Source: an uncultured Actinomycetota bacterium
GTDB taxonomy: Bacteria > Actinomycetota > Actinomycetes > Actinomycetales > CAVURS01
Direction of reading: 5' to 3'
DNA length: 64,000 nt
Assembly (NCBI GenBank): GCA_963834425.1
Contig: CAWIBR010000019.1
Span: forward strand, 56,097-120,096
In this document: positions 1 to 64,000 of the stretch, piece by piece
Numbering within the stretch: position 1 is the first letter of the stretch
Layout of the letters: every line of letters starts with the position of its first letter
Notes under the pieces: generated by a model
Seen by the model: the letters and a program-made list of their open reading frames with translations, nothing else
What the model was told of the DNA's origin: nothing
The model's database searches: none
Program-made: the position numbers and the translations under genes

Positions 1-668
<668 letters not shown>

Positions 669-711
669 GGGGGCGAGGCTATCTGGCGCGGGGGCGCGTT
701 CCCAGCGCGGC

Positions 712-1974
712 TCAGGCCGGTACGACGAGTCCCTCGGTGAGCAGCTGCCGGGCCAACCCGAGGTCGTCGGACCCGTTGGCGCTCTGAGGCGTCGGCAGGT
801 CGCCGACCCGGTGGCCCGCTCCGTCCAACAGCGCGACCAGCGCCGGCCGGTCCGTCGCCGGGCGGCTCACCGCGCCGACGCTGGTGACCAGCCGGACCGT
901 CGGGTGGCCGTCGGCCCGGGCGCCGTCCTCGATGCGGGCCTGGGCGTGGCGGCGCAGCCGGATCCTCGTGTCGGCGCTGAGGCCGTTGATCGCATCGAGC
1001 TGGGCGAGTGGGCCGAGGGGCTCCGGCCGGGTGGTGCGGTCGGCCCGGCGGCGTACGGCGTTGGCCGCGTCGCTGCCGGTCGCCGTCGCCAACCGGTCGA
1101 TCAGCGCCTTGACGGTGAGGTCGAGCTCGCTCTGCAACTCGGCCGGGTCGGCCGTGGCGGCGCCGATCGGCAACGACTCCCGCAGCGCGGGCGAGTCGGC
1201 GGCGAGAGCGACCAGCGCCTGCACCAGGTCGTAGCGGGTGGTCGCGTGCATCCCGATGGTCAGGTGAATGGTCGTCTCGCCGAGCGCCTCAGCGCTGTGC
1301 AGCCAGCCGCGGGGCAGATAGAGCGCATCGCCCGGCCGCAGGACCGTGTCGATCACCGGCGGCTCCTGGGCGCGAGCCTTCACGGCGGCGCGGTGGTCGG
1401 TCCAGGGCTGGTCGGCGAGCGGGTGCTCGTGCACCGGGGCGTGGATGGTCCAGCGCTTCTCACCGGAGACCTGCAGGACCAGGACGTCGTGGACGTCGTA
1501 GTGCGCGTCGAAGCCCTGGTTCTCGGCCGGCGTGACATAAGCGTTGACCTGCACGGGGTGCCCCAGGTCGGTGCTCAGCTGCTGGCTGAAGTCGATCAGC
1601 GGCGGCCAGATCCGGTGCAGGCCCTGGAGCACCAGCGTGGCGCCCTGGCCGAACAGCGCCAGCACCTTGTCGTCGGCGACCTGGTCGCCGACGCTCGCAC
1701 CGAGGCCGCCCCCGCGGGTGAAGTCGGCGGCGCCGAGCACCCGGCCCTGCTTGGCCAGCCGCAGGAACGGCGTCCGGAGGCCACGCTCGCTGAGCAGCTC
1801 ATCGACCGCGGCCGGGTTGAGCAGATCGGCGAAGTCCCGCGGCAGCGTCGCGGCGGGTGAGAGCAGCGGTCGCTGGGACCAGTACGTCGCAGCGAACTCC
1901 TCCGGCGTCACGCTCAGGCAGCGCGCGAGGGCGGGGCGGCCGTCGCCGACCGCCCCGCCTCCCGTCGTACTCAT
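712..1974 (-). CDS. JmjC / cupin-4 family Fe(II)/2-oxoglutarate-type oxygenase (ribosomal-oxygenase YcfD/RoxA-like)
   Basis: 420-aa ORF with the double-stranded beta-helix signature [19 protein letters not shown] (HxD) ... [11 protein letters not shown] ... TIHLTIGMH (distal His). It has a long C-terminal helical extension as in cupin-4 proteins. Confidence 0.75.
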
Positions 1975-1989
1975 CTGTGTGCGGCTGGC

Positions 1990-2316
1990 TCAGGCCGAGC
2001 CGTCCGCGCCGCCGTCGTGTCCGGCGCCACCGTCAGCTCCGCCGTCCGCGCCGCCGTCGTGGCCGCCCGGGTTCGCGCCGCCGTCGGCCGGACCCTCGGC
2101 GCCGCCATCGGCTCCACCGTCGGCGCCTGCATCGGCTCCACCATCGGCACCACCGTCAGCCCCGCCATCGGCGCCACCGTCGGCACCACCGTCATGGCCC
2201 GCGCCGCCGTCGGCTCCGCCGTCCGCGCCACCGTCGTGGCCGCCCGGGTTGGCGCCACCGTCAGCCGGACCCTCGTTCGGGTCGGTCCCAGTCGAATCAG
2301 TGTCATCGAGCGACAT
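1990..2316 (-). CDS. 108-aa hyper-acidic Gly/Asp/Ala tetrapeptide-repeat protein, (D-G-G-A)n with interspersed His
   Basis: An ATG is preceded by GAAGGAGG at 6-nt spacing (reverse complement of 2317-2335). The stop lies 15 nt before the JmjC start. Sequence: MSLDDTDSTGTDPNEGPADGGANPGGHDGGADGGADGGAGHDGGADGGADGG...GHDGGADGSA. No signal peptide. The plus-strand (P-P-S-A)n ORF 1544..2347 lacks a start and RBS context and runs antisense through the JmjC gene. Confidence 0.55.
   Translation of the reverse strand: MSLDDTDSTGTDPNEGPADGGANPGGHDGGADGGADGGAGHDGGADGGADGGADGGADGGADAGADGGADGGAEGPADGGANPGGHDGGADGGADGGAGHDGGADGSA
1993..2268 (-). repeat. in-frame 12-nt periodic coding repeat with a nested 177-nt (59-codon) duplication
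   Basis: GAC GGC GGC GCN units run throughout. The blocks 2041-2098 and 2218-2275 (58 nt each) differ at only 4 positions. Confidence 0.85.
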
Positions 2317-2386
2317 GGCGCCCTCCTTCTCGCGTTGGATGTTCTGACCCTAGGAGGCCGGGCCGCGGAGCGCACCCCCGCCCGGG

Positions 2387-2773
2387 TCAGGCGATCCACG
2401 GCGGTACGCCGCGGCTGGTCTCTTCGCCGGGCACCGTCACGGTTGCATCGCCCCGGCCGCAGACGATCAGCCGGCTGGTCGTGGTGGCCGTGATCTGCCG
2501 CCGACGCACCGGCCGGGAGGACGACGGCGTCACCGGCAGCCAGCCCGAGGCGTCGTCGTCGCCGACGGCGATGGCGACCGCTCCCTCGATGACGGTCCAC
2601 AGCTGCTCGCTGGCGAAGACGTGGACCGGGCCTTGCTGGCCGGCGCGCATCTCGACCTGCCACATGCTCAGGGCCTCGCTTCCGCCCTGGGTCGGCGACG
2701 CGAGGGTCGTCATGACGGCGTTCGGCGTTTCGGTCCGTCGCGCCTCGCCCTGATGAATGACGGTGGGAGTCAT
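2387..2773 (-). CDS. small cupin-domain protein (128 aa)
   Basis: Internal ATG of track ORF 2387..3091, at complement 2771-2773, preceded by GAGAGGA. MTPTVIHQGEARRTETPNAVMTTLASP...MWQVEMRAGQQGPVHVFASEQLWTVIEG is typical of a single-barrel cupin. The upstream part of the track ORF would overlap the marR promoter and gene. Confidence 0.7.
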   Translation of the reverse strand: MTPTVIHQGEARRTETPNAVMTTLASPTQGGSEALSMWQVEMRAGQQGPVHVFASEQLWTVIEGAVAIAVGDDDASGWLPVTPSSSRPVRRRQITATTTSRLIVCGRGDATVTVPGEETSRGVPPWIA

Positions 2774-2821
2774 GGCAGCGTCCTCTCGGCTCCTGGGGTC
2801 GGTTGATTCCGTGAGCGTACA

Positions 2822-2847
2822 GTTTAGACAACTCGAGTTGTCTAAAC
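2822..2847. promoter_or_regulatory. perfect 26-bp palindrome, candidate MarR operator in the divergent promoter region
   Basis: GTTTAGACAACTCGAGTTGTCTAAAC is its own reverse complement. It is AT-rich relative to its surroundings. It lies 26 nt upstream of the marR ATG and 49 nt upstream of the cupin ATG. Confidence 0.6.
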
Positions 2848-2872
2848 GTGAGACCGCAGCAGAGGAGGACCG

Positions 2873-3370
2873 ATGCTCGACAATGGCGCCGTGCCCACAT
2901 CGCGTCATGGCTTCGAGCTCCCGCTCCTGCTGCTCGGGGCCTTCCGGGCCTCGATCGACCGGCTGCACGAGGAGCTCGCCGCGGACGGCCATCCGGACGT
3001 CCGGGCGATCCACGGGTTCGCCCTGCAGGCGATCGGCCCGCACGGCGTGAGCATCAGCGAGCTCGGTCGCCGGCTCGGCGTCAGCAAGCAAGCGGCCGCC
3101 AAGACCGCCGCCACGCTCGAACGAATCGGGTACGCCGCGCGGCGGGCCTCAGAAACCGACGCCCGCGCGTGGCTGCTGCACCGCACCGAGCGCGGCGAGG
3201 AGATGCTGCACCTCAGCGCGGCCAGCTTCGCGCGGGAGCGGCGGCGGTTGGTTGGTCAGCTCGGCGCCGCCCGGGTCGCTGCCCTGGAAGACGATCTCGA
3301 AGAGCTGGCGGGTGGCGCTTCCCGGACCGGTTTGGCTGCGTTGTCCGACCTGCCCGGCTGGCTCGGCTGA
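2873..3370 (+). CDS. MarR-family transcriptional regulator
   Basis: 165 aa with a winged-HTH core: ISELGRRLGVSKQAAAKTAATLERIGYAARRASETDARAWLLHRTERG. RBS GGAGG lies 4 nt before the ATG. It is divergent from the cupin operon. Confidence 0.85.
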   Translation: MLDNGAVPTSRHGFELPLLLLGAFRASIDRLHEELAADGHPDVRAIHGFALQAIGPHGVSISELGRRLGVSKQAAAKTAATLERIGYAARRASETDARAWLLHRTERGEEMLHLSAASFARERRRLVGQLGAARVAALEDDLEELAGGASRTGLAALSDLPGWLG

Positions 3371-3403
3371 CCGTAACGCCGACCAGCCGACCCGGAGCGA
3401 GAG

Positions 3404-4240
3404 TCAGGCCGCGGCGAGGGCGGCCAGCACCTCGGAGCACCCCGCGTCGACCCGCAGGGTTGCGAGGTCGTCCCCACGGGTCGGGCCGCGGTTGATGATC
3501 CCGATCGGGATTCCGCGCCGGTGGGCGGCCCGAACGAACCGCAGCCCGGACATGACGGTCAGCGACGACCCGGCCACCAGCAGCGCCTCGGCGTCCTCGA
3601 CCAGGGAGTAGCAGAGCTCGACCCGCTCCTTCGGGACGTTTTCGCCGAAGAAGACGACGTCGGGTTTCAACACCCCGCCGCAGGCCTCGCACGGGACGAC
3701 AACGAAGCTCTCGATGCCGTCCACGACGGCGTCCCCGTCGGGAGCGATGTCGGGCGAGATCCCTTGTCCGAAGCCGGGGTTCGCCGTCTCGAGCCGCTCA
3801 TGCAGGCGCAGCCGGTCGGTCCGCTCGTGACAGTCCAGGCAGATGACCAGGCTGATCCGGCCGTGCAGGTCGACCACCTGACGACTGCCCGCAGCCTCGT
3901 GCAGGCCATCGACGTTCTGGGTGATCAGCGCCGTCAACCGACCCGAACGCTCCATCGCGGCCAGGGCCCGATGCCCCGGGTTGGGGTCGGCCCGATGCAG
4001 GAGGCGCCAGCCGATGTGACTCCGCGCCCAATACCGTTGCTGGGCAAGGGGTCCCGAGCAGAACTCGGCGTACGTCATCGGGGTGCGTTTGGGCGACAGC
4101 GGTCCGCGATAGTCCGGGATGCCCGAGTCGGTGGACAGACCCGCCCCGGTCAGGACGAGGGGACGACGCCGGCCCAGCAGGCGGATCAGGTCGCAGGCGT
4201 CGCCGAGGGCCACCGGCGAGGTGACTGAGGTCTCGAGCAC
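3404..4240 (-). CDS. NAD-dependent protein deacylase, Sir2 family (class II / SIRT4-like)
   Basis: Motifs GAGLSTDSGIPDYRG, ITQNVDGLH, a Zn ribbon CLDC...CEACGG, and GSSLTV. GTG start. Confidence 0.85.
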   Translation of the reverse strand: MLETSVTSPVALGDACDLIRLLGRRRPLVLTGAGLSTDSGIPDYRGPLSPKRTPMTYAEFCSGPLAQQRYWARSHIGWRLLHRADPNPGHRALAAMERSGRLTALITQNVDGLHEAAGSRQVVDLHGRISLVICLDCHERTDRLRLHERLETANPGFGQGISPDIAPDGDAVVDGIESFVVVPCEACGGVLKPDVVFFGENVPKERVELCYSLVEDAEALLVAGSSLTVMSGLRFVRAAHRRGIPIGIINRGPTRGDDLATLRVDAGCSEVLAALAAA

Positions 4241-4350
4241 CCCGCCAGGCTACGTCGCCCGGCGCGGTCCCGGTGGCGGCTGTCGGAGGCCTGGGCCACG
4301 ATCGGACTGCCCACCCGGGTGGAGCTCGGCCGACCGAGAAAGGATGCGCC

Positions 4351-4930
4351 GTGACTGAGGTGCTGCTGTTCCATCATGTGCGAGGACTGACCCCAGGCGT
4401 CCGCGAGTTCGGCGACCGGCTGACCGCCGCCGGGCACACCGTCCACGTGCCGGACCTGTTCGAGGGCCGGGTCTTCGACAGCATCGGGTCCGGCTCGGCC
4501 TACGTCCAGGAGATCGGCTTCGACGAGATCATGGCGCGCGGGCGGGCGATCGCTGAGGAGCTGCCGAGCGACCTGGTCTACGCCGGGATCTCCCTCGGTG
4601 TGGTCCCGGCCCAGATGCTCGCCCAGACCCGAGCCGGGGCCCGCGGCGCGCTGCTCCTCGAGGCCTGCCTGCCGCCGTCGGAGTTCGGCGGCGCGTGGCC
4701 GGCGGGCGTGCCGGTGCAGATCCACGGGATGGACGCCGACGACTTCTTCGCGGGCGAGGGTGACCTCGAGGCGGCTCGCGGCATTGGTCGAGGAGACGCC
4801 CGATGCGGAGCTCTTCCTCTACCGCGGTGACCAGCACCTCTTCACCGACAGCAGCCTCCCGTCGTACGACGAAGGGGCGGCCACCCTGCTCACCGATCGC
4901 GTCCTCGCGTTCCTCGCGGCCGTCGGTTAG
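4351..4930 (+). pseudogene. dienelactone hydrolase family protein, frame-disrupted as sequenced
   Basis: GTG at 4351 follows GAAAGGA. The N-terminal part (VTEVLLFHHVRGLTPGVREFGDRLTAAGHTVHVPDLFEG...GEGDLEAAR) is in frame 1. The C-terminal part (ALVEETPDAELFLYRGDQHLFTDSSLPSYDEGAA...) is in frame 2. The junction needs removal of one G near 4779-4780. Confidence 0.7.
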
Positions 4931-5060
4931 GCCAGCGACCGGACTCCTTCAAGCGGGCACCACGACGTTCCCCGTAGGGGCGAGCCGACGGCCGATGCTG
5001 GATGCTGGGGTCAACGACGTTGCCCACGCTGTCGCTCGACGGCCGGCCAGGAAGGGACCG

Positions 5061-7860
5061 ATGCCTGGGGGTTGGCCGATGCTGCGCCGGGCTCCGGCGC
5101 GGATGGTGCGCGGCGGCGCAATCGCGGGCCTGATCGTGGTGGCGGTGGCGCTGCTGGCCGGGTTGGTCTCGGCCGGGCCGCTCTTCGGCGCCGCGGCCGC
5201 GTCGGGAGGCCTGGCCCAGCGGCTGGCCAGCATCCCGGACACGGCCGCGCCGAGTCAGCGCCCGGCGGTCCGAGTGAGTGTGCAGGACGGCCCGACCAGC
5301 CAGACCGAGCCGAGGATCACCTCTTTGGTCCACGCGATCCCCTACCTCGGCACCGCGCGGACGACGATCGTGGCGGATGCCTTCGAGCTCGACGTGCGAC
5401 ACCCCGTGCCCTACATCGAGGCCGGTGGCCGCCAACGGATCGCCGTCCTCTACTACAGCTCGGTCGCCGAGCCGACCCTGCAGATCGCGAGCGGCACCAG
5501 GGGCGCGCCCGGGCTCTGGGTCCCCGAGGCGATCGCCGGCTATCTCGGGGTCGGTCCGGGCTCGACAGTGCAGCTCAAGCTCGCCTTCGGCTCCGGCCAG
5601 GAACGCGAGACCGCTGTGCCCGTCGCCGGCACCTATCGGACCGGCCCGGACGGGCACATCCCGGCTGGACCCTTCCTCGACCGGGTCGATCGGGAGGTGC
5701 CGGACAACCCCGACCCCTCCAGCGGAGGCACGATCGCCTCGTTGCTGATCGCCGACCGCGCCACGATTGACGCGGCGATCGCGGCGCTCCACGAGCAGCC
5801 GCTGTGGACCTACGACGCGGCCCTGACTCCGGCCGGGCGGACGCCGGACCGGCTCCGCGCGGCCGCGGCGAGCACGGCCCAGCTGAGATTGCAGGCCGCG
5901 GAGCCCGGATCCTCGGTCGGCCGGCCTGTTCGGTGCGCCCGGGACGTTTCGGATCGACAGCGGGCTGCCGGCCATCCAGGCCCAGGCCGCGGCCGATGCC
6001 AAGGTCGCCCGCGAGCAAGGCCGTGGAATCGCCTACGCCGGAGGCATTCTCGGCATCGCTGCGGTGCTGCTCGCCCTGCGGGCCCTGGCCCAGCGCCGTC
6101 GTCGTGAGACCGAGCTGTTGGTGGGCCTGGGGACGCCAACCGGGGTCGTGGTCCTGGCCGGGAGCCTGGAGCTCCTTCTCCCGGTCGCGCTCGGAGCCGT
6201 GCTCGGTTGGGCTGCCGCCGTCGCGGCCTTCGGCCTGGCCGGGCCGGACCCCGGGGCGGACGCCGACGCGCTGGGCGCGGCTGCCCTCGGGGCCGTGCTG
6301 GTCGCGTTGGCCACGTTGGCCGGGCAGGCTCTGACCTCCCTGGCCGAGCTGCGGCGGGTGTCCAGATCGCTGACCGGGCAGTCGGTTTCGCGCTTCGGCT
6401 CGCAGTGGCTCCCCCTCTTGACTGGCGCCACCGCGCTCGCGGTCTACGCCACGCTGTCGCGGACCCGCGGGCAGAGCTATGCCGATCCGCTCGCGGCGCT
6501 GCTGCCGATCCTCGTCCTGGCCTGTGGCTGCGCGATCGTCGTCCGAGTGGCGGCGGCCACCGCTGCCGCCGTACGACGCTGGCGGGCCGGCCGGATCGAT
6601 CCCGCATCCGCCGCTGCACGGTCGGCACCCGATGACCCCGGACGGGAGCCGAGCGCCGATCTGCTCGTGGTTCGTGGTCTGCGGCGCACCGGCGTCGCGG
6701 TCGCCGATCTGGTGGTCGTGCTCGCCATCGGGATCGGCATCCTGGCCTACGGCTTGTCCTCGGCTGCGCAGGTCCGGCAGTCGGTCAACGACAAGGCCGC
6801 CGTGCTGGCCGGCGCCCCGACCACGGTGCACGTCGAGCACTCCTGGCTGCTGAAGGCCGGCGAGGGGCCGGCGCCGGATCTCGGCCGAGGATCCACGGTC
6901 GTGTGGCGCGCCTCCTCGACGATGACGCCGGACGATCGCAACGTCGACATCCTGGTGGTCAACCCCGACACGCTCCGCGACGCGGCGAGCTGGGGCAGCG
7001 GACCCGATTTGGCGACGGCCAGAACCGCCCTCGGGTCCTTCCCGACCCCGCCCGCCGACATCGCGACCAGCGGCCGGACCGCCACCGCCCCACTGCCGGC
7101 CCTGCTCGTCGGCGACGTCGGCCGGGCCGTCGGCGGGACTGGGCAGGTGCAGGTGTCAGGGTCGACCATCCCCTTCCACGTCACCCAGCACCTGGCGGCC
7201 TTCCCGGGCGCCTCAGCCCCGACCGTCGTCCTGGACGCTCGCACGCTGTTCCCTCGGCTCAGTGCCGAGAACGACCCCTCGCGCCAGATCGCCCGGGGCT
7301 TCGACGTGTCCGACTCCTACGCCGCGTGGATCTGGTCCCAGGACAGCCTGACCCGAGTCCAGCAACGACTGGCCGCCGTGAGCGTTCCACCGCTGGAGAC
7401 CTTCACGCTGGCCCAGGCCCGGGCGACGCCGGAGCTCACGTCGAGCCGTTGGGCTGCGACGTACCAGGTCGTGCTCGGGCTGGCCGCCGCCCTGTTGGGC
7501 GGATTGGCGCTCGTCGTCGCCGTCGACCGACGCGTGGCCAAGGCGGCCGCCGTCGATCTGGTGTTGCGGCGCTTCGGTTTCCGGCCGGCCCGGCTGCTGC
7601 GCCTGCGGGCCACCGAGCTGATGCTGACCGCCTTGGGCGCTCTGGCGGTGCTCTGGGTTCCGCTGGTGCTGATGCTCTATCTGATGCCTCGGCTGATTGA
7701 ACCCGCGCCTGCGCTGGCACCCGCCATGACCCCTGGGATGTCGGTCTCCGCGCTGTTGCTCAGCGTCCTGGCTGCGGCCGCGGTCACCGGCCTGGCGGTG
7801 CTCGTGGCCGCCCGGCGGTCGGCCTCGCTGCGTCCCGGGGAGGTGCTCCGCGATGAGTGA
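5061..7860 (+). pseudogene. large FtsX-like ABC transporter permease (~930 aa, two extracytoplasmic domains), frame-disrupted as sequenced
   Basis: Track ORFs 4803..6107 (real from MPGGWPMLRRAPARMVRGGAIAGLIVV...) and 6064..7860 join through frame 1 (GLFGAPGTFRIDSGLPAIQAQAAADAKVAREQGRGIAYAGGILGIAAVLLAL). This requires a +1 shift near 5922 in GGCCGGCC. The C-terminus, ...LVAARRSASLRPGEVLRDE, is typical of FtsX. Confidence 0.7.
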
Positions 7861-8780
7861 GCAGCCGATGACCGCTGCGACCACGCAGTTCGATAGCACC
7901 ACGCAGTTCGATAACACCGCGCAGTTCGACAACGTCGTCCGCATCTACCAGGCCGTCTCCGGTGAAGTGCACGCTCTGCGCGGCGTCGACGTCGGCTTCC
8001 CGCGCGGCAGCGTGACCGCCATCGCCGGACCATCGGGCGGCGGGAAGAGCACGCTCCTGTCGATCCTGGCCCTGCGCGACCGGGCCAGCGCCGGCACGGT
8101 GACCGTCTTCGGCAATGACGTCACCCGGGCGCGCGGCAAGACGCTGAAAGCGTTGCGCCGCAGCACTATTGCCTGGGTCCCCCAACGACCGGGCAACGGA
8201 CTGCTCCCCCACCTGTCAGCCCGGGACAACCTCGACCAGATCGCCCGGATCCGGGGCCGCACCGGGGGCTGGACGGCGCCGGAGGTCCTCGACCGACTGG
8301 GCTTGGTCGCGCAGAGCGACCATCGACCCGGTCAGCTCTCCGGCGGCGAGCAGCAGCGCCTGGCCGTCGCGGCGGCCTTGATGCACGCGCCCGCGCTGGT
8401 CGTCGCCGATGAGCCCACGGCCGAGCTCGACGACCCCAACGCCGAGCGGGTCGTCAACGCGCTGCTGGATGCGGCGGCCGGCGGCACCACCTGCGTGCTC
8501 TCGACCCACGACTCCCGGGCGCTGCGGCTGCTTCCGCGGGTGCTCCATCTGCGGCACGGCGTGTTGTCGGCCGAGCGCGCGGGGACCGGCGAGCTCGCCT
8601 CGGGGCAGGTCCGGATTGCCGAGGCGGTCATCGACTCGGCGGGGCGCCTGCAGCTGCCGCCCGACGCGCTGCGGTTGTTCCCGGCTCGCCGGGCGGCCAT
8701 CCGGATCGAGGGCGGGACCGTCATCCTCGACCCCCCTGAGCAGCCGGGAGCAGCCGGAGCAGCCGGAGCAGCCGGAATGA
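7853..8780 (+). CDS. ABC transporter ATP-binding protein 1 with C-terminal AbrB/SpoVT-like extension. As sequenced the ORF reads through to 9091.
   Basis: Walker A GPSGGGKST, Q-loop VPQRP, signature LSGGEQQR, Walker B LVVADEPTAELD, H-loop STHD. The ATG overlaps the permease stop by 8 nt. A single extra G at 8748 interrupts four 9-nt repeats. Without it the gene ends ...PPEQPEQPEQPEQPE-TGA at 8778-8780, overlapping ATG 8777 in an ATGA junction. Confidence 0.75.
7880..7933 (+). repeat. 3 x 18-nt in-frame tandem repeat encoding TTQFDS-TTQFDN-TAQFDN
   Basis: ACCACGCAGTTCGATAGC / ACCACGCAGTTCGATAAC / ACCGCGCAGTTCGACAAC, read directly at the N-terminus of ATPase 1. Confidence 0.9.
8739..8775 (+). 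repeat. 4 x 9-nt tandem repeat (AGCAGCCGG) broken by one extra G at 8748
   Basis: Copies lie at 8739-8747, 8749-8757, 8758-8766 and 8767-8775. Depending on frame they encode (EQP)n or (GAA)n. Confidence 0.85.
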
Positions 8781-8810
8781 GCGAAGGGCGCGTTTCTCGA
8801 CGTACGACGG

Positions 8811-9389
8811 GTGACCCACGGGGTGCTGCGCGGGGTGGATCTCACGGCGGAGCCCGGCGACCTGGTCGCACTCACCGGCCACTCCGGCTCCGGCAAGTCC
8901 ACCCTGTGCCACCTGATCGCCGGCTTCGAGCGACCCGAGCAGGGGACGGTCAGCCTGGCCGGCGTGGCCACCGCCGACATCGCCGACTGGTCGCGCATTT
9001 CCGCTGTGCCGCAACGACTTGCGCTCCTGGAGCAGCTGACGGCCCTGGAGAACCTCACCCTCCCGGCGTTGGCAACGCAACAACCGTTTGAGTCGCAGCG
9101 CGGTCGTGACCTGCTCACGCGACTGGGTGTCGCACCGTTGATCGATCGGCCGGTCGGCCAGGGCTCGATCGGCGAGCAGCAGCGGATCGGCGTCGCCCGG
9201 GCCTTGGTCCTCGGCTCGGCTCTGACCGTCCTGGACGAACCGACCGCCCATCAAGATGACGACAGCGCCGACCGGGTCATCGCCGCGATCCTGGCCGCGG
9301 TGGACGCTGGCGCGTGCGTGGTCACCTCGACCCACGACCCGCGCCTGTTGCAACGCGCGACCACGTCGTTGGCGCTCGGGTCTGGTTGA
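8811..9389 (+). CDS. ABC transporter ATP-binding protein 2 (degenerate signature motif); true start probably ATG 8777 with a frame disruption
   Basis: Walker A GHSGSGKST, Q-loop VPQRL, signature SIGEQQR (instead of SGG), Walker B LTVLDEPTAHQD, H-loop STHD. The in-frame ORF from GTG 8811 leaves only about 20 aa before Walker A. Removing one G from GGG 8786-8788 gives MSEGAFLDVRRVTHGVLRGVDL..., a normal N-terminus. Confidence 0.75.
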   Translation: MTHGVLRGVDLTAEPGDLVALTGHSGSGKSTLCHLIAGFERPEQGTVSLAGVATADIADWSRISAVPQRLALLEQLTALENLTLPALATQQPFESQRGRDLLTRLGVAPLIDRPVGQGSIGEQQRIGVARALVLGSALTVLDEPTAHQDDDSADRVIAAILAAVDAGACVVTSTHDPRLLQRATTSLALGSG

Positions 9390-9421
9390 TCCGCGAACCT
9401 CCCCACGGCCGCACGGCAAGC

Positions 9422-10192
9422 TCACGGCATGGAGATGCCACCGTCGACCGGCAGCGTCACCCCCGTGATGTACGACGAGGCGGGGCTGGCCAGGAAGACC
9501 AGGGCAGCGTCCAGCTCGGCCTGGGTCCCGATCCGGCCCAGCGGGGAGTGCGCGGCCAGGTAGCCCTCGACCATCTCGGCCGGGATCTGGTCGGTCATCT
9601 CGCTGGCGAAATAGCCCGGCGCCAACGCGTTGACCCGGATCCCCTTGCGGCCGGACCACTGGTTGGCCAGGTCCCGGGTCAGCCCGATCAGCCCGGCCTT
9701 GCTCGCGGCGTACGCCGCTTGCGGAGCCCAGGACTTGACCAGGCCCAGGACGCTGGCGATGTTGACGATGCTGGCTCCCGGCGTCATGACCCGGGCGCAG
9801 GCCTGCGCCATCCAGTAGGCCCCGAGCAGGTTGACCTCGACCACCCCGCGGAACTCCTCGGGGGTCTCGCGCAGGGCCGGCACCGCCGTCCCGACTCCGG
9901 CGTTGTTGACCAGCACGTCGAGCCGGCCGAGGCGGTCGATCGCGACCTGGGCGAGGGCGGCGCACTGCTCAGGATTGGTGACGTCGGTCTGCACCGCGAC
10001 CGCGCGGCGCCCGGTCGCGACAATCTGGTCGGCGATCGCCTCGACCCGGTCGAGTCGGCGCGCGGCGAGCACCACATCCGCCCCGGCGTCGGCCAACGCC
10101 AGGGCGAAGCCGGAGCCGAGCCCTGAGCTGGCTCCCGTGACGACGGCGACCAGGCCGTCCAGCCGGAAGCGGTCGAGCACATGCTCGGTCAT
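9422..10192 (-). CDS. SDR-family oxidoreductase
   Basis: TGASSGLGSGFALALADAGADV (cofactor-binding motif), NNAG, and the catalytic YAASKAGLIGLT. I prefer the ATG at 10192 (MTEHVLDRF...); an alternative GTG lies at 10228. Confidence 0.85.
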   Translation of the reverse strand: MTEHVLDRFRLDGLVAVVTGASSGLGSGFALALADAGADVVLAARRLDRVEAIADQIVATGRRAVAVQTDVTNPEQCAALAQVAIDRLGRLDVLVNNAGVGTAVPALRETPEEFRGVVEVNLLGAYWMAQACARVMTPGASIVNIASVLGLVKSWAPQAAYAASKAGLIGLTRDLANQWSGRKGIRVNALAPGYFASEMTDQIPAEMVEGYLAAHSPLGRIGTQAELDAALVFLASPASSYITGVTLPVDGGISMP

Positions 10193-10214
10193 CGGAGGCC
10201 AACTCCCTTGTTCC

Positions 10215-10839
10215 TCAACGGTTCTCACCTTTGCGTGACGTGATCGCGTAGCGCTCGTCGACGATCGGGCCGCCCCACAGCCGGGGATCCGGCAGCGGCT
10301 CGACCACCGTCTCGCCGAGACGCTCGTCCGCGCCCAACAGCTGCGCCAGCTCGGCGGCCCGCAGCCCGGCGCCCGTCGACCAGTAGCCCTCGACGAGGAC
10401 CAGGCGCCCGCCTGGGACCAGCAGATCGACCCAGGCCCGCAGGCTGGTCGCCGGGTCGGGGAGCGCCCAGACGACGTGCCGGGCCAGCACCACGTCGTAC
10501 GACGCGGGCGCGAGCACGGGCGCGGAGGCGTCGCCGACGCGCAGGTCGAGGTCGACGCCGAGCCGGCTCGCCTTGTCCGCGGCGGCCTGGATCATCCGCG
10601 GCGAGGCGTCCAGGCCGGTGACCCGGTGCCCCTGCGCCGGCGAGCAGGACGGCGAGCGAGCCCGTGCCGCAGCCGAGGTCGGCGATCCGGGAGCCGGTCG
10701 GCGGGATCAGCCGGGTGAGCAGATCGGCCCAGGCCTGCCGGACCGAGGGATCGCGCAGGCCGTGGTCCGGCTGGTCATCGAAGCGATCGGCCTGCTCGTC
10801 CCAGTAGGCCGCGACCGACGAGCTCATCGGCGCGCTCAT
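10215..10839 (-). pseudogene. class I SAM-dependent methyltransferase, frame-disrupted as sequenced
   Basis: The N-terminal part (...RIADLGCGTGSLAVLLAGAG, SAM motif I) is in track ORF 10225..10839. The rest (HRVTGLDASPRMIQAAADKASRLG...VVLARHVVWALPDP...GGRLVLVEGYW) is in ORF 10215..10595. They join if one C of CCCC 10629-10632 is removed. Confidence 0.75.
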
Positions 10840-10857
10840 CGGCGTCTCATGGCCGGC

Positions 10858-11988
10858 TCAGTCGGCGGCCGGGCCCGAGGCCAGCGCCGCGGTCCACTTC
10901 TCCTCGATCCGGCCGAACCGCCAGACGGCGAGGGCCACCACCCAGGTCAGCACGAACAGCGCGACGATCGCGTAGCCGACGAAGTTGAGGTTCAACGAGC
11001 CGATCGCGGCCAGCGGGCCGCTGGTGATCCCGAACCGGTCGGTCGCGATCGAGACCAGCTCGACGGTGCCGATGATCAAGGCGACGGCAACCGAGAGCCC
11101 GGTGATCGTGATGTTGTAGTAGACCTTGCGGACCGGCTTGGAGAAGGCCCATCCGTAGGCGAAGTTCATGAAGCAGCCGTCGATGCTGTCCAGCAGGCTC
11201 ATGCCGGCCGCGAAGAGGATCGGCAGCGTCATGATGGCGTACCACGGCAAGGCGAACGCCGCGGCGCCGCCGGCCAACACCAGCAGGCTGACCTCGGTCG
11301 CCGTGTCGAAGCCCAGACCGAAGAGCAGGCCGACCGGATACATCTGCCACGGGCGTCGCACCGCACGGGTGGCGCCGCCGAGGATCCGGTTCATGAAGCC
11401 GCGGTTGCTGAGCTGATGATCGAGCTGGGCCTCGTCGTAGTGACCGCCCCGCATCTCCCGGAAGACGCGCAGGATGCCGATCAGCACCACCAGGTTGATG
11501 ATCCCGATCAGGTAGAGGAAGACGCCCGAGACGCTGGTGCCGATCAGCCCAGTGACGTTGTGCAGCGTCGAGGAGTCGTCGGTGACGTCTCCAGCGAGGG
11601 CCCGGACGCCGGCCGCGAGCAGCAGGCACAGCGCGAAGACGATCGAGGAGTGCCCGAGGGAGAACCAGAAGCCGACCGAGAGCGGTCGCTTGCCCTCGCT
11701 CATCAGCTTGCGGGTCGTGTTGTCGATGGCGGCAATGTGGTCGGCGTCGAACGCGTGCCGCATCCCGAGCGTGTACGCCGTCAGCCCGAGCCCGACGCCG
11801 AAGACCTGGGTGCTGTTGATGTGGAAGTTGCGGGGGGCGACGACCCAGATCAGCACGCCCCAGCCGATGACGTGCAGGGCGGTGACGAAGAGCGTCATCC
11901 CCCCGATCGAGGCCCATTCGCCGGGCGTCAGCGAGGCCCGGACCCGCGCGACCCTGCTTGTCGGAGCGGCCAGCGTCGAGACAGCCAT
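10858..11988 (-). CDS. HoxN/HupN/NixA-family (NiCoT) nickel/cobalt transporter
   Basis: Signature RHAFDADHIAAIDNTTRKL and LGFDTATEV, with eight predicted hydrophobic segments. I prefer the ATG at 11988 (after AAGGTGA); an alternative GTG lies at 11994. Confidence 0.88.
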   Translation of the reverse strand: MAVSTLAAPTSRVARVRASLTPGEWASIGGMTLFVTALHVIGWGVLIWVVAPRNFHINSTQVFGVGLGLTAYTLGMRHAFDADHIAAIDNTTRKLMSEGKRPLSVGFWFSLGHSSIVFALCLLLAAGVRALAGDVTDDSSTLHNVTGLIGTSVSGVFLYLIGIINLVVLIGILRVFREMRGGHYDEAQLDHQLSNRGFMNRILGGATRAVRRPWQMYPVGLLFGLGFDTATEVSLLVLAGGAAAFALPWYAIMTLPILFAAGMSLLDSIDGCFMNFAYGWAFSKPVRKVYYNITITGLSVAVALIIGTVELVSIATDRFGITSGPLAAIGSLNLNFVGYAIVALFVLTWVVALAVWRFGRIEEKWTAALASGPAAD

Positions 11989-12056
11989 GCTCACCTTTTT
12001 CGCGGTCGACCCCGGCCTTCGATGACGCTTGGCACGCTAGCGCCGGGTGGGTCTAG

Positions 12057-12073
12057 TTGCAAGAGAGTCGCAA
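12057..12073. promoter_or_regulatory. Nur-box-like site TTGCAA-N5-TCGCAA upstream of the NiCoT gene
   Basis: TTGCAAgagagTCGCAA lies 69-85 nt upstream of the transporter ATG at 11988. It resembles the Streptomyces Nur (nickel Fur-family) box tTGCaa-N5-ttGCAA. Confidence 0.45.
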
Positions 12074-12088
12074 CAAGAGCGGGCGAGG

Positions 12089-12862
12089 CTACGCGCCGTA
12101 CGTCGCCCGCAGCACCGACACGGTCGAGTGCGCCGGGTCACCGTCATCGGCCTGCAGACTGATGTCAACGGCGCTGTAGTGCTTCACGAGATCGCCGCTG
12201 AGCCCGAACGTCGAGGCGCCGGCCGGGTCGACGACACCGACCGGGAGCATCTTGTTGGTCGCGGCGTCGAGCAGCCAGGCGTAGTAGAAGTGACCGGGCC
12301 GCGCAGCCGCCAGCCCCCTGATCCGGATCGTCATGGTGACCTCGCCGGTGCCGGTCATCCGCACCAGGCCAGCAGCCTGGGGCGCCGGGGACGCGACGAC
12401 CGGCTCGAGGCGGGCCTGCTGGGCGGAGGCCGTCGTCACCGGGCGGTGGGTCGATCCTGGCCAGTTCCCTGACGCCGCAACGCCGCCCAGCGCGATAGCG
12501 GCCGCGGACACGGCGGCGATCCCACCCACGAGGACGTCACGTCGGTGCAGCCGAGCGGGCCGACGGACGGGGCCGCCCACCGCACCCTTCGGCTCGATAG
12601 GGGCCAGCACGGGCAGCGGCTCCTCCGGACCCGCAGGTGCCCACGCCTCGTCGACCGGGCTCGAGAGCACCGGGTCGAGGACTCGCCGGGCCGCCGTCAG
12701 GGACGCATGGGCAGCGCTGACCTCGACGAGCAACTGACGGCAACGGGTACAGCCGCGCAGGTGCTCCACGACGACCCGCAGCTGGTCACGGCCGAGCTCT
12801 CCGCTGAGCAGGAGGGCGAGCTCCTCGTCGACGTGGCCATTTCCCTGATTCACCCCGGTCAT
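12089..12862 (-). CDS. rskA: anti-sigma factor, zf-HC2 N-terminus plus RskA-like C-terminal domain
   Basis: Internal ATG of track ORF 12089..13189, overlapping the sigma gene stop in an ATGA junction at 12859-12862. It has HLRGCTRCRQLL (Hx3Cx2C), one TM segment (VLVGGIAAVSAAAIALGGVAA), and a C-terminal GHFYYAWLLD...VDISLQADDGDPAHSTVSVL. Confidence 0.75.
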   Translation of the reverse strand: MTGVNQGNGHVDEELALLLSGELGRDQLRVVVEHLRGCTRCRQLLVEVSAAHASLTAARRVLDPVLSSPVDEAWAPAGPEEPLPVLAPIEPKGAVGGPVRRPARLHRRDVLVGGIAAVSAAAIALGGVAASGNWPGSTHRPVTTASAQQARLEPVVASPAPQAAGLVRMTGTGEVTMTIRIRGLAAARPGHFYYAWLLDAATNKMLPVGVVDPAGASTFGLSGDLVKHYSAVDISLQADDGDPAHSTVSVLRATYGA

Positions 12863-13395
12863 TGCTGCCCACCGTCCTTCACGACGATCTCGGCCAGGCG
12901 ATGCATGCCCCGGGCCATCCGCGCCTTCACGGTCCCGAGCGGTACGCCGAGGCGGGCGGCGATCTCCACCTGGGTCCGGCCGCCGAAGTAGGACAGCTCG
13001 AGCGCCTCCCGCTGGGTTTGCGGCAGTTGGGCGAGCGCCTCGTGCACCTCGGCCGCCCACGCGTGCCGCTCGGCCACCTCCCGCCCGTCGTCGCCGACGA
13101 GCTCGCGCAGGGCCTCGATCGGCACGACAGCCGGCCGGTGTCGCCGGAGGCTGTCGACCGCCCGGTGGTGCGCGATCGTGAACACCCACGTCGACAGCGG
13201 CCGAGCCGGGTCGTACCGGTCGGCGTTGCGCCAGACGTCGAGGAAGGTGCGCTGCAGGACGTCCTCGGCCTCATCCGGCCCGACGTACCGGCGCAGGAAC
13301 GCCAGCACCGGCCGGCCGAAACGGGCATAGCACTCCTCGAGCGCGCCCTCGTCGCCCGCGGCCAGCCGAGCGCCGAGGTCCGTCGCCGTCTCCAC
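12859..13395 (-). CDS. sigK: ECF RNA polymerase sigma factor (SigK-like)
   Basis: Region 2 DVLQRTFLDVWRNADRYD...STWVFTIAHHRAVDSLRR and region 4 REALELSYFGGRTQVEIAARLGVPLGTVKARMARG. GTG start. Co-transcribed with the anti-sigma gene. Confidence 0.8.
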   Translation of the reverse strand: METATDLGARLAAGDEGALEECYARFGRPVLAFLRRYVGPDEAEDVLQRTFLDVWRNADRYDPARPLSTWVFTIAHHRAVDSLRRHRPAVVPIEALRELVGDDGREVAERHAWAAEVHEALAQLPQTQREALELSYFGGRTQVEIAARLGVPLGTVKARMARGMHRLAEIVVKDGGQQ

Positions 13396-13538
13396 ACCTC
13401 TGCTTCGCGATCCAGGTCCGCGCGGTTGCGTCCGGGTCGATGGAGCCTGGCAGCGCTGCGGTGCAACCGCCCGTCGAGATCGCGCCGAAGGCAGATCGAC
13501 CCCGAACCGCGGGGCCGACGACGAAAGGAACCACCGCC

Positions 13539-14196
13539 ATGCACCTTCGTCTCCTGCGACGCCGAGGCGTTGTCACCGCCGGAAGCGCACTGCTCGGGTT
13601 GGGCCTACTGATCCCGGCGCTCGGCGCGGCACCTGCGTCGGCCGCCACGACGCATCGAAGCGGCCACGTCCTCGCCAACCGGGGCCACGCCTGGCCAGCG
13701 GCTGTCCGGCACGACGACCGTGACGACCGCGCCCGGCATCGCCACTGCACTGATCCGCGCCGGCGTCCTGCCCCTGCCGACGCCGGGGACTCGCGCGCGG
13801 CTCGCGTCGTTGGTTCCGCTGACCGTGGCCTACGGCTTCCCGATCACCGGGGGCCAACCCAACCTGTCCGGGCCGAGCGGTGACATCGACCATGCGGGCG
13901 GGGTGAACTTCGTCTCTCGCCGAGCACACCTCGAGGTCGGGCGGTTCGACATCGACCTGGCAGCGGGCAAGATCTTCGCCCGTCAGGTCAACTTCGCCGC
14001 GGCGCGGATCCCGGTCTTCGACCTGGACCTGTCGCACCTCACGGTCGCGACGACCGGCGGGCGCACGGTGCTGTCCGGCATCACCTTGCGGCTGGACCCG
14101 GTCGCTGCGGGCGCCCTGAATGCGACGTTCGGCCTGAAACTGCCGACCGATGGTAGTTTGACCTTCGGTCACGCACAGGTGGCCATCAACAACTGA
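13539..14196 (+). pseudogene. secreted hypothetical protein (signal peptide), frame-disrupted as sequenced
   Basis: The ATG at 13539 follows GAAAGGAA. The signal peptide MHLRLLRRRGVVTAGSALLGLGLLIPALGAAPASAA is in frame 3. The mature part (ATPGQRLSGTTTVTTAPGIATALIRAG...GHAQVAINN) is in frame 1. They join if one G of GGGG 13681-13684 is removed. The gene is divergent from sigK. Confidence 0.55.
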
Positions 14197-14295
14197 GTGT
14201 GCTCGTCAGATCGCACAAACACCCCGGCGGGGTCGTCGGCGAATCTTGGTGGATCACAGCATGTATCGGGACCGGCCCAGCCCCGATGCTTGTTC

Positions 14296-14370
14296 TGTCC
14301 CCGAGCGCGCCCCGGCGTTCGGGGACAACCTGCAACAGACAGCTCCCAGCGTCCGGCTGGGGGCTGTCTG
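14296..14370 (+). terminator. two tandem GC-rich hairpins downstream of the secreted-protein gene (candidate terminators or RNA structure)
   Basis: Hairpin 1: TGTCCCCGA...TCGGGGACA at 14296-14327. Hairpin 2: CAGACAGCTCCCAGC-gtccg-GCTGGGGGCTGTCTG at 14336-14370, a 15-bp stem with one T-G pair. There is no clear U-tract. Confidence 0.4.
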
Positions 14371-14594
14371 CATTTCCGGGGGTTCTCCCACGTTTGCGAC
14401 GCTGTGGCGGCACCGACCACGTTCAATTGATGTTCAATCCCACAAGCAACCGGGATCCGAGCCCCGCTGGTTTTGGCGGATTCTGGCCTGGGCTGGCCCG
14501 GCCGAGTCGACAACTGTGGTGGTGCGCGTTGCCGCGCTAGCGTCGGCACGCCTGACGACGGCTGGACTCGTGCCCGCCGTCCCGCGTCGAAGGA

Positions 14595-15140
14595 GTGTCG
14601 GTCGTGGTGGTGCCGGACGGTTTCGGGCTGGAGCGGCTCAACGCTGCGCCCCAAGACCAGGCGCAGCAGATCTTCCTGGCCTGTTGCTCCTCCCCCCACT
14701 GGGCCCGACAGATGGTGGACGGCCGGCCGTACGCCGATGACGCAGCCGTGTTCGCCGCGGCCGACCGGGCGATGGCCGAGCTGGCCGACACCGACCTCGA
14801 CGACGCACTGGCCGGCCATCCCCGGATCGGGGAGAAGGTGGACCACGACGGCGGGGAGTGGTCGCGCCAGGAGCAATCCGGGATGGCCGCAGCCAGCGAC
14901 GACGTCACGAAGGCCATGGCCGACGGAAACCGTGAGTACGAAAGGACTTTCGGTCACGTTTACCTGGTCAGCGCTGCCGGTCGAAGTGCCCAGGAGATGC
15001 TCGACTTCCTGCGCGAACGGCTGGGCAATGACCGCGTCACCGAGCGGGAGATCGTGCGCACGCAGCTGGCCACGATCAACCGCAACCGGTTGGGCCGGAT
15101 GCTCGACGCGTCGGCGCGGGACCGCGAGGCGGCGCGATGA
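14595..15140 (+). CDS. uraD: 2-oxo-4-hydroxy-4-carboxy-5-ureidoimidazoline (OHCU) decarboxylase
   Basis: LACCSSPHWARQM...ALAGHPRIGEK...EQSGM...YERTFGHVYLV, typical of OHCU decarboxylase. RBS GAAGGAG. 4-nt overlap with uraH. Confidence 0.88.
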   Translation: MSVVVVPDGFGLERLNAAPQDQAQQIFLACCSSPHWARQMVDGRPYADDAAVFAAADRAMAELADTDLDDALAGHPRIGEKVDHDGGEWSRQEQSGMAAASDDVTKAMADGNREYERTFGHVYLVSAAGRSAQEMLDFLRERLGNDRVTEREIVRTQLATINRNRLGRMLDASARDREAAR

Positions 15141-15463
15141 GCAACCTGACGACCCACGTGCTGGACGCCGCGCTGGGGCGCCCGGCGGTCGGCGTACTCG
15201 TCCGGCTCGAAGCGCTGGACGGCACTGAGCTGGTGAGCGGCCGGACCAACGACGACGGCCGGGTCCCTGGGCTGGTCGCCCAGCCGCTCGAGGCCGGCGA
15301 CTACCGGCTGGTCTTCGACACCGGCGGCTATCACCGGGCAACCGGCCAGACCGGCTTCTACCCGGAGGTCGCCATCACCTTCCGGGTCACCGATCCTCAG
15401 CAGCACCATCATGTGCCGCTGCTGCTCGCACCATTCGCCTACTCGACCTATCGCGGGAGCTGA
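15137..15463 (+). CDS. uraH: 5-hydroxyisourate hydrolase (transthyretin-like)
   Basis: LTTHVLDAALGRPA..., ...HHHVPLLLAPFAYSTYRGS C-terminal signature (YRGS). Confidence 0.9.
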   Translation: MSNLTTHVLDAALGRPAVGVLVRLEALDGTELVSGRTNDDGRVPGLVAQPLEAGDYRLVFDTGGYHRATGQTGFYPEVAITFRVTDPQQHHHVPLLLAPFAYSTYRGS

Positions 15464-15469
15464 CCTGTC

Positions 15470-16375
15470 ATGGGCATCGTTCTTGGACCCAACCAGTACG
15501 GCAAGGCGGAGAACCGCGTGGTTCGGATCTACCGCGACACCGAGCGGCACGAGATCCGCGACGTCAACGTCTCGACCTCGCTGCGCGGGGACTTCACCGC
15601 GGCGCACTACACCGGGGACCAGGCCGACGTGCTGCCGACGGACACCCAGAAGCAGACGGCCTACGCCTACGCGAAGGAGAAGGGCATCGCCGAGATCGAG
15701 AACTACGGTCTCGACCTGGCCCGCCACTTCGTCGACGACATCGTGCCGGTGACCGGAGCTCGGATCGAGGTCGAGGAGTACGCCTGGGAGCGGGTCAACG
15801 ACCACAACCACACCTGGGTCAAGAAGGGTCAGGAGACTCGGCGTACGGTCGTGACGGTCGACGGCAAGGGGGCCGACCAGCGCACCTGGATCGTCTCGGG
15901 CTTCAAGGACCTGGTGCTGTTGAAGTCGACCGGCTCGCAGTTCTGGGGCTATCACCAGGACCCCTACACGGTCCTGCAGCCGACGACCGACCGGGTGATG
16001 TCGACCTCGCTGGTGGCCTGGTGGCGTTACACGACAACGGAGGTCGACTTCGACGCCGTCTACGCCGACGTCAAGCGGGTCATGCTGCAGGCCTACGCCG
16101 ACGTCGAGTCGCTCGCGCTGCAGCAGACGCTCTATGAGATGGGCAAGGCGGCACTGGAGGCTCATCCGGAGATCGCCGAGGTCAAGCTGTCGGCGCCGAA
16201 CATCCACCACTTCGTCTACGACCTCTCGCCGTTCGGGCTGGAGAACAACAACGAGGTCTTCCACGCCGACGACCGGCCGTACGGCCTGATCCAGGCGACC
16301 ATCCAGCGCGACGATGCAAGCGCCGCGGACGCCGATGCCGGGCTGGCTTGGTACACCGTCCCGGCGTTCGCCTGA
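15470..16375 (+). CDS. uox: urate oxidase (uricase)
   Basis: YGKAENRVVRIYRD...VLPTDTQKQT...STGSQFWGY..., a tandem T-fold uricase pattern, 301 aa. Confidence 0.9.
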   Translation: MGIVLGPNQYGKAENRVVRIYRDTERHEIRDVNVSTSLRGDFTAAHYTGDQADVLPTDTQKQTAYAYAKEKGIAEIENYGLDLARHFVDDIVPVTGARIEVEEYAWERVNDHNHTWVKKGQETRRTVVTVDGKGADQRTWIVSGFKDLVLLKSTGSQFWGYHQDPYTVLQPTTDRVMSTSLVAWWRYTTTEVDFDAVYADVKRVMLQAYADVESLALQQTLYEMGKAALEAHPEIAEVKLSAPNIHHFVYDLSPFGLENNNEVFHADDRPYGLIQATIQRDDASAADADAGLAWYTVPAFA

Positions 16376-16411
16376 GCAGGACCGAGTGAGACCTCGGTCC
16401 GAGGAGGCACG

Positions 16412-16915
16412 ATGACGACCAGCGATGTCGAGCTGACCCAGCAGGCCGCGGACGAGCACTGGCTGGCCCAGGCGGTCGCCCTGGCCGCGACCAACGTGAT
16501 CGAGGGCGGTGGCCCGTTCGGCGCCGTGATCGTCCTGGACGGGGAGCTGGTGAGCACCGGTGTCAACCGGGTCACCCGCGACATGGACCCCACCGCGCAC
16601 GCGGAGGTCACCGCCATTCGCTCGGCCTGCCGATCCCGCGGAGACTTCACCCTGCCGGGCGGGGTGCTCTACACCTCGTGCGAGCCCTGCCCGTTGTGCA
16701 TGTCCTCCGCGCTCTGGGCGCGGCTGGACCGGGTGGTCTACGCCGCCGACCGCGAGGACGCCGCCCGCGGCGGCTTCGACGACCGGGAGTTCTACGAGCT
16801 GTTTGCCGGGCGCGACCGCGCGACCTGGCCCACGAAGGTCGAAGAGCTCCGCCTGGCCAACGCCGCGGGGCCCTTCGATGCCTGGCTCGGGAAGGCGGAC
16901 CGGGTCGCGTACTAG
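16412..16915 (+). CDS. guaD: guanine deaminase, cytidine/deoxycytidylate-deaminase fold
   Basis: GGGPFGAVIV, HAEVTAIR, and the SCEPCPLCMSA zinc motifs. RBS GAGGAGG. Confidence 0.8.
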   Translation: MTTSDVELTQQAADEHWLAQAVALAATNVIEGGGPFGAVIVLDGELVSTGVNRVTRDMDPTAHAEVTAIRSACRSRGDFTLPGGVLYTSCEPCPLCMSSALWARLDRVVYAADREDAARGGFDDREFYELFAGRDRATWPTKVEELRLANAAGPFDAWLGKADRVAY

Positions 16916-16977
16916 TCCCTCGTACTAGCGCGGCGCGTCCGCGGGGGGCCTGCAGGGGGCGCCCGCCGGAGTCGGGA

Positions 16978-17020
16978 AGCGAAGGTCCGGAGCATCAGGG
17001 GCTCCGGGCCTTCGCTGTTT
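16978..17020 (+). terminator. intrinsic terminator after guaD
   Basis: 16-bp stem AGCGAAGGTCCGGAGC / GCTCCGGGCCTTCGCT (one U-G pair) with a 7-nt loop, followed by GTTTCTGT. Confidence 0.6.
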
Positions 17021-17099
17021 CTGTGGTCCTGTCCAAGCGGCTGAGGACGAAACGCCTTGGTACGCCGCGGGGTTGGCTCTCGCCTGCGGCCCTAGTCCC

Positions 17100-17149
17100 A
17101 TCATTGAGGCAACTACGCGTCAGACCTGACGCAGAGTTGCCTCAATGAT
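17100..17149. repeat. 50-bp compound inverted repeat (15-bp perfect outer arms plus 7-bp inner arms)
   Basis: ATCATTGAGGCAACT-ac-GCGTCAG-ac-CTGACGC-ag-AGTTGCCTCAATGAT. It is relatively AT-rich and sits in the convergent gap between guaD and pucR. Confidence 0.6.
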
Positions 17150-17237
17150 CGCGAACGGCAGAGGTGAGCCGCGAGGGCGACCCAGCCCGGAGCGGGAGCC
17201 CGGCGCCGTACTCAGCGCTCTTGTCTTTGGCCGACAG

Positions 17238-18791
17238 CTAGAGCGAGCGCAGGGCCAGGAAGACGTCGACCCGGTCCTCGAGGCTGGACAGGTCGCGCCC
17301 AGTCAGCTCCTCGACCCGGCCGATCCGGTAGCGCACGGTGTTGACGTGCAGGTGCAGCGCCTCCGCCGTCCGCGACCACGATCCGGAGTTCTCCAGGAAC
17401 GCCCACAACGTCTCGCGGAGGCCGGCGTCGCTGCGCTCGTCGTACTCCAGCACCGGGCCGACCACGCGGGCGGCGAAGGCCCGGCGCAGCTCGTCCGGCA
17501 CCATCGCGAGCAGTGCGCCGTACGTCGTGACGTCCTGGCTGGCGACCAGGCTCACCTCCCCGTCGCGCTGCTCGGCCAGGCGGCTGGCGTGCCGAGCCTC
17601 ATCCAATGCGCCGGAGAGCGCTTCAGGTGTCGTGGGCGCTCCGACCCCGATGACGAACCGAGAACGGCCGAGCCCGGGACTGAGTCGGGCCAGGCCCTCC
17701 CGCAGCTCCGGCAACGGATCCGTGCGCTCGTCGGCCAACGGCAACAACGCCACGGCGCGGCCGTCCGAGGTCACGCCGACGACCGGCGGACCGATCAGCG
17801 CGGCCAGGTCCTCGAGCATGGAGCGCGCGATCTCCACCAGGTCGGGGCGACCGGCGATCGCGCCCACGGCCACCATGATCCGGCCGGATACATCGACGCC
17901 CGCCTGCTTCAGCCGGACGAGCGTCTCCGGCCGGCCGGCCGTCTCGGTCTCGAGCAGGATCAGCGCGTCGTCGGCGATGCCGCGCACGATCCGCTGACTC
18001 TCCTCGCGACGGGCCCGGTGCAACGCGACGATGGCTGCGAGCTCGCCGACGGCGTCGACCAGCGCCGGATCCCACAGCGACCAGGTGCCGTCGACGACGA
18101 CGAACCAGGTCGAAGGCCGGTGCGCCAGTGAGGGCCCGGCCGGGAAGACGCTGTACGCCGCATTGCCCCGACCGGCGGCAACAGCCGGAAGCCGTTCGGC
18201 GGTCAGGAAGGTCCGGGTCACCCGGTCCAGGTCAGCCGGCGGCAACGGCTCCTCACCGGCGACGATCCGCCGTCCGGACGGCGTCAACACCCGGCAGGTC
18301 AGGCCGGTCTCCTGCTCCAGCTGATGGGTGAGCTCGCGCAGGTCGCGACCATCGGCGAAGGCGCTGAGCAACCGGCGCTGGCGGCCGAGGGTCGCCCGGA
18401 GCTCAGCCTCCCGGGTCACGCTCACCGCGGCGACCACCTGCTCGGTGATCTGGGCGAAGGCCACCTCGTTGGCGACCCAGACGATGGGCAGGTCGTGCCG
18501 CTGGCAGGCCTGGACCAGATCTGTTGGGGCTCCACTGCCCTCGCCGGCGTTGCCGACGGCCAGCCCGGCCGCGCCCGCAGCGGTGATATTGGCGACGAAC
18601 CGTTCGCTGTCGGCCGGCTCCTGCCGCCAGAGCATTCCGCTGATGACCAGCTCGCCACCGGAGAGGTAGCGGCTCGGGTCCAGCAGGTCCGTCGTACAGA
18701 CCCAGCGCAGCGCTCGGTCCAGCTGCTCGTCCGTCCCGGACAGCAACTCCAAGCCCAGCGCCGGCACGCTGAGCAGTTCCCGCAACCGCAT
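17238..18791 (-). CDS. pucR: PucR-family transcriptional regulator (purine catabolism)
   Basis: 517 aa with an N-terminal PucR-like sensory region and a C-terminal HTH: LRETLWAFLENSGSWSRTAEALHLHVNTVRYRIGRVEELTGRDL. Confidence 0.85.
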   Translation of the reverse strand: MRLRELLSVPALGLELLSGTDEQLDRALRWVCTTDLLDPSRYLSGGELVISGMLWRQEPADSERFVANITAAGAAGLAVGNAGEGSGAPTDLVQACQRHDLPIVWVANEVAFAQITEQVVAAVSVTREAELRATLGRQRRLLSAFADGRDLRELTHQLEQETGLTCRVLTPSGRRIVAGEEPLPPADLDRVTRTFLTAERLPAVAAGRGNAAYSVFPAGPSLAHRPSTWFVVVDGTWSLWDPALVDAVGELAAIVALHRARREESQRIVRGIADDALILLETETAGRPETLVRLKQAGVDVSGRIMVAVGAIAGRPDLVEIARSMLEDLAALIGPPVVGVTSDGRAVALLPLADERTDPLPELREGLARLSPGLGRSRFVIGVGAPTTPEALSGALDEARHASRLAEQRDGEVSLVASQDVTTYGALLAMVPDELRRAFAARVVGPVLEYDERSDAGLRETLWAFLENSGSWSRTAEALHLHVNTVRYRIGRVEELTGRDLSSLEDRVDVFLALRSL

Positions 18792-18947
18792 GTGCCCCTT
18801 TTCTCCTTTCGCCCCCCTTGGCGAAACCTACAACCTCTCCTCACCCTAGGCCCGCGGCGTTCGTAGGCCGTGCCGGTGGGTTAGCGCCCTGGAGCGCGGT
18901 TGACTGGACCGCACCCTGGACGGATCCCTGAGCCGAAGGAGTCCGTG

Positions 18948-20339
18948 ATGCCCACTGCCACCACGGGATCCCTCGTCATCGAGGGCGCCGATGTCGTGAC
19001 CGTCGACGCCGAGGGCACGCGGCACTCGCGCGGGCACGTCGTGGTGGAGGACGGCATCATCACGGCCGTCGGGCCGGGGCCTGCTCCCGCATTGGGCGCC
19101 GGTCTCTCAGAGGTCCGCCGGGTCGACGGGACGCACTGCGCGCTGACGCCCGGCCTGGTCAACGTGCACCACCACCTCTATCAGTGGGCGACGCGCGGAC
19201 TCGCCGTCGACGCCACGCTCTTCGGCTGGCTGACGGCGCTCTACCCGGTCTGGGGCGGGATCGACGAGGACACCGTGCGCACCGCCTCGATCGGGGCTCT
19301 GGGCTGGCTGGCCCGCACCGGTTGCACCACGACAACCGATCATCACTACGTCTTCCCCCACGAGGGCGGCGACGTCCTTGGTGCCACCATCGAGGCGGCG
19401 CGCACGATCGGTCTGCGCTTCCACCCGACCCGCGGTTCGATGGACCTGGGGCACAGCCAAGGCGGCCTGCCGCCGGATCATGTGGTCGAGGGCATCGACG
19501 CGATCCTGAGCGCCAGCCAGGAGGCGATCGACAAGCACCACGACCCGGGCCCTGGATCGATGCTGCGGATGGGCCTGGCGCCCTGCTCGCCCTTCTCGGT
19601 CACCGGCGACCTCTTGCGAGAGTCGGCCGATCTGGCCCGGACCAACAACGTCCGGCTGCACACCCATCTGTGCGAGACGCAGGACGAGGAGGCCTACTGC
19701 CTCGAGCATTTCGGCCTCCGGCCGATCGAGTACGCCGAGTCGCTCGGCTGGCTGGGCCCGGACGTGTGGTTCGCGCACGCGGTCCATCTCTCCGACGATG
19801 ACATCGCGCGGATGGCGGCGACCGGCACGTCCGCGGCCCACTGTCCGTCGTCCAACGCACGACTCGGGTCGGGCATCGCGCGGGCGCGCGACCTGCGCGA
19901 TGCCGGGGTCGCCGTCGGCCTGGGGGTCGATGGCGTGGCCTCCAACGAGGCCGGGTCGTTGATCGAGGAGGTCCGGCACTCGCTGCTCTTCGCCCGGGCC
20001 CGCGGCGGCCCGGAGGCGTTGACCGTGATGGACGCTCTCGAGATGGCCACGATGGGCGGTGCCCGCGTGGTCGGCCGGGCCGATGAGATCGGCTCGATCG
20101 AGGTCGGCAAGCTCGCCGATCTCGCGCTGTGGCGGATGGACACGATGGCGCACTACGACATCGAGGACGCCGTCGCCGGCTTGGTCCTCGGCTCGCCACC
20201 CCCGCTCGAACTGCTCCTCGTCGCCGGCCGGCCGGTGGTCGAGCGCGACCATCTGGTGGCCGTGGACGAGGACCAGGTGGCCCGAGACGTCCGGGCCGCT
20301 CATCAGACCCTGATCGCCCGAGCGGAAGCGAGCCCCTGA
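18948..20339 (+). CDS. amidohydrolase-superfamily deaminase, 8-oxoguanine deaminase-like
   Basis: The ATG at 18948 follows GAAGGAG. Motifs: PGLVNVHHHLYQWATRG...LFGWLTALYPVW...TGCTTTTDHHYVFP...HTHLCET...HAVHL...GVDGVASN. Confidence 0.75.
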   Translation: MPTATTGSLVIEGADVVTVDAEGTRHSRGHVVVEDGIITAVGPGPAPALGAGLSEVRRVDGTHCALTPGLVNVHHHLYQWATRGLAVDATLFGWLTALYPVWGGIDEDTVRTASIGALGWLARTGCTTTTDHHYVFPHEGGDVLGATIEAARTIGLRFHPTRGSMDLGHSQGGLPPDHVVEGIDAILSASQEAIDKHHDPGPGSMLRMGLAPCSPFSVTGDLLRESADLARTNNVRLHTHLCETQDEEAYCLEHFGLRPIEYAESLGWLGPDVWFAHAVHLSDDDIARMAATGTSAAHCPSSNARLGSGIARARDLRDAGVAVGLGVDGVASNEAGSLIEEVRHSLLFARARGGPEALTVMDALEMATMGGARVVGRADEIGSIEVGKLADLALWRMDTMAHYDIEDAVAGLVLGSPPPLELLLVAGRPVVERDHLVAVDEDQVARDVRAAHQTLIARAEASP

Positions 20340-20341
20340 GC

Positions 20342-20737
20342 ATGCCCTTGATCTTCCTCAACGGCACCGGAATGGCCGGCCAGGCGACGCACTGGATCGT
20401 CGGCGACAGCCCGCTCGTCGCCGCGACCTCGACGGCGCCGCGCTACCGGTTTCACGCCGTCGACGGCGCCTACCCTGCGTTGGAGGACGTCGGGCCCGGC
20501 CACCCCGAGGGCGCGAGCGTGGTGGGCGAGATCTACGACGTGTCCTACGCCCAGCTCCGGGAGGTACTGCTGCCGGCCGAGCCGGCCGGGCTCGAGCTCG
20601 GCGCGATCGAGCTCGCTGACGGCACCGGCTCACTCGCGATGATCCTGCGCCGCCCCTACTCCGACCAGCCCGACCTCACCGACATCAGCCGGCTCGGGTC
20701 GTGGCGCGACTACCAGAACGAGAGGCATGAACCATGA
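20342..20737 (+). CDS. gamma-glutamylcyclotransferase-fold (AIG2-like / allophanate-hydrolase C-terminal-like) protein
   Basis: Internal ATG of track ORF 20129..20737. MPLIFLNGTGMAGQ...RYRFHAVDGAYPALEDV...VVGEIYDVSYAQLREVL...IELADG matches the GGCT-like pattern. The stop overlaps the allantoicase start in an ATGA junction. Confidence 0.5.
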   Translation: MPLIFLNGTGMAGQATHWIVGDSPLVAATSTAPRYRFHAVDGAYPALEDVGPGHPEGASVVGEIYDVSYAQLREVLLPAEPAGLELGAIELADGTGSLAMILRRPYSDQPDLTDISRLGSWRDYQNERHEP

Positions 20738-21777
20738 GCCCCAGTGACGCTCCCGACTTCCGATCGCTGCCCGACCTGGCCGTCCGCACGCTGGGCGGCA
20801 GCGTCGTCTGGGCCAACGACGAGCTCTTCGCCGAGCGGGAGAACCTGCTCCGGCCAGAGGCTCCGGTCCACGACCTGAGCAGCTTCGGTCACAAGGGCAA
20901 GGTGTACGACGGGTGGGAGACCCGTCGCCGGCGCGAGCCCGGCTTCGACGAGGCACTGATTCGGCTGGGAGCACCCGGCGTGGTCCACGGCGTGGTCGTC
21001 GACACGGCGTACTTCAAGGGCAACTACCCGCCGGAGGTGTCGGTCGACGCGACCTCGATGGCCGGGTATCCGAGCGTGGCTGACCTACACGCGGCGACCT
21101 GGGAGCCGATCGTGCCGCGCTCGCCGGCGAAGGGCGACGCCGAGAACTTCTATGAGACCGACCCGTCGCGGCGCTGGACCCACGTCCGGCTGCGGATGTA
21201 CCCCGACGGCGGCATCGCGCGGCTGCGCGTGCACGGCGAGGCCCTGCCCGACCCGGCCTTGCTGGACGTCGGCGGCGTCGACCTGGCCGCGCTGGAGAAC
21301 GGCGGCCTGGTGATCGGTTGCTCGAACCTCTTCTACAGCTCGCCCAACAACCTGCTCAGCCCCGGACTGGCCCGGATCATGGGCGAGGGCTGGGAGACCG
21401 CGCGGCGCCGCGACGACGGCAACGACTGGGTCATCGTGCGGCTCGCCGGTGACGGCGTCGTCCGGCTGGCCGAGCTGGACACGATGTACTTCAAGGGCAA
21501 CGCACCCGGCGCGGCCTCGCTGTCCGGCTTCGACGGGCTGGCCGGCGGGGACCTGTCCGACCCGCAGGCCTGGTTCGAGATCCTGCCGCGGACCCGGCTC
21601 GAGCCGGACACCCGGCACCGGTTCCTGATCGACGACGCGCGGCACGCGACGCACGTGCGGATGGACATCTACCCGGACGGCGGGATGGCGCGGCTGCGGC
21701 TGATCGGCGCCCTCAGCGCCGAAGGGCGAGCCGAGCTGGGCGAGCGGTGGCGACGCCATGGTGGCGAGCGCAGCTAG
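20734..21777 (+). CDS. alc: allantoicase
   Basis: Two allantoicase repeats: VVWANDELFAERENLL...DGWETRRRR...DTAYFKGNYPPE...MYPDGGIARLRVHG and ...GWETARRRDDGNDW...DTMYFKGNAPG...IYPDGGMARLRL. Confidence 0.9.
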   Translation: MSPSDAPDFRSLPDLAVRTLGGSVVWANDELFAERENLLRPEAPVHDLSSFGHKGKVYDGWETRRRREPGFDEALIRLGAPGVVHGVVVDTAYFKGNYPPEVSVDATSMAGYPSVADLHAATWEPIVPRSPAKGDAENFYETDPSRRWTHVRLRMYPDGGIARLRVHGEALPDPALLDVGGVDLAALENGGLVIGCSNLFYSSPNNLLSPGLARIMGEGWETARRRDDGNDWVIVRLAGDGVVRLAELDTMYFKGNAPGAASLSGFDGLAGGDLSDPQAWFEILPRTRLEPDTRHRFLIDDARHATHVRMDIYPDGGMARLRLIGALSAEGRAELGERWRRHGGERS

Positions 21778-21826
21778 GGCTGTTGACGAGCCGGTGACGA
21801 GCTGAGTGGCGAGCTCAGTGGCTTAC

Positions 21827-22618
21827 TCAGTGGTTGGCCGTGGACTCGGCCAGGTCCGCGACCAGGCCGACGGTCGCGGCCACGAGCACGGGCGCGATCT
21901 GAGCGACCCGCTCCGCGGTGAGCCGGCTCGACGGGCCGGACACCGAGATGCCCGCGTTGCCCGGCAACCGGCTCGGGACAGGGACTGCGACGCAGCGGAC
22001 GCCGTCCTCCTGCTCGGCATCGTCGATGGCGTAGCCGCGGGCCCGGATCACGGCCAGCTCGGCGATCAGCTCCTCCGGCGAGGTGATCGTGTGCTCGGTC
22101 TGCGCCGGCATACCGGTGCGGGCCAGGATCGCCCGGACCTGATCGTCGGACAGGACCGAGAGCAGCGCCTTGCCCACCCCGGTGCAGTGCGGCAGCACCC
22201 GGCGACCGACCTCGGTGAACATCCGCATCGAGTGCGGCGAGGGCGCCTGCGCGACGTACACCACGGCATCGGCGTCCAGGACCGCCAGGTTCGCACTCTC
22301 CCCCACCTGTTCGACGACGCGCACCAGGTGCGGCACAGCCCAGTCGGCGAGCAGGTGCTCGGCGGCCGCGCCGAGCCGGACCAGGCTGGGCCCCAGCGCG
22401 TAGCGCCGCGAGGGCAGCTGGCGGACGTAACCGCCGGTGACCAGCGAGCGCACCAGCCGGTGGATCGTCGGCAGCGGCAGGCCGGTCGTGCTGGCGAGCT
22501 CGGAGATGCTGGCCGACCCACCCGCGTCGGCCAGCCGTTCGAGCAGGCCGAAGGCCCGGTCCAGGGACTGGACGCCGCTGCTGGTCTCTCCAGGTCGATC
22601 CGGTCGATCGACTGCCAT
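21827..22618 (-). CDS. IclR-family transcriptional regulator (AllR-like by context)
   Basis: VQSLDRAFGLLERLA...ISELASTTGLPLPTIHRLVRSLV plus the IclR effector domain. I prefer the ATG at 22618 (AGGAG 5 nt upstream); an alternative GTG lies at 22624. Confidence 0.85.
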   Translation of the reverse strand: MAVDRPDRPGETSSGVQSLDRAFGLLERLADAGGSASISELASTTGLPLPTIHRLVRSLVTGGYVRQLPSRRYALGPSLVRLGAAAEHLLADWAVPHLVRVVEQVGESANLAVLDADAVVYVAQAPSPHSMRMFTEVGRRVLPHCTGVGKALLSVLSDDQVRAILARTGMPAQTEHTITSPEELIAELAVIRARGYAIDDAEQEDGVRCVAVPVPSRLPGNAGISVSGPSSRLTAERVAQIAPVLVAATVGLVADLAESTANH

Positions 22619-22657
22619 GATCACTCCTGCTATCGTCTTTCCACCAACCAGAAATAA

Positions 22658-22676
22658 TTTTCCGTCTCACGGAAAC
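22658..22676. promoter_or_regulatory. imperfect inverted repeat, candidate IclR operator
   Basis: TTTTCCGT-ctc-ACGGAAAC, 7 of 8 arm positions complementary, in an AT-rich 70-nt divergent gap between the IclR gene and hyi. Confidence 0.45.
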
Positions 22677-22694
22677 TATCGGAGGGTACGCCGG

Positions 22695-23510
22695 ATGTCC
22701 AGCCATCTGCGCTACACGGTCAACTGCTCGATGCTCTTCACCGAGCTGCCGCTGCTCGAACGCCCGGCGGCCGCGCGGGCCGCCGGGTTCGACGCGGTCG
22801 AGTTCTGGTGGCCGTTCGCCGAGGCGGTGCCTTCCGACGGTGACGTCGAGGCGTTCATCACGGCGGTCCAGGACGCCGGGGTGCAGCTGACCGGGCTCAA
22901 CTTCTTCGCCGGTGACATGCCGGGCGGCGATCGGGGCCTGGTGTCCTGGCCGGCGCGGCAGCGGGAGTTCCGAGACAACATCGACGTGGTGGCGGGCATC
23001 GCCGACCGGCTCGGCACGCGAGCCTTCAACGCGCTCTACGGCAACCGGGTCGAGGACTCCACGGCCCAGCTGCAGGACGAGGTGGCGATCGAGAACCTCG
23101 TGGCCGCGGGCACTGCGGTCGGCGCGTTTGGGGGCATCGTGTTGCTCGAGCCGGTCAGTGGTGCGCCGCGCTACCCGATCCTCACCGCGGCCGAAGCGCT
23201 GGCCGTGATCGACGGTGCGCATCGAGGGGGCGTCGACAACGTGCGGCTGCTGGCCGATCTCTATCACCTGTCGGTCAACGGCGACGACCTCGATGATGTC
23301 TGCGCCAACGTCGGACCGATCGGGCACGTGCAGATCGCCGACGCGCCGGGCCGGGGCGAGCCGGGGAGCGGCTCGCTGGACCTCGAGGGCTACCTGACGA
23401 CCTTGGCCACCAACGGCTACGACGGCTACGTCGGGCTGGAGTACAAGCCGACGACGACCACCGAGGAGAGCCTGTCCTGGCTGCCTCGCGAGAGGAGAGC
23501 ATCCGCATGA
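22695..23510 (+). CDS. hyi: hydroxypyruvate isomerase
   Basis: Internal ATG at 22695. LRYTVNCSMLFTELPLLERPAAARAAGFDAVEFWWPF...LLEPVS...HVQIADAPGRGEPG, a TIM-barrel xylose-isomerase-like fold. Confidence 0.85.
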   Translation: MSSHLRYTVNCSMLFTELPLLERPAAARAAGFDAVEFWWPFAEAVPSDGDVEAFITAVQDAGVQLTGLNFFAGDMPGGDRGLVSWPARQREFRDNIDVVAGIADRLGTRAFNALYGNRVEDSTAQLQDEVAIENLVAAGTAVGAFGGIVLLEPVSGAPRYPILTAAEALAVIDGAHRGGVDNVRLLADLYHLSVNGDDLDDVCANVGPIGHVQIADAPGRGEPGSGSLDLEGYLTTLATNGYDGYVGLEYKPTTTTEESLSWLPRERRASA

Positions 23511-24415
23511 GCACCATCGCCTTCATCGGACTGGGCATCATGGGCGGCCCGATGGCCGGCCACCTGGTCAAGGCCGGGCACGACGTCGTCGGTTACAACC
23601 TGAGCCGGCCCCCCGTCGACCGGCTGGTCGAAGCCGGCGGCCGCGGCGCCGACAGCATCGCCGAGGCGGTCCGCGAGGCGGACGTCGTCATCACGATGGT
23701 GCCGGACAGCCCCGACGTCGAGCTGGTCGCTCAGGGCGACGGCGGGATCTTCGCCTCGGCCCGGCCGGGCACGCTCTACATCGACTGTTCCTCGATCCGC
23801 CCGGACGTGGCGGCATCGGTTGCGGCAGAGGGCAAGTCGAAGGGGTTCCGGGTTGTCGATGCGCCAGTGAGCGGCGGCGACGTGGGCGCGATCAACGCGA
23901 CGCTGTCGATCATGGTCGGCGGCGACTCCGACGACGTGGCCGCGGCCCTGCCGATCCTGGAGTCGGTCGGCAAGACCATCGTCCACGTCGGCCCAGCCGG
24001 TGCCGGACAAACGGTGAAGGCGGCCAACCAGCTGATCGTGGCCGGCACCATCGAGCTGGTCGCGGAGTCGATCGTCTTCCTGGAGGCCTACGGCGTCGAC
24101 ATGGAGGCCGCGATCAGGGTCCTGGCCGGCGGCCTGGCCGGCAACCAGATCCTGGAGCGCAAGGCGCCGAACATGCTCAAGCGCGAGTTCGCCCCGGGCT
24201 TCCGGATCGACCTGCACCACAAGGACATGGGCATCGTCACCTCCGCGGCTCGCGAGGCCGGCGTGGCCATCCCACTGGGTGCGCTCACCGCCCAGCTGGT
24301 CGGGGCCGCTCGGGCCGAGGGCCACGGTGGCCTGGACCACTCGGCCCTCCTGCTGCTCGTCGAGCAGCTCTCCGGTCGGTCTTCGCAGAACTCTTCGAAC
24401 AGCAAGGACAACTGA
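23507..24415 (+). CDS. glxR: 2-hydroxy-3-oxopropionate (tartronate semialdehyde) reductase
   Basis: [17 protein letters not shown] Rossmann motif and DAPVSGG...[15 protein letters not shown] overlap with hyi. Confidence 0.85.
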
Positions 24416-24416
24416 C

Positions 24417-26192
24417 ATGGCCCGCATGCGCGCGATCGAAGCCGCCGTCCTGATCCTGGAGAAGGAAGGCGCCACCCAGGCGTTCGGCCTCCCCGGCGCG
24501 GCGATCAACCCGCTGTACGCCGCAATGCGCAAGTTCGGGACGATCAAGCACGTCCTGGCCCGGCACGTCGAGGGTGCCTCGCACATGGCCGAGGGCTACA
24601 CCCGGGCCAAGGCCGGCAATATCGGCGTCTGCATCGGCACCAGCGGCCCGGCCGGCACCGACATGATCACCGGGCTCTACTCGGCCTCGGCCGACTCGAT
24701 CCCGATCCTGTGCATCACTGGGCAGGCGCCGGTGGCCCGGCTGCACAAGGAGGACTTCCAGGCCGTCGACATCTCGGCCATCGCTGCGCCGGTGACCAAG
24801 CTCGCGATGACCGTCCTCGAGCCGGCCCAGGTGCCGGGCGCCTTCCAGCAGGCGTTCCACCTGATGCGGTCCGGCCGGCCCGGGCCGGTGCTGCTCGACC
24901 TGCCGTTCGACGTGCAGATGGCCGAGATCGAGTTCGACATCGAGACCTACCAGCCGTTGCCGGTCTACAAGCCGGCCGCGACGCGGGCCCAGGCCGAGAA
25001 GGCGCTGGACATGCTGGCCGCGGCCGAGCGTCCGCTGATCGTGGCCGGCGGCGGGATCATCAACGCCGACGCGTCCGAGCTCCTGGTCGAGCTGGCCGAA
25101 ACCCTCGACGTACCAGTCATTCCCACGTTGATGGGCTGGGGGATCATCCCGGACGACCACCCGCTGATGGCGGGGATGGTCGGCCTACAGACGTCGCACC
25201 GCTACGGCAACGCGACCATGCTGGAGTCGGACTTCGTCTTCGGCATCGGCAACCGCTGGGCCAACCGGCACACCGGCGGCCTGGACGTCTACCGCGGCGA
25301 GCGGACCTTCGTCCACGTCGACATCGAGCCGACCCAGATCGGGCGGGTCTTCCCGCCGGATTACAGCATCGTCTCCGACGCCAAGGCCGCGCTCGAGCAG
25401 CTGGTCGCGGTGGCCAAGGAACGCCAGGCGGCCGGGTCGTTGCCCGACCGCAGCGCGTGGGGCGACGCCTGCCGGGAGCGGAAGCGCACGATGCTGCGCA
25501 AGACCCACTTCGACAACATCCCGGTCAAGCCGCAGCGGGTCTACGAGGAGATGACCCGGGCCTTCGGTCGGGACGTGAAGTACGTCAGCACCATCGGCCT
25601 GTCCCAGATAGCCGGCGCCCAGTTCCTGCACGTCTACAAGCCGCGGCACTGGATCAACTGCGGTCAGGCCGGCCCGCTCGGGTGGACCATTCCGGCCACC
25701 CTGGGCGTCGTCGCAGCTGACCCGGACGCCACGGTCGTCGCGCTGTCCGGTGACTACGACTTCCAGTTCATGATCGAGGAGCTGGCGGTGGGCGCGCAGT
25801 TCAACCTGCCCTACCTGCACGTCGTGGTGAACAACTCCTACCTCGGGCTGATCCGGCAGAGCCAGCGCGGCTTCGAGATGGACTACTGCGTGCAGCTCGC
25901 CTTCGACAACGTCAACTCCCCCGAGCTCCAGGGCTACGGCGTCGACCACGTCAAGGTCGCCGAAGGTCTGGGCTGCAAGGCGGTTCGGGTCACCGAGCCC
26001 GACCGGCTGCCGGAGGCGTTCGAGCAGGCGTTCAAGCTGATGGCCGAGTTCCGCGTGCCGGTCGTCGTCGAGGTGATCCTGGAGAAGGTCACCAACATCT
26101 CGATGGGCACCGAGCTCGACAACGTCACCGAGTTCGAGGACCTGGCCACTCGCGGCGAGGACGCCCCGATGGCGATCTCGATGCTGGACTGA
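24417..26192 (+). CDS. gcl: glyoxylate carboligase (tartronate-semialdehyde synthase)
   Basis: Internal ATG at 24417. [34 protein letters not shown]..., and the ThDP motif [33 protein letters not shown]. Confidence 0.92.
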
Positions 26193-26208
26193 GCCAGACT
26201 CCTCTGCC

Positions 26209-27372
26209 ATGAGCGACGACGCTGGGCTCTCCGGTGACCGATCCGTGCGGTCGGGCCCGACGGGTCACGTGATCGTCGCCCCGGACAAGTTCAAGGGGTC
26301 ATTGACGGCCGGGCAGGTCGGAGCGGCCGTGCGCGCCGGCCTGCTGGCGGTCGACCCAGACCTGGATGTGCGGGTGCTGCCGGTCGCCGACGGCGGTGAC
26401 GGCACGCTGGACGCGGCCGTGGGAGCCGGCTTCCGCCGGCTGTCGGTGCAGGTGACCGGACCGATCGGCGAGCCCGTGCTCGCCGCGATCGCGGTCCGCG
26501 ACGAGGTGGCCGTCGTCGAGCTGGCTCTCGCCTCCGGGCTGGTGCTGATCCCGGTCGAGGAGCTAGAACCCTTGACGGCCAACAGTTTCGGCACCGGCGA
26601 GCTCGTCGCGGCCGCGCTCGACCAGGGGTGCACCCAGATCATCCTCGGCGTCGGCGGCAGCGCCAGCACCGACGGCGGCGCGGGCCTGCTGCAGGCTCTG
26701 GGCGCCCGGTTCCTGGACCACGAGGGCGAGGAGCTGCCGCTCGGCGGCGGCTCCCTGATCCGGCTCTACGAGGTCGACCTGTCCGAGCTCGACTGGCGCC
26801 TGGACGGCGTCGAGTTCATCTTGGCCAGCGACGTCGACAACCCGCTGCTCGGCCCGCGCGGAGCGGCCCACGTCTACGGGCCGCAGAAGGGCGCGACCCC
26901 CGACGACGTCGAGTTGCTGGACGTCGGGCTGGGTCGGCTGGCCGACGCGATCGACCCGGGTGCGGCCGACATCCCCGGAGCGGGTGCCGCCGGCGGGGTC
27001 GGTTTCGCCGCGCTGAGCGTGCTCCGGGCCACGCCGAGTCCGGGCATCGAGGTCGTGCTGGAGCTGATCGACTTCGACAGTCAGCTCGACGGCGCGCGGC
27101 TGGTCATCACCGGCGAAGGACGGCTGGACGAGCAGACCCTGCACGGCAAGGCGCCCGCCGGGGTGGCTGACGCGGCCGAGGCGGCGGGCGTCCCGGTCGT
27201 GGCCGTTTCCGGAGGCCGTGACCTGGACGACGACCGCCTGCACGCGGCCGGGTTCGTCGCGGCGTACGCGCTGACCGACCTGGAACCCGACGTACAGAAA
27301 TGCATCGCGGCGCCGGTGCCGCTGCTCGAGCGGCTCGGCCGGCTGATCGCCGAGGACCAGCTCGGCGGATGA
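26209..27372 (+). CDS. glxK: glycerate kinase
   Basis: VIVAPDKFKGSLTA...LPVADGGDGT...GVGGSASTDGGAGLLQALG...ITGEGRLDEQTLHGKAP. Confidence 0.88.
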   Translation: MSDDAGLSGDRSVRSGPTGHVIVAPDKFKGSLTAGQVGAAVRAGLLAVDPDLDVRVLPVADGGDGTLDAAVGAGFRRLSVQVTGPIGEPVLAAIAVRDEVAVVELALASGLVLIPVEELEPLTANSFGTGELVAAALDQGCTQIILGVGGSASTDGGAGLLQALGARFLDHEGEELPLGGGSLIRLYEVDLSELDWRLDGVEFILASDVDNPLLGPRGAAHVYGPQKGATPDDVELLDVGLGRLADAIDPGAADIPGAGAAGGVGFAALSVLRATPSPGIEVVLELIDFDSQLDGARLVITGEGRLDEQTLHGKAPAGVADAAEAAGVPVVAVSGGRDLDDDRLHAAGFVAAYALTDLEPDVQKCIAAPVPLLERLGRLIAEDQLGG

Positions 27373-28577
27373 GCGAGCAACCGCTGGGCTCGCTGTGGCG
27401 GGTGGCTGCCGTCCGGCGGCTGATGGTGGTGTCGCTGCTCGGTTTCGGGAGCTACTGCCTGACCCTCGCGGCCCTGCCGAGCTGGGCTCTGCAGGGCGGG
27501 TCGAGCCGAGCCACGGCCGGACTGGTGACGACGGTCATGCTCGTCACCACCGTTGTGGCGCAAGCGCTGGTGCCGGCCGCCATCACCCGGATCGGGAGCG
27601 GGCCGGCCCTCGCGCTCGGCCTGTTGCTGCTGGGCGCGCCGGCTCCCCTCTATGCGTTGAGCTCGAGCCTGACGCCGCTGCTCGTCCTGTCCGCCATCCG
27701 GGGCCTGGGCTTCGCGCTGATCACGGTGATCGGCGCCACGCTGACGGGTGTCGTCGCGCCGGCCAGTCGGCACGGCGAGGCGGTCGGGATCTACGGCCTA
27801 TCGATCGCCCTGCCCAACCTCGTGGGCGTGCCGGCAGGAGTGGCCCTCACCCAGGCCGGCCACTTCCCGGTCGTGGCCATCTTGGCCGCGTGCCCGGTGC
27901 TCGCCGTGCCGTTCGCGCTGCGGCTCGGCGGCCGGCCGGACGCCGATGTCGCTGCTCCGGCCGACCCGGGAGCGCTGTCCCATCGCGCGGTGCTGCTGGT
28001 GGCCCTGGCACCATCGTTCGTGCTGCTGCTCGTGACCGCGGCCGGAGGTGGGCTCGTGACGTTCCTGGCGATCCAGCGCCCGACCGGCGCGCTGGCGACC
28101 CTCGCTCTGCTGGTCTTCGGCGCGACTGCGGCGCTGGCCCGCTGGCAGGCGGGCGTCCTGGTCGACCGGGTCGGCCCGCGGCTGCTGTTGCCGGTTGCCG
28201 TGATCGCCGCCGCCGCCGGCATGGGCGGCATCGGCCTCTGCCTGGTCGGCGGGCGGTCGTACGACGCGTTGCTGGTCGTGGCCGCCGCGGTGTTCGGGCT
28301 CGGTTACGGCGCGGTGCAGAACCTCACGTTGGTCATCGCCTTCGCCCGGGCCGGGGCGGCGGGAGCGCCGACCGCGAGTGCCCTGTGGAACGGCGCGTTC
28401 GACACGGGCACCGCGCTCGGAGCGTTCGCCGTCGGCGCCATTGCCGCCGCCGGGTTGGGCCTGCCGTGGGCTTTCGCAGTGTCGGCCGCGGCCGTCCTGG
28501 TCGTGTTGCCGGTCGCGCTGACGCTGCGAATGCCCGGCCGGTCGGATGATCCACCGGCTCGCGAGGCGTTCGCATGA
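27369..28577 (+). CDS. MFS transporter
   Basis: The ATG at 27369 overlaps the glxK stop in an ATGA junction. 12 hydrophobic segments, about 400 aa. Confidence 0.8.
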   Translation: MSEQPLGSLWRVAAVRRLMVVSLLGFGSYCLTLAALPSWALQGGSSRATAGLVTTVMLVTTVVAQALVPAAITRIGSGPALALGLLLLGAPAPLYALSSSLTPLLVLSAIRGLGFALITVIGATLTGVVAPASRHGEAVGIYGLSIALPNLVGVPAGVALTQAGHFPVVAILAACPVLAVPFALRLGGRPDADVAAPADPGALSHRAVLLVALAPSFVLLLVTAAGGGLVTFLAIQRPTGALATLALLVFGATAALARWQAGVLVDRVGPRLLLPVAVIAAAAGMGGIGLCLVGGRSYDALLVVAAAVFGLGYGAVQNLTLVIAFARAGAAGAPTASALWNGAFDTGTALGAFAVGAIAAAGLGLPWAFAVSAAAVLVVLPVALTLRMPGRSDDPPAREAFA

Positions 28578-29422
28578 TCGCGCCGGTCGTCGACGTCGCG
28601 TGGCTGACCGAGCACCGGGCGGAGGTCGTCGTGGCCGACGTGCGGTGGTACCTCGACGGCCGGAGTGGTCGAGCGGCGTACGACGCAGGACACCTGCCCG
28701 GCGCGGTCTTCGTGGACCTGGACCGCTGGCTGGCCGCCCACGGGAGTCCGGCCGAGGGGCGGCACCCGCTGCCTTCGCCGGACGTCTTCGCGGAGGGCAT
28801 GGCCACGCTCGGGATCGGCGACGACTCGGTCGTGGTCGCCTACGACGACAGCGGCGGCATCATCGCCTCCCGCCTGGTCTGGATGCTCCGGGTCACCGGC
28901 CACGAGGCTGCGCTGCTCGACGGCGGGCTGGCGGCCTGGGGCGCGGAGCTCTCTCGGGCTGAGGTCCGGCTGCCGCCGGCCGACTTCGCGGTGCGCCCCT
29001 GGCCGACCGAGCGGTTGGCCAGCATCGACGACGCCGCGCGGCCCGGGACCGGTGTCACGGTGATCGATGCCCGGCAGCGGGAGCGCTTCCTCGGCGGCCC
29101 GGACCCGGTCGACCCGCGCTCCGGTCACATCCCAGGGGCGCGCAGTCTCGACTGCCGCGGCAACCTCGGACCGGACGGCCGATTGCTGCCGATTCCCGCT
29201 CTGCAGCAACGGTTTTCCGAGGTCGGGATTGCGGGCGGCCCCGAGGCCGGCGACGACGTCATCTCCTACTGCGGCTCGGGTGTCAGCGCCTGCCTCAACC
29301 TGATCGCCATGGAGCACGCCGGGCTCGGCCTGGGCCGGCTCTATCCCGGTTCCTGGTCGCAGTGGAGCAACGACCTCGATCGCCCGGTCGCGACCGACCC
29401 CGACGACCAGCCAGACCGCTAG
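28574..29422 (+). CDS. sseA: thiosulfate / 3-mercaptopyruvate sulfurtransferase (tandem rhodanese)
   Basis: Two rhodanese domains with the active-site loop ISYCGSGVSA. ATGA overlap with the MFS gene. Confidence 0.85.
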   Translation: MIAPVVDVAWLTEHRAEVVVADVRWYLDGRSGRAAYDAGHLPGAVFVDLDRWLAAHGSPAEGRHPLPSPDVFAEGMATLGIGDDSVVVAYDDSGGIIASRLVWMLRVTGHEAALLDGGLAAWGAELSRAEVRLPPADFAVRPWPTERLASIDDAARPGTGVTVIDARQRERFLGGPDPVDPRSGHIPGARSLDCRGNLGPDGRLLPIPALQQRFSEVGIAGGPEAGDDVISYCGSGVSACLNLIAMEHAGLGLGRLYPGSWSQWSNDLDRPVATDPDDQPDR

Positions 29423-29438
29423 AGGAGACGAACAACTC

Positions 29439-29873
29439 ATGGATCTCGACGGCGTGGTGGCCATCGGTCGCCGGTCCCAGTTCCTCGTCATCGCCTCGAC
29501 CAGTCGGGCCGACGGCACCATCGCCTCGGCCCTGGTCAACGCCGGGGTGTTGGCCCATCCGTTGACCGGCGAGCGGATCGTCGGGCTGGTCTCGCAACCC
29601 GGCGTACGGGTGCGCAACCTGCGAGCCCGGCCGCACGCCACGGTGAGCTTTCGCGCGGACTGGTCCTACGCGACGGTCGAGGGCACCGTGGAGCTGGCCG
29701 GGCCGGACGACCCGTTGCCGGGCATCGACGACGAGCGGTTGCGAATGCTGTTACGGGAGATCTTCACGGCCGCCGGCGGCACGCACGATGACTGGGACGA
29801 GTACGACCGGGTCATGGCCGCCGACCGGCGCTGCGCCGTACTGCTGTCTCCCACCCGGATCTACGGCACCTGA
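29439..29873 (+). CDS. PPOX-class (pyridoxamine 5'-phosphate oxidase-like) probable F420-dependent protein
   Basis: 144 aa. ...LVIASTSRADGTIASALVNAGVL...VSFRADWSYATVEGTVEL... is a split-barrel pattern. Confidence 0.65.
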   Translation: MDLDGVVAIGRRSQFLVIASTSRADGTIASALVNAGVLAHPLTGERIVGLVSQPGVRVRNLRARPHATVSFRADWSYATVEGTVELAGPDDPLPGIDDERLRMLLREIFTAAGGTHDDWDEYDRVMAADRRCAVLLSPTRIYGT

Positions 29874-29892
29874 CAGGCGAGCAGCTCAGGGC

Positions 29893-30774
29893 CTAGGTCG
29901 CGGCGGCCTCGGGGTGCTGCGACGCGGCCGTCGTCGGGTCGAGGTCGGCGAGGGTGAGCAGGTGCCGGGGCTCGGCCGGGAACGGCATCGAGGCGTGAAC
30001 CCGCAGAGCTGAGTCGACGTGCACCAGCTCGCCCGGCTCGAGCAGTCGCCAGCCCGGATCGTCGTCCATGCGTTCGCTGGCCACCAGGACGCACGCCTGG
30101 CTCGACAGCTCGTCGGACTGCGCGTGGATCCGGTCACTCCGGGCGTCGAGTGACGTGCCGATCTCGGCGCCGCCGGCCGATCGTTCGAGAAGGTAGAGCT
30201 CGTGGGTCGCCGGATAACGCAGAGCCCACAGGTCGGTCGCCGTCACGAGGACCAGGTTGAGCGCATAGACCGGGAGCCGGTCGGCGATCCAGCCGATCGC
30301 CTCGACCAGCCCGCGGCCGACATCGCCCTCATGCCGCTGGGCCTCGGCCGTGATGAGCGCGAAGACCCGCTCGCTGTCGGTCTGCCCGTGCACCAGGTGG
30401 GCAGCATCCAGCTCGGCCAGCCGAGCATCCAGCTCCGCCAGCCCCTGGACGACACCGTTGTGTGCGAACAACCGATCATCCTGGACGAACGGATGTGTGT
30501 TCGCGACCGTGTGCGCCCCGGTGCTGGCGTAACGCACGTGCGCGACGAACGTCGTACCGCGTAGTTGGCGCGCGCTCGTGGCGAAGTCGGCGTCGTCCCA
30601 GGCCGCGATCGGCTGCTTGCTGACGGTGGGTTCGCCGTCGGGGCCGAAGACGCCGATGCCGGCGCCGTCGGGGTTTCGATGGCTCTGCGCGGCCAGGCTG
30701 TCCGGTGCGTCCAGCAGCCAGAACGTCGCCGCGACATCAGCCGCGCCGGCGTGCAGTCCGAACAACCGGCACAT
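29893..30774 (-). CDS. class II (Ntn) glutamine amidotransferase, YafJ/EgtC-like
   Basis: N-terminal MCRLFG with nucleophile Cys2, and ...HVRYASTG...NTHPF...FAHNG. Confidence 0.8.
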   Translation of the reverse strand: MCRLFGLHAGAADVAATFWLLDAPDSLAAQSHRNPDGAGIGVFGPDGEPTVSKQPIAAWDDADFATSARQLRGTTFVAHVRYASTGAHTVANTHPFVQDDRLFAHNGVVQGLAELDARLAELDAAHLVHGQTDSERVFALITAEAQRHEGDVGRGLVEAIGWIADRLPVYALNLVLVTATDLWALRYPATHELYLLERSAGGAEIGTSLDARSDRIHAQSDELSSQACVLVASERMDDDPGWRLLEPGELVHVDSALRVHASMPFPAEPRHLLTLADLDPTTAASQHPEAAAT

Positions 30775-30803
30775 CGCTTCGCCTCTCCCTCACCGGGCGG
30801 CGC

Positions 30804-32007
30804 TCAGGCCGGGTGCGCTTCGCGGCCGTTGATCGCGCCGAGCGGGTCGGCCAGCACGGGCTCGAAGGCCATCTCGGCGGCCCCCAGCAGCGAGGAGTCA
30901 TCACCGAGGGCGGCCGGCATCACCCGCACCTGCTCCAGCAGCGCGTGCAAGGTGGTCGCGGACATCGAGCGGGTCATCACGTCGTGCCGGGCCATCCAGA
31001 CCTGGGCCAGCACACCGCCGAGCACGATCGCCTGCGGGTTGAAGATGTTGACGATCGCGCGCAGCCCGACGCCGGTCCACTCGGCCACTTCCTCGATCGC
31101 CGAGGCCGCGCGGACGCTCGCCCGCCGCCGCCGCTGAGATCACTTCGGCCACGGCTTCCGGTCCACCACCGGGAAGCCGACCGGCTGCTTCGAGCAGATG
31201 GTTCTCACCGACCTGCGTCTCCCAGCAACCCGTTGCGCCGCAACGGCATTGACGACCTTGGCTGTCCACGAGGAGGTGGCCGATCTCCCCGGCGTATCCG
31301 CCGGAGCCTCGCAGCGGCTGGCCGTCGACCAGGAAGCCACCACCGATGCCGACACTGCCGCTGAGGTAGGCGACGTCGCTGATGCCGACCGCGGCACCGC
31401 GCAGATGTTCGGCGAAGGCACCGAGGTTGGCGTCGTTGCCCGTGCGCAACGGCAGGTCGATGACCTGCTGCAGCATCTCGGTGAACGGTTCATCGACCCA
31501 TCCCAGGTTGGGCGCGAACCGCACCAGTCCGTCGTCGGCGCGCACGACGCCTGGCACCGAGACCCCGACCCCGAGGCAACGGGCGGCAGCGGGCAACGCG
31601 AGCAGCTCCTCGACGGACTGCAACACCGACACCGCAACGGCTTTCGCGTCGTGGCCGCCACGCTGGTGCCGTCGTTCACGACGCTCCAGCACTACTCCGC
31701 CGAGCCCGACGAGGGCACTGACGATCCGGTCGACGTCGAGGGCGACCGCGACGACGGTGACGTCCTCACGGGGTACGACGAGGTGCGAGGGCCGGCCCGC
31801 CCCACGGCTCTGGGTCGGCCGGCGCTCGCTGACCAGGCCCAACGCCTCGAGGTGCGCCGTGAGGTCGCCGATCGTGCTGCGGTTGAGGCCGAGCTCAGCC
31901 GTCAGCGCTGCCCGGCTGGTCGGCCCCGACGCGTGGACCCGGGCCAAGACAGCACTCAGGTTCACCTTGCGCAGCTCGTCCTGACTGATCCCAGAACCTC
32001 GTGCCAT
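30804..32007 (-). pseudogene. ROK-family transcriptional regulator (XylR-like by context), frame-disrupted as sequenced
   Basis: N-terminal HTH (SRAALTAELGLNRSTIGDLTAHLEALGLV) and the ROK core (GEIGHLLVDSQGRQCRCGATGCWET) are in track ORF 30901..32007. The C-terminus (ASVRAASAIEEVAEWTGVGLRAIVNIFNPQAIVLGG...) is in ORF 30804..31088. They join if one C of CCC 31121-31123 is removed. Confidence 0.75.
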
Positions 32008-32041
32008 CCTGCCCCCCTTTCCGCCTCGACGCCGAGAGGCC

Positions 32042-33338
32042 TTAGCCCTGGCCGCTCGCCGCTGCTCGACGGCGGCTGATCGCGTCCACGCTGGCTGCGA
32101 TCAGCAGCACCAACCCGGTGACCATGTAGACCCGGCCGGCCGGCTGGTTGAGCAGTGCCATGCCGTTGGCGATGACCGCGATCACGAAGCCACCGATGAT
32201 GGCGTCGACGATCCGGCCCTTGCCACCGAACAGGCTGGTGCCGCCGATGACGGCCGCGCCCACGGCGTACAGCAGGACGGTGCCACCACCGGTCGACGGC
32301 GAGACCGAGTTGTCGTTGCTCGCGAACAGGATTCCGGCCACCGCCGCCAGCGTGGAGCAGATGATGAAGCAGACCATCCGCACGGCCGGCACGTTGATGC
32401 CGGACCGCCGCGCAGCCTCGGCATTCCCGCCGACCGCGTAGACGTGCCGGCCCCAGGCCGTGCGGTTCAACACGAAGGTCAGCAGGAGCAGCAGGCGACC
32501 AGGATCGCCACGACGATCGGCACGCCCTTGATCGAGATGGTTCCTGGGCTGCGCTCCTTGCTCAGGTAGGCCACCGCCGCTCCCGGTGATGACGGCGAGC
32601 GCGATGGTCTTGAACATCCACAGCGCCAGCGGGTCGCCGGTCAGCCCGCGGGCGCGCCGCGTGACCGAGCGGCGGAAGGTCAGCAGGGCGTAGCCACCGA
32701 TCAGCACGATCCAGAGCAACCAGCCCAGCCACACCGGCATGTTGTTGTTCATCAGCGCGAGGATGGTCGGGTCGCGGAAGCCGATCGTGCCGCCCTCGCC
32801 GATGATCACCAGCGTCACGCCTTGCAGGCCGAGGAACGCGGCCAGGGTGACGACGAACGAGGGGACGCCCAGCCGCGAGACCCACAAGCCCATCACGAGA
32901 CCGATGACCGCGCCGGTGAGCAGGCAGACGATCGTCGCCAGGATCCAGTTCCAGTGATGGTTGGTCAGGAAGACGCCCATGACTGCGGCGGCGGTGCCCG
33001 CCGTCACACCGGCGGACAGGTCGATCTCACCGAGCAGCAGCACGAAGACCAGGCCCATCGCGATGACGATGACCGGCGCACCCTGCTGGATCAGGTTGGC
33101 GAAGTTGAACGCGTCCGTGAACGTCGACGGCCGCAGGGCCGAGAAAACGACGACCAACACCAACAGGCCCAACACAGCCGGGAGGGCGCCGACGTCACCG
33201 CCGCGGACGCGGGTGACGTAGGCCCGGGCCGAGTCACCCAGCGTCGCCTGCGGCACGTCGTCCGGGCGAGGTAGGCGGTGCGGCGGGCTCGGGCGGCGGG
33301 GTGGGCGCGGCGGGCGGGGTCGGAGTCGCGGTGCTCAT
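32042..33338 (-). CDS. xylH: xylose/sugar ABC transporter permease; N-terminus in another frame and an internal compensated frameshift
   Basis: Track ORF 32042..33256 carries the permease body (LLLGEIDLSAGV...NRTAWGRHVYAVGGNAEAARRSGINV...). The ATG at 33338 (GGAGGA 7 nt upstream) opens MSTATPTPPAAPTPPPEPAAPPTSP in another frame and joins near 33262-33266. The segment at about 32497-32570 reads GGGLPEQGAQPRNHLDQGRADRRGDPGR in frame, but the plausible YLSKERSPGTISIKGVPIVVAILVA in the +1 frame. Confidence 0.8.
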
Positions 33339-34188
33339 GACGCGTCCTCCGTCGTCGTCGCTGGGCATCGGATTGGCGAACCGGGCTTCAGCGTCCTGGT
33401 TGCCGTGCTCGCCCGAACGACCGGTCGTGATCAGCTCGACGACCTGGTTGTTCGTCACGGTCTTGGCGTCGACCTGGGCGACCATCTCGCCGAGGTAGAG
33501 CACGGCGATGTCGTCGGCGACCTGGAAGACGTCGATCAGGTTGTGGCTGATCAGGATCACGGCCAGGCCGCGGTCAGCCAGTCGGCGGACCAGGCGCAGG
33601 ACCTGCTCGGTCTGCGCGACGCCCAGGGCCGCGGTCGGCTCGTCCAGGACGACGACGCGCGAGTTCCACAGGACGGCGCGGGCGATGGCCACGGTCTGGC
33701 GCTGGCCGCCGGACAGGCTGGCGACGTGGGTGCGGACCGAGGCGAGCGTGCGCACGGACAGACCCGGCGAGGGTCTCGATCGCCTTGGTCTCCATGGTGT
33801 CCTCGTCGAGCAAGCCGGTCTTCTTCAGCTCGCGACCGAGGTACATGTTGTGGACCACGTCGAGGTTGTCGCACAGCGCGAGGTCCTGGTAGACGACCTC
33901 GATGCCCAGGGCGGCGCTGTCCTTCGGGCTGGCGACGTGGACCTTCTTGCCGTCGTAGATGTACTCGCCCGAGTCAAAGCCGTGGATGCCGGCGATGCCC
34001 TTGATCAGGGTGCTCTTGCCGGCGCCGTTGTCACCGACGAGGGCGGTGACCCGGCCGGCCCGGACGTCCAGGTCGATCCCCCGCAGGACGTTCACGGCGC
34101 CGAAGCTCTTGTGAATGCCCCGCAGCTGGAGCAGCGGGGCGGTGCGATCGGATCTGGTCTCTGCTTCTTGCACGGTGCTGGTCGTCAT
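33335..34188 (-). pseudogene. xylG: xylose/sugar ABC transporter ATP-binding protein, frame-disrupted as sequenced
   Basis: The ATG at 34188 follows GGAGG. The Walker A half (LLQLRGIHKSFGAVNVLRGIDLDVRAGRVTALVGDNGAGKSTL...) is in ORF 33574..34224. The signature and Walker B half (LSGGQRQTVAIARAVLWNSRVVVLDEPTAALG) is in ORF 33234..33755. They join if one C of CCC 33763-33765 is removed. That frame has no stop before xylH, and the ATGA at 33335-33338 suggests one more indel near the 3' end. Confidence 0.75.
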
Positions 34189-34271
34189 CGACGCCTCCAC
34201 GGTTGGCTGGTCACGCGGGCCCACTCCGGCTCAGTATTTCGCTAAACGAGCCCCGCGCACTCCGGGCAGAT

Positions 34272-34301
34272 GGGGGCCGGCCGGATGACCGGCCGACCCC
34301 C
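34272..34301 (-). terminator. GC-rich intercistronic hairpin immediately after xylF (attenuator or mRNA stabiliser)
   Basis: 13-bp stem GGGGGCCGGCCGG-atga-CCGGCCGACCCCC (one mismatch), 8 nt downstream of the xylF stop, in a 121-nt xylF-xylG gap. Confidence 0.5.
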
Positions 34302-34309
34302 ACCGCGTC

Positions 34310-35425
34310 CTAGGAAACGCCGTACTTGGTGCAGAGGGCTGCGTACTGGTCGACGCAGACCGTCGCCGCCTTCTGGTAGCCGTCCTTGAACGGAATCTCG
34401 ATGTTGGCCGTCGTGATCGCGACCGGGGTCGCCAGCACGGACTTCACGGCCGTGTGCGTCACGGTGTCCATGACCGAACCGGTGGCCAGAGCGTCGGCCG
34501 CGGCCGTGTCACCCTTGGTCAGGTCGATCGCCAGCTTCGAGGCCGCCTGGGCCTCGAGGTCGGTGTTCTTGTAGACCGTCATGCACTGGTTGCCAGCAAG
34601 GATCTGCTGCAGCCCACCGACGCTCGCGTCCTGACCGGTCACCGGCACCTTGCCGGCAACGCCGTCCTGCGTGAGGCGAGCGATGATGCCGCCGGCCATC
34701 GTGTCGTTGGCCGAGACGACGCCGTCGATCTTGCCCTTGTTCTGCGTGTACAGCTGCTGGAAAGCGTTGCCAGCCTTGGTGGCGTCCCAGAAACCGCTCT
34801 GGTCGCCGACGAGCTTGTAGTCGCCCGAAGCGATCTTCGGCTGGAGCGCCGCAACGTAGCCGGACTTGAACAGCGCGGCGTTGTTGTCGGTCGGGTCACC
34901 GTTGATGTAGACGATGTTGGCCTTGGTCTTGCCAGCCGTGTCCAGGCACTTCTGCAGGCCCTCGCCCTGGAGCTTGCCGACCAGGACGTTGTCGAACGAC
35001 ACGTAGTACGACGCGCCGCCGCCCAGCGTGAGGCGGTCATAGTCGATGCTCTTGATGCCGGCCGCGGCGGCCTTCTTCAGGCACGCGCCACCGGAGTCGG
35101 AGTCCAGGTTGACGATCATGAGGACCGAGACGCCCTCGTTGATCATGCTCTGACAGATGGTGCTGAACTTCGTCTTGTCACCACCGGCGTTCTGGATGTC
35201 GCCCTTGAAGCCGGCGGCCGTGAACGCAGCGTTCAGGCTGGGCCGGTCGTTGGCTTCCCACCGGGGGGAGGTTGTGGTGTCAGGGAGAATGACGCCGATC
35301 GTCTTGGTCTTGGTGCTGCCGGAGCTGGAGCTCCCGCCGCCCGAGCTGCCACAGGCAGCCATCACGAGCACGAGTGCGGCCGCCGACAGAACAGGCAGCG
35401 CCCGCCACTTCTTAGAACTCATCAA
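34310..35425 (-). CDS. xylF: D-xylose ABC transporter substrate-binding lipoprotein
   Basis: Lipobox LVMAACGSS. Periplasmic-binding-protein type I pattern: IGVILPDTTTSPRWEANDR...SIDYDRL...VYINGDPTDNNA...VSANDTMAGG...VTGQDAS. Confidence 0.9.
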   Translation of the reverse strand: MMSSKKWRALPVLSAAALVLVMAACGSSGGGSSSSGSTKTKTIGVILPDTTTSPRWEANDRPSLNAAFTAAGFKGDIQNAGGDKTKFSTICQSMINEGVSVLMIVNLDSDSGGACLKKAAAAGIKSIDYDRLTLGGGASYYVSFDNVLVGKLQGEGLQKCLDTAGKTKANIVYINGDPTDNNAALFKSGYVAALQPKIASGDYKLVGDQSGFWDATKAGNAFQQLYTQNKGKIDGVVSANDTMAGGIIARLTQDGVAGKVPVTGQDASVGGLQQILAGNQCMTVYKNTDLEAQAASKLAIDLTKGDTAAADALATGSVMDTVTHTAVKSVLATPVAITTANIEIPFKDGYQKAATVCVDQYAALCTKYGVS

Positions 35426-35470
35426 TCGTCCCTTCGCAGAGGGCGCCCGCCGATGACGACGATCACGCCG

Positions 35471-35489
35471 TATGTTGTGTTGTGCAACA
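35471..35489. promoter_or_regulatory. inverted repeat ATGTTG-N7-CAACAT in the xylF/xylA divergent region (candidate operator)
   Basis: Read directly. It is AT-richer than its surroundings and lies 46 nt upstream of the xylF start. Confidence 0.35.
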
Positions 35490-35535
35490 TAGCCCGGCTA
35501 GGTTGGCGCCCCAATACCCCAGCAGGTCTCAATTT

Positions 35536-35550
35536 GTTGTCGTCGATAAC
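35536..35550. promoter_or_regulatory. imperfect palindrome GTTGTCGTCGATAAC (candidate ROK/XylR operator)
   Basis: 6 of 7 arm pairs are complementary around a central base. It lies 71 nt upstream of the xylA ATG. Confidence 0.35.
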
Positions 35551-35620
35551 GATCACGTAACGCGGCGGTCACCGGAGCGACATCCGAGGTTCACGCCGCA
35601 CGAAGGCCCGGGAGGCCCGG

Positions 35621-36781
35621 ATGGCTGACTTCACCCCCACTCGTGAGGACCGCTTCTCGTTCGGTCTGTGGACCGTCGGCTGGCAGGGTGTCGATGTCTT
35701 CGGCGGCGCCGTGCGGCCGCCGCTGGACCCGGCCGAGGCGGTGCACCGGCTCAGCGAGCTCGGTGCCTACGGCATCACCTTCCACGACAACGACGTCTTC
35801 CCCTTCGAGGCCGACGCGGCCGAGAAGGAGCGGCACCTCGCTCCCTTGCGGGCCGCCCTGGCCGACACCGGGCTGGTCGTGCCGATGATCACGACCAACC
35901 TGTTCTCGCACCCGGTCTTCCGGGACGGTGGCTTCACCAACAACGACCGCGACGTACGCCGGTTCGCCATCCGCAAGGTGGCCGACAACATCGACCTCGC
36001 GGCCGAGCTCGGTGCGAAGACGTTCGTGGCGTGGGGCGGCCGCGAGGGCGCGGAATCCGGTGCCAGCAAAGACATCCGGGCCGCCCTCGACCGCTACAAG
36101 GAGGCGTTCGACCTGCTCGGCCAGTACGTCCTGGACCAGGGGTACGACATCCGGTTCGCCATCGAGCCCAAGCCCAACGAGCCCCGCGGCGACATCCTGC
36201 TGCCGACGATCGGCCACGCGCTGGCCTTCATCAACGAGCTCGAGCACCCGGAGATGGTCGGCCTCAACCCCGAGGTCGGGCACGAGGAGATGGCCGGGCT
36301 CAACTACGCCAGCGGGATCGCGCAGGCGCTGTGGCACGGCAAGCTCTTCCACATCGACCTCAACGGCCAGCACGGGCCGCGTTTCGACCAGGACCTGCGC
36401 TTCGGTGCCGGCAACGCCCGCGGCGCCTTCTGGACCGTCGACATCGTGGAGTCCGGCGGGTACGACGGGCCGCGGCACTTCGACTTCAAGCCGCCGCGGA
36501 CCGAGGACATGACCGGGGTCTGGGCCTCGGCCGCGGGCTGCATGCGCAACTACCTCATCCTGCGCGACAAGGCCCGGGCCTTCCGGGCCGACCCGGAGGT
36601 GCAGGCCGCGTTGCAGGCCGCGCGGGTCGACGAGCTGTCGGTGCCCAGCCTCGCGACGGGCGAGACCCTGGCCGACGTACGGTCCGAGTCCGGCTTCGAC
36701 CCGGACGCAGCAGCGTTGCGCGGCATGGGGTTCGAGCACCTCGACCAGCTCGCCCTCGACCACCTCTACGGCATCCGCTGA
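35621..36781 (+). CDS. xylA: xylose isomerase (actinobacterial class I)
   Basis: [10 protein letters not shown]...FHDNDV...[10 protein letters not shown]...WGGREG...[18 protein letters not shown]...[13 protein letters not shown]...HIDLNGQ, 386 aa. Confidence 0.95.
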
Positions 36782-36799
36782 CCCGGGTCCCCCGCTTGC

Positions 36800-36865
36800 T
36801 TTGGCCGTCGAAACCGGGCTCGGCGGCCGGAAATGTCCAGTCCCAAGCCGGATTCGACGGCCAAA
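36800..36865. terminator. long hairpin in the convergent gap xylA / CoA-transferase
   Basis: 18-nt arms TTTGGCCGTCGAAACCGG / CCGGATTCGACGGCCAAA (one mismatch) with a 30-nt loop. An outer 8-bp pair CCCGCTTG (36791-36798) / CAAGCGGG (36886-36893) encloses it. Confidence 0.45.
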
Positions 36866-36893
36866 CCCGGACTCGACGGCCAGGACAAGCGGG

Positions 36894-38120
36894 TCAGGCG
36901 GGGTCGGGCGGGGGTTGGGCGAGCCAGGCGCGGATCGACGCGGCGTCGCCGTCGAGGACGGGCGGGGCGCGGTGCTCGATCCGGGTGACCTCGGTGCCGT
37001 CGTCGGCGAAGAATCGCAGGGGCGGGCCGGGCAGGGTGATCGGCCCGAGGGTCGCGTGGTCGACATCGATCAGCAGGCCCTGGCTGCGGGTCTGCTCCCA
37101 CTCATAGACCTGGTCGAGGCGGCGAACCTGTCCGGCCGGCACCTTGGCCTCGGCCAGCCGGGCCAGCAGCGGCTCGGCATCCCAGCTCGCGAAGGCCCCT
37201 TCGATCAGCGCGATCACCTCCTCGCGATGAGCGACCCGCTCGGCGTTGCTGTCCATCCCGGGGGTCAGCGGGTCCAGGTCGAACGCCGCGCACAGCCGCT
37301 GCCACAGGGCCTCGCTGCCGACGGAGATCTGGACGGCGCCGTCCCGGCAGCGAAACAGCCCGTACGGCGAGATGGACAGGTGGTGATTCCCTTGCGCCAC
37401 AGGGACTTCGCCGGCCACGGTCCAGCGCGTGCCTTGGTAGGTGTGGATGCCGACCACCGCCGAGAGCAGCGAGGATCGGACCACCTGGCCCCGGCCGGTG
37501 TGGGCGCGCTCGATCAAGGCTGCGAGCACGCCGTACGCGCCGTACATCCCGGCCAGCAGGTCGGCGACGGGTAGCCCGACCTTCGTGGGCTCCTCGGGTG
37601 AGGGGCCAGTGAGCGACATCAGCCCGGCCTCGCCCTGGGCGATCTGGTCGTAGCCGGCGCGGCCGGCTTCGGGGCCGTCGTGACCGAAGCCGCTGATCGA
37701 GAGCACCACCAGGCCCGGGTTGAGCTCGTGCAGCCGCTCGATCGGAAAGCCGAGGCGGTCCAGCACGCCGGTGCTGAAGTTCTCGAGCAAGACATCAGCT
37801 CGCTCCACCAGGGCCGCCAGCGTCTCCCGGCCGTCGTCGCTGGCCAGGTCCAGCGCGATCGACTCCTTGCCCCGGTTGGCCGACAGGAAGTACGTCGATT
37901 CCCTTGCGCCCGAGGCAGGTTGGACGAACGGCGGCCCCCAGCCGCGGGTGTCGTCGCCACCGCCCGGCCGCTCCACCTTGATCACCCGGGCGCCCAGGTC
38001 GGCCATCATCATCGCCGCGTGCGGACCGGCGAGGGCGCGGGTCAGGTCGATCACGACGATGCCGTCCAGCGGACCTCGTCGAGCGCCCGGCTCGCGGCCG
38101 GGAGTGGGGTCGTCCGGCAT
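36894..38120 (-). CDS. CaiB/BaiF family (class III) CoA-transferase
   Basis: GIVVIDLTRALAGPHAAMMMADLGARVIKVERPGGGDDTRGW...FLSANRGKESIALDL...ADVLLENF, and the catalytic-Asp region GYDQIAQGEAGLMS. Confidence 0.85.
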   Translation of the reverse strand: MPDDPTPGREPGARRGPLDGIVVIDLTRALAGPHAAMMMADLGARVIKVERPGGGDDTRGWGPPFVQPASGARESTYFLSANRGKESIALDLASDDGRETLAALVERADVLLENFSTGVLDRLGFPIERLHELNPGLVVLSISGFGHDGPEAGRAGYDQIAQGEAGLMSLTGPSPEEPTKVGLPVADLLAGMYGAYGVLAALIERAHTGRGQVVRSSLLSAVVGIHTYQGTRWTVAGEVPVAQGNHHLSISPYGLFRCRDGAVQISVGSEALWQRLCAAFDLDPLTPGMDSNAERVAHREEVIALIEGAFASWDAEPLLARLAEAKVPAGQVRRLDQVYEWEQTRSQGLLIDVDHATLGPITLPGPPLRFFADDGTEVTRIEHRAPPVLDGDAASIRAWLAQPPPDPA

Positions 38121-38449
38121 CAGGGCCGTCGCTCGAGGTCGGCCTTGAGGTCAGCCAACGCGGTGACCTGACGCTCGGTGTACTTGTCGATCCACCGGTC
38201 GTGGATCAGCCGGATCGGCACCGGGTTGAGGAAGTGCAGCTTCTCGCGTCCCTGCCGTCGGGTGACGATGAGGGAGGCCTCCTCGAGCACCCGCAGGTGT
38301 TTCATCACCCCGAAGCGGGTCATCTCCAGCTCGGTCTCGAGTTCGGTCAGGGTGCGACCGTCGCGGGTGAAGAGCAGGTCGAGCAGGAACCGGCGGGTGG
38401 GGTCGGCGAGGGCCTTGAAGACCTTGTCCTCGTCGCCGCTCATGCTCAC
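38120..38449 (-). CDS. ArsR/SmtB-family transcriptional regulator
   Basis: VFKALADPTRRFLLDLLFTRDGRTLTELETELEMTRFGVMKHLRVLEEASLI. The stop overlaps the CoA-transferase ATG by 1 nt (TGATG). Confidence 0.85.
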   Translation of the reverse strand: MSMSGDEDKVFKALADPTRRFLLDLLFTRDGRTLTELETELEMTRFGVMKHLRVLEEASLIVTRRQGREKLHFLNPVPIRLIHDRWIDKYTERQVTALADLKADLERRP

Positions 38450-38554
38450 TCCGTCAAGTTAGGTGACTGCCTGGTCACGCGGCAACTGCGGCACCGATCG
38501 ACGATTCTGGCTAGTCAATCGGCACCGCAGCGGGTACGTCGGGGCGAGGTGAGC

Positions 38555-38732
38555 TCAGCGGAACATGCTGTGCCCGGTCTCCAGCAACGACTTGAGGTCG
38601 CTGAGCACCCAGGCTCCGGTAAACCTGCGTGGTCTCCAGCCTCGTTGGCATCTCCTGCGGCGTGTGCCTGGAGCTCGGGGCGCTGTCCTCGGTCACGGGG
38701 GTGGCCTCCCGACTGGTCGTCGTACTCGTCAT
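38555..38732 (-). CDS. possible small ORF (~58 aa) upstream of arsR, C-terminus resembling the tail of SRPBCC/AHSA1-type proteins; needs a frame correction
   Basis: An ATG follows GAGGAGAGGGAC. As sequenced it reads 73 aa to 38511. Removing one G of GGG (complement of 38611-38613) gives ...QVYRSLVLSDLKSLLETGHSMFR-stop at 38555. This call is weak. Confidence 0.25.
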
Positions 38733-38794
38733 GTCCCTCTCCTCACCCTGGGGCCCGGACCGGTACGCCGGGCGGCGGCTCGCCGAAAAGAGAG

Positions 38795-38810
38795 GTGACC
38801 ATATGGTCAC
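38795..38810. promoter_or_regulatory. perfect 16-bp palindrome GTGACCATATGGTCAC abutting the serA start
   Basis: It is self-complementary when read directly. It lies between the divergent small ORF/arsR unit and serA. Confidence 0.4.
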
Positions 38811-40034
38811 ATGTCAAGGACTGGTGGAATGGACCTCGTGAAAGCCCTGCTGCTGGAGAACATCCATCCCGACGCCGTCGCCGCGCTGGAGGCCGCCGAC
38901 ATCGAGGTGGACACGCGCCCCGGCGCTCTCGACGAGACCGACCTGATCGCGGCATTGGAGGGCGTCGACCTGCTCGGGATCCGGTCCGGGACGAAGGTCA
39001 CGGATGCGGTCCTCGCGGCGGCGCCCGAGCTGTTGGCGGTCGGTGCGTTCTGCATCGGGACCAACCAGATCGACCTGACCTCCGCGGCCGGGCGCGCGAT
39101 CGCGGTCTTCAACGCGCCGTTCTCCAACACGCGCAGCGTGGTCGAGCTCGCGATCGCCGAGATGATCTCGCTGACCCGGCGCCTGACCGAGAAGAACGAC
39201 GCCCTGCACGGTGGGCGCTGGGACAAGTCGGCCAAGGGCGCCCATGAGATGCGCGGGCGCACCCTCGGCATCATCGGCTACGGCAACATCGGCAGCCAGC
39301 TCTCGGTGCTCGCCGAGGCCCTGGGCATGGGCGTCGTCTTCTTCGACACCGCTGACAAGCTGCCGATGGGCAACGCGCGCCGGCTCGACACGATGGACGA
39401 GCTCCTCGAGCTGGCTGACGTCGTCACTCTGCACGTCGACGGTCGGGTCGGCAACGCCGGCTTCTTCGACGCCAAGCAGTTCGCTGCGATGCGCCCGGGT
39501 TCGGTCTTCCTGAACCTCTCGCGCGGCTTCGTCGTCGACCAGGAGGCGTTGCGGGACAACATCCTCAGCGGCCACTTGGCCGGCGCCGCCATCGACGTCT
39601 TCCCGGTCGAGCCGAAGGCCCAGGGCGATGAGTTCGAGTCGCTGTTGCGTGGCCTGCCCAACGTGATCCTGACCCCGCACGTCGGCGGCTCGACGGAGGA
39701 GGCCCAGCAGGACATCGGTCGGTTCGTGTCGGGCAAGCTGCGCGACTACGTCGTCGCAGGCAGCACTGCGCTCAGTGTCAACCTGCCGCCGGCTTGGCTC
39801 GATGGCCGGCCGACGGCGCACCGGTTGGCCCACCTGCACACCAACACCCCCGGCGTGCTGGCCACGGTCAACAACCTGCTGGCCGAACACCGGGTCAACA
39901 TCGAGGGCCAGGTCCTGGTCACCCGCGACCAGCTGGGCTACGCGCTCACCGACGTGTCGGCTGACTACGCGCCGGACGTCGTGCAGGCCCTGGCGCAGAT
40001 GCCCGAGACGGTGCGGCTCCGGGTCCTGTCGTGA
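38811..40034 (+). CDS. serA: D-3-phosphoglycerate dehydrogenase (E. coli-type, with ACT domain)
   Basis: GIIGYGNIGSQL NAD motif, LTPHVGGST, and a C-terminal ACT region HRLAHLHTNTPGVLATVNNLLAEHRVNIEGQ. An alternative ATG lies at 38829 (MDLVKALLLENIH). Confidence 0.9.
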   Translation: MSRTGGMDLVKALLLENIHPDAVAALEAADIEVDTRPGALDETDLIAALEGVDLLGIRSGTKVTDAVLAAAPELLAVGAFCIGTNQIDLTSAAGRAIAVFNAPFSNTRSVVELAIAEMISLTRRLTEKNDALHGGRWDKSAKGAHEMRGRTLGIIGYGNIGSQLSVLAEALGMGVVFFDTADKLPMGNARRLDTMDELLELADVVTLHVDGRVGNAGFFDAKQFAAMRPGSVFLNLSRGFVVDQEALRDNILSGHLAGAAIDVFPVEPKAQGDEFESLLRGLPNVILTPHVGGSTEEAQQDIGRFVSGKLRDYVVAGSTALSVNLPPAWLDGRPTAHRLAHLHTNTPGVLATVNNLLAEHRVNIEGQVLVTRDQLGYALTDVSADYAPDVVQALAQMPETVRLRVLS

Positions 40035-41404
40035 CCCTGGAGGACGACCTCCGCAAGGTCGTTGGCGACCAGCACGTCCTGACCGATCCCGGCGTCACTG
40101 CGTCCTACGACACGGACTGGACCCGCCGCTTCTCCGGCCGGTCGCGCTGCGTGGTCCGGCCCGGCTCGACCGCCGAGGTCTCCTCGGTGCTCCAGATCTG
40201 CGAGCAGTACGACGCACGCGTCGTCACCCAGGGCGGCAACACCGGACTGGTCGGTGGCGGCGTGCCGGTCGACGGCGAGGTCGTCCTGACGACCTCACGG
40301 CTGCGCGATCTCGGCCCCATCGACCCGATCACCGGTCAGGTCACGGTCGGCGCCGGCGTTACCGTTGCCGCGCTGCAACGTTTGGTCCGACCGGCCGGCT
40401 TCGACTTCGGGGTCGACTTCGCCGCGCGTGACTCGGCCACCATCGGCGGACTGGTCTCGACCAACGCCGGTGGTGAACGGGTCCTGCGCTACGGCAGCAC
40501 GCGGCAGCAGGTCATCGGACTCGAGGCCGTGCTAGCCGACGGATCGGTGCTCACTCGCTTGGAATCATTGCCCAAAGACAACACCGGCTACGACCTGGTC
40601 GGGCTGCTCTGCGGTGCGGAGGGCACCCTCGCCGTCATCACGGCCGTGCGCGTGCGGTTGTGGCCGCTCTTCAACCGGCGCAGCGTCGCGCTGCTCGCCC
40701 TCGACTCGACGGTGGCCGCGCTCGAAGCGCTTGCGGCCCTGCGACCGCGGCTGACCACGCTGGAGGCGGCGGAACTCTTCCTGGCCGACGGGCTGGCCCT
40801 GGTCCGAGAACACACGGGGCTGCCCGCGCCCGTCGACGGCGAGCACGCGGCGTACCTGCTGGTCGAGTGTGCCGACCGAGCCGACCCCGGCGCCGAGCTG
40901 ATGGCGGCGCTCGAGGCGACCAGCGAGCTGGTGCCGGGCATCGACGACATCGTCATCGGTGAGGACGCCCCGACCCGCGAACGGCTCTGGCGCTATCGCG
41001 AGGCGCACACCGAATCGATCAATGCCGCCGGGGTGCCGGTCAAGCTCGACGTCGCTGTGCCCCGGGCGGCCTTGGCCGCCGCAATCGCCGAGCTGCCGGA
41101 CGTCGTGCGCCAGGTCGCCCCGGAGGCCCGCACGATCGTCTTCGGCCACCTCGGCGAGGGCAACCTGCACGTCAACGTGCTGGGTGCGGACGACCCCTCG
41201 ACGGCCGAGGCGGTGACCGACGCAGTGCTCCGCCGGATCACGGCGGTCGGCGGGAGCATCAGCGCCGAGCACGGCGTCGGCCGGGCCAAGACGCCGTGGC
41301 TCCGCCTCTCCAGATCCGAGACCGAGCTCACCGCGATGCGCGCGATCAAGACGGCGCTCGACCCTCACGGCCGGTTGAACCCGGGCGTGATCTTCCCGAT
41401 CTGA
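40031..41404 (+). CDS. FAD-linked oxidase, GlcD / D-2-hydroxyglutarate dehydrogenase-like
   Basis: FAD-binding PCMH domain: VVRPGSTAEVSSVLQICEQYDARVVTQGGNTGLVGGGVP...TIGGLVSTNAGG...DNTGYDL, and a C-terminal SAEHGVGRAK. GTGA overlap with serA. Confidence 0.8.
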   Translation: MTLEDDLRKVVGDQHVLTDPGVTASYDTDWTRRFSGRSRCVVRPGSTAEVSSVLQICEQYDARVVTQGGNTGLVGGGVPVDGEVVLTTSRLRDLGPIDPITGQVTVGAGVTVAALQRLVRPAGFDFGVDFAARDSATIGGLVSTNAGGERVLRYGSTRQQVIGLEAVLADGSVLTRLESLPKDNTGYDLVGLLCGAEGTLAVITAVRVRLWPLFNRRSVALLALDSTVAALEALAALRPRLTTLEAAELFLADGLALVREHTGLPAPVDGEHAAYLLVECADRADPGAELMAALEATSELVPGIDDIVIGEDAPTRERLWRYREAHTESINAAGVPVKLDVAVPRAALAAAIAELPDVVRQVAPEARTIVFGHLGEGNLHVNVLGADDPSTAEAVTDAVLRRITAVGGSISAEHGVGRAKTPWLRLSRSETELTAMRAIKTALDPHGRLNPGVIFPI

Positions 41405-42887
41405 CCCGCTGGCCGGCCCCGGCCTGTCGGTCGACCTGGAGCGAGGCACACAACCGGGCCAGCGCTGTCGTGAAAGCATGCTCCGGCGGCGTCGCGTAGC
41501 CGACGACGAGCCCAGACCTGGCGCCCTCAGGTTCGACGGAGTAGGCCGAAAGCCCTTCCACCGCAAGGCCTCTGGACCTGGCCGCCTCCACCGCCTCGGC
41601 CTCAGTGAGGCGCTCGGGCAACTCGACCAGAGCGTGCAATCCCGCGGCCAGTCCGGAGACGGTCGCATCAGGCACCCGGCGCTGCAACGTTGAGACCAGC
41701 CGGTCACGGCGGCGACGGTAGACCAGACGGCACCGCCGGATGTGCCGGTCGTAGCCGCCGGAGTCGATCAGCTCGGCGAGGGCCAGCTGCTCGAAGACGC
41801 CCGTGAACCGGTCGGCCAGGCGTTTCGCCTCCACCACCTGATCGAGGCGGGCCGCCGGCACCACCAACCAGGACAACCGGATCCCCGGCGCGAGGGACTT
41901 GCTCGCCGTGCCCGCGTAGACCACCTGGTCGGGGGCCAACGCCTGCATCGCGCCGAGGGCCGCTCGGTCGTAGCGGAACTCCCCGTCGTAGTCGTCCTCG
42001 ATGACCAACCCGCCGGACGTGCGGGCCCACTCGACCGCTCGGGTGCGGCGGTGAGCCGACAACGCCATCCCGAGCGGAAACTGATGAGCCGGCGTGAGGA
42101 CGGCCGCCCCCTCCTCGGTCAATGTCTCGACCTCCGCGCCGGACCGGTCGATGTCGAGGTCGTGGACCTGCAGTCCGGCTCGCAGGATGACCTCGCGGTA
42201 GCCGATGTGACCGAACCGCTCGATCGCCATCGACCGGGCCCCGCCGTCCGCCGTGACCTGGGCCAGCAGGGCGAGTGACTGGGTGAAGCCGTTGCAGATG
42301 ACCACTCGTTCCGGGCTGACCCGCACCCCGCGGGCTCGGGACAGGTAGGTCGCAAGGGACGTGCGCAGCTCGATCCGGCCCAGGGGGTCACCGTTGCCCA
42401 GGGCCTGGGTCGGCGCGTCGATGACCGCTCGACGCAGCGCCGCACCCCAGGCCGATCGCGGGAAGAGCGACAGGTCGGGCGTGCCGGTCCGCAGATCGAA
42501 TCGCGGCGGTCGATCGTCTTTGGCGACAACCGCTTTGGCGACAACCGCTTTGGCCTCAACAGCGACGCGGGCTTGCCGCGAGACCCAGGTGCCGGCCCCG
42601 ACCCGCGCCTCCAACCAGCCCTCGGCGACGAGCTGGGAGTAGGCCTCGGCCACCGTGTTGCGCGCGATGCCCAGGTCCGCGGCCAGCGAACGCGACGGAG
42701 GCAGTCGGGTGTCCGGCCGGAGCCGACCGGTCTGCACCGCTTTCCGCAGCGCGCCCTCCAGTCGAGAGCGCGAGCGGATGCCCGCCAACTCCCCCGTCAG
42801 TTCCCCTGACCGGTCGGTGGTCGCAGTGGAGGTCAGGTCGAGATGTAGGTCTGGGCCGTTCGATGGATTGGCCCATGCTTCGGTCAT
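41346..42887 (-). CDS. MocR-type regulator (GntR HTH fused to an aminotransferase-like domain)
   Basis: N-terminal LPPSRSLAADLGIARNTVAEAYSQLVAEGWLEARVGAGTWV and a fold-type I domain with ...YAGTASKSLAPGIRLSW (PLP Lys). The 3' end overlaps the convergent FAD oxidase by 59 nt. Confidence 0.85.
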   Translation of the reverse strand: MTEAWANPSNGPDLHLDLTSTATTDRSGELTGELAGIRSRSRLEGALRKAVQTGRLRPDTRLPPSRSLAADLGIARNTVAEAYSQLVAEGWLEARVGAGTWVSRQARVAVEAKAVVAKAVVAKDDRPPRFDLRTGTPDLSLFPRSAWGAALRRAVIDAPTQALGNGDPLGRIELRTSLATYLSRARGVRVSPERVVICNGFTQSLALLAQVTADGGARSMAIERFGHIGYREVILRAGLQVHDLDIDRSGAEVETLTEEGAAVLTPAHQFPLGMALSAHRRTRAVEWARTSGGLVIEDDYDGEFRYDRAALGAMQALAPDQVVYAGTASKSLAPGIRLSWLVVPAARLDQVVEAKRLADRFTGVFEQLALAELIDSGGYDRHIRRCRLVYRRRRDRLVSTLQRRVPDATVSGLAAGLHALVELPERLTEAEAVEAARSRGLAVEGLSAYSVEPEGARSGLVVGYATPPEHAFTTALARLCASLQVDRQAGAGQRVRSGRSRPGSTGREGRAPS

Positions 42888-42934
42888 GGAATTGGACCTT
42901 ATCCGTGGTCCGGCCCCGCTCTAGCGTTGGTCAC

Positions 42935-43450
42935 ATGACAACGACGACCAGCACCCCGTCCACCTCTGCCGAGGCCCGCCCCACCATCCCGGTCCGACTC
43001 GACATCGAGGCCCACGCCGCCGACTTCTCCCGGGCCATGGGCCGCCTGGACGGCGCCGCGACCAAGGAGCTCGACCGAGTCGACTTCGACCCCAAGCTGC
43101 GCGAACTGGTGCGCATCCGGGCCTCGCAGATCAACGGCTGCGCCTACTGCATCGACATGCACACCAAGGACGCCCGGGCCATCGGCGAGACCGAGCAGCG
43201 CATCTATGCGTTGCCGGCTTGGGCCGAGACGCCGTACTTCACCCACCGGGAGCGAGCGGCACTGGCCTTCACCGAGGCGGTCACCCTGGTCGCCCAAACC
43301 CACGTGCCGCTGGAGTCGTACGACGCCGTGGCCGCGGAGTTCACTCCTGACGAGGTCGGCGCGCTGCTCTCGCTGATCGTGGCGATCAACGCGTGGAACG
43401 CCATCGCGGTCGCGACTCGGGCGTGGGAGCCCGGGTCCTACCAGCCCTGA
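42935..43450 (+). CDS. carboxymuconolactone decarboxylase (AhpD-like) family protein
   Basis: Internal ATG at 42935. ...LRELVRIRASQINGCAYCIDMHTKDA (CxxC-like AhpD motif) ...ERAALAFTEAVT. Confidence 0.8.
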   Translation: MTTTTSTPSTSAEARPTIPVRLDIEAHAADFSRAMGRLDGAATKELDRVDFDPKLRELVRIRASQINGCAYCIDMHTKDARAIGETEQRIYALPAWAETPYFTHRERAALAFTEAVTLVAQTHVPLESYDAVAAEFTPDEVGALLSLIVAINAWNAIAVATRAWEPGSYQP

Positions 43451-43508
43451 GACCAGCCGGCCTGAGACCGTCGCCGAGGTGGCTGGCGACTCCATGAGCC
43501 TTGCTCGG

Positions 43509-45044
43509 TTAGTACGGCGGGTCGCCGTTGTCGGGGGGTTTCTCGGTGGCTGGTGCGGGCGGTGTTTGGGGTTCGAGGTAGTGGTGGGGCCTGGAGGTGT
43601 AGGTGTGGCCGGTGCCGGTGGTGTAGGTGAGTTCGCTGTTGGCGTTGCCGGTGACGTGGAGGATGCGGTCGGTTTTGGCTTGGTGGTCGCGTTTGCCGGC
43701 GGCGGCCAGGTTGGCCGGGGTGGTCGGGCCGCCGGTGGCTGGTGCGCGTGTGGTTGTACTCGTGGATGTGGTCGAGTTCGAGGGTGCGGGCGGCGCTGGT
43801 CGGGAAGCGTGAGGTGTGGCCGTCCCGGACGGCGCAGAACTGCGCGATCCGGGGCGCTGGGCGGTAGCCGGTGCTGACCTCGGTGGCGGTGCCGGTGGCG
43901 GGGTCGCACAGGATCCGCCGCCAGGTGGCCTGCTCGGGGTCGTGGGCCAGGGCGCGGGCCAGCTCGGCCGGGATCGGGACGTCGCCGGTGGGGGTGTGCA
44001 GGACCGCGGGGTGGTTGTCCAGGCCGAGCAGGGTGCGGTCGGCGACGGTGACGTTGATCAGGGTGGCCCCGGCCCGGGACCGCAGCCGCGCGACGCTTCT
44101 TGGGGTTCGCCCGGCGGCCGGTCGCGCTGGTCTTGGCTGGTCTTGGCGGTCTGGCTGGTCTTGGGGACCAGGGTGAGGCCGAAGGCGCCGGCGGTGAGGT
44201 GGCCGACGGCGAGGTCGAAGCGGAGCTGGTCCAGGGTTTCGGGGGCGCCGCCGTTGCGGGCGGCGCGGGCTTGGTGGTCCAGGTGGGCGTAGGTGGCGGC
44301 CAGCAGTTCGTCCGGGCCGTGCAGGACCAGGGCGGCGGGCCGGTCGATGGTCCGGGCGTAGTGCGCGACGTGCCGGCCCCGCGGGCGACCTCGGCGGCGG
44401 GTTGGAGGGTGTCGGGGGCCAGGTCGGCCACGGCGGCGGTCAGGATCGGGCGCAGCTGGTGCGCCGGGATCGACCACACAGTGGCGCTGCCGTCGCGGAG
44501 CTCCTTGACCAGGACATCCGCGCCGGCCGGGTCCGGTGGCCGGGTCGGTGACGATCGACTGGACCAGCGGGTCGCCTGGGCCGGGGGAGGCCGGCGGCGT
44601 GGTCGTAGATCACCCCGGCCTGGGCCTCATCGATCCGCCCCGCGCTCAGGGCGTCGGCCAGGTCGGGGTGGGCGTCCAGGCCCAACGCCAGGGCGAGCTT
44701 CTTGTCCGCGGCCCGCAGCGAGATGCCCAGGGCCAGCGACAGCGACAGCGAGGTCGCCTCCAGCGCCCGCTCGTGGGCGAGGTCGCGGTCGCGGGCGCAG
44801 ACCGCTTCGTGGGCGGTCTCGAACTGCTCGACCAACGCCGCGGTCGCCTTCGCCTGCACGGCAGCGGCCCAGGCCTTGACCTTCTCCGCCGCCAGCGCGA
44901 GGTCGAGCAGCTGCCCGCGGGAGGCCTGGGACAGGTCCAGGGTCTCGATCCCGTCGACCCCGACCGCCAGGGCGGCGGCCAGGTCGGACGCCGGCGCCGG
45001 TCAGGTCCGACCCGCTCCCGCTCGAACCCTGGACTGTCGATCAT
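43509..45044 (-). pseudogene. DUF222 / HNH-endonuclease family (13E12-repeat-like) gene, at least 6 frame disruptions, degenerate HNH
   Basis: Reconstructed across three frames: MIDSPGFERERVGPD / PAPASDLAAALAVGVDGIETLDLSQASRGQLLDLALAAEKVKAWAAAVQAKATAALVEQFETAH...IDEAQAGVIYDHAAGLP / GPGDPLVQSIVTDPATG / PAGADVLVKELRDGSATVWSIPAHQLRPIL... / HYARTIDRPAALVLHGPDELLAATYAHLDHQARAARNGG... / ATLINVTVADRTLLGLDNHPAVLHTPTGDVPIPAELARAL...RIAQFCAVRDGHTSRFPTSAARTLELDHIHEYNHTR / PATGGPTTPANLAAAGKRDHQAKTD...DNGDPPY-TAA (stop at 43509-43511). Confidence 0.7.
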
Positions 45045-45051
45045 GTGTACG

Positions 45052-45081
45052 ATTCTATCCGACATGTCCGACAACCGACAA
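45052..45081 (-). promoter_or_regulatory. candidate promoter giving a leaderless transcript of the HNH-family gene
   Basis: On the minus strand: TTGTCG (45076-45081), 18 nt, TAGAAT (45052-45057), 7 nt, ATG (45042-45044). Confidence 0.4.
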
Positions 45082-45230
45082 GGTTTCCCCAGCCCCGAAA
45101 CCCCTTTAGTGCCAACTATTTTCAGCAACCAGACGGTGACCCAGAGCCACGACGCGAAGGCAACCCGCGAGACCAAGGCGCAACCGAGAGCGCAACTCCG
45201 CCGTACCCAGCCGCCTGACCAGCCCTGAAA

Positions 45231-46238
45231 TCAGAACTGCGACGCTCGATCGAGCAGCACCGGGATCAGCCCGGCCACCGACCGGTGGCCCGGTACCGGG
45301 TGTCTGCTCTCCCGCTGCCGCACGCCCTCGAGGACGACGGCGAGCTTGAACGCCCCGAAGGCGATGTACCACTCGAGATCGCTGACGTCGGCGCCGGTCT
45401 GCTCGGCGTACCGGTCGGCCAGGTCCCGGCCGGGTGGGAAGCCGGCGGCGGGACCCATCGCCGTCGACAGTGCGTTGTCGGCCTGGCCGGCCAGGTCCCA
45501 GTAGACGAGGAAGAGACCGAGATCCGCGAGCGGGTCGCCCAGCGTGGCCATCTCCCAGTCGATCACTGCGAGCACCTGCAGGTCGTGATCGACGATCAGA
45601 TTGTCCAGCCGGAAGTCCCCGTGCACCAACGAGATTCGCTGGGTGACGGGCAGCCGCTCGGCCAGCCGTTTCCCGACCGCGTGCAGGCCCTCGCGATGAT
45701 CGCTGTCGGCCGCCCAGACCTCCAGGTGGCGCTGCCAGCGGTCCACCTGACGGCGCAGGTAGCCCTCGGGACGACCTAGGTCGGACAGCCCGGCCCGGTC
45801 GACATCGACCGCGTGGACGGCGGCGAGGGTGTCGACCAGGCGGTCGGCCAGCGCGGCCTTGGCCACTCGGTCGTACGCCGCGATGTCCTCGGTCGTGCGC
45901 AGGACCAGGCCATCGACGTACTGCATCAGATAGAAGCGCGCGCCGATGGCAGCCGGGTCCTCGCAGAGCAAGATGCCTCGCGGGACCGGCACCGACGACC
46001 CCGCCAGCGCGGTGATGATCCGGAACTCGCGGGCCACGTCGTGTGCGGTCGCAGGCTGCTCGCCCAGGGGTGGTCGGCGCAGGACCACCTCGATCTGCGG
46101 ACTCTCCACCAGGAAGGTGAGGTTGGACCGGCCTCCGGTCAGGGCGGTCGCGGTGAGCGGGCCGGAGAGCAATCCGGGGTGCTGCTCGTCGAGCCAGGCC
46201 CGCAGCCCGGACAGGTCCAGGCCAGGGTGCTCGCTCAC
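45231..46238 (-). CDS. aminoglycoside-phosphotransferase-fold (APH/ChoK family) kinase
   Basis: GTG at 46238 (VSEHPGLDLSGLRAWL...). ...GGRSNLTFLV..., catalytic LVHGDFRLDNLIV, and IDWEMATLGDPLADL. The upstream part of track ORF 45231..46511 would overlap the divergent ACAD gene. Confidence 0.8.
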   Translation of the reverse strand: MSEHPGLDLSGLRAWLDEQHPGLLSGPLTATALTGGRSNLTFLVESPQIEVVLRRPPLGEQPATAHDVAREFRIITALAGSSVPVPRGILLCEDPAAIGARFYLMQYVDGLVLRTTEDIAAYDRVAKAALADRLVDTLAAVHAVDVDRAGLSDLGRPEGYLRRQVDRWQRHLEVWAADSDHREGLHAVGKRLAERLPVTQRISLVHGDFRLDNLIVDHDLQVLAVIDWEMATLGDPLADLGLFLVYWDLAGQADNALSTAMGPAAGFPPGRDLADRYAEQTGADVSDLEWYIAFGAFKLAVVLEGVRQRESRHPVPGHRSVAGLIPVLLDRASQF

Positions 46239-46296
46239 GCGACCATCATGTCGCGCGCGCCAGGGCGTTGCCCGTTCGCGCTCAGTAGCATGAACG

Positions 46297-47475
46297 ATGA
46301 GCTTCGACTTCAGCCTCGCGCCCGCCGTCGAGGAGCAGCGACAGCTGATCGCCGACTTCGTCCGTGACCAGGTCATCCCGTTGGAACAGCAGGCGTTCCG
46401 GGACGGCGTCAACGACGACCTGCGTCGCCAACTGCAAGCGGCCGCCCGCGACGCAGGAGTCTGGGCGCCGCAAGTGCCCACGACGTACGGCGGGGGTGGC
46501 TTCAGCTTCACCGACTCGGCGGTGCTGCTGGAGGAGGCCGGCTACAGCCTGCTCGGACCACTGGCGTTGAACTGCTCAGCGCCGGACGAGGGCAACATCG
46601 CGATGCTGCACGAGATTGCGACCGACGGGCAACGTGAGCGCTACCTGCGACCGCTGGCCGAGGGCAGCGTCCGATCGTGCTTCGCGATGACCGAGCCGGC
46701 GCCCGGAGCCGGGTCGGACCCGGCGGCGCTGTCGACGGTCGCTCGGAAGGTCTCCGGCGGATGGGTCATCGACGGGCACAAGCACCTGATCACGGGGGCT
46801 GACGGCGCGGCGTACGCGATTGTCATGGCGCGCAACGGGACTGGTGCGCCCGAGGGAGCGACGATGTTCCTGGTCGACGCCGAGAACCCGGGCTGGCTGG
46901 TCGGCGAGCACCTGCGCACCATCGACGCGTCGACCATCGGCGGCCACTGCGTGGTCGAGCTCCGCGAGCTGTTCGTCGCCGATGACGCCGTCCTGGGAGA
47001 GGTCGGGCGGGGCTTCGCCAACGCACAGGTCCGGCTGGCACCGGCTCGGCTGACTCACTGCATGCGCTGGCTCGGCGCTGCTCGACGGGCGCACGACATC
47101 GCGCTGGGCCGGGCCGTGCGGCGCGATCTCTTCGGCTCGCGGTTGTCCGATCTGGGAATGGCCCAGCAACAGATCGCCGACAACGAGATCGACCTCGCGG
47201 CCGCGCGGGCCCTGCTCTGGCATGCGTGTTGGCAATTGGAGTCCGGCGGTCGGAGCACCGAGGAATCGTCGCGGGCCAAGGTCTTCGTCAGCGAGGCGGT
47301 CGGCCGGATCGTCGACCGGTCGGTGCAGCTGGCCGGCGGTCTGGGCCTGAGCGAGGAGCTCGTCCTGGGCCGGATCTACGCAGACATCCGGGCGTTCCGG
47401 ATTTATGACGGGCCGTCCGAGGTGCACCGGATGTCGATCGCGCGGCGCGCAGCCCGGCGGGCCATTGACTCTTGA
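46297..47475 (+). CDS. acyl-CoA dehydrogenase family protein
   Basis: CFAMTEPAPGAGSDPAAL...GGWVIDGHKHLITGA..., and the C-terminal ...RIYDGPSEVHRMSIAR. Confidence 0.9.
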   Translation: MSFDFSLAPAVEEQRQLIADFVRDQVIPLEQQAFRDGVNDDLRRQLQAAARDAGVWAPQVPTTYGGGGFSFTDSAVLLEEAGYSLLGPLALNCSAPDEGNIAMLHEIATDGQRERYLRPLAEGSVRSCFAMTEPAPGAGSDPAALSTVARKVSGGWVIDGHKHLITGADGAAYAIVMARNGTGAPEGATMFLVDAENPGWLVGEHLRTIDASTIGGHCVVELRELFVADDAVLGEVGRGFANAQVRLAPARLTHCMRWLGAARRAHDIALGRAVRRDLFGSRLSDLGMAQQQIADNEIDLAAARALLWHACWQLESGGRSTEESSRAKVFVSEAVGRIVDRSVQLAGGLGLSEELVLGRIYADIRAFRIYDGPSEVHRMSIARRAARRAIDS

Positions 47476-47499
47476 CATTAGATTATAACTTTGTAGCCT
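47472..47499 (+). promoter_or_regulatory. strong sigma70-type promoter giving a leaderless GntR transcript
   Basis: TTGACA (47472-47477, overlapping the ACAD stop TGA), 16 nt of AT-rich spacer (TTAGATTATAACTTTG), TAGCCT (47494-47499), 6 nt, ATG 47506. Confidence 0.5.
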
Positions 47500-47505
47500 T
47501 CGGGA

Positions 47506-48270
47506 ATGCTGACGGTCCCGGCGGTGCAAGAGCGGCTGGCCGGTGCCGTCCATCGCCATAGTCCGCTGCCGCTGCACCACCAGATCAAAGTCGCTGTGCT
47601 GCAGGGGATCGAGCAAGGTTGGTTGCGACCCGGCGAGCAACTCCCTCGCGAGAGGGAGCTGGCCCAGGCGCTCGGCGTGAGCCTCGCGCCGGTGCGTCAA
47701 GCCATGGTCGATCTCACCAAGGAGGGCTACGTCGACCGGACGCGTGGCAAGGGCACCTTCGTCCGTGAGCGCAAGCTGGTCGAGAAGATTCAGATCCTGG
47801 GCAGCTTCCACGCGTCGATGGAGCGCCAGGGCCTGCGGCCGACCGTCACCGTCCTCACCAACGAGATCCTGCACGCGCCGGAGGAGGTTGCGGCGGCCCT
47901 GTCCATGCGCGGCCGCGAGGCCTGGTGCCTGCGCCGGTTGGCCACGCTGGACGCCGCGCCACTGGCTCTGCTGACCGCCTGGCTGCCGGCCCGGCTGGCC
48001 CGCGGGATGGGCGAGCACGACCTCGGCGCGGGGTCGCTCTACGACGCTCTCGCCGAGGTCCACGGCATCGAGATGACAGCGGCCGACAACCTGGTCGAGG
48101 TCGGGCGGGCCGGCCTCGACGACGCCGACCTGCTCGGGCTCACCCCCGGCTCGCCCCTGCTCCGCGTGGTCGGCATCACCCGGAGCCAGAAGGACAAGCC
48201 AGTGGAGTACTCCGACGTGCTCTACCGACCGGAGCAGTTCCGATTCGCGATCGAGAGCCGCCGCACGTAG
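47506..48270 (+). CDS. GntR-family regulator, HutC/UTRA subfamily
   Basis: LPRERELAQALGVSLAPVRQAMVDLTKEGYVDRTRGKGTFV HTH plus a UTRA effector domain. Confidence 0.85.
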   Translation: MLTVPAVQERLAGAVHRHSPLPLHHQIKVAVLQGIEQGWLRPGEQLPRERELAQALGVSLAPVRQAMVDLTKEGYVDRTRGKGTFVRERKLVEKIQILGSFHASMERQGLRPTVTVLTNEILHAPEEVAAALSMRGREAWCLRRLATLDAAPLALLTAWLPARLARGMGEHDLGAGSLYDALAEVHGIEMTAADNLVEVGRAGLDDADLLGLTPGSPLLRVVGITRSQKDKPVEYSDVLYRPEQFRFAIESRRT

Positions 48271-48333
48271 TCCCCGAACTGACCGACCCGACCCGAACCC
48301 CGGCCCGTCCCCTGCAATGACGCTGGAGGAGAA

Positions 48334-50007
48334 ATGGCAAGCGACGTATCCATGCCGTCGGACTTTGCCGACGGTGGACAGACCTTCGTCCGCAACGCGA
48401 CCGGCCTGGTCCGGGAGGTGTCCAAGTGGGACGCCTTGATCATGAACAGCCTCGGCATGAACGTCGCCCTCGGCGCGGTGTTCCTGCTGCTGCAGGCGCC
48501 CGGCAACTTCCCGGGCGGCAGCATGCTGCTGGCCATCGTCATCGGCACGCTGGTGATGGCCTTCACGCTGCTCTGGGTCTACTCCGAGTTCGCGGCCGCC
48601 ATGCCCCGCTCCGGCGGTGACTACGTGTTCGTCAGCCGGTCGCTGCACCCGGTCGTGGGCTGGCTGCTCTCCTGGAGCCAGGGCATGTGGCTGATCTTCT
48701 TCTGGATCGGCTTCAACGCCTGGTTCGCCCTGACCTTCGCGGTGCCGGTCACCTTCACCACGATCGGCGCGGTCACCGGGCACACCGGCTTCATCAATGC
48801 GAGCAACTCGCTGCTGGCCCAGCACACGGTGCTCGGCATCACCACCCAGTGGTGGGTGATCCTGTTCGGGGCCCTCCTGACCTTCGGCTTCTGCGCCGTA
48901 CTCATCTTCGGCTCGCAGTCCTACTGGCGGCTGCAGAAGTGGCTCTTCGGGCTGGCCGGGCTGAGCCTGGTGATCGTGGCCGGCTTGCTGCTCTTCCGTG
49001 GTGGCCAGATCGAGCAGGCCTGGAACCAGTTCGCCAGCGCCAACAACGGCCTGGAGTACCAGAACATCATCAGCACGGCCAAAGCCTCAGGCTTCGGTGG
49101 CACCAAGGGGTTCAGTCTGACGGCGACGATCCTGATGCTGCCGTGGGTCTTCTTCGTCGTCGGCTACGCCCAGGGCTCGGCCCAGATCGGCGGCGAGGTG
49201 AAGCGGGCCAGCCGCACGCAGTACTTCGCGATGGTCGGCGGCGTCCTGATCAACGGCCTGGTCCTCGGGTTGATCGTGCTGCTCTACCAGCACACGGTCG
49301 GCAACGAGTGGGCCAGCAGCCTGTCGTACCTGAACAACACCGCGCCCGACAAGCTCGGTCTGCCCGGTGGGCTGCCACCGAGCATCGTGCTGATGGGCAG
49401 CATGCTGACCAACAGCGTTCCGATCCTGTTGCTCATCGGCGTCGGCTTCATCCTGTGGGCCTTGATGGGCACGCCGCTGTCGACCCTGCAGGCAACGCGC
49501 TACATGCTGGCCTGGTCGCTGGATCGCACGGTGCCCAAGCAGCTCGGTGAGGTCAACGACAAGTACCACACGCCGGTCAAGGCGATCTTGCTCTGCGGCG
49601 TCACGGGCGTGGTCGCACTCGTCGCGCTGGTCCGCATCCCGCAGGCCAGCCTGCTGGGTGCACTGCTCGCGCAGATCGTCGCGTTCATCGTCGTGAGCAT
49701 CGCGGGGATCGTCTTTCCCTACCGGCTCCCGCAGATCTGGGAGGGCGGCGGCGGCCGGCGGCTGCTCGGCGTACCGGCCATCACCTTGGCCGGCATCGGC
49801 GGCGTCATTGCCCTCGGCGGCCTGATGATCATGTTCATCTTCAACGACACGGTCAACGCGACCTTCGCCGTCACGCGCGGCATCTCGCTGAAGTTCATGA
49901 TCGGGGTCATCGTGGTGGGCGCGATCTGGTACGCCGCGGCCTGGTCGCTCAACAAACGGCGCGGGGTCGACCTCGCCCTCGCCTACCGGGAGATCCCGCC
50001 AGAGTGA
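48334..50007 (+). CDS. APC-superfamily amino acid/amine permease
   Basis: 557 aa with 12-14 hydrophobic segments. ...EFAAAMPRSGGDYVFVSR is typical of APC carriers. RBS GGAGGAG. Confidence 0.85.
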   Translation: MASDVSMPSDFADGGQTFVRNATGLVREVSKWDALIMNSLGMNVALGAVFLLLQAPGNFPGGSMLLAIVIGTLVMAFTLLWVYSEFAAAMPRSGGDYVFVSRSLHPVVGWLLSWSQGMWLIFFWIGFNAWFALTFAVPVTFTTIGAVTGHTGFINASNSLLAQHTVLGITTQWWVILFGALLTFGFCAVLIFGSQSYWRLQKWLFGLAGLSLVIVAGLLLFRGGQIEQAWNQFASANNGLEYQNIISTAKASGFGGTKGFSLTATILMLPWVFFVVGYAQGSAQIGGEVKRASRTQYFAMVGGVLINGLVLGLIVLLYQHTVGNEWASSLSYLNNTAPDKLGLPGGLPPSIVLMGSMLTNSVPILLLIGVGFILWALMGTPLSTLQATRYMLAWSLDRTVPKQLGEVNDKYHTPVKAILLCGVTGVVALVALVRIPQASLLGALLAQIVAFIVVSIAGIVFPYRLPQIWEGGGGRRLLGVPAITLAGIGGVIALGGLMIMFIFNDTVNATFAVTRGISLKFMIGVIVVGAIWYAAAWSLNKRRGVDLALAYREIPPE

Positions 50008-52139
50008 CGGATTCGACGCGCACACCAGCGAAGGGCCACGTCGTCGTCGTCGGGAACCTGACGATCGACGACGTGGTCCTGCCCGATGGCCAGACCCTGA
50101 TGGGTCGCCTCGGGGGCAACACGGTCCACTCCGCTACCGCCGTCCTGGCCTGCGGCGTGCCCGTGGCGATCGTGACCCGCAAGGGCGAGGACTTCCCTGC
50201 GGAGGCTCTCGATGCGTTGGCCGCGGCCGGAGCCGACGTCAGCGGCGTCGTCGCCGTGCCCGGCCCGACCGTGCGGAACTGGGTGATCTACGAGTCGGAC
50301 GGGAGCCGGCACTGGCTCTATCGCACGCCGCCGGCCCGCTCGGCCGAAGTCGCACCAGAGCCGGCCGACATCACCCGAGTCGGCCTCGAGGGAGCCGCGG
50401 TCGTGCATGTGGCGGCCATGCCCTTGGCCAATGCCGAGCGGGTGGTCGCCGAGGTCCGTCGGCTCGCGCCCGGGGCGCTGATCACGCTGGACACCCACGA
50501 GGACTGGGTCGGCTCCGTGCGCGAGCGGTTGCTCGACCTTGCCCGCTCGGTGGACGTCTTCGAGCCGAGCCTGGAGGAGTTGCAGGAGCTCACCCGCACG
50601 CAGACTGCGGCCGATGGCCTGGCGGCCCTGGCCGCCGCCGGATTGACGGGTTGCGTCGTCAAGGCGGGTGCCGACGGCGCCTACCTGCTGGCGGACGGGG
50701 CCATCGTGCACGTCCCGGCACTGGCGACCCGCGCCGTGGATACGACGGGGGCGGGCGATGCCTTCTGTGGTGGTCTGGCCGCTGGTCTGGCCAGCGGACT
50801 CGACCGGCTCGACGCCGTCGCCCTCGGCGTAGCTACCGCCGGCACGGCCGTTGGCGCGTCGGGGAGTTTGCGCCTCCTCGCAACCGAGGTGGACGAGGAG
50901 GGGCTGCGCGCGGCCGGCCGGACTCAGGCGACGCAGTCCCGGCCGCTCGACCCTCCTGGGGCTCTCGGCCCGGCCGCCGTGGTGGAGCGGAGTGCCCCCG
51001 ACCAGGCGAGCGAGTCGAGCGAACCAGACGGCGGGTCGTACGCGATCGACGTCATGCGGCGCGAGATCGCCATGATCCCCGATGTCGTCGCAGCGGCTGT
51101 CGACGATCCCGAAGGGCGGCTGACCTCGGTCGCGAAATCGATGCTGGCTCAAGACATCTCGCACCTGTGGCTGACCGGGTGCGGCGACAGTGCCTTCGCC
51201 GGTCAGGCCGTCGTCCTGGCCTTCCAACGTCACACGGCCGTCACGCCGCACGCCAGCCACGCGCTCGACCTGTCACGCTACGAGGTCCGCTACCTTCCGA
51301 GCGGGAGTGCGGTGCTCGGGGTGTCGTTCTCCGGCCAAGTCGGCCGGACGACCGAAGCGCTTGCTCAAGCCCAGCGGTTCGGGACGCCCACCTACGCCTT
51401 GACCAACGCTCCGACTGCCCAACTGGCCGGCGCGGCCGACGCAGTCATCCCGCTCGAGGTGACCACGCTGGGCTTCTCCCCCGGCACGTCGACCTACGTC
51501 GCGATGGTCGGCAACCTCCTCCGGCTGGCCGGGGCTCTGAGCGAGATCGCCTCCGGTGACGAGGAGTTCATCCGCCGGTTGGCTGCGCTCCCCGAGCAGG
51601 CGGCGCGCACCCTCGAGCTGTGCGCGGAGCCGGCCTTCGTTGCCGCGCAGCGACTTCAGGGCCGCGCCTGGACAACGTTCCTGGGCGCCGGACCCGGTGA
51701 GGCCACGGCCCGGTTCGGCGCGGCCAAGCTGTTCGAAGGGCCGCAGCAGCTCGCCGTCTCGACCAACCTCGAAGAATGGGCCCACGAGGAGTACTTCGTC
51801 ACCCGCGTCGGAGATCCGGTCGTGCTGGTCAACCCCAGTGGTGCCGGCTACGACCGAGGGTTGGAGATCCTGTCCGAGCTCCGGTACATCGGTGCGCAAC
51901 CGATCGTGGTGTCCGACCTGCGCCCTCCGCCTGGCGCTCCCGCCGACGAGCTGTGGCTACCGCTCTGCCCCGGAGTGCCGGAGGAGTTGTCGCCGGTGAC
52001 CGGCGCCCTCCCCTTGGCCCTCATGGGCTTTCACCTGGCCGAGCTGGGCGGCAAGCAGTCCTATAACTTCCCGAACGAAGCCGTCCGAACCGAGCATTAC
52101 GACACCATTCACCGCGCGACGATCGGGGAGCCGGCATGA
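50004..52139 (+). CDS. fusion protein: PfkB-family sugar kinase (N, ~300 aa) + double-SIS sugar-phosphate isomerase/deglycase domain (C, ~370 aa)
   Basis: N-terminal: VVVVGNLTIDDVV...NTVHSA...DTTGAGDAFCGGLAAGL (PfkB signature 2). An acidic linker follows. C-terminal: LWLTGCGDSAFAG...VSFSGQVGRTTEAL...FLGAGPGEATARFGAAKLFE (GlmS/FrlB-type SIS x2). GTGA overlap with the permease. Confidence 0.8.
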   Translation: MTDSTRTPAKGHVVVVGNLTIDDVVLPDGQTLMGRLGGNTVHSATAVLACGVPVAIVTRKGEDFPAEALDALAAAGADVSGVVAVPGPTVRNWVIYESDGSRHWLYRTPPARSAEVAPEPADITRVGLEGAAVVHVAAMPLANAERVVAEVRRLAPGALITLDTHEDWVGSVRERLLDLARSVDVFEPSLEELQELTRTQTAADGLAALAAAGLTGCVVKAGADGAYLLADGAIVHVPALATRAVDTTGAGDAFCGGLAAGLASGLDRLDAVALGVATAGTAVGASGSLRLLATEVDEEGLRAAGRTQATQSRPLDPPGALGPAAVVERSAPDQASESSEPDGGSYAIDVMRREIAMIPDVVAAAVDDPEGRLTSVAKSMLAQDISHLWLTGCGDSAFAGQAVVLAFQRHTAVTPHASHALDLSRYEVRYLPSGSAVLGVSFSGQVGRTTEALAQAQRFGTPTYALTNAPTAQLAGAADAVIPLEVTTLGFSPGTSTYVAMVGNLLRLAGALSEIASGDEEFIRRLAALPEQAARTLELCAEPAFVAAQRLQGRAWTTFLGAGPGEATARFGAAKLFEGPQQLAVSTNLEEWAHEEYFVTRVGDPVVLVNPSGAGYDRGLEILSELRYIGAQPIVVSDLRPPPGAPADELWLPLCPGVPEELSPVTGALPLALMGFHLAELGGKQSYNFPNEAVRTEHYDTIHRATIGEPA

Positions 52140-52918
52140 GTGCGGACAGCGGCCCGCTCGCCGAGGTGGTGCCGGAGGCCCGGCGGATCGTCGACGTGGC
52201 CGCCGCACACCAGCTCACGGCCCGCGTGCTCGGCGGCGCCGGGGTCGCACTACACGATCACCTCGACGTGCCCGAGACCCTCGAGCGCACCTACGGCGAC
52301 ATCGACATCGTCGTACCCGCCAAGTCGACCCGCGCGACCGCAACTGCGCTGGGCGCCCTGGGCTATCTGCCCAACGAGCGGTTCAACGCGCTGCATGGGG
52401 CGCGGCGAATGTTGTTCTACGACACCGCCAACGGACGTCAGCTGGATGTCTTCGTCGGAACCTTCCACATGTGTCACGAGCTGGATCTGGGCAAACGTCT
52501 CGCCGAGCATCCGAGTGCGCTCGACGCCGCCGACCTCTTGCTGACCAAGCTCCAGATCGCGGAGATCAACCGCAAGGACATCGTCGATGGCGTCCGCATC
52601 CTGTTGACCCACGAGGTGGCCGAGGCCCCGAGGCCCGGGCTGGTGGACATCCTGTCGATCCGACGCCTCCGCGAGGTGACGAGCGCCGACTGGGGCTGGT
52701 TCACGACCTTTACCGACAACCTGGCGCTCGTGCGGACAGCGACGCCCGAGCTCCTCGACGACGGGCCGTCCACCCTGGTGCTGAGCCGCATCGACGCCGT
52801 ACAAAGAGCGTTGGCCGAGGCTCCGAAGTCGTTGCGCTGGAAGGCTCGCAGCGTGGTCGGACGTAAGACAGCCTGGTACGAGCTCCCTGAAGAAGTGGAC
52901 CGAGGTGCAGCACGGTGA
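52136..52918 (+). CDS. Pol-beta-superfamily nucleotidyltransferase-fold protein (uncharacterised family)
   Basis: LGGAGVALH...RTYGDIDIVVP (GG...DxD minimal NTase motif) followed by a helical C-terminal region. ATGA overlap with the upstream gene. Confidence 0.55.
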   Translation: MSADSGPLAEVVPEARRIVDVAAAHQLTARVLGGAGVALHDHLDVPETLERTYGDIDIVVPAKSTRATATALGALGYLPNERFNALHGARRMLFYDTANGRQLDVFVGTFHMCHELDLGKRLAEHPSALDAADLLLTKLQIAEINRKDIVDGVRILLTHEVAEAPRPGLVDILSIRRLREVTSADWGWFTTFTDNLALVRTATPELLDDGPSTLVLSRIDAVQRALAEAPKSLRWKARSVVGRKTAWYELPEEVDRGAAR

Positions 52919-53868
52919 AGGATGCCAAGATCTTCTTTGCGACAGACATCCACGGATCGGACCGGTGCCTGCGCAAGTTCCTCAACGCCGGCAAGTTCTA
53001 CGGCGTCGACGCAGTCGTCATGGGCGGTGACATCACCGGCAAGATGATCGTCCCCGTCGTCGAGGAGGCCGGCGGCACCTTCTCGGCCCAGCTGTTCGGG
53101 CGCAAGCGAACGGTGGACGCCGAGGGCCTGGCCGGGCTGCACAAGTTCATTGCCGACGCCGGCTTCTATCCACACGCGATGTCGCCCGAGGAGATGCAGG
53201 CACTGCGCGAGGACCCGACCGCGGTCGATGAGCTCTTCCGCAAGCTGATGAACGAGACGATGAGTCGCTGGATCGACATGGCCGAGGATCGGCTGGCCGG
53301 GACCGGCATCGAGTGCATCTTCGCTCCCGGCAACGACGACCCGTTCTTCATCGACGACCTCTTGTCCAGCAGCGACTCGGTGGTCAATCCCGACGGCCGG
53401 GTCATCGAACTGCCCGGCGGCTACTCGATGATCTCGGTCGGCTACTCCAACCGGACGCCTTGGGCCTCGCCCCGCGAGCTCGACGAGGACGACCTGCGCG
53501 CGGCGATCGACACCGAGGTGGCCAAGCTGCCCGATCCGAGCCGGGCGATCTTCAACTTGCACGTGCCGCCGCACAACACTCCGATCGACCAGGCGATGGA
53601 GCTCGATGCGGACTTCCGCCCCGTGGTCAAGGGTGGCTCGCCGGTGATCACCGGCGTCGGCAGCACTGCGGTGCGGGACGCCATCACCGACTACCAGCCA
53701 ATGCTGAGCCTGCACGGGCACATCCACGAGTCGCGCGGGGAGGCTCGGATCGGTCGCACGCTCGCACTGAACCCCGGCAGCGAGTACAGCGAGGGCGTCC
53801 TGCGCGGCGTCATCGTCAACCTCTCACCTCGAAAGGGACTTCGTGGATACCAGCTCGTCGCCGGTTGA
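52915..53868 (+). CDS. calcineurin-like metallophosphoesterase
   Basis: Motifs in order: ATDIHGS, GGDITGK, PGNDD, NLHVPP, LHGHIHES. GTGA overlap with the upstream gene. Confidence 0.78.
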   Translation: MKDAKIFFATDIHGSDRCLRKFLNAGKFYGVDAVVMGGDITGKMIVPVVEEAGGTFSAQLFGRKRTVDAEGLAGLHKFIADAGFYPHAMSPEEMQALREDPTAVDELFRKLMNETMSRWIDMAEDRLAGTGIECIFAPGNDDPFFIDDLLSSSDSVVNPDGRVIELPGGYSMISVGYSNRTPWASPRELDEDDLRAAIDTEVAKLPDPSRAIFNLHVPPHNTPIDQAMELDADFRPVVKGGSPVITGVGSTAVRDAITDYQPMLSLHGHIHESRGEARIGRTLALNPGSEYSEGVLRGVIVNLSPRKGLRGYQLVAG

Positions 53869-54412
53869 GGTCGCCGTCATCGGGTCGGCGCGGATCGGCC
53901 CGGGGGACGCCCGCCACGACGACGCCGTCCGGCTCGGCGCTGCCTTGGCCGACGCCGGCTGGACCGTCGTGACCGGCGGGTACGGCGGGTTGATGGGCGC
54001 CACCGCATCCGGAGCGGCGTCGCGGGGGGGCCACACAGTCGGCTTGCCGATGCGACCTTGGCAGCACCTGGAGCCAGACGCCCACCACGCCGAACTTCGG
54101 TGGAGCGACGACTATGCCGAACGAATGCGTCACCTGCTGCAGGCCGACGTCGTCGTCGGTCTGCCCGGCGGTGTGGGTACCTTGGCCGAGGCCAGTGGGG
54201 TGTGGGCGGCCGTCCAGACCGAGCCCGGCTCCGCCGGCCTGGTCCTGGTCGGCGACAACTGGGGCCGCCTCGTGGAGGGCTTCGCCCGAGAGCTGGTCAT
54301 CGACCCGGCCGACCTCGCCTTGGCGCATTGCGTCGCGAGCGTGGACGACGTGGTCGCCGTCATCGGCGATCTGCTCGATCATCCCGACCAGCAGCTCTCG
54401 GCCCGCGGGTAG
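53843..54412 (+). CDS. LOG-family (TIGR00730 / lysine-decarboxylase-like) nucleotide N-ribohydrolase-fold protein
   Basis: VAVIGSAR...VVTGGYGGLMGA...LPGGVGTLAEA (PGGxGTxxE). GTG follows GAAAGGGA. 26-nt overlap with the phosphoesterase gene. Confidence 0.8.
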   Translation: MDTSSSPVEVAVIGSARIGPGDARHDDAVRLGAALADAGWTVVTGGYGGLMGATASGAASRGGHTVGLPMRPWQHLEPDAHHAELRWSDDYAERMRHLLQADVVVGLPGGVGTLAEASGVWAAVQTEPGSAGLVLVGDNWGRLVEGFARELVIDPADLALAHCVASVDDVVAVIGDLLDHPDQQLSARG

Positions 54413-54443
54413 CCCTTCGGTCACCGAGCCGGCCGAGCCGGGA

Positions 54444-55331
54444 TCAACTCTGGGCCAACCGACCCAGCTTCCCGGGTGCACGGACGAAGTCGATCCGGTG
54501 CACCCGCTGGTCCACGAAGGTCAACGCCACCACGGTCGTCACGCCCCGCGGGCCGATGAGGGCCAGCCCGGGACCACCGTTGACCGGGACCGGCACCAGC
54601 CGCTCGTCCGGTGCCACGTTGCCCGCGATCCCCAACAGGAATCGCGCGACCCGCTCGGCCCCACGCACCGGGTGACGCGCGGCGTTGACCTCGCCACCAC
54701 CGTCGGACGTCAGCACCACGTCGGGATCCAGGGTCGCGATCAGCGCGTCCAGATCACCGCCGCCCGCTGCCTTCAGGAAGGCGGCCACCGCCTCGGTGTG
54801 CTGCCCCGCGTGGATCTCGACGCGCGGCTCCCGCTCCCGGATGTGACCTCGCGCCCGAGCCGCGAGCTGGCGCACCGCCTGCGGGCTGCGGCCGACGACA
54901 TCGGCCACCTCGGTGAAGGGCAGCCCGAAGACGTCGTGCAGCACCCAGGCCGTCCGCTCGGCGGGTGTCAAGGATTCCAACACCACCAGGAGCGCGAAGC
55001 TCACGGTGTCGTCGAGCGTCACGCGGTCGGCCGGATCACCCTGCGCCGCAGGCAGATTCAGCACTGGCTCCGGCAGCCACGGCCCGACATAGGTCTCTCG
55101 GCGGATGCGAGCCGATCGCAGGGCGTCCAAGGCGGCGCGGGCAACCGCCACTGTCGACCAGGCCTCGACGTCGCGGATCGGCTCGGTCGCATCCGCGGCC
55201 GAGAGTCTCAGCCATGCCTCCGAGACGACGTCTTCGGCCTCAGCCCGGCTGCCCAGGATCGCGTAGGCGACCCGGATCAGGTGCGGCCGGGCCCGCTCGT
55301 AATCTTCGGCCAGATCGTCCAGTCGGGTCAT
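54444..55331 (-). CDS. ECF sigma factor with fused SnoaL-like C-terminal domain (ECF41 / SigJ-like)
   Basis: Region 2 RPHLIRVAYAILGSRAEAEDVVSEAWLRL and region 4 LTPAERTAWVLHDVFGLPFTEVADVVGRSPQAVRQLAARAR, plus a ~100-aa extension. No anti-sigma gene is present. ATGA overlap with the upstream gene. Confidence 0.8.
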   Translation of the reverse strand: MTRLDDLAEDYERARPHLIRVAYAILGSRAEAEDVVSEAWLRLSAADATEPIRDVEAWSTVAVARAALDALRSARIRRETYVGPWLPEPVLNLPAAQGDPADRVTLDDTVSFALLVVLESLTPAERTAWVLHDVFGLPFTEVADVVGRSPQAVRQLAARARGHIREREPRVEIHAGQHTEAVAAFLKAAGGGDLDALIATLDPDVVLTSDGGGEVNAARHPVRGAERVARFLLGIAGNVAPDERLVPVPVNGGPGLALIGPRGVTTVVALTFVDQRVHRIDFVRAPGKLGRLAQS

Positions 55332-56086
55332 GATCCGGCCTGTGCCGCAACGGATCCGGCCAGCCATTGCTCAAAGGTCTGCCGTCCTCGAGGTCCGGGT
55401 TCTGTGGGCAGGAGTGCGCCTGCAGCCATCGCCCGGCCAGCCGCACCGGGCACGCGCAGGGGCAAGACCACGCGCCGTACGCCGCGAGCCCGCAGGACCA
55501 GGCGAACGAGGTCGGGCATCTCGCGAGGCTCCGGACCGGCCAGCTCGGGCGCCCGACCCTGGGGCGGCCCCGTGGCCAGGGCGACCAACGCATCGGCCAC
55601 CTCGACGGCCGCGATCGGCTGGCTGCGCATCCGCGGCACGAGCACCAGCCGGCCCGGACCGCGCCCGATCAGCTGCTCCGCGAACTCGTGGAACTGTGTG
55701 GCCCGCAGGACCGTGACCGGGCCACCGCTGCCGAGGACCGCCTCCTCCTGACGCCGCTTGCCCGCGTAGTAGCCGAGGTCGACCCGGTCGGCGCCCACGA
55801 TCGACAGCACCACGTGATGGGCCACGCCAGCTCGCCGACCGGCCTCGAGCAGCTGCATCGATGCCCTCTCGAAGAACTCGACCGCCACGCGTCGCTTGGT
55901 GGTCGACCGGTTGGTCACGTCGATCACCGAGGCCACGCCGTCGAGCGCCGCATCGAGGCCTTGCCCGGTCGTGACATCGATTCCGTGCGAGCGAGAGAGC
56001 ACCGTCACCTGATGACCCGCAGCCTGCGCTGCGGCGACGACTGGCCGCCCCACCGTGCCTGTGCCCCCTGCTACCGCGATCCTCAT
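55328..56086 (-). CDS. NAD(P)H-binding NmrA/atypical-SDR family protein
   Basis: MRIAVAGGTGTVGRPVV Rossmann motif, 252 aa. Confidence 0.8.
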   Translation of the reverse strand: MRIAVAGGTGTVGRPVVAAAQAAGHQVTVLSRSHGIDVTTGQGLDAALDGVASVIDVTNRSTTKRRVAVEFFERASMQLLEAGRRAGVAHHVVLSIVGADRVDLGYYAGKRRQEEAVLGSGGPVTVLRATQFHEFAEQLIGRGPGRLVLVPRMRSQPIAAVEVADALVALATGPPQGRAPELAGPEPREMPDLVRLVLRARGVRRVVLPLRVPGAAGRAMAAGALLPTEPGPRGRQTFEQWLAGSVAAQAGS

Positions 56087-56152
56087 CCGAGCTCTCCGTC
56101 CTGTCCCGTCGACGTCATCCTGGCCCGCCGTCGGGTCCAGTCACACCCCCAG

Positions 56153-56179
56153 GACGAGACAGCCCCGGCGTCTGTGACA
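56153..56179 (-). promoter_or_regulatory. ECF41-type promoter TGTCACA-N16-CGTC
   Basis: The minus strand reads TGTCACA (56173-56179), 16 nt, CGTC (56153-56156). It lies 67 nt upstream of the NmrA-like gene start. Confidence 0.6.
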
Positions 56180-56470
56180 TCCGCATCCGTGGGCCGTGAT
56201 AGGGGACAGTGGAGGTTCTGCGTCACGGGTGACGCGAATGTTCCACCCACGGATGCTCGCGGCGGCGACGCGGCGGGGATCTTGAAGGTGACCCGCACGG
56301 CAACCACCCAAAGGCGACGGATAACTGAGCAGCCTGAAGCTAGCGGGAGGGTGGCTTCGACGAGCGCGCCCGTGGTCGCTCGGCGTGATGGTCCACCCTG
56401 ATCCGCAGGCTCGCGGTGTCCGACCCCCTGTGCCGGGCTGGACCGTGATCGTGAAGCCGCAGCGCCCGGC

Positions 56471-57214
56471 TCAGGACGGACGAACCTCGGCCCAGAGCTG
56501 CTCGTAGCACTGCGCCGCCCGGCTGGTCGGGGCGAAGACGGGCACGGGCGCTCGGTGCTCGGCCATCTGCTCGATGACCGAGAGCGCAGGGATCACCGCG
56601 TCGGCGACCCGGGTATCGGCGTGGTCGCGCGGGATCGCCTCGATCACGTCGCGGTGCAGCCGCTTTCGCCGGTCCGCCATGGAAAAGAAGGCGACCACCG
56701 TGGGGCGCGGTTTCGCCGAGTCGGCCACGAAGCGGGTCAACTGGTCGAACGTCCGCAGCGACAGGGTCGCCGGGATCAGCGGCACGAGCAAGGTGTCAGC
56801 GGCATGCATGACGTTCTCGGAGACCAACGAGATGCTCGGTGGGCAGTCGAGGAAGGCGACGTCGTAGTCGTCAGCCACGCTGTCCAGCAACTGACCCAGC
56901 CGCCGGGTCCGCTTCTTCGTGTCGTCGAGGTCGAGATCCATGTTGCGGTAGCTGAAGTCGGCCGGCAGCAGGTCGAGGTTGGCGAAATCGGTTGCCTTCA
57001 GGGCCAGCTCGATCGGCCGCCGACGGGTCACGAGGGCGTGACCGCCGCCCTTGACGCGGGGGCGCACCCGGAACAGGTACGTCGCAGCCCCCTGTGGGTC
57101 GAGATCCCACAACAAGGTCCGGCGACCTTCGCGGGCGGCGAGGTAGGCCAGGTTCACGGCGGTCGAGGTCTTTCCGACCCCACCCTTGATGTTGTACGTC
57201 GCGAAGACCTTCAC
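56471..57214 (-). CDS. ParA/MinD-family P-loop ATPase (orphan, no ParB)
   Basis: GTG at 57214 follows GGAGG and overlaps the CHAD stop in a GTGA junction. VKVFATYNIKGGVGKTSTAVNLA (deviant Walker A) ...DLDPQGAAT...AFLDCPPS. The upstream 166 aa of track ORF 56471..57715 are shadow sequence. Confidence 0.85.
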   Translation of the reverse strand: MKVFATYNIKGGVGKTSTAVNLAYLAAREGRRTLLWDLDPQGAATYLFRVRPRVKGGGHALVTRRRPIELALKATDFANLDLLPADFSYRNMDLDLDDTKKRTRRLGQLLDSVADDYDVAFLDCPPSISLVSENVMHAADTLLVPLIPATLSLRTFDQLTRFVADSAKPRPTVVAFFSMADRRKRLHRDVIEAIPRDHADTRVADAVIPALSVIEQMAEHRAPVPVFAPTSRAAQCYEQLWAEVRPS

Positions 57215-58725
57215 CGCCCGCCTCCGATCTTGCGCACCAACCGCTGACTCGATGGCCGGGTGAACGTGGCGAACGCGCCCTCGAACTCCCGCCGGGCGCG
57301 ATCCTGGTCGGCGTCGAGGTGGCCGATCAGCTCGCCCATGGCCAGCATCGCCTCCGCCGGAGCCCCCTCGGCCATCATCTCTCCGGCAAACCCGCGCAAT
57401 GCCTGACGGTGTATCTCGGCGTCCTGGAAGCGGCCGAGGACGTCCTGCAGGCTCTTGAGCTGGGCGACGGCGCGCTTGCGCGGACCTTTGGCGATGACGG
57501 GGGCGAACACCTCCAGGGCGTAGCGCAACTCCTTGCAGCGTTTGCGCAGCTGGTGCAGGTCCGTGGCCGGCGAGTCGTCGCTGATGGCGGCGCCACCCCG
57601 CAGCACCCGACGGTAGGCCCGGGACAGACTGCGATCGGCCATGCGGCCGGCCGACAGATGCCCCTCGTCGGGCCCTTCCGGGGTTTCGGCCAGGCGGGTC
57701 ACCTGCTCGTCCCACTCCAGGGTGAGTCGCCGGAACCGCGCGGATCGCAGACCGCGGACGAGAGCCCGGCGCTCCGAGCTCCGCCGGCGGCGCAGGAATC
57801 TCGAAAACGGCTCCAGGTCGGCCGGATCCGCCGCCATCAGCCAGCCCTCCATCGTGGGCAGGTCCAGCTCGTAGACGTCAAGGTCGCGGACCTGCGTCGT
57901 CACGTCACCGAGCCATTTGAACTCCGGCTCCCATCGAGTCCGCATCACGTCCGGCAGGGCAGCCCGACCCAGTTTGAGGGTCGACCGGGTCTGTCGGACC
58001 GCCACTCGAAAGTCATGCAGGAACTCGGTGTCGACATCGTCGAGCAGGCCAGGAAGGTTCGCCCGCATCGTCGCGGAGAAGTCCCCCAACGCGGCGGCCA
58101 GGAGCACCCCGGCAGGTACCGCGCGATCAACCTTGCCGATCGGCGGTTCGGCGACGGCACTCCGATCTTCATCCGGATCGACGTCGCGCAGGCCCAGGCC
58201 GGTCAGGATGCGCTCGGCCCGGCGGGCGTCGGCCGCATAGCCGCGGAGGGTCAGCACGGTGAGGCGGGCCTCTCGTGCCCCTGCTGACACGGGCTCATCG
58301 AGCTCGACCCGGACCACTGTCTTGGCGTCCGTGTTGCGCAGCTCGAGCAGGGACATCCGCCGCTTCTCGTCCGAGACCACCATCAACGCGCGGATGCCCG
58401 CCGCGCCGGCAACCGCCTCCCGGACCGGACCCGCCGGCAGGACGTCCGCATGCGCCGGCCATCGCACGTCTTTCGCCGGCGCCACTAGCGGCGAAACGGC
58501 GTCCGACCGACGTACGACGACCCGGTCACCGGAGGGGGTCGACTGGTGCTCCAGGCTGAGACCAGCCGCTCGCAGCCGCCGGTCGAACGTGTCGAGGCAG
58601 ACCTGTCGGACCAGCTGCTTGGAAGCAGTCGCCACGATGAAATGGGCGGAAAGCGCGGCGACAATCGACGCGGTGTCCAGACGGCCCTCGTCACCAGCCC
58701 GCAGGACTCGATTAGCGATGGTCAT
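57211..58725 (-). CDS. CYTH-domain + CHAD-domain protein (triphosphate-tunnel / polyphosphate-binding)
   Basis: The ~200-aa N-terminal region is CYTH-like. The C-terminal CHAD has conserved basic helices (HDFRVAVRQTRSTLKL...LHQLRKRCKELRYALEVF...LQDVLGRFQDAEI). Confidence 0.78.
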   Translation of the reverse strand: MTIANRVLRAGDEGRLDTASIVAALSAHFIVATASKQLVRQVCLDTFDRRLRAAGLSLEHQSTPSGDRVVVRRSDAVSPLVAPAKDVRWPAHADVLPAGPVREAVAGAAGIRALMVVSDEKRRMSLLELRNTDAKTVVRVELDEPVSAGAREARLTVLTLRGYAADARRAERILTGLGLRDVDPDEDRSAVAEPPIGKVDRAVPAGVLLAAALGDFSATMRANLPGLLDDVDTEFLHDFRVAVRQTRSTLKLGRAALPDVMRTRWEPEFKWLGDVTTQVRDLDVYELDLPTMEGWLMAADPADLEPFSRFLRRRRSSERRALVRGLRSARFRRLTLEWDEQVTRLAETPEGPDEGHLSAGRMADRSLSRAYRRVLRGGAAISDDSPATDLHQLRKRCKELRYALEVFAPVIAKGPRKRAVAQLKSLQDVLGRFQDAEIHRQALRGFAGEMMAEGAPAEAMLAMGELIGHLDADQDRARREFEGAFATFTRPSSQRLVRKIGGGR

Positions 58726-58791
58726 CGTGCCGAAACTATAAACCTCGGCCAGCGAACGCCGACCGATCGCCGGGCCGAACTTTGGCCTCCA

Positions 58792-59421
58792 TCAATCGCG
58801 AACCTCAGCGCCGGTCGTGGCTCGCAGATCGTCGAGCGTCACCTCGGGCGCCAGCTCGACCACAGCGAAGTGGTCTCCGGCCACGTCGAGGACGCCGAGA
58901 TCGGTGATCACTCGCTGCACGACCGACTTTCCCGTGAGAGGAAGGTCGCACTCCCGCAACAGTTTTGGGCTCCCATCCCGGGCCACGTGCTCCATGAGTA
59001 CGACGACCCGCTTGGCCCCGTGGACGAGATCCATGGCGCCGCCCATGCCCTTGACCATCTTGCCCGGCACCATCCAGTTGGCCAGGTCGCCGCTCACCGA
59101 GACTTGCATGCCACCCAGCACCGCGACGTCGACATGGCCGCCCCGGATCATGGCGAAGCTGGTCGGTGAGTCGAAGTAGGACGCACCCGGCAGCACCGTG
59201 ACGGTCTCCTTGCCCGCGTTGACCAGGTCAGGATCGACGTCCTCCTCGTAGGGGTAAGGACCGACGCCGAGGATGCCGTTCTCGGAATGCATCACGACGT
59301 GCACGTCGTCCGGCAGGTAGCCCGGGATCAGCGTCGGGAGCCCGATCCCCAAGTTGACGTACTGTCCGTCGGCGAGCTCGCGTGCGGCGCGCTCGGCCAT
59401 CTGATGGCGGGACCAGGGCAT
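58792..59421 (-). CDS. pcaJ: 3-oxoadipate:succinyl-CoA transferase subunit B
   Basis: [10 protein letters not shown]...HSENGILG (catalytic Glu motif SENG) ...[11 protein letters not shown]. Confidence 0.85.
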
Positions 59422-60212
59422 CAGCTCGCCTCTCCAGCAACGGTTTCCGTGCCCGGGCGTGGGCGAGTCGTGCGCTTCTCGATCCGCTTGTCGCCGGCCT
59501 GCTCGGCGGTGAGTGGCACAACCCGCTGCACGAAGATGCCGGGCAGGTGCACCCGATCGGGATCGATCTCGCCCGCGTCCACGACCTGCTCGGCCTCGAC
59601 GATCGTCACCCGCCCGGCCATGGCCGCCGCCGGGTTGAAGTTGCGGGCCGAGGCGTGGAAGACCGTGTTGCCGTGGCGGTCGGCCAGCGCCGCCCGGACG
59701 AGCGCGAAGTCGGTGGTGATCGCCTCCTCCAGCACCTGCTCGCGACCGCCGATGACCCGGACCTCCTTGGCCGGTGATGCGACGGCGACCGTCCCGTCCG
59801 CGGCGTACCGCCAGGGCAGGCCACCGTCGGCGACCTGCGTGCCGACTCCGGTCGGGGTGAAGAACGCCCCGACGCCGCTGCCCCCGGCGCGCAACCGCTC
59901 GGCGAGCGTCCCCTGCGGCGTCAGCTCGACCTGCACCTCGCCGGCCAGGAACTGCCGCGCAAACTCACGGTTCTCCCCGACGTACGACGCGATGACCCGA
60001 TCGATCCGATGGGCCTCCAGGAGCAGGCCGAGCCCAGCCCCGTCGACACCACAGTTGTTGGAGACGACCGTCAGGCCGTCGGCGCCCTGGGTCAGCAGCG
60101 CGTCGATGAGGACCCAGGGGATCCCGGCCAGCCCGAACCCGCCGACCGCGATGCTGGCGCCCGGCGGCACATCGGCAACGGCGCTTGCGGCAGAGGCGAA
60201 GACCTTGTCCAC
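59421..60212 (-). CDS. pcaI: 3-oxoadipate:succinyl-CoA transferase subunit A
   Basis: GTG at 60212 ([32 protein letters not shown]...). ...[16 protein letters not shown]... The stop overlaps the pcaJ ATG by 1 nt. Confidence 0.85.
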
Positions 60213-60213
60213 C

Positions 60214-60630
60214 TCAGTCGTCCTCTCCGTCGTCGCCGGGTGCTGCCGACAGAGCTTCCTGCGCCACCGCGAACGCCCGGTTGGCGGCGGGTACGCCGGC
60301 ATAGATCGCGCACTGCAACAGGACCTCTTGGATCTCGTTGTCGCTCAGGCCGTTTCGCCGCGCGGCGCGCACGTGCAGACCCAGCTCCTGGTCGTGTCCA
60401 AGCGCAGTGAGCACGGCCAACGTGACCAGGCTGCGGGATCGGCGATCCAAGCCGGGACGAGACCAGATCTCCCCCCAGGCATAGCGCGTGATCAGGTCCT
60501 GGAACGGCTCGGTGAAAGCGTCGGACCGCTCCTCGGCGCCCGCGACGTAGTCGGCCCCGAGGACCTCGCGTCGCACCGCCATCCCCTGCTCGCTCCGACC
60601 GGCGTCGTCCATGTCCGCGCTCCCTGTCAT
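60214..60630 (-). CDS. pcaC: 4-carboxymuconolactone decarboxylase
   Basis: ...RYAWGEIWSRPGLDRRSRSLVTLAVLTALG...ELGLHVRAARRNGLSDNEIQEVLLQCAIYAGVPAAN. Confidence 0.85.
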   Translation of the reverse strand: MTGSADMDDAGRSEQGMAVRREVLGADYVAGAEERSDAFTEPFQDLITRYAWGEIWSRPGLDRRSRSLVTLAVLTALGHDQELGLHVRAARRNGLSDNEIQEVLLQCAIYAGVPAANRAFAVAQEALSAAPGDDGEDD

Positions 60631-61433
60631 CGGTCCCGCTCCTCGGCCGTCGTCGCGTCGCCCGCCAGATGGGCTCGGATGGCGGCGTTGATGGCGTCCG
60701 GTTGCTGGAGGTTGGCCAGGTGCGCTGCGTCATCAACGACCAGCAACCGCCCGTCCTGGACTCCATCGGCGATGAGCGCGAGGTGCTCGGGCGTCGTCAC
60801 CGGGTCATCCGCGCCCGCGATTGCGAGCAGGGGCGCGGTGATCGAGGCCAGGTCGGCTCGCAGGTCCATCCGCTCGATGACGCCACAGCACGCGGCGTAG
60901 CCCTCCGGGTCGTGCGAACGGACCATGTCTTCCAGCCACGCGACCGTCGCCGGGTGAGCCTCGGCGAAGCCGGGCGTCAGCCAACGCCCGACGACAGCCT
61001 CGGCGACCGCGGCCATCCCACCCGCTCGCACCGCGGCGGCCCGATCGGCCCACATCTGCGGCGGCCCGAGGCGAGCCGAGGTGCAGAGCACGGCCAGCCG
61101 GTCGACCCGCGCAGGTTCGCGTGCGGCCACGCGCAGCGCCGTCATGGCGCCCAAGGACAGCCCGACCAGGTGGGCGCGCTCGACACCGAGGTCGTCGAGC
61201 ACGGCCACGGCGTCATCGGCCAGGTCGTCGATGTCGTACGGCCCGGGCGGCACCGGCGACCCGCCGTGACCGCGCGTCTCGGCCCGCACGAGGCGGTACG
61301 ACGCGGCCAGCGCGGGCACCTGCGGCCGCCACATCTCCAGGGTCGATCCGAGCGACCCCAGCATCAGGACGACCGGGGCATCGGGGGGCAGCCCGGGGGT
61401 GATCTCCTCAACCCGGTTGAGGCGGACGCTCAT
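60627..61433 (-). CDS. pcaD: 3-oxoadipate enol-lactonase
   Basis: Alpha/beta hydrolase with the nucleophile elbow LVGLSLGAM. ATGA overlaps on both sides. Confidence 0.85.
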   Translation of the reverse strand: MSVRLNRVEEITPGLPPDAPVVLMLGSLGSTLEMWRPQVPALAASYRLVRAETRGHGGSPVPPGPYDIDDLADDAVAVLDDLGVERAHLVGLSLGAMTALRVAAREPARVDRLAVLCTSARLGPPQMWADRAAAVRAGGMAAVAEAVVGRWLTPGFAEAHPATVAWLEDMVRSHDPEGYAACCGVIERMDLRADLASITAPLLAIAGADDPVTTPEHLALIADGVQDGRLLVVDDAAHLANLQQPDAINAAIRAHLAGDATTAEERDR

Positions 61434-62614
61434 GACGCAGTCGCCGCCCGCTGAGCCAGCGCGTCATCCACCCGGTCGGCGGCGGCTGCCACATGGACCG
61501 CCAGATCCGCCTCGGGATGGCCAGACCCATTGTCGGCCAACGATTCCAGCGCTCGGACGCGCATCACTTCGGGGTGCACCTGCAGCTGGCTCACCGAGTC
61601 GGCCAGCCAGCCCGCACCGGAGCCGACCAGCCGGAGCAGGTCGCTGAGCGTCTCCCACTCGGCGTGCCAAGCGCCCGCCGCCCGCTCGTGCTCCTGGGCC
61701 GACCCAGCGATCAGCGATGAGACGAGGCCCGGCACCCGGAAGGTGCACGCGCGCGCCGAGATCGCGGCGATCGGGTTGTGTTTGTGGGCCATCGACGACG
61801 AGCCGCCGCGACCGGGCGCGCCCTCGCTGACCTCGCCCACCTCGCTTTGCGCGAGCAGCACGATGTCGAGGGCCGGGGTGGCGATCGCGGCCGAGGCGAT
61901 CGCGAGCGCACCGGCCAGGTCGAGGACCGGCGTCCGGTCGGTGTGCCAGGCCAGTGGGGTCGATCGAAGCCCCAAGTCGGCGGCCAGCGCGCCCCGAATC
62001 GCCGGCCCGAAGGAGCCGGCCGAGGCGAGGGTGCCGACCGGGCCGCCGTACTGCACGGGCAAGCCGGCCGCCGCCGACTCGAGCCGCGATCGGCTGGCGT
62101 CGAGTGCGCTCATCCAGACCGCAGCCTTCAGCCCGAAGGTCGTGGGCACGGCCGCCTGCATCAGGCTGCGGCCGATCACCGGGGTGCGCACGTGTTCGGC
62201 CGCGAACGCGGCGCAGGCGTCCGCCGCGACGCCGAGATCGGCCCTGATCGCGCCGACCGCCCGGCGAGCGATCAGCACCATCGCGGTGTCCAGGATGTCC
62301 TGGCTGGTGGCGCCGAAGTGCACGTCGGCCGCGGCCGACGCCGGCACCCGCTCGCGGATCCGCGCGACCAGCGGGACGACCGGGCTGCCGGAGTCCGCGG
62401 CGGCCCGGGCCAGGTCACCCACGTTGTACGCCGAGGGGTCCGCACAGGCCTGCTCGATCGCCCCGACGGAGGTGGCCGAGATGGCCCCGACCGAGCCGGC
62501 GGCGCGCGCAAGGGCGACCTCAACCTCCAGGAGGGCGGCCACCCAGGCGTCCCCGGAGACCAGGTCGCCGACCGGTCCGCGCGCGAACGTGCCGCCGAAC
62601 ACGCTCTCACTCAC
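61430..62614 (-). CDS. pcaB: 3-carboxy-cis,cis-muconate cycloisomerase
   Basis: GTG at 62614. Fumarate-lyase superfamily signature GSSSMAHKHNP, and HFGATSQDILDTA. Confidence 0.85.
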   Translation of the reverse strand: MSESVFGGTFARGPVGDLVSGDAWVAALLEVEVALARAAGSVGAISATSVGAIEQACADPSAYNVGDLARAAADSGSPVVPLVARIRERVPASAAADVHFGATSQDILDTAMVLIARRAVGAIRADLGVAADACAAFAAEHVRTPVIGRSLMQAAVPTTFGLKAAVWMSALDASRSRLESAAAGLPVQYGGPVGTLASAGSFGPAIRGALAADLGLRSTPLAWHTDRTPVLDLAGALAIASAAIATPALDIVLLAQSEVGEVSEGAPGRGGSSSMAHKHNPIAAISARACTFRVPGLVSSLIAGSAQEHERAAGAWHAEWETLSDLLRLVGSGAGWLADSVSQLQVHPEVMRVRALESLADNGSGHPEADLAVHVAAAADRVDDALAQRAATAS

Positions 62615-62636
62615 CTCGGGTCGCCTCTTCCGGAGC

Positions 62637-63229
62637 TCAGACTGCGAAGAACGTAGTCTCTCGCTCCCCTTGGAGCACGATGTCGAGCCGGTAACCGTCG
62701 GGCGCGACCTCGGCGACCAGCAGTCGCCCGGGAGGCATCGTCGGGCAGCGAGCCGAGCACCGGGTCGGCGGCGTTGGCCGCGGCCTCGTCGGCGAAGTAG
62801 CAACGGGTCACGACCCGGTCGAGCAGCCCTCGGGCCAGCACGCTGATGTCAAGGTGCGGAGCCTGCCATCCGCCGTCGCCGTCGGGGACCAGCGCCCGGC
62901 TTGACGGTGTGGATCGCGAAGGATCCGTCGGCCTGGGTCGCCGACCGGGCGTAACCGCGGAACCCTTGCCGCGCAACGGCTCCGCGGGGATCGTCCGGAT
63001 GGTCGAACCGACCATCCGGATCGGCCTGCCAGGTCTCGACCACGCCGTCCGGCACGCCGTCGCCGGCACCGTCGATCAGCCGGCCCCGGATCCAGAAGGC
63101 GCCCGGCGTGCCGTCGGGGACCACCCACTCACCGTCGTCCCAGCTCATCCCGATCGACAGGAACGGCCCAACGGTCTGCGACGGCGTCGACCCGTGCTCG
63201 GCCGTCGGCTGGCCGGCATCGCCGCTCAT
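62637..63229 (-). pseudogene. pcaG: protocatechuate 3,4-dioxygenase alpha subunit, two frame disruptions as sequenced
   Basis: MSGDAGQPTAEHGSTPSQTVGPFLSIG...FAIHTVKPG (one frame) / LVPDGDGGWQAPHLDISVLARGLLDRVVTRCYFADEAAANAADPVL (second frame) / LLVAEVAPDGYRLDIVLQGERETTFFAV-TGA (62637-62639). Junctions lie near 62893-62899 and 62724-62732. The ATG overlaps the pcaH stop in an ATGA junction. Confidence 0.8.
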
Positions 63230-63994
63230 GCTTCGTCGTCCTCGTCGCCGGCCGCGGTCTCGGCCTCGAACGGCGTGCTCCCGCTGCCGCGCAACACGAT
63301 GTCGAACTCGAAGGCGAGCGCCCAGTCCGGCACGGTCGTCTCCAGGTCGAACCGGGAGATCATCCGGTCCCGCGCCGCAGGATCCGGCACCGAGTTGAAG
63401 ATCGGGTCCTGGCCGAAGAGCGGGTCGTCCGGGAAGTACATCTGGGTCACCAGCCGCTGGGTGAACGCCCGGCCGAAGAGCGAGAAGTGGATGTGCGCCG
63501 GCCGCCAGGCGTTGAGGTGGTTCTTCCATGGGTAGGCGCCTGGCTTGATCGTGACGAACCGATAGCGGCCCTGGTCGTCGGTCATCGCCCGTCCGAGCCC
63601 AGTGAAGTTCGGGTCGAGCGGCGCGTCCCAGCGGTCGATCACATGCCGGTAGCGCCCGGCTGCGTTGGCCTGCCAGATCTCCACCAGGGTCGAGCGCACC
63701 GGTTGCCCGTCGCCGTCGATCACCTTGCCGTGCACGATGATCCGCTGCCCTTGCGGCAGCTCGCTCGTGCTGCCCGGTCAGGTCGGCTTCGCCCTCCGCC
63801 GGCCGACGGTCGCCGAGCAGCGGCCCGGTGATCTCGGTCAGCCGTTGCGGCAGGTCGTGCGGTGTCCGCAGCGGCCCCCGCAGCGACGTGCTGCGATACC
63901 CGGCGAAGTCCAGCGGTGGGTGGGTGCCGGGCGGGTCGCGCCGGTACGACGGCAGGACGAGTCGCGGCGACGGCGGCCGATCCAGCGTGCTCAC
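63226..63994 (-). pseudogene. pcaH: protocatechuate 3,4-dioxygenase beta subunit, one frame disruption as sequenced
   Basis: The N-terminal part (STLDRPPSPRLVLPSYRRDPPGTHPPLDFAGYRSTSLRGP...ADLTGQH) is in track ORF 62849..63994. The rest (ELPQGQRIIVHGKVIDGDGQPVRSTLVEIWQANAAGRYRH...RPAHIHFSL...) is in ORF 63226..63735. The junction lies near 63760-63772. Confidence 0.8.
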
Positions 63995-64000
63995 GGCCCG

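Follow-up and report, generated by a model that had tools for sequence, protein, structure and literature searches.

Genes and features of the locus

The window analysed here, a 64,000-nt stretch of DNA from an uncultured Actinomycetota bacterium, carries three minus-strand genes encoding a 128-aa small cupin (2387-2773), a 108-aa hyper-acidic Gly/Asp repeat protein called as the (DGGA)n ORF (1990-2316) and a 420-aa JmjC Fe(II)/2-oxoglutarate (2OG) oxygenase (712-1974). The gaps measure 70 nt between the cupin and repeat ORFs and 15 nt between the repeat ORF and the JmjC gene, as described in an earlier reading of this DNA made from the sequence alone (the sequence-only reading), whose listed features were all confirmed at the positions it gave. 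A divergent gene for a MarR-family regulator (2873-3370, plus strand) lies beyond the cupin gene, and on the other side the 5' part of glyA, encoding serine hydroxymethyltransferase (SHMT; 1-668, minus strand), begins 43 nt past the JmjC stop codon.

The leader 5' of the repeat gene (2317-2386, minus strand) contains the Shine-Dalgarno (SD) sequence GAAGGAGG at 2329-2322 and a conserved CTCCTAGGGTC element. The strong SD attributed to the repeat ORF by the sequence-only reading is present, but at a distance of 5 nt, not 6 nt, from the ATG at 2316. The CTCCTAGGGTC element includes TAGGGT (2352-2347), a candidate actinobacterial -10 box, and may act as a promoter; a sigma-70 consensus scan found nothing, and no significant RNA structure was detected in it either. 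The last ~55 nt of the leader are conserved in two relatives, L001 (JmjC 90% identical to that of the window, repeat protein 100% identical) and L083 (JmjC 80% identical), and in L083 a SIR2 gene stands upstream instead of the cupin gene; as judged from these alignments, the ~55-nt leader travels with the repeat gene and not with the cupin gene. At the other end of the repeat gene, the spacer between its stop codon and the JmjC ATG (1975-1989, minus strand) is 15 nt long and holds no SD-like sequence, and the flanking ORFs lie in one reading frame, which suggests that the repeat and JmjC genes are co-transcribed and, possibly, translationally coupled.

The repeat gene and its product

Gly makes up 40% of the repeat protein, Asp 20% and Ala 19%; its pI is 4.05, and Lys and Arg are both absent. 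It contains 16 DGGA tetrapeptides, His residues at positions 27, 41, 86 and 100, and the N-terminal motif MSLDDTDS. An internal duplication of 34 aa is present (copies 33/34 identical), the two 34-aa blocks each reading (N/A)EGPADGGANPGGHDGGADGGADGGAGHDGGADG with plain DGGA units between them. Comparison of the window repeat gene with that of L001 revealed 24 nucleotide differences, 24/24 at codon position 3, with 0/109 amino-acid changes, whereas a reading in any of the other five frames gives between 3 and 24 differences or runs into stops; an excess of synonymous over non-synonymous changes was also found in 11 further repeat-gene pairs from other lineages. Because the differences between the window and L001 are all synonymous and the other frames change or stop, the (DGGA)n ORF is, on this pattern of substitution, a real gene on which strong purifying selection acts. 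AF2 modelling of the repeat protein (mean pLDDT 51.7, pTM 0.15) yielded no secondary structure, and the protein is predicted to be intrinsically disordered. It has no signal peptide, and no family model in Pfam or NCBIfam matches it. The acidic repeat gene is often overlooked by gene finders.

Conservation of the pair across Actinomycetota

A set of 80 species loci was assembled, of which 78 had enough upstream DNA to be tested. The sequence-only reading had stated beforehand that absence of the repeat ORF from syntenic loci would refute its idea; the search of these neighbourhoods for repeat ORFs 5' of cupin-4 homologues found a homologous repeat ORF directly 5' of the JmjC homologue in 78/78 syntenic loci, from Microbacteriaceae, Kribbella, Cellulomonas, Mycobacteriales, Pseudonocardiales, Geodermatophilaceae and Thermoleophilia. 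Conversely, a JmjC gene was found downstream of the repeat ORF in 7/8 independently retrieved cases, directly 3' in Salinispora and in all of the metagenome contigs that extend far enough (6/6); the exception is one Actinoplanes member of the repeat family with no adjacent JmjC gene. Proteins of this family have an N-terminal DDDDITT-like motif, of the (I/L)xDDD(I/M)TT type, followed by 2 to ~20 units of ~EGPADGGANPxGHDGGADG, in canonical form G-E-G-(P/T)-A-D-G-G-A-N-P-x-G-H-D-G-G-A-D-G-(S/G)-A. The D-G-G-A-D-G core is invariant over 279 units, and the pattern EGxADGG...DGGADG is invariant phylum-wide. The four regularly placed His residues singled out by the sequence-only reading are present in the window and yet prove to be a local feature: His is lacking in many members of the family (L031, L055, L023 and L060 among them) and so cannot be the general modification site, while no variation is seen in the pocket of the enzyme.

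Of the canonical repeat-family starts, 55/56 have an SD-like core in front of them, against a background of 12%. Spacers in the other loci are mostly 6-60 nt, counted from the stop codon of the repeat gene as far as the JmjC tblastn match, which begins at query residue 1-21 and hence not at the true JmjC start codon. Together, these comparisons support the repeat ORF and the JmjC oxygenase as a dedicated conserved pair in the Actinomycetota loci sampled. The sequence-only reading knew of no described system with such an architecture, and our literature search likewise found no paper describing the pair.

The JmjC oxygenase

The profile searches that the sequence-only reading had called for gave clear matches for the 420-aa protein (Pfam JmjC_2, E 1.7e-28; Cupin_8, E 2.2e-11), but for the 128-aa cupin only a weak Pfam match (Cupin_2, E 0.067). 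The HxD...H triad noted in that reading is intact: the Fe ligands H158, D160 and H226 align to the triad of NO66, and the 2OG-binding Lys is K173. In a PDB profile search NO66 was matched at E 3.5e-28 over residues 24-413. The AF2 model (pLDDT 88.5, pTM 0.82), in which a helical block spans 247-330 and the C-terminus forms an alpha/beta domain, returned NO66 (E 4.6e-25), MINA53, YcfD and YxbC as its top Foldseek matches, those to NO66, MINA53 and YcfD being full-length. The model is that of a ribosomal-oxygenase (NO66/MINA53/YcfD) fold, made up of JmjC, helical and C-terminal winged-helix domains. To our knowledge, characterised members of this fold all act on ribosomal proteins. Tight grouping with the ribosomal L16 Arg hydroxylases, which the sequence-only reading had regarded as adverse to its proposal, was not observed; NO66 is the nearest relative, at ~22% identity only, and YcfD is weaker. 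Across 78/78 loci there is no variation at H158, D160, H226, K173, Y146 and other residues of the pocket, and the fold and catalytic residues of the enzyme are intact.

The substrate His of NO66 and MINA53 is bound by a pair of residues, Tyr328 and Ser421 in NO66 and Tyr167 and Ser257 in MINA53 (PMC9994133). Mapping of these columns, carried out manually on the HMM alignment with the NO66/MINA53 residues taken from that paper, showed that the Tyr is kept (Y146) and that the Ser position is occupied by an invariant Gly (G241) in the present enzyme family. It is conceivable that the enzyme is nonetheless a ribosomal oxygenase proper, with a basic loop of uL2, uL15 or uL16 as its target, the acidic repeat protein serving as an adaptor, a pseudo-substrate inhibitor or an rRNA-mimicking escort. 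Its closest solved relatives are all ribosomal-protein hydroxylases, the repeat protein is polyanionic and disordered, there is a loose resemblance between the unit DGGANPGGHDGG and the loops GGGNHQH and GNAGGLHHH of the NO66 and MINA53 substrates, and MINA53 is potently inhibited by substrate-analogue peptides (PMC9994133). However, the phylum-wide invariance of the repeat pattern is more specific than a generic polyanion requires, the His-binding Ser421 of NO66 is replaced by Gly, and distant members of the clade adjoin unrelated small Asp-rich peptides and lie within RiPP clusters, not beside ribosomal genes; on balance, we consider this partner role unlikely, though deserving of some weight.

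The MarR and cupin genes

The MarR-family gene (Pfam MarR_2, E 1.7e-10) and the small cupin ORF are treated here as context only. A perfect 26-bp palindrome, GTTTAGACAACTC followed by GAGTTGTCTAAAC, lies at 2822-2847 between the marR and cupin start codons, as the sequence-only reading had observed together with the divergent marR gene. By analogy with the MarR family, it is probably the MarR operator for the divergent marR/cupin pair; in L001 the palindrome is imperfect. The cupin ORF is open, but DNA alignment with its L001 orthologue revealed +2 and +1 nt indels, so that ~45 nt (about 2503-2552), covering the 'GDAVVLPAG' motif (motif 2), are out of frame relative to L001, where the orthologue reads ...GDDAVELAAGDAVVLPAGAVRRITAT. 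The 128-aa ORF does not retain both motifs of a small Cupin_2 protein intact.

MarR and the cupin were seen together only in the window and L001, and neither neighbours the pair in any of the species loci (0/80). In L083 and L082 (JmjC 68% identical) the order is SIR2, repeat ORF, JmjC and SHMT, without MarR or cupin. As they are missing from relatives that keep the pair, MarR and the cupin stand outside the module; synteny indicates that MarR, the palindrome and the damaged cupin form a separate two-gene cassette, a lineage-specific insertion upstream of the pair. What is conserved is an actinobacterial gene module, not a MarR operon, and the proposals that the pair belongs to a MarR-gated operon and that the small cupin is part of the system could not be upheld. 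For the window genome itself, a ligand-sensing MarR might still gate a single cupin-repeat-JmjC transcript serving one pathway, given the co-directional genes, the short gaps, the perfect palindrome at the divergent marR promoter and a 70-nt gap in which no terminator was detected and through which transcription could read. This arrangement is improbable in view of the absence of MarR and cupin in closer relatives keeping the pair and in 80/80 species loci, of a repeat-gene leader older than the insertion, and of the scrambled cupin frame in the window.

Conserved neighbours and possible metal handling

The gene called 3' of the JmjC gene in L001, L082 and L083 is SHMT, and the window glyA sits where most Actinomycetota carry a gene for a Suc_Fer-like, thioredoxin-type ferredoxin. 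The latter lies 3' of the JmjC gene in 75/80 species loci; it is absent from the window and not adjacent to the pair in the window lineage. Besides the Suc_Fer-like gene, no neighbour is common to more than 11/80 species loci, and no conserved exporter, protease or metal-related neighbour was found across the 80 chromosomal loci.

Both conserved neighbours of the repeat gene encode iron proteins, and the repeat protein could be a cytoplasmic buffer or metallochaperone for Fe(II), Ca(II) or another metal, working alongside the iron enzyme and the [2Fe-2S] ferredoxin and itself receiving no covalent modification. Its high acidity, its regularly spaced carboxylates and its frequent His residues are compatible with such a role, as are the NicO metal transporters near the locus in L082 and L083. 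No fold or defined site is predicted for the repeat protein, however; His is dispensable in the family, the unit fits neither an RTX nor an EF-hand type pattern, and the NicO linkage is limited to one clade. A purely metal-handling role is accordingly given a low probability. An RTX/beta-roll (GGxGxDxUx nonapeptide) was rejected: the sequence repeats every 4 aa (12 nt), or every ~22-24 aa if the long unit is taken, it offers no hydrophobic position, and the AF2 model has no strands.

Proposed function

We propose, giving the idea roughly an even chance, that the repeat protein is the dedicated multivalent substrate of the JmjC enzyme and probably undergoes multi-site Asp hydroxylation. The disordered hyper-acidic protein, encoded directly 5' of an NO66-like oxygenase, would be expressed together with it; the oxygenase would take Gly-flanked D-G-G units into its active-site groove and hydroxylate one side chain at many sites along the protein, the target most probably being the invariant Asp, converted to beta-hydroxy-Asp, and not His. 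Asp is favoured by its invariance and by the precedent of FIH and AspH, and the conserved N-terminal motif, rather than the Asp of the units, could be the true modification site. The resulting poly-hydroxylated polyanion would be intracellular and could plausibly bind metal or take part in O2/2OG-dependent regulation, and the Suc_Fer-like thioredoxin-like [2Fe-2S] ferredoxin encoded 3' in most Actinomycetota would probably act as redox partner.

The substrate role is supported by the conserved pairing in both directions, by the invariant enzyme pocket, by the small Asp-rich ORFs that also precede distant plasmid homologues, by the precedent of JmjC enzymes acting on co-encoded peptides (BipG, CzlI) and by the Gly-rich substrate loops of NO66 and MINA53; genomic linkage alone would fit a partner, regulator or chaperone equally well. 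Counted against the substrate role are the ribosomal substrates of the enzymes of this fold characterised so far, the missing Suc_Fer-like partner in the window, the lone Actinoplanes member and the lack of any neighbour hinting at function. In its fullest form, the proposal is that an NO66-like JmjC enzyme, assisted by the ferredoxin, poly-hydroxylates the (DGGA)n protein, yielding an intracellular poly-(beta-hydroxy-aspartate) polymer that serves as a metal binder or as a reporter of O2, 2OG or iron status, in a widely conserved, unannotated system; this extended version is possible, if doubtful. If it is correct, the repeat protein would be the first substrate outside the ribosome to be genetically dedicated to an enzyme with the ribosomal-oxygenase fold, and a new class would be added to the modified intrinsically disordered proteins.

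Relation to known systems

NO66/RIOX1 and MINA53/RIOX2 share with the present enzyme the JmjC, helical and winged-helix domains, the HxD...H triad, the 2OG Lys and the Tyr corresponding to NO66 Y328, NO66 being the best match in both sequence and structure. Their substrates are Gly-rich loops, GGGNHQH and GNAGGLHHH, with the first His of each as the substrate residue (PMC9994133). Unlike NO66, the present enzyme is bacterial and chromosomally paired with an acidic repeat protein, usually also with a ferredoxin, and its substrate is probably non-ribosomal. YcfD/RoxA, the uL16 Arg81 hydroxylase of E. coli and Rhodothermus marinus, is likewise bacterial and has the three-domain ribosomal-oxygenase fold, but stands further from the present enzyme than NO66 does (E 1e-7 to 8e-16, 16-23% identity). 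The main text of Iyer et al. 2010 (PMC2938197) places the bacterial MINA/No66-like clade, YcfD included, in a proteobacterial neighbourhood with pseudouridine synthase, mnmA and purB, and describes neither a small acidic ORF beside that clade nor a JmjC/(DGGA)n pair. It does report a similar logic, in which 2OG dioxygenases adjoin predicted Gly-rich, collagen-like repeat substrates; those enzymes are, however, of the classical 2OGFeDO beta-hydroxylase or phytanoyl-CoA type, and the repeats are secreted collagen-like tripeptides with sulfotransferases nearby. The proposed multi-site action can be likened to that of FIH, a JmjC hydroxylase that targets the beta-carbon of an Asn, Asp or His residue and does so at many corresponding positions of ankyrin repeats (cited in PMC9994133), although FIH belongs to another JmjC subfamily (Foldseek E ~1e-8) and its substrates are folded repeats, neither co-encoded nor acidic and of low complexity.

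BipG (biphenomycin) and CzlI (curacozole) are JmjC enzymes acting on a small ribosomal peptide encoded at the same locus (PMC12707348, PMC11575548). Their clusters are sporadic antibiotic loci with leader/core precursors, proteases and transporters, CzlI being YxbC-like, whereas the present module has 2-3 genes, is phylum-wide and its 'precursor' is a repetitive polyanion. Such tailoring enzymes nevertheless raise the question of a classical RiPP, in which every repeat would act as a core peptide, to be hydroxylated and then excised for export as a small peptide with bioactive or metal-chelating properties. The multi-core repeats, the conserved 'leader-like' N-terminal motif, the winged-helix domain of the enzyme and a small precursor-like gene adjoining a putative modifying enzyme in 78/78 loci would suit this, PF08007 proteins have RRE-like winged-helix domains with bacterial homologues in RiPP-like contexts (PMC12710340), and genes for a peptidase and an ABC ATPase are found close to plasmid homologues. 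Yet protease, transporter and other tailoring genes are conserved in none of the 80 chromosomal loci, the module is vertically conserved phylum-wide in core-genome contexts, unlike typical biosynthetic gene clusters, and the repeat protein lacks a signal peptide. This is the most improbable of the readings weighed here, and the RiPP-like natural product suggested by the sequence-only reading finds no conserved protease or exporter to go with it.

The plasmid loci of Streptomyces and Kitasatospora (pSCL4 and others) resemble the chromosomal pair in that a full-length JmjC homologue (29-35% identity) is preceded by a small Asp-rich ORF. They differ from it in being sporadic, in having single-copy peptides, and in their accessory genes for aldo/keto reductase, kinase, S9 peptidase and ABC ATPase. 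The peptides include ...TPSDGGGTGRSDGND, ...ADNDPSDPPIAIADPDPFDPVI and ...PADDNNNNDSG, one of them in a TOMM/thiopeptide-type cluster, and two end in SDGGGTGRSDGND, which has the D-G-G element in common with the repeat family.

The repeat ORF is a genuine gene

The locus comprises three minus-strand ORFs, namely a cupin-like ORF of 128 aa (2773-2387), a repeat ORF of 108 aa (2316-1990) that follows after 70 nt, and a JmjC oxygenase ORF of 420 aa (1974-712) that follows after a further 15 nt, together with a divergent MarR gene (2873-3370) separated from the cupin by a perfect 26-bp palindrome (2822-2847). This arrangement had been described in an earlier sequence-only reading and is present in every particular. 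It is bordered by the 5' end of glyA (minus strand, from 668 to the edge of the window), 43 nt past the JmjC ORF, and, beyond the MarR gene, by a minus-strand gene encoding a SIR2-family NAD-dependent protein deacylase (3404-4240; NCBIfam PRK05333, 328 bits). The repeat protein consists of 40% Gly, 20% Asp and 19% Ala, with basic residues absent and a pI of 4.05. It contains 16 DGGA tetrapeptides and four His residues, and two copies of a 34-aa block (33/34 identical) flank a plain DGGA run.

Spurious ORFs are abundant in high-GC genomes, and in this genome, with a G+C content of about 72%, several long ORFs overlie the repeat stretch on both strands. The window was compared with L001, a metagenome contig with the same gene order and a JmjC protein 90% identical to that of the window. 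Across the 327-nt repeat ORF the two differ at 24 positions, 24/24 of them third codon positions in the DGGA frame, and the encoded proteins are identical. A six-frame test of the same pair gave 23-24 residue changes in each of four other frames; the antisense frame that shares the wobble positions showed 3 residue changes and has two stops in L001. A chance ORF or antisense artefact was rejected, as the plus-strand ORFs over the repeat (e.g. 1544-2347, 'PPSAPPS') and an alternative minus frame ('TVAPTRAA...', the gene caller's pick in L001) fail this test. A third-position synonymous excess was likewise observed in eleven pairs of related species, with 23 synonymous versus 1 non-synonymous difference in a Cellulomonas example. 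An SD-like core lies ahead of 55/56 canonical family starts versus 12% of random 15-mers, a comparison in which the choice of starts carries some selection bias. In the window, the Shine-Dalgarno sequence GAAGGAGG reported in the earlier reading is present, at a distance of 5 nt from the ATG and not at the spacing claimed. The 108-aa repeat ORF is a genuine gene.

Codon usage in the repeat gene is unusual, with a GC3 of 0.72 versus 0.94 for the JmjC gene (genome genes about 0.94) and 0.91 for the alternative frame, and with many GGT, GGA and GAT codons; this probably lowers DNA-level identity among the repeats. It also accounts for the gene call in L001, which lies in the wrong frame over the repeat gene and whose end overlaps the JmjC gene as ATGA. 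A profile search recovered 109 members of the repeat family among 1.84 billion cluster representatives versus over 6,000 clusters (90% identity) for the enzyme clade, in keeping with gene callers overlooking or misframing the repeat gene. That annotation pipelines have largely overlooked these genes is new, and it exposes a systematic gap in which they are missed or misframed by gene finders. No Pfam or NCBIfam model matched the repeat protein, no curated family or paper describing the repeat/JmjC pair was found in a non-exhaustive literature search, and following up 'BatC protein', the name given to two database entries, gave nothing relevant.

The repeat and JmjC genes are conserved as a pair

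One genome per GTDB species was scanned with an enzyme profile, giving at least 600 matches. The best 80 loci, with JmjC proteins 49-57% identical, belong to Microbacteriaceae, Kribbella, Cellulomonas, Mycolicibacterium, Gordonia, Dietzia, Rhodococcus, Actinokineospora, Modestobacter, Cryptosporangium, Brachybacterium, Terrabacter, Jatrophihabitans and Thermoleophilia MAGs. Among these best 80 of at least 600 matches, every locus with sufficient upstream sequence (78/78) has a family ORF on the same strand that ends just ahead of the JmjC gene; the distance to the point where the JmjC tblastn match begins is mostly 6-60 nt. The ORF is missing from none of these loci, and the core idea of the sequence-only reading, a repeat protein paired with the oxygenase, withstands the conditions set there for its refutation. 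In the reverse direction, a JmjC gene lies 9 nt downstream of the repeat gene in Salinispora and is present in 6/6 metagenome contigs with room downstream; 9/120 matches of the metagenome DNA-pattern scan for HDGGADG were real, most of the hits being due to chance. A diverged family member with no adjacent JmjC gene occurs in Actinoplanes (L086:5001-5207, GCA_900119315.1). This copy, which reads MALNEQEIISSDP...NPLGRDGGADG... with His replaced by Arg or Gln, is flanked by a GGDEF gene on one side and by an AraC/DJ-1 regulator on the other.

In the window, the repeat and JmjC ORFs share a reading frame and are separated by TGA and five codons (ASRTQ), with no SD-like sequence in this gap (1975-1992). 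Read-through of the repeat-gene stop codon would yield a repeat-JmjC fusion protein; the spacing is different in other lineages. Apparent fusions among JmjC homologues were rejected as Rosetta-stone evidence, P0275, P0246, P0305 and P0310 being frameshifted read-through artefacts and P0005 and P0035 having long N-termini from which repeats are absent.

The partner enzyme has a ribosomal-oxygenase fold

In the profile searches suggested in the earlier reading, the 420-aa protein matched Pfam JmjC_2 (E 1.7e-28) and Cupin_8. Against PDB sequences, the top match was human NO66/RIOX1 (E 3.5e-28, residues 24 to 413 aligned), with MINA53, Rhodothermus YcfD, B. subtilis YxbC and E. coli YcfD ranking behind. 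AlphaFold modelled the enzyme with confidence (pLDDT 88.5, pTM 0.82), and Foldseek returned the same order with full-length alignments. Human ribosomal oxygenases have many bacterial homologues, among which YcfD is, to our knowledge, the sole one with a known substrate. The Fe ligands are H158, D160 and H226, while K173 and Y146 correspond to the 2OG-binding Lys and Y328 of NO66; all of these, as well as N144, T148, R222, H237 and T239, are invariant in 78/78 loci (best 80 of at least 600 matches). Ser421 of NO66 hydrogen-bonds the substrate His (PMC9994133), whereas the window enzyme family has an invariant Gly at that position. Judged by its modelled fold, its intact residues and this Ser421-to-Gly difference, the enzyme is a ribosomal-oxygenase-fold protein with a predicted competent active site and a pocket unlike those of His hydroxylases.

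Repeat units and the candidate target residue

Members of the repeat family begin with M-x-(I/L)-(N/D)-D-D-D-(I/M)-T-T, the clade of the window having MSLDDTDS where others have DDDDITT, and frequently end in ...HDGGADGSA. They usually carry three units, the extremes being two and about eight long units alongside plain DGGA runs, and their overall length is 58-242 aa. In canonical form a unit reads G-E-G-(P/T)-A-D-G-G-(A/S)-N-P-x-G-H-D-G-G-A-D-G-(S/G)-A, of which D-G-G-A-D-G and A-D-G-G are universal (invariant in 279 units), as is the N-terminal acidic motif. The four His residues singled out earlier are indeed present in the window protein, but His is not conserved across the family, being Arg in Micromonosporaceae, Ser, Thr or Gln in Kribbella, and absent altogether in several members. 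The Kribbella versions (L014, L020, L029, L034, L041, L043, L048, L049, L051 and L069) are GGS/GGY-rich, reach 225 aa and all terminate in GNSGSW, which holds the only Trp of the protein. Pocket residues of the enzyme do not co-vary with the His or non-His repeat type; the sole discriminating column, position 325 (T/Q), lies outside the active site and is confounded by phylogeny.

AlphaFold predicted no structure for the repeat protein (pLDDT 51.7, pTM 0.15), and RTX-like calcium repeats were ruled out by the repeat period and the predicted disorder. A role as an unmodified metal buffer is improbable. Should the repeat protein serve as substrate, modification would be expected on an invariant residue, and Asp would be favoured because it is the only invariant residue with chemical precedent, FIH and AspH both making beta-hydroxy-Asp.

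A putative enzyme-substrate module

In 75/80 species loci (L002-L081; best 80 of at least 600 matches), the JmjC gene has a same-strand neighbour about 100 nt downstream (e.g. L004:1529-2329) that encodes a Suc_Fer-like (PF06999) thioredoxin-type ferredoxin with the motifs CxxxxxxxCC and SHVGGDRFA. This ferredoxin gene is absent from the entire 64-kb window. In L001, and in L083 and L082, two relatives with JmjC proteins 80% and 68% identical, glyA and not a Suc_Fer-like gene comes after JmjC.

Plasmids of Streptomyces and Kitasatospora carry full-length enzyme homologues (29-35% identity) that are preceded by small Asp-rich ORFs (L207:3850-3996, L209:3338-3496, L212:3258-3404, L211:2117-2272 and L208). 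The small ORF of S. clavuligerus pSCL4 reads MDDKKTSLEPDEIEVIPPVSTPDFVIADNDPSDPPIAIADPDPFDPVI and lies close to genes for an S9 peptidase and an ABC ATPase; two related peptides with C-terminal TPSDGGGTGRSDGND are each followed by an aldo/keto reductase; in Kitasatospora, an acidic 51-aa ORF lies ahead of the homologue; and one distant homologue is embedded in a TOMM/thiopeptide-type cluster. These plasmid loci look like uncharacterised RiPP-like loci, and the D-G-G element shared with them may provide a lead to a recognition motif. In 2025, a survey covering RiPP recognition elements noted that RRE-like domains occur in fusion with JmjC proteins of PF08007 and that bacterial homologues are found in RiPP-like contexts (PMC12710340); among JmjC enzymes, BipG and CzlI act as hydroxylases of precursor peptides encoded with them (PMC12707348, PMC11575548). 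Among the indirect arguments for the repeat protein being a substrate, the strongest is that genes of this enzyme clade habitually lie behind one for a small Asp-rich peptide. Alternatively, the enzyme may act on a ribosomal protein, in keeping with its fold, and the repeat protein may be an adaptor, pseudo-substrate or escort for that substrate, which we consider possible but unlikely.

There is, in our estimate, about an even chance that the repeat protein and the JmjC enzyme form a dedicated enzyme-substrate module. In such a module, the disordered repeat protein would be translated from its strong SD, and the JmjC gene, 15 nt on and missing an SD of its own, could be coupled to it. The oxygenase would then hydroxylate the D-G-G repeats in a multi-site fashion, with the ferredoxin supplying or restoring reducing equivalents in most species. 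The modified polyanion would be retained in the cell, since signal peptide, exporter and protease are all absent; a classical exported RiPP is very improbable. The kind of enzyme is known, as is the logic of a hydroxylase encoded beside its peptide. New are the family of repeat partners, the conservation of this family in the sampled Actinomycetota loci, and its association with both an enzyme of the ribosomal-oxygenase fold and a Suc_Fer-like ferredoxin. With a candidate substrate that is strictly co-encoded, the biochemistry of this entire orphan clade becomes open to direct testing. If multi-site Asp hydroxylation is borne out, it would establish a new class of modified, disordered proteins, and JmjC chemistry would be tied to iron/redox partners in Actinomycetota, which include major antibiotic producers and relatives of pathogens.

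MarR, cupin and the upstream leader

The proposal of a MarR-gated operon that includes the cupin did not survive comparison with relatives. L083 and L082 have the order SIR2, repeat ORF, JmjC and SHMT, with MarR and cupin absent, and 0/80 of the best species loci (of at least 600 matches) have MarR/cupin neighbours. The last 55 nt or so ahead of the repeat-gene ATG are kept in the window, L001 and L083 although the upstream gene differs; this leader holds CTCCTAGGGTC and the SD, and TAGGGT within CTCCTAGGGTC fits the actinobacterial TANNNT -10 pattern. Since MarR and cupin are missing in relatives that keep the pair, and the leader is constant despite the different upstream gene, the comparison indicates that the two are an inserted two-gene cassette outside the module, and the palindrome (2822-2847) is most simply its putative operator. 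No match to Rfam families was obtained in window positions 1-5000, no sigma-70 consensus promoter or intrinsic terminator was found, and the RNA structure of the repeat-gene leader was not significant (z = -0.11). No terminator or significant structure was found in the gap after the cupin, so read-through from the cupin is possible; a three-gene MarR-gated operon functional in this one genome, which would be compatible with the other alternatives, is nevertheless improbable given the relatives that lack both genes.

Relative to its L001 orthologue, the cupin carries +2 and +1 nt indels about 45 nt apart (window 2503-2552), its ORF is still open, and the motif 'LAAGDAVVLPAGA' of L001 reads 'WLPVTPSSSRPV' in the window. 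This scrambling is either a compensated frameshift (decay) or an assembly error, and in the latter case further window genes may hold indels. The glyA (SHMT) gene is split into two ORFs in L001:7300-8600 and L082:7258-8690 and is whole in L083, which suggests indel errors in the first two assemblies. The SIR2 gene is the upstream neighbour of the pair in the clade of the window (L001, L082 and L083) and not elsewhere, and NicO metal-transporter genes adjoin it in L082 and L083.

Follow-up and report, generated by a model that had tools for sequence, protein, structure and literature searches.

A widely conserved operon joins a constant permease, metallophosphoesterase, and nucleotidyltransferase to a swappable kinase::SIS and LOG-like cargo

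The 64,000-nucleotide stretch of DNA analyzed here (the window) carries a run of six open reading frames (ORFs), all on the forward strand, that encode a GntR-family regulator, a permease, a 711-aa fusion protein, a nucleotidyltransferase (NT), a metallophosphoesterase (MPE), and a LOG-like protein (Table 1). The regulator and permease genes are separated by 63 nt; from the permease gene onward, neighboring genes overlap successively by 4, 4, 4, and 26 nt, with the 4-nt overlaps reading GTGA, ATGA, and GTGA. The LOG-like gene is the last of the unit, and a convergent ECF sigma gene lies 31 nt past it. The gene positions and overlaps given in an initial annotation of this DNA agree with the ORFs and with the junctions as read, and its six domain assignments were confirmed by Pfam and profile, AF2, and Foldseek searches.

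Table 1. Coordinates of the operon's genes and regulatory elements within the window.
Feature	Position	Strand	Description or basis
Operon promoter	47472..47499	+	Sequence read; layout kept in related loci
Candidate GntR/HutC operator	47480..47492	.	AT-rich palindrome in promoter spacer
gntR	47506..48270	+	GntR-family, HutC subfamily; wHTH + UTRA effector domain
APC-superfamily permease, 557 aa	48334..50007	+	AA_permease_2 79.8 bits
PfkB::double-SIS fusion, 711 aa	50004..52139	+	Profile searches, catalytic-residue alignment
NT, minimal Pol-beta-fold, 260 aa	52136..52918	+	AF2 model, Foldseek, conserved residues
MPE, calcineurin-like, 317 aa	52915..53868	+	Metallophos 22.7 bits vs cut-off 21.5
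LOG/SLOG-cluster-4 protein, 189 aa	53843..54412	+	SLOG cluster4 63.4 bits

The promoter consists of a -35 element, TTGACA (47472-47477), a 16-nt spacer, and a -10 element, TAGCCT (47494-47499), with the gntR ATG 7 nt downstream. The same layout (TTGACA, 16 nt, TAnnnT, 6-7 nt, start codon) is kept in at least 12 related loci, including L001, L002, L005-L009, L013, and L016-L018; for this reason a leaderless gntR mRNA is well supported by sequence comparison, and the leaderless consensus promoter proposed earlier stands. A generic sigma-70 scan did not detect the operon promoter. The -35 element also contains the stop codon (47473-47475) of the ACAD gene upstream. Within the spacer lies AGATTATAACTTT, an imperfect palindrome around GTTATAAC/ATTATAAC that occurs once in the window; an AT-rich element of this kind is kept 5' of gntR in about 30 loci from three phyla, and locus L007 carries a perfectly palindromic version, AAAGTTATAACTTT. 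This palindrome is the probable GntR/HutC operator. The regulator matches the Pfam GntR (5.8e-19) and UTRA (7.4e-33) families, and its gene is present in 30 loci. We read 47472-54412 as a putative single transcription unit that would be substrate inducible and autoregulated by its GntR/HutC protein, with the operator inside the promoter spacer.

The permease gene is preceded by a ribosome-binding site, GGAGGAG (48325-48331), and its product has about 12-13 hydrophobic segments. A comparison with the PDB returned no homologue at E<=0.01, and the protein belongs to a distinct subfamily of the APC superfamily. The fusion protein begins with a PfkB sugar kinase (approximately residues 13-288; PfkB 112.6 bits; DTTGAGD at 246-252), followed by a Pro/Ser/Ala-rich linker (approximately 296-345) and a double-SIS part (approximately 350-684) with S396, S441, S443, K575, E578, and H594. 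The latter is predicted to be a phosphosugar(-amine) isomerase or deglycase of the GlmS/FrlB type; a GlmS-type alignment covers both SIS halves (residues 339-684), and the sequence is nearer to the GlmS isomerase domain than to FrlB. Glu578 and His594 are 16 residues apart, as are the catalytic Glu and His of FrlB and GlmS (PMC10285752). Catalytic residues of kinase and SIS are invariant in 27 homologues; in loci L030, L033, L034, L037, L046, and L057, the two are encoded by separate genes.

The NT scores 28.5 bits against PF14907, below the cut-off of 31.2 bits; its Pol-beta nucleotidyltransferase fold is confirmed by an AF2 model (pLDDT 83.7) together with Foldseek. The catalytic residues are kept (GG33-34, D55xD57, D104), and the family numbers 543 representatives at E<=1e-30. 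Its nearest folds are small-molecule nucleotidyltransferases for cationic aminosugar drugs and MenT toxins; the best Foldseek match, the MenT1 toxin, is weak (E 2e-4, TM 0.38). Of the module's proteins, the MPE is conserved best, and 133 of 146 loci have it. It carries a cap insertion (approximately residues 44-130) and metal motifs D11xH13, GD39, GN140DD, H216, and GH267xH269; the five motifs reported earlier are thus all conserved and four are canonical, but motif III reads GNDD instead of GNH[DE]. Its nearest structural matches are aq_1956 (2yvt) and TT1561 (1uf3), with Foldseek E values of 6e-8 to 2e-6; GpdQ-type glycerophosphodiesterases are also among the matches, and LpxH and Ap4A hydrolases such as SapH match weakly. 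By sequence, no solved structure matches the MPE at E below 0.04. Searches for characterized close relatives of NT and MPE, including a literature search on both, returned none. The LOG-like protein, which also matches Lysine_decarbox (46.9 bits), carries GGYGG (45-49) and PGGVGTLAE (108-116).

The six genes are a real and widely conserved operon. About 40 independent genomes, from Actinomycetota, Chloroflexota, Dormibacterota, and one alphaproteobacterial MAG, carry the cassette in the same gene order. Its genes are therefore not neighbors by chance, a possibility that the initial annotation had raised. Two independent neighborhood surveys, seeded with NT and with MPE, separate a constant from a variable part. 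Among NT-seeded loci at >=85% coverage, 59 of 64 contain MPE and 51 of 64 the permease, the gaps falling mostly at contig ends; among MPE-seeded loci with at least 4 kb of flank, the permease is present in 18 of 19, NT in 16, kinase/SIS in 4, and LOG in 3. The constant unit is permease, MPE, and NT; kinase::SIS and LOG are one swappable cargo set. The LOG-like gene occurs in 25 loci and is missing from Chloroflexota cassettes with the same cargo, so it is dispensable even there. NT is missing from a few otherwise complete cassettes (L067-69, L139, L141) and from a Thermomicrobium megaplasmid locus; as cassettes without NT keep MPE, the latter does not strictly depend on an NT product. The NT/MPE/LOG trio is not variable in syntenic cassettes generally, with the exceptions of LOG in Chloroflexota and NT in these few.

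In bacteria and archaea, permease, MPE, and NT recur beside many nitrogen-compound pathways. Other cargo sets comprise BtpA/FGGY/SDR and choline-kinase/Fe-ADH/ALDH/dimethylglycine-DH-like genes; further cargo includes creatininase, creatinase-like, ADI/DDAH-like, arginase-family, CN-hydrolase, formamidase, deacetylase, class-III aminotransferase, allantoinase-like, hydantoin racemase, and allantoicase genes. These point to the catabolism of choline, creatinine, guanidino compounds, ureides, amides, and amino-polyols. Because permease, MPE, and NT are constant and kinase::SIS and LOG are variable, the locus is not a fructoselysine (frl) operon that picked up hitch-hiking genes, and an extended nucleoside route does not describe it fully. 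The earlier suggestion of a nucleotide module hitch-hiking on a metabolic operon reverses the roles, in that the frl-like genes are the part that varies. A literature search found no described pathway with this gene combination, in agreement with the initial annotation, which knew of none.

A short motif links two members of the constant unit. The permease ends in Y-R-E-I-P-P-E-COOH (encoded at 49984-50004), an instance of the tail [YF]-x-E-[ILV]-P-x-[ED]-COOH that is kept in permeases down to 25% identity, and the same motif stands in the same register in the C-tail of NT, which ends W-Y-E-L-P-E-E (encoded at 52874-52894). The NT tail is basic and aromatic and is kept across phyla, yet it is modeled as disordered. 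The pattern [WYF]xE[ILV]Px[ED] occurs within the last 20 residues of 82 of 110 permeases and 39 of 76 NTs, versus a single occurrence in 298,214 residues of 935 other neighboring proteins. Since the permease tail has either Tyr or Phe at its aromatic position, there is no conserved nucleotidylation site there, and a search of the permease found no other conserved cytoplasmic hydroxyl residue. Median identity is 31% for the permease, 44% for MPE, and 46% for NT, and the permease diverges with the cargo; membrane proteins' generally faster divergence could partly account for the higher conservation of MPE and NT.

We favor a two-module reading, to which we give an even chance: a core of permease-docked NT and MPE, plus a cargo that cleaves sugar-nitrogen C-N bonds. 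The first module, which is found from Actinomycetota to Archaea, comprises a tail-bearing permease, a catalytically intact MPE, and usually a tail-bearing, intact NT; the second, at this locus, is the PfkB kinase::GlmS/FrlB-type double-SIS and a LOG-like phosphoribohydrolase. The permease may import a small sugar-nitrogen conjugate, cationic or zwitterionic, with a glycosylamine, a riboside, or the corresponding Amadori compound (ketosamine) as candidates; the nitrogen moiety handled by sister cassettes is probably a ureide. The kinase would phosphorylate the terminal hydroxyl of the sugar, and the C-N bond would be cut by SIS (ketosamine form) and/or LOG (N-glycosyl form), yielding sugar phosphate and the free nitrogen compound. 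NT and MPE would stand outside this chemistry as permease-associated partners, probably docked via the motif common to the permease and NT tails, MPE serving as the hub, and at the transporter they would carry out one unvarying nucleotide or phosphoester reaction. In the version we prefer, uptake would be gated by, or coupled to, a nucleotidyl "write/erase" cycle: NT would add an NMP to the incoming compound, its phosphate, or a protein of the complex, and MPE would remove it. The nearest folds of NT and the action of PsmN, described below, are leads toward this reading. The NT and MPE genes are interspersed with the catabolic genes and translationally coupled to them, an arrangement that fits pathway enzymes at least equally and to that extent speaks against write/erase.

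NT and then MPE could instead act on the imported compound itself, a rather unlikely alternative that nonetheless draws on several observations. NT would make an NMP- or NDP-conjugate, often after the kinase, trapping or activating the compound as in Leloir-, Kennedy-, or NadR-type logic; cargo enzymes would process the conjugate, MPE would strip the nucleotide, and LOG, NT5C, or PRTase would recycle the NMP. Besides the interleaving and coupling, about half of the long loci encode, beside the triad, a kinase of one of three folds (PfkB, FGGY, and choline/APH-type), and PsmN, apparently of this "uncharacterised nucleotidyltransferase" class and its only studied member, acts after a kinase and decorates the phosphate that the kinase installed (PMC6993621). 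In fold, NT is similar to ANT(2'') and LnuA, whose substrates are cationic aminosugars; the weak MPE matches include LpxH, which hydrolyzes a nucleotide-diphosphate conjugate, and the Ap4A hydrolase SapH; and nucleotide-salvage cargo occurs occasionally (LOG in 25 loci; an NT::PRTase fusion plus NT5C in L061). However, many loci have no kinase (Halobellus, Alicyclobacillus, Dictyobacter), MPE is kept in cassettes without NT, a single enzyme pair, conserved at about 45% identity, would have to take acceptors as chemically different as choline, creatinine, ureides, and sugars, and a plain add-then-remove cycle would be energetically futile unless coupled to transport.

The tight pairing of MPE with the permease (18/19), which persists without NT, would also suit import of phosphorylated or phosphodiester cationic nitrogen compounds, such as phosphocholine, glycerophospho-amines, phosphagens, or aminosugar phosphates, that a docked MPE hydrolyzes and the cargo catabolizes, with NT optional. 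The extra acid in GNDD motif III could accommodate a positively charged leaving group or head group, and the GpdQ-type matches, the choline-type cargo (Fe-ADH, ALDH, dimethylglycine-DH-like) in L117/L130/L137 and Halobellus, and FGGY polyol kinases, which would suit a glycerol or polyol moiety, point the same way. Yet we consider this improbable: phosphoesters are not known substrates of APC permeases; same-operon kinases would restore the phosphate that MPE takes off; NT, which about 80% of loci keep with its catalytic residues intact, is left unexplained; the regulators are of substrate type (GntR, DeoR, LacI, IclR); and no phosphate-starvation-linked genes were seen in the annotated neighborhoods.

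The main reading of the initial annotation, an extended frl-like Amadori or nucleoside salvage route in which five enzymes act serially on one compound, now appears very improbable. The frl parts list is matched at superfamily level, the SIS Glu/His pair is intact, the genes are tightly coupled in a block kept in about 40 genomes, and kinase plus LOG may parallel phosphorylate-then-cleave riboside routes; against this, NT and MPE recur beside cargo without kinase, SIS, or LOG, some cassettes have no LOG and some no NT, and both Frl orthology and FrlC are absent. Finally, a selfish or defensive NT/MPE pair (for instance an anti-phage system, or a toxin of the MenT kind whose antidote is the phosphoesterase) stabilizing mobile catabolic islands is extremely improbable, even though MenT1 weakly tops the NT Foldseek list, the cassette has clearly been transferred between phyla, and SLOG proteins are known from conflict systems, since the pair sits among, and is translationally coupled with, catabolic genes that substrate-type repressors control, and is linked specifically to one permease subfamily that shares the NT tail motif, and a PADLOC defense search returned nothing significant.

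Under the two-module reading, the cargo compares best with E. coli frlABCDR and the Salmonella fra (fructose-asparagine) system, which likewise combine a GntR/HutC-type repressor, an amino-acid-type permease, a PfkB kinase, and a double-SIS protein, and whose logic of import, phosphorylation, and C-N cleavage would be matched. The parallel drawn earlier holds for superfamilies and architecture but not for orthology: identity is 28% to FrlR over the full length, 26% between kinase and FrlD, and 21% to FrlB over one SIS half, and the permease aligns with FrlA in short local patches only. Kinase and SIS are fused here, FrlC epimerase is absent, and neither frl nor fra has anything corresponding to NT, MPE, or LOG. 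Type II LOGs (5zi9, 1wek; cytokinin riboside 5'-monophosphate phosphoribohydrolases) are full-length homologues of the LOG-like protein (approximately 2e-17) and share its PGGxGTxxE and GGxGxMG-type motifs; the LOG-like gene is an optional cassette member, and its product falls below the NCBIfam TIGR00730 and CtkRMPhLog cut-offs, with SLOG cluster 4 as its best Pfam match. PsmN of the PsmK/PsmN pair (pseudomycoidin lasso-peptide cluster) is a small ANT(2'')-like nucleotidyltransferase of an uncharacterised class acting downstream of a kinase (PMC6993621); it modifies a peptide in a RiPP biosynthetic cluster, whereas the NT studied here belongs to catabolic operons with permease and MPE and scores below the PF14907 cut-off. 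The Metallophos_3-type proteins aq_1956 and TT1561, themselves of unknown function, share the calcineurin-like core of MPE at about 14% identity, but are 60-90 residues shorter and have no cap insertion.

For the constant unit, the closest likeness may be GlnD/GlnE-PII-AmtB, in which nucleotidyl transfer and removal regulate a nitrogen-compound transporter. Here too, a Pol-beta nucleotidyltransferase and a phosphohydrolase are gene-linked to nitrogen-compound uptake in bacteria and archaea, an analogy that is purely inferential. Unlike that system, the operon has no PII protein; in place of an HD domain or second nucleotidyltransferase domain, it has a calcineurin-like MPE as hydrolase, and NT and MPE are two separate small proteins.

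Comparison of sequences and gene neighborhoods firmly supports a reading of the six-gene operon at 47472-54412 in which a widespread permease, phosphoesterase, and nucleotidyltransferase module carries one of its many cargo sets. This inverts the logic of the initial annotation, which described an operon resembling the frl system with three unexplained downstream genes; the observation of the operon was confirmed, and its interpretation stands in part. We refer to the tail-bearing APC permease, the calcineurin-like metallophosphoesterase (MPE), and the Pol-beta-fold nucleotidyltransferase (NT) as the core, and to the swappable genes beside it as cargo. In this window, the cargo consists of a fusion of a PfkB kinase to a double-SIS enzyme (kinase::SIS) and a LOG/SLOG-cluster-4 protein (LOG). 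This modular architecture has firm support; the mechanisms considered below for NT and MPE are proposals.

The ORF listing reproduced the six annotated gene positions exactly. So did the sequence for the successive overlaps, three of 4 nt (GTGA, ATGA, and GTGA) and a last one of 26 nt, and profile searches upheld every domain assignment. The gap between gntR and the permease gene spans 63 nt and contains a GGAGGAG ribosome-binding site. The leaderless consensus promoter proposed for gntR holds as well: in an alignment of about 30 related loci, the same layout recurs upstream of gntR, namely TTGACA, a 16-nt spacer, TAnnnT, and 6-7 nt before the start codon. The spacer carries a conserved AT-rich palindrome, AGATTATAACTTT in the window and a perfect AAAGTTATAACTTT in L007, one of the loci compared; variants are present in Streptosporangiaceae and Chloroflexota, and it occurs once in the 64-kb window, whose G+C content of about 70% makes an actinobacterial origin probable. 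One autoregulated six-gene unit would be the simplest reading of these features. TATAAC was considered as the -10 element of a promoter with a leader, and was dropped after the comparative alignment of gntR upstream regions. A generic promoter and terminator scan returned nothing useful and missed the gntR promoter.

Features of the operon and its flanks, with window positions
Feature	Position	Strand or orientation	Assignment or remark
ORF-dense region	42899-45230	both strands	many long overlapping ORFs, Pro/Arg-rich translations
DUF222 fragment	44440-44859	-	within the ORF-dense region
APH-family phosphotransferase	45231-46253	-, divergent from acyl-CoA dehydrogenase	PF01636, 2e-46
Acyl-CoA dehydrogenase (ACAD)	46297-47475	+	directly upstream of operon; stop codon (47473-47475) inside the -35 hexamer
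-35 element	47472-47477		TTGACA
-10 element	47494-47499		TAGCCT
gntR	47506-48270	co-directional with the other five ORFs	ATG at 47506; GntR+UTRA domains (profile search)
Permease	48334-50007		AA_permease_2, 79.8 bits (Pfam)
711-aa protein (kinase::SIS)	50004-52139		PfkB + GlmS-type double SIS (profile searches)
260-aa protein (NT)	52136-52918		Pol-beta nucleotidyltransferase
317-aa protein (MPE)	52915-53868		calcineurin-like metallophosphoesterase
189-aa protein (LOG)	53843-54412		LOG/SLOG-cluster-4
ECF sigma factor	54444-55367	-, convergent on LOG	SnoaL-like C-terminal extension (SigJ-like)
ParA/MipZ-like ATPase	56471-57130	-	Arg/Pro/Gly-rich N-terminal extension of listed ORF reaches 57715, overlapping next gene
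CHAD-domain protein	57211-58725	-	504 aa; adjoins ParA/MipZ-like ATPase

On the upstream side, the APH and ACAD pair resembles the kinase and ACAD arrangement of ACAD10/11-type enzymes, and the ORF-dense region beyond the pair is perhaps the remnant of a REP13E12/HNH-type element, or else a plain high-GC artefact. On the downstream side, no terminator-like hairpin was detected in the 31 nt between the stop codons of LOG and the ECF sigma factor gene.

An alignment of NT homologues was used to fetch 64 genomic loci, against which each window protein was then run by tblastn. The order GntR, permease, kinase::SIS, NT, MPE, LOG is collinear in about 40 of them. Uncultured Actinomycetota and Nocardioides-like MAGs are the nearest relatives; carriers of the collinear cassette include Nocardioides-like MAGs, isolates of Planotetraspora, Microbispora, Sphaerisporangium, and Nonomuraea, Dormibacterota, a Limnocylindrales MAG, and an alphaproteobacterial MAG, as well as Chloroflexota, where LOG is missing. 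The initial annotation had allowed that the downstream trio might be a chance neighbor; because NT, MPE, and LOG are not absent or variable across these roughly 40 syntenic loci, their adjacency is meaningful rather than fortuitous. In three phyla, co-directional genes for an allantoinase-like amidohydrolase, an Asp/Glu/hydantoin racemase, an allantoicase, an HbpS/GlcG-like protein, and DUF1989 lie downstream of the kinase::SIS cassette (loci L017, L019, L021-L029, L026, L031, L035, and L075). The position of the amidohydrolase, racemase, and allantoicase genes 3' of cassettes with the same cargo hints at a ureide as the nitrogen moiety of the compound on which kinase::SIS acts. This set is absent from the window, where the operon ends at LOG.

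In about 20 further NT-seeded loci, NT and MPE are retained together with an APC permease of about 550 aa (only about 30% identical), and kinase::SIS and LOG are missing. A wide range of other genes takes their place; what these share is a link to small cationic or zwitterionic nitrogen compounds, at times joined to a sugar or polyol. To counter the seeding bias, metagenome contigs were scanned with an alignment of diverse MPEs, and counts were taken from loci where flanking sequence extended 4 kb or more to each side of the MPE. Among these 19 loci, the permease is present in 18, NT in 16, and both in 15, with kinase/SIS in 4 and LOG in 3. Clustering of 1,256 neighboring ORFs from 146 loci placed MPE in 133 loci, permease in 102, NT in 75, kinase::SIS in 40, GntR in 30, and LOG in 25.

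Cargo sets found beside the core
Lineage or type	Genes	Source
Thermogemmatispora, Ktedonobacteraceae	BtpA + FGGY kinase + SDR under LacI or DeoR	Pfam
	arginase-family + BtpA	Pfam
Alicyclobacillus	Zn-ADH + D-Ser-dehydratase-like + CN-hydrolase	Pfam
Dictyobacter	PLP enzyme + enolase-superfamily enzyme	Pfam
Bathyarchaeota	aminotransferase + class II aldolase	Pfam
Micrarchaeota MAG (L061)	enolase, NT5C-type 5'-nucleotidase, NT::PRTase fusion	Pfam
Halobellus limi	IclR, Fe-ADH, ALDH, MPE, NT, permease	annotated replicon
Thermomicrobium roseum	permease, MPE, double CN-hydrolase, no NT	annotated replicon
Choline-type	choline/ethanolamine kinase, Fe-ADH, ALDH, dimethylglycine-dehydrogenase-like protein	Pfam
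	creatininase; creatinase-like M24 peptidase; ADI/DDAH-like protein	Pfam
	PF04199 cyclase; formamidase; polysaccharide deacetylase	Pfam
	class-III aminotransferases; luciferase-like monooxygenases	Pfam

Several loci merit separate mention. The Micrarchaeota locus is a nucleotide-metabolism flavored version of the module: there, a 572-aa protein (9917-11635 of that locus) combines NT with a phosphoribosyltransferase domain, next to MPE, the permease, and the other cargo. On the Thermomicrobium roseum megaplasmid (L065), a classical MNT/HEPN nucleotidyltransferase pair, with no relation to the module's NT family, lies at 12323-13058 of the locus, 2.4 kb downstream of the permease, MPE, and CN-hydrolase genes. 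In loci L081, L101, L113, L118, L044, and L078, two or three tail-bearing permeases occur, and some of these loci also have two adjacent MPE/NT pairs; the module may thus have been duplicated locally and then diversified. A search of plasmids found the module only on the Halobellus limi and Thermomicrobium roseum replicons, and none of the opine-type plasmids carried it.

The permease belongs to the APC superfamily; it has 13 hydrophobic peaks, reaches no named NCBIfam subfamily, and has no homologue in a PDB sequence search. Signatures at its N-terminus and in TM2-3 are conserved (F18/R20/G24/L25 and P91-R-x-GG-x-Y97). Even at 25-30% identity, the permeases of the set end in [YF]-[RKQ]-E-[ILV]-P-[PVI]-[ED]-COOH. 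The C-terminal tail of NT is basic and aromatic, conserved, and disordered in the AF2 model, and it closes with W-Y-[ED]-L-P-[ED]-E, a motif in register with that of the permease. The pattern [WYF]xE[ILV]Px[ED] falls within the last 20 residues of 82 of 110 permeases and 39 of 76 NTs; it occurs once in the 298,214 residues of 935 other neighboring proteins. The tail aromatic of the permease alternates between Tyr and Phe and is therefore not a conserved modification site, and no conserved cytoplasmic Tyr, Ser, or Thr that could serve as one was found in the permease beyond generic APC signatures. Variants of the motif in NT and permease showed no clear pattern of co-variation between loci. We read the shared tail as a possible common docking motif. 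MPE would be its likely hub, given that its pairing with the permease persists in loci that have no NT.

Nothing characterized is close to NT or MPE. Across 61 NT sequences, archaeal ones included, conservation of G33 G34, D55 D57, and D104 is 95% or higher, and the predicted structure (AF2, pLDDT 83.7) matches NTase folds. Against PF14907 (NTP_transf_5), NT scores 28.5 bits for a cut-off of 31.2, matching profile positions 59-146 only; many of its homologues carry a precomputed PF14907 hit, and no NCBIfam model matches NT. Looking up contigs by the exact sequences of the window NT and of P0001 yielded no match. Foldseek matches in the PDB are weak (MenT1, ANT(2'')-Ia, LnuA, CCA-adding enzymes, and FKRP), and a PDB sequence search gave no meaningful match, only a weak local one to Enhancer of rudimentary. 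The family comprises 543 representatives at E<=1e-30 and 50% clustering, almost all stand-alone and about 250 aa long; fusions are rare among them. Two putative fusions, both possibly gene-call artefacts, are P0420 (369 aa; a PP2C_2 phosphatase domain with an N-terminally truncated NT) and P0477 (507 aa; NT with a GntR-FCD regulator). A third candidate, a kinase::SIS::NT fusion in P0511 (a 955-aa cluster member), was rejected as a frameshift-ridden call.

MPE just passes the Pfam Metallophos cut-off (22.7 versus 21.5), and structure comparison supports the calcineurin-like fold. The claim that it holds all five metal motifs needs one amendment: the motifs are present, but motif III is a variant, GN140-D-D, with Asp where His is usual, rather than GNH[DE]. 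The metal ligands are all kept in 60 sequences (D11xH13, GD39, H216, and GH267xH269 invariant). Its conservation is extreme: among its best 120 database matches, nearly all have a length of 317 aa and an identity of 76% or more. Its best structural matches are proteins of unassigned function, and Foldseek places it in the PDB at superfamily level only. PADLOC defense models gave no significant assignment; the only matches were local and generic, of MPE to PDC-S10 over 40 residues and of LOG to PsyrA at E 1.4e-3. Literature searches returned no description of the triad or of BtpA-type cargo, in keeping with the initial remark that no described pathway with this combination was known.

What do NT and MPE do? 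We narrowly prefer a model in which they form a write/erase nucleotidylation pair that would dock at the permease and gate or couple uptake. In its favor are the constancy of NT and MPE while the cargo varies, the tail motif that permease and NT share, and the tie to nitrogen compounds. Across cargo types, median identity to the window is 31% for the permease versus 44% for MPE and 46% for NT, a steeper divergence that fits a permease whose substrate changes and an MPE and NT that keep a constant one. NT-less cassettes, the lack of an identified target, and an enzyme-like placement in the operon nevertheless count against nucleotidylation at the permease. A less preferred proposal is that NT and MPE act on the substrate itself, in a nucleotide-handle or trapping pathway. 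Kinases of three folds are frequent in the cargo, NT and MPE genes are interleaved with cargo genes, NMP-salvage genes appear now and then, and there is a precedent in PsmN, the only studied "uncharacterised NTase" found, which acts after a kinase and decorates the phosphate (PMC6993621); loci without a kinase and the great diversity of acceptors speak against it. Also less preferred is import of phosphoesters with hydrolysis by MPE on entry, which would suit the tight permease and MPE pairing (the tightest of all), the GNDD variant, and the choline-type cargo, but sits poorly with the kinases and leaves NT unexplained.

On the preferred reading of a docked nucleotidylation pair, permease, MPE, and NT might form a physical complex through the aromatic-x-E-[ILV]-P-x-[ED] motif, in a new pan-prokaryotic coupling or gating of uptake by a nucleotidyl write/erase cycle; we hold this full version to be less likely than not. 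On similar odds, the core might represent a transporter accessory system of a categorically new class, one that plugs into dozens of catabolic pathways. The module spans soil Actinomycetota, Chloroflexota, Dormibacterota, Bacillota, Thermomicrobium, and several archaeal lineages, and goes along with the catabolism of nitrogen compounds that matter in the environment: choline, creatinine, guanidino compounds, ureides, amides, amino sugars, and polyols. Whichever mechanism proves true, be it regulation of the transporter through nucleotidylation, catabolism by way of a nucleotide handle, or vectorial hydrolysis of phosphoesters, prokaryotic nutrient uptake would gain a new principle, and thousands of entries now named "hypothetical protein" or "Icc-related phosphoesterase" could receive an annotation. 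The module lends itself to simple, cheap experiments, since both enzymes are conserved with their active sites intact and a short tail motif is common to a transporter and a soluble enzyme.

In direct comparison with the E. coli Frl proteins, the parallel to the frl and fra systems holds at the level of superfamilies rather than orthologues. FrlA, to which the permease aligns in short patches only (E 2e-5), is without the tail motif, and the window has no FrlC homologue. The kinase scores 38 bits against the NCBIfam fructoselysine 6-kinase model, whose cut-off is 247, with tagatose kinase and ribokinase models scoring higher; the kinase half is nearest ribokinases, and the SIS part is nearer GlmS and NagB-II. 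LOG carries its family motifs (PGGxGTxxE and a GGGxGxMG-type motif) and exceeds the Pfam cut-offs of LDcluster4 and Lysine_decarbox; type II LOGs are nearest to it, and it falls below the NCBIfam cut-offs of TIGR00730 (71 versus 96) and the cytokinin-LOG equivalog (53 versus 300). The SIS half retains phosphate-binding S396, S441, and S443, plus K575. Its E578 and H594 lie 16 residues apart, as in FrlB and FraB, and are invariant in 27 homologues; this Glu-His spacing is a signature of FrlB, FraB, and GlmS (PMC10285752), and since GlmS and NagB-II share it, it cannot tell whether the enzyme is a deglycase, a deaminase, or an isomerase. The parts agree with the general idea first proposed, phosphorylation before cleavage, and support its wider reading only partly: a kinase followed by SIS (as a ketosamine-phosphate deglycase) or LOG (as a phosphoribosyl N-glycosidase) would fit a route that phosphorylates a glycosylamine or Amadori-type conjugate and then splits its C-N bond. 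The kinase has the PfkB fold with an invariant DTTGAGD, yet its identity to FrlD is only 26% (E 4e-7). The regulator has the GntR and UTRA domains of a GntR/HutC-family repressor and shares 28% identity with FrlR over 242 aa (E 3e-28).
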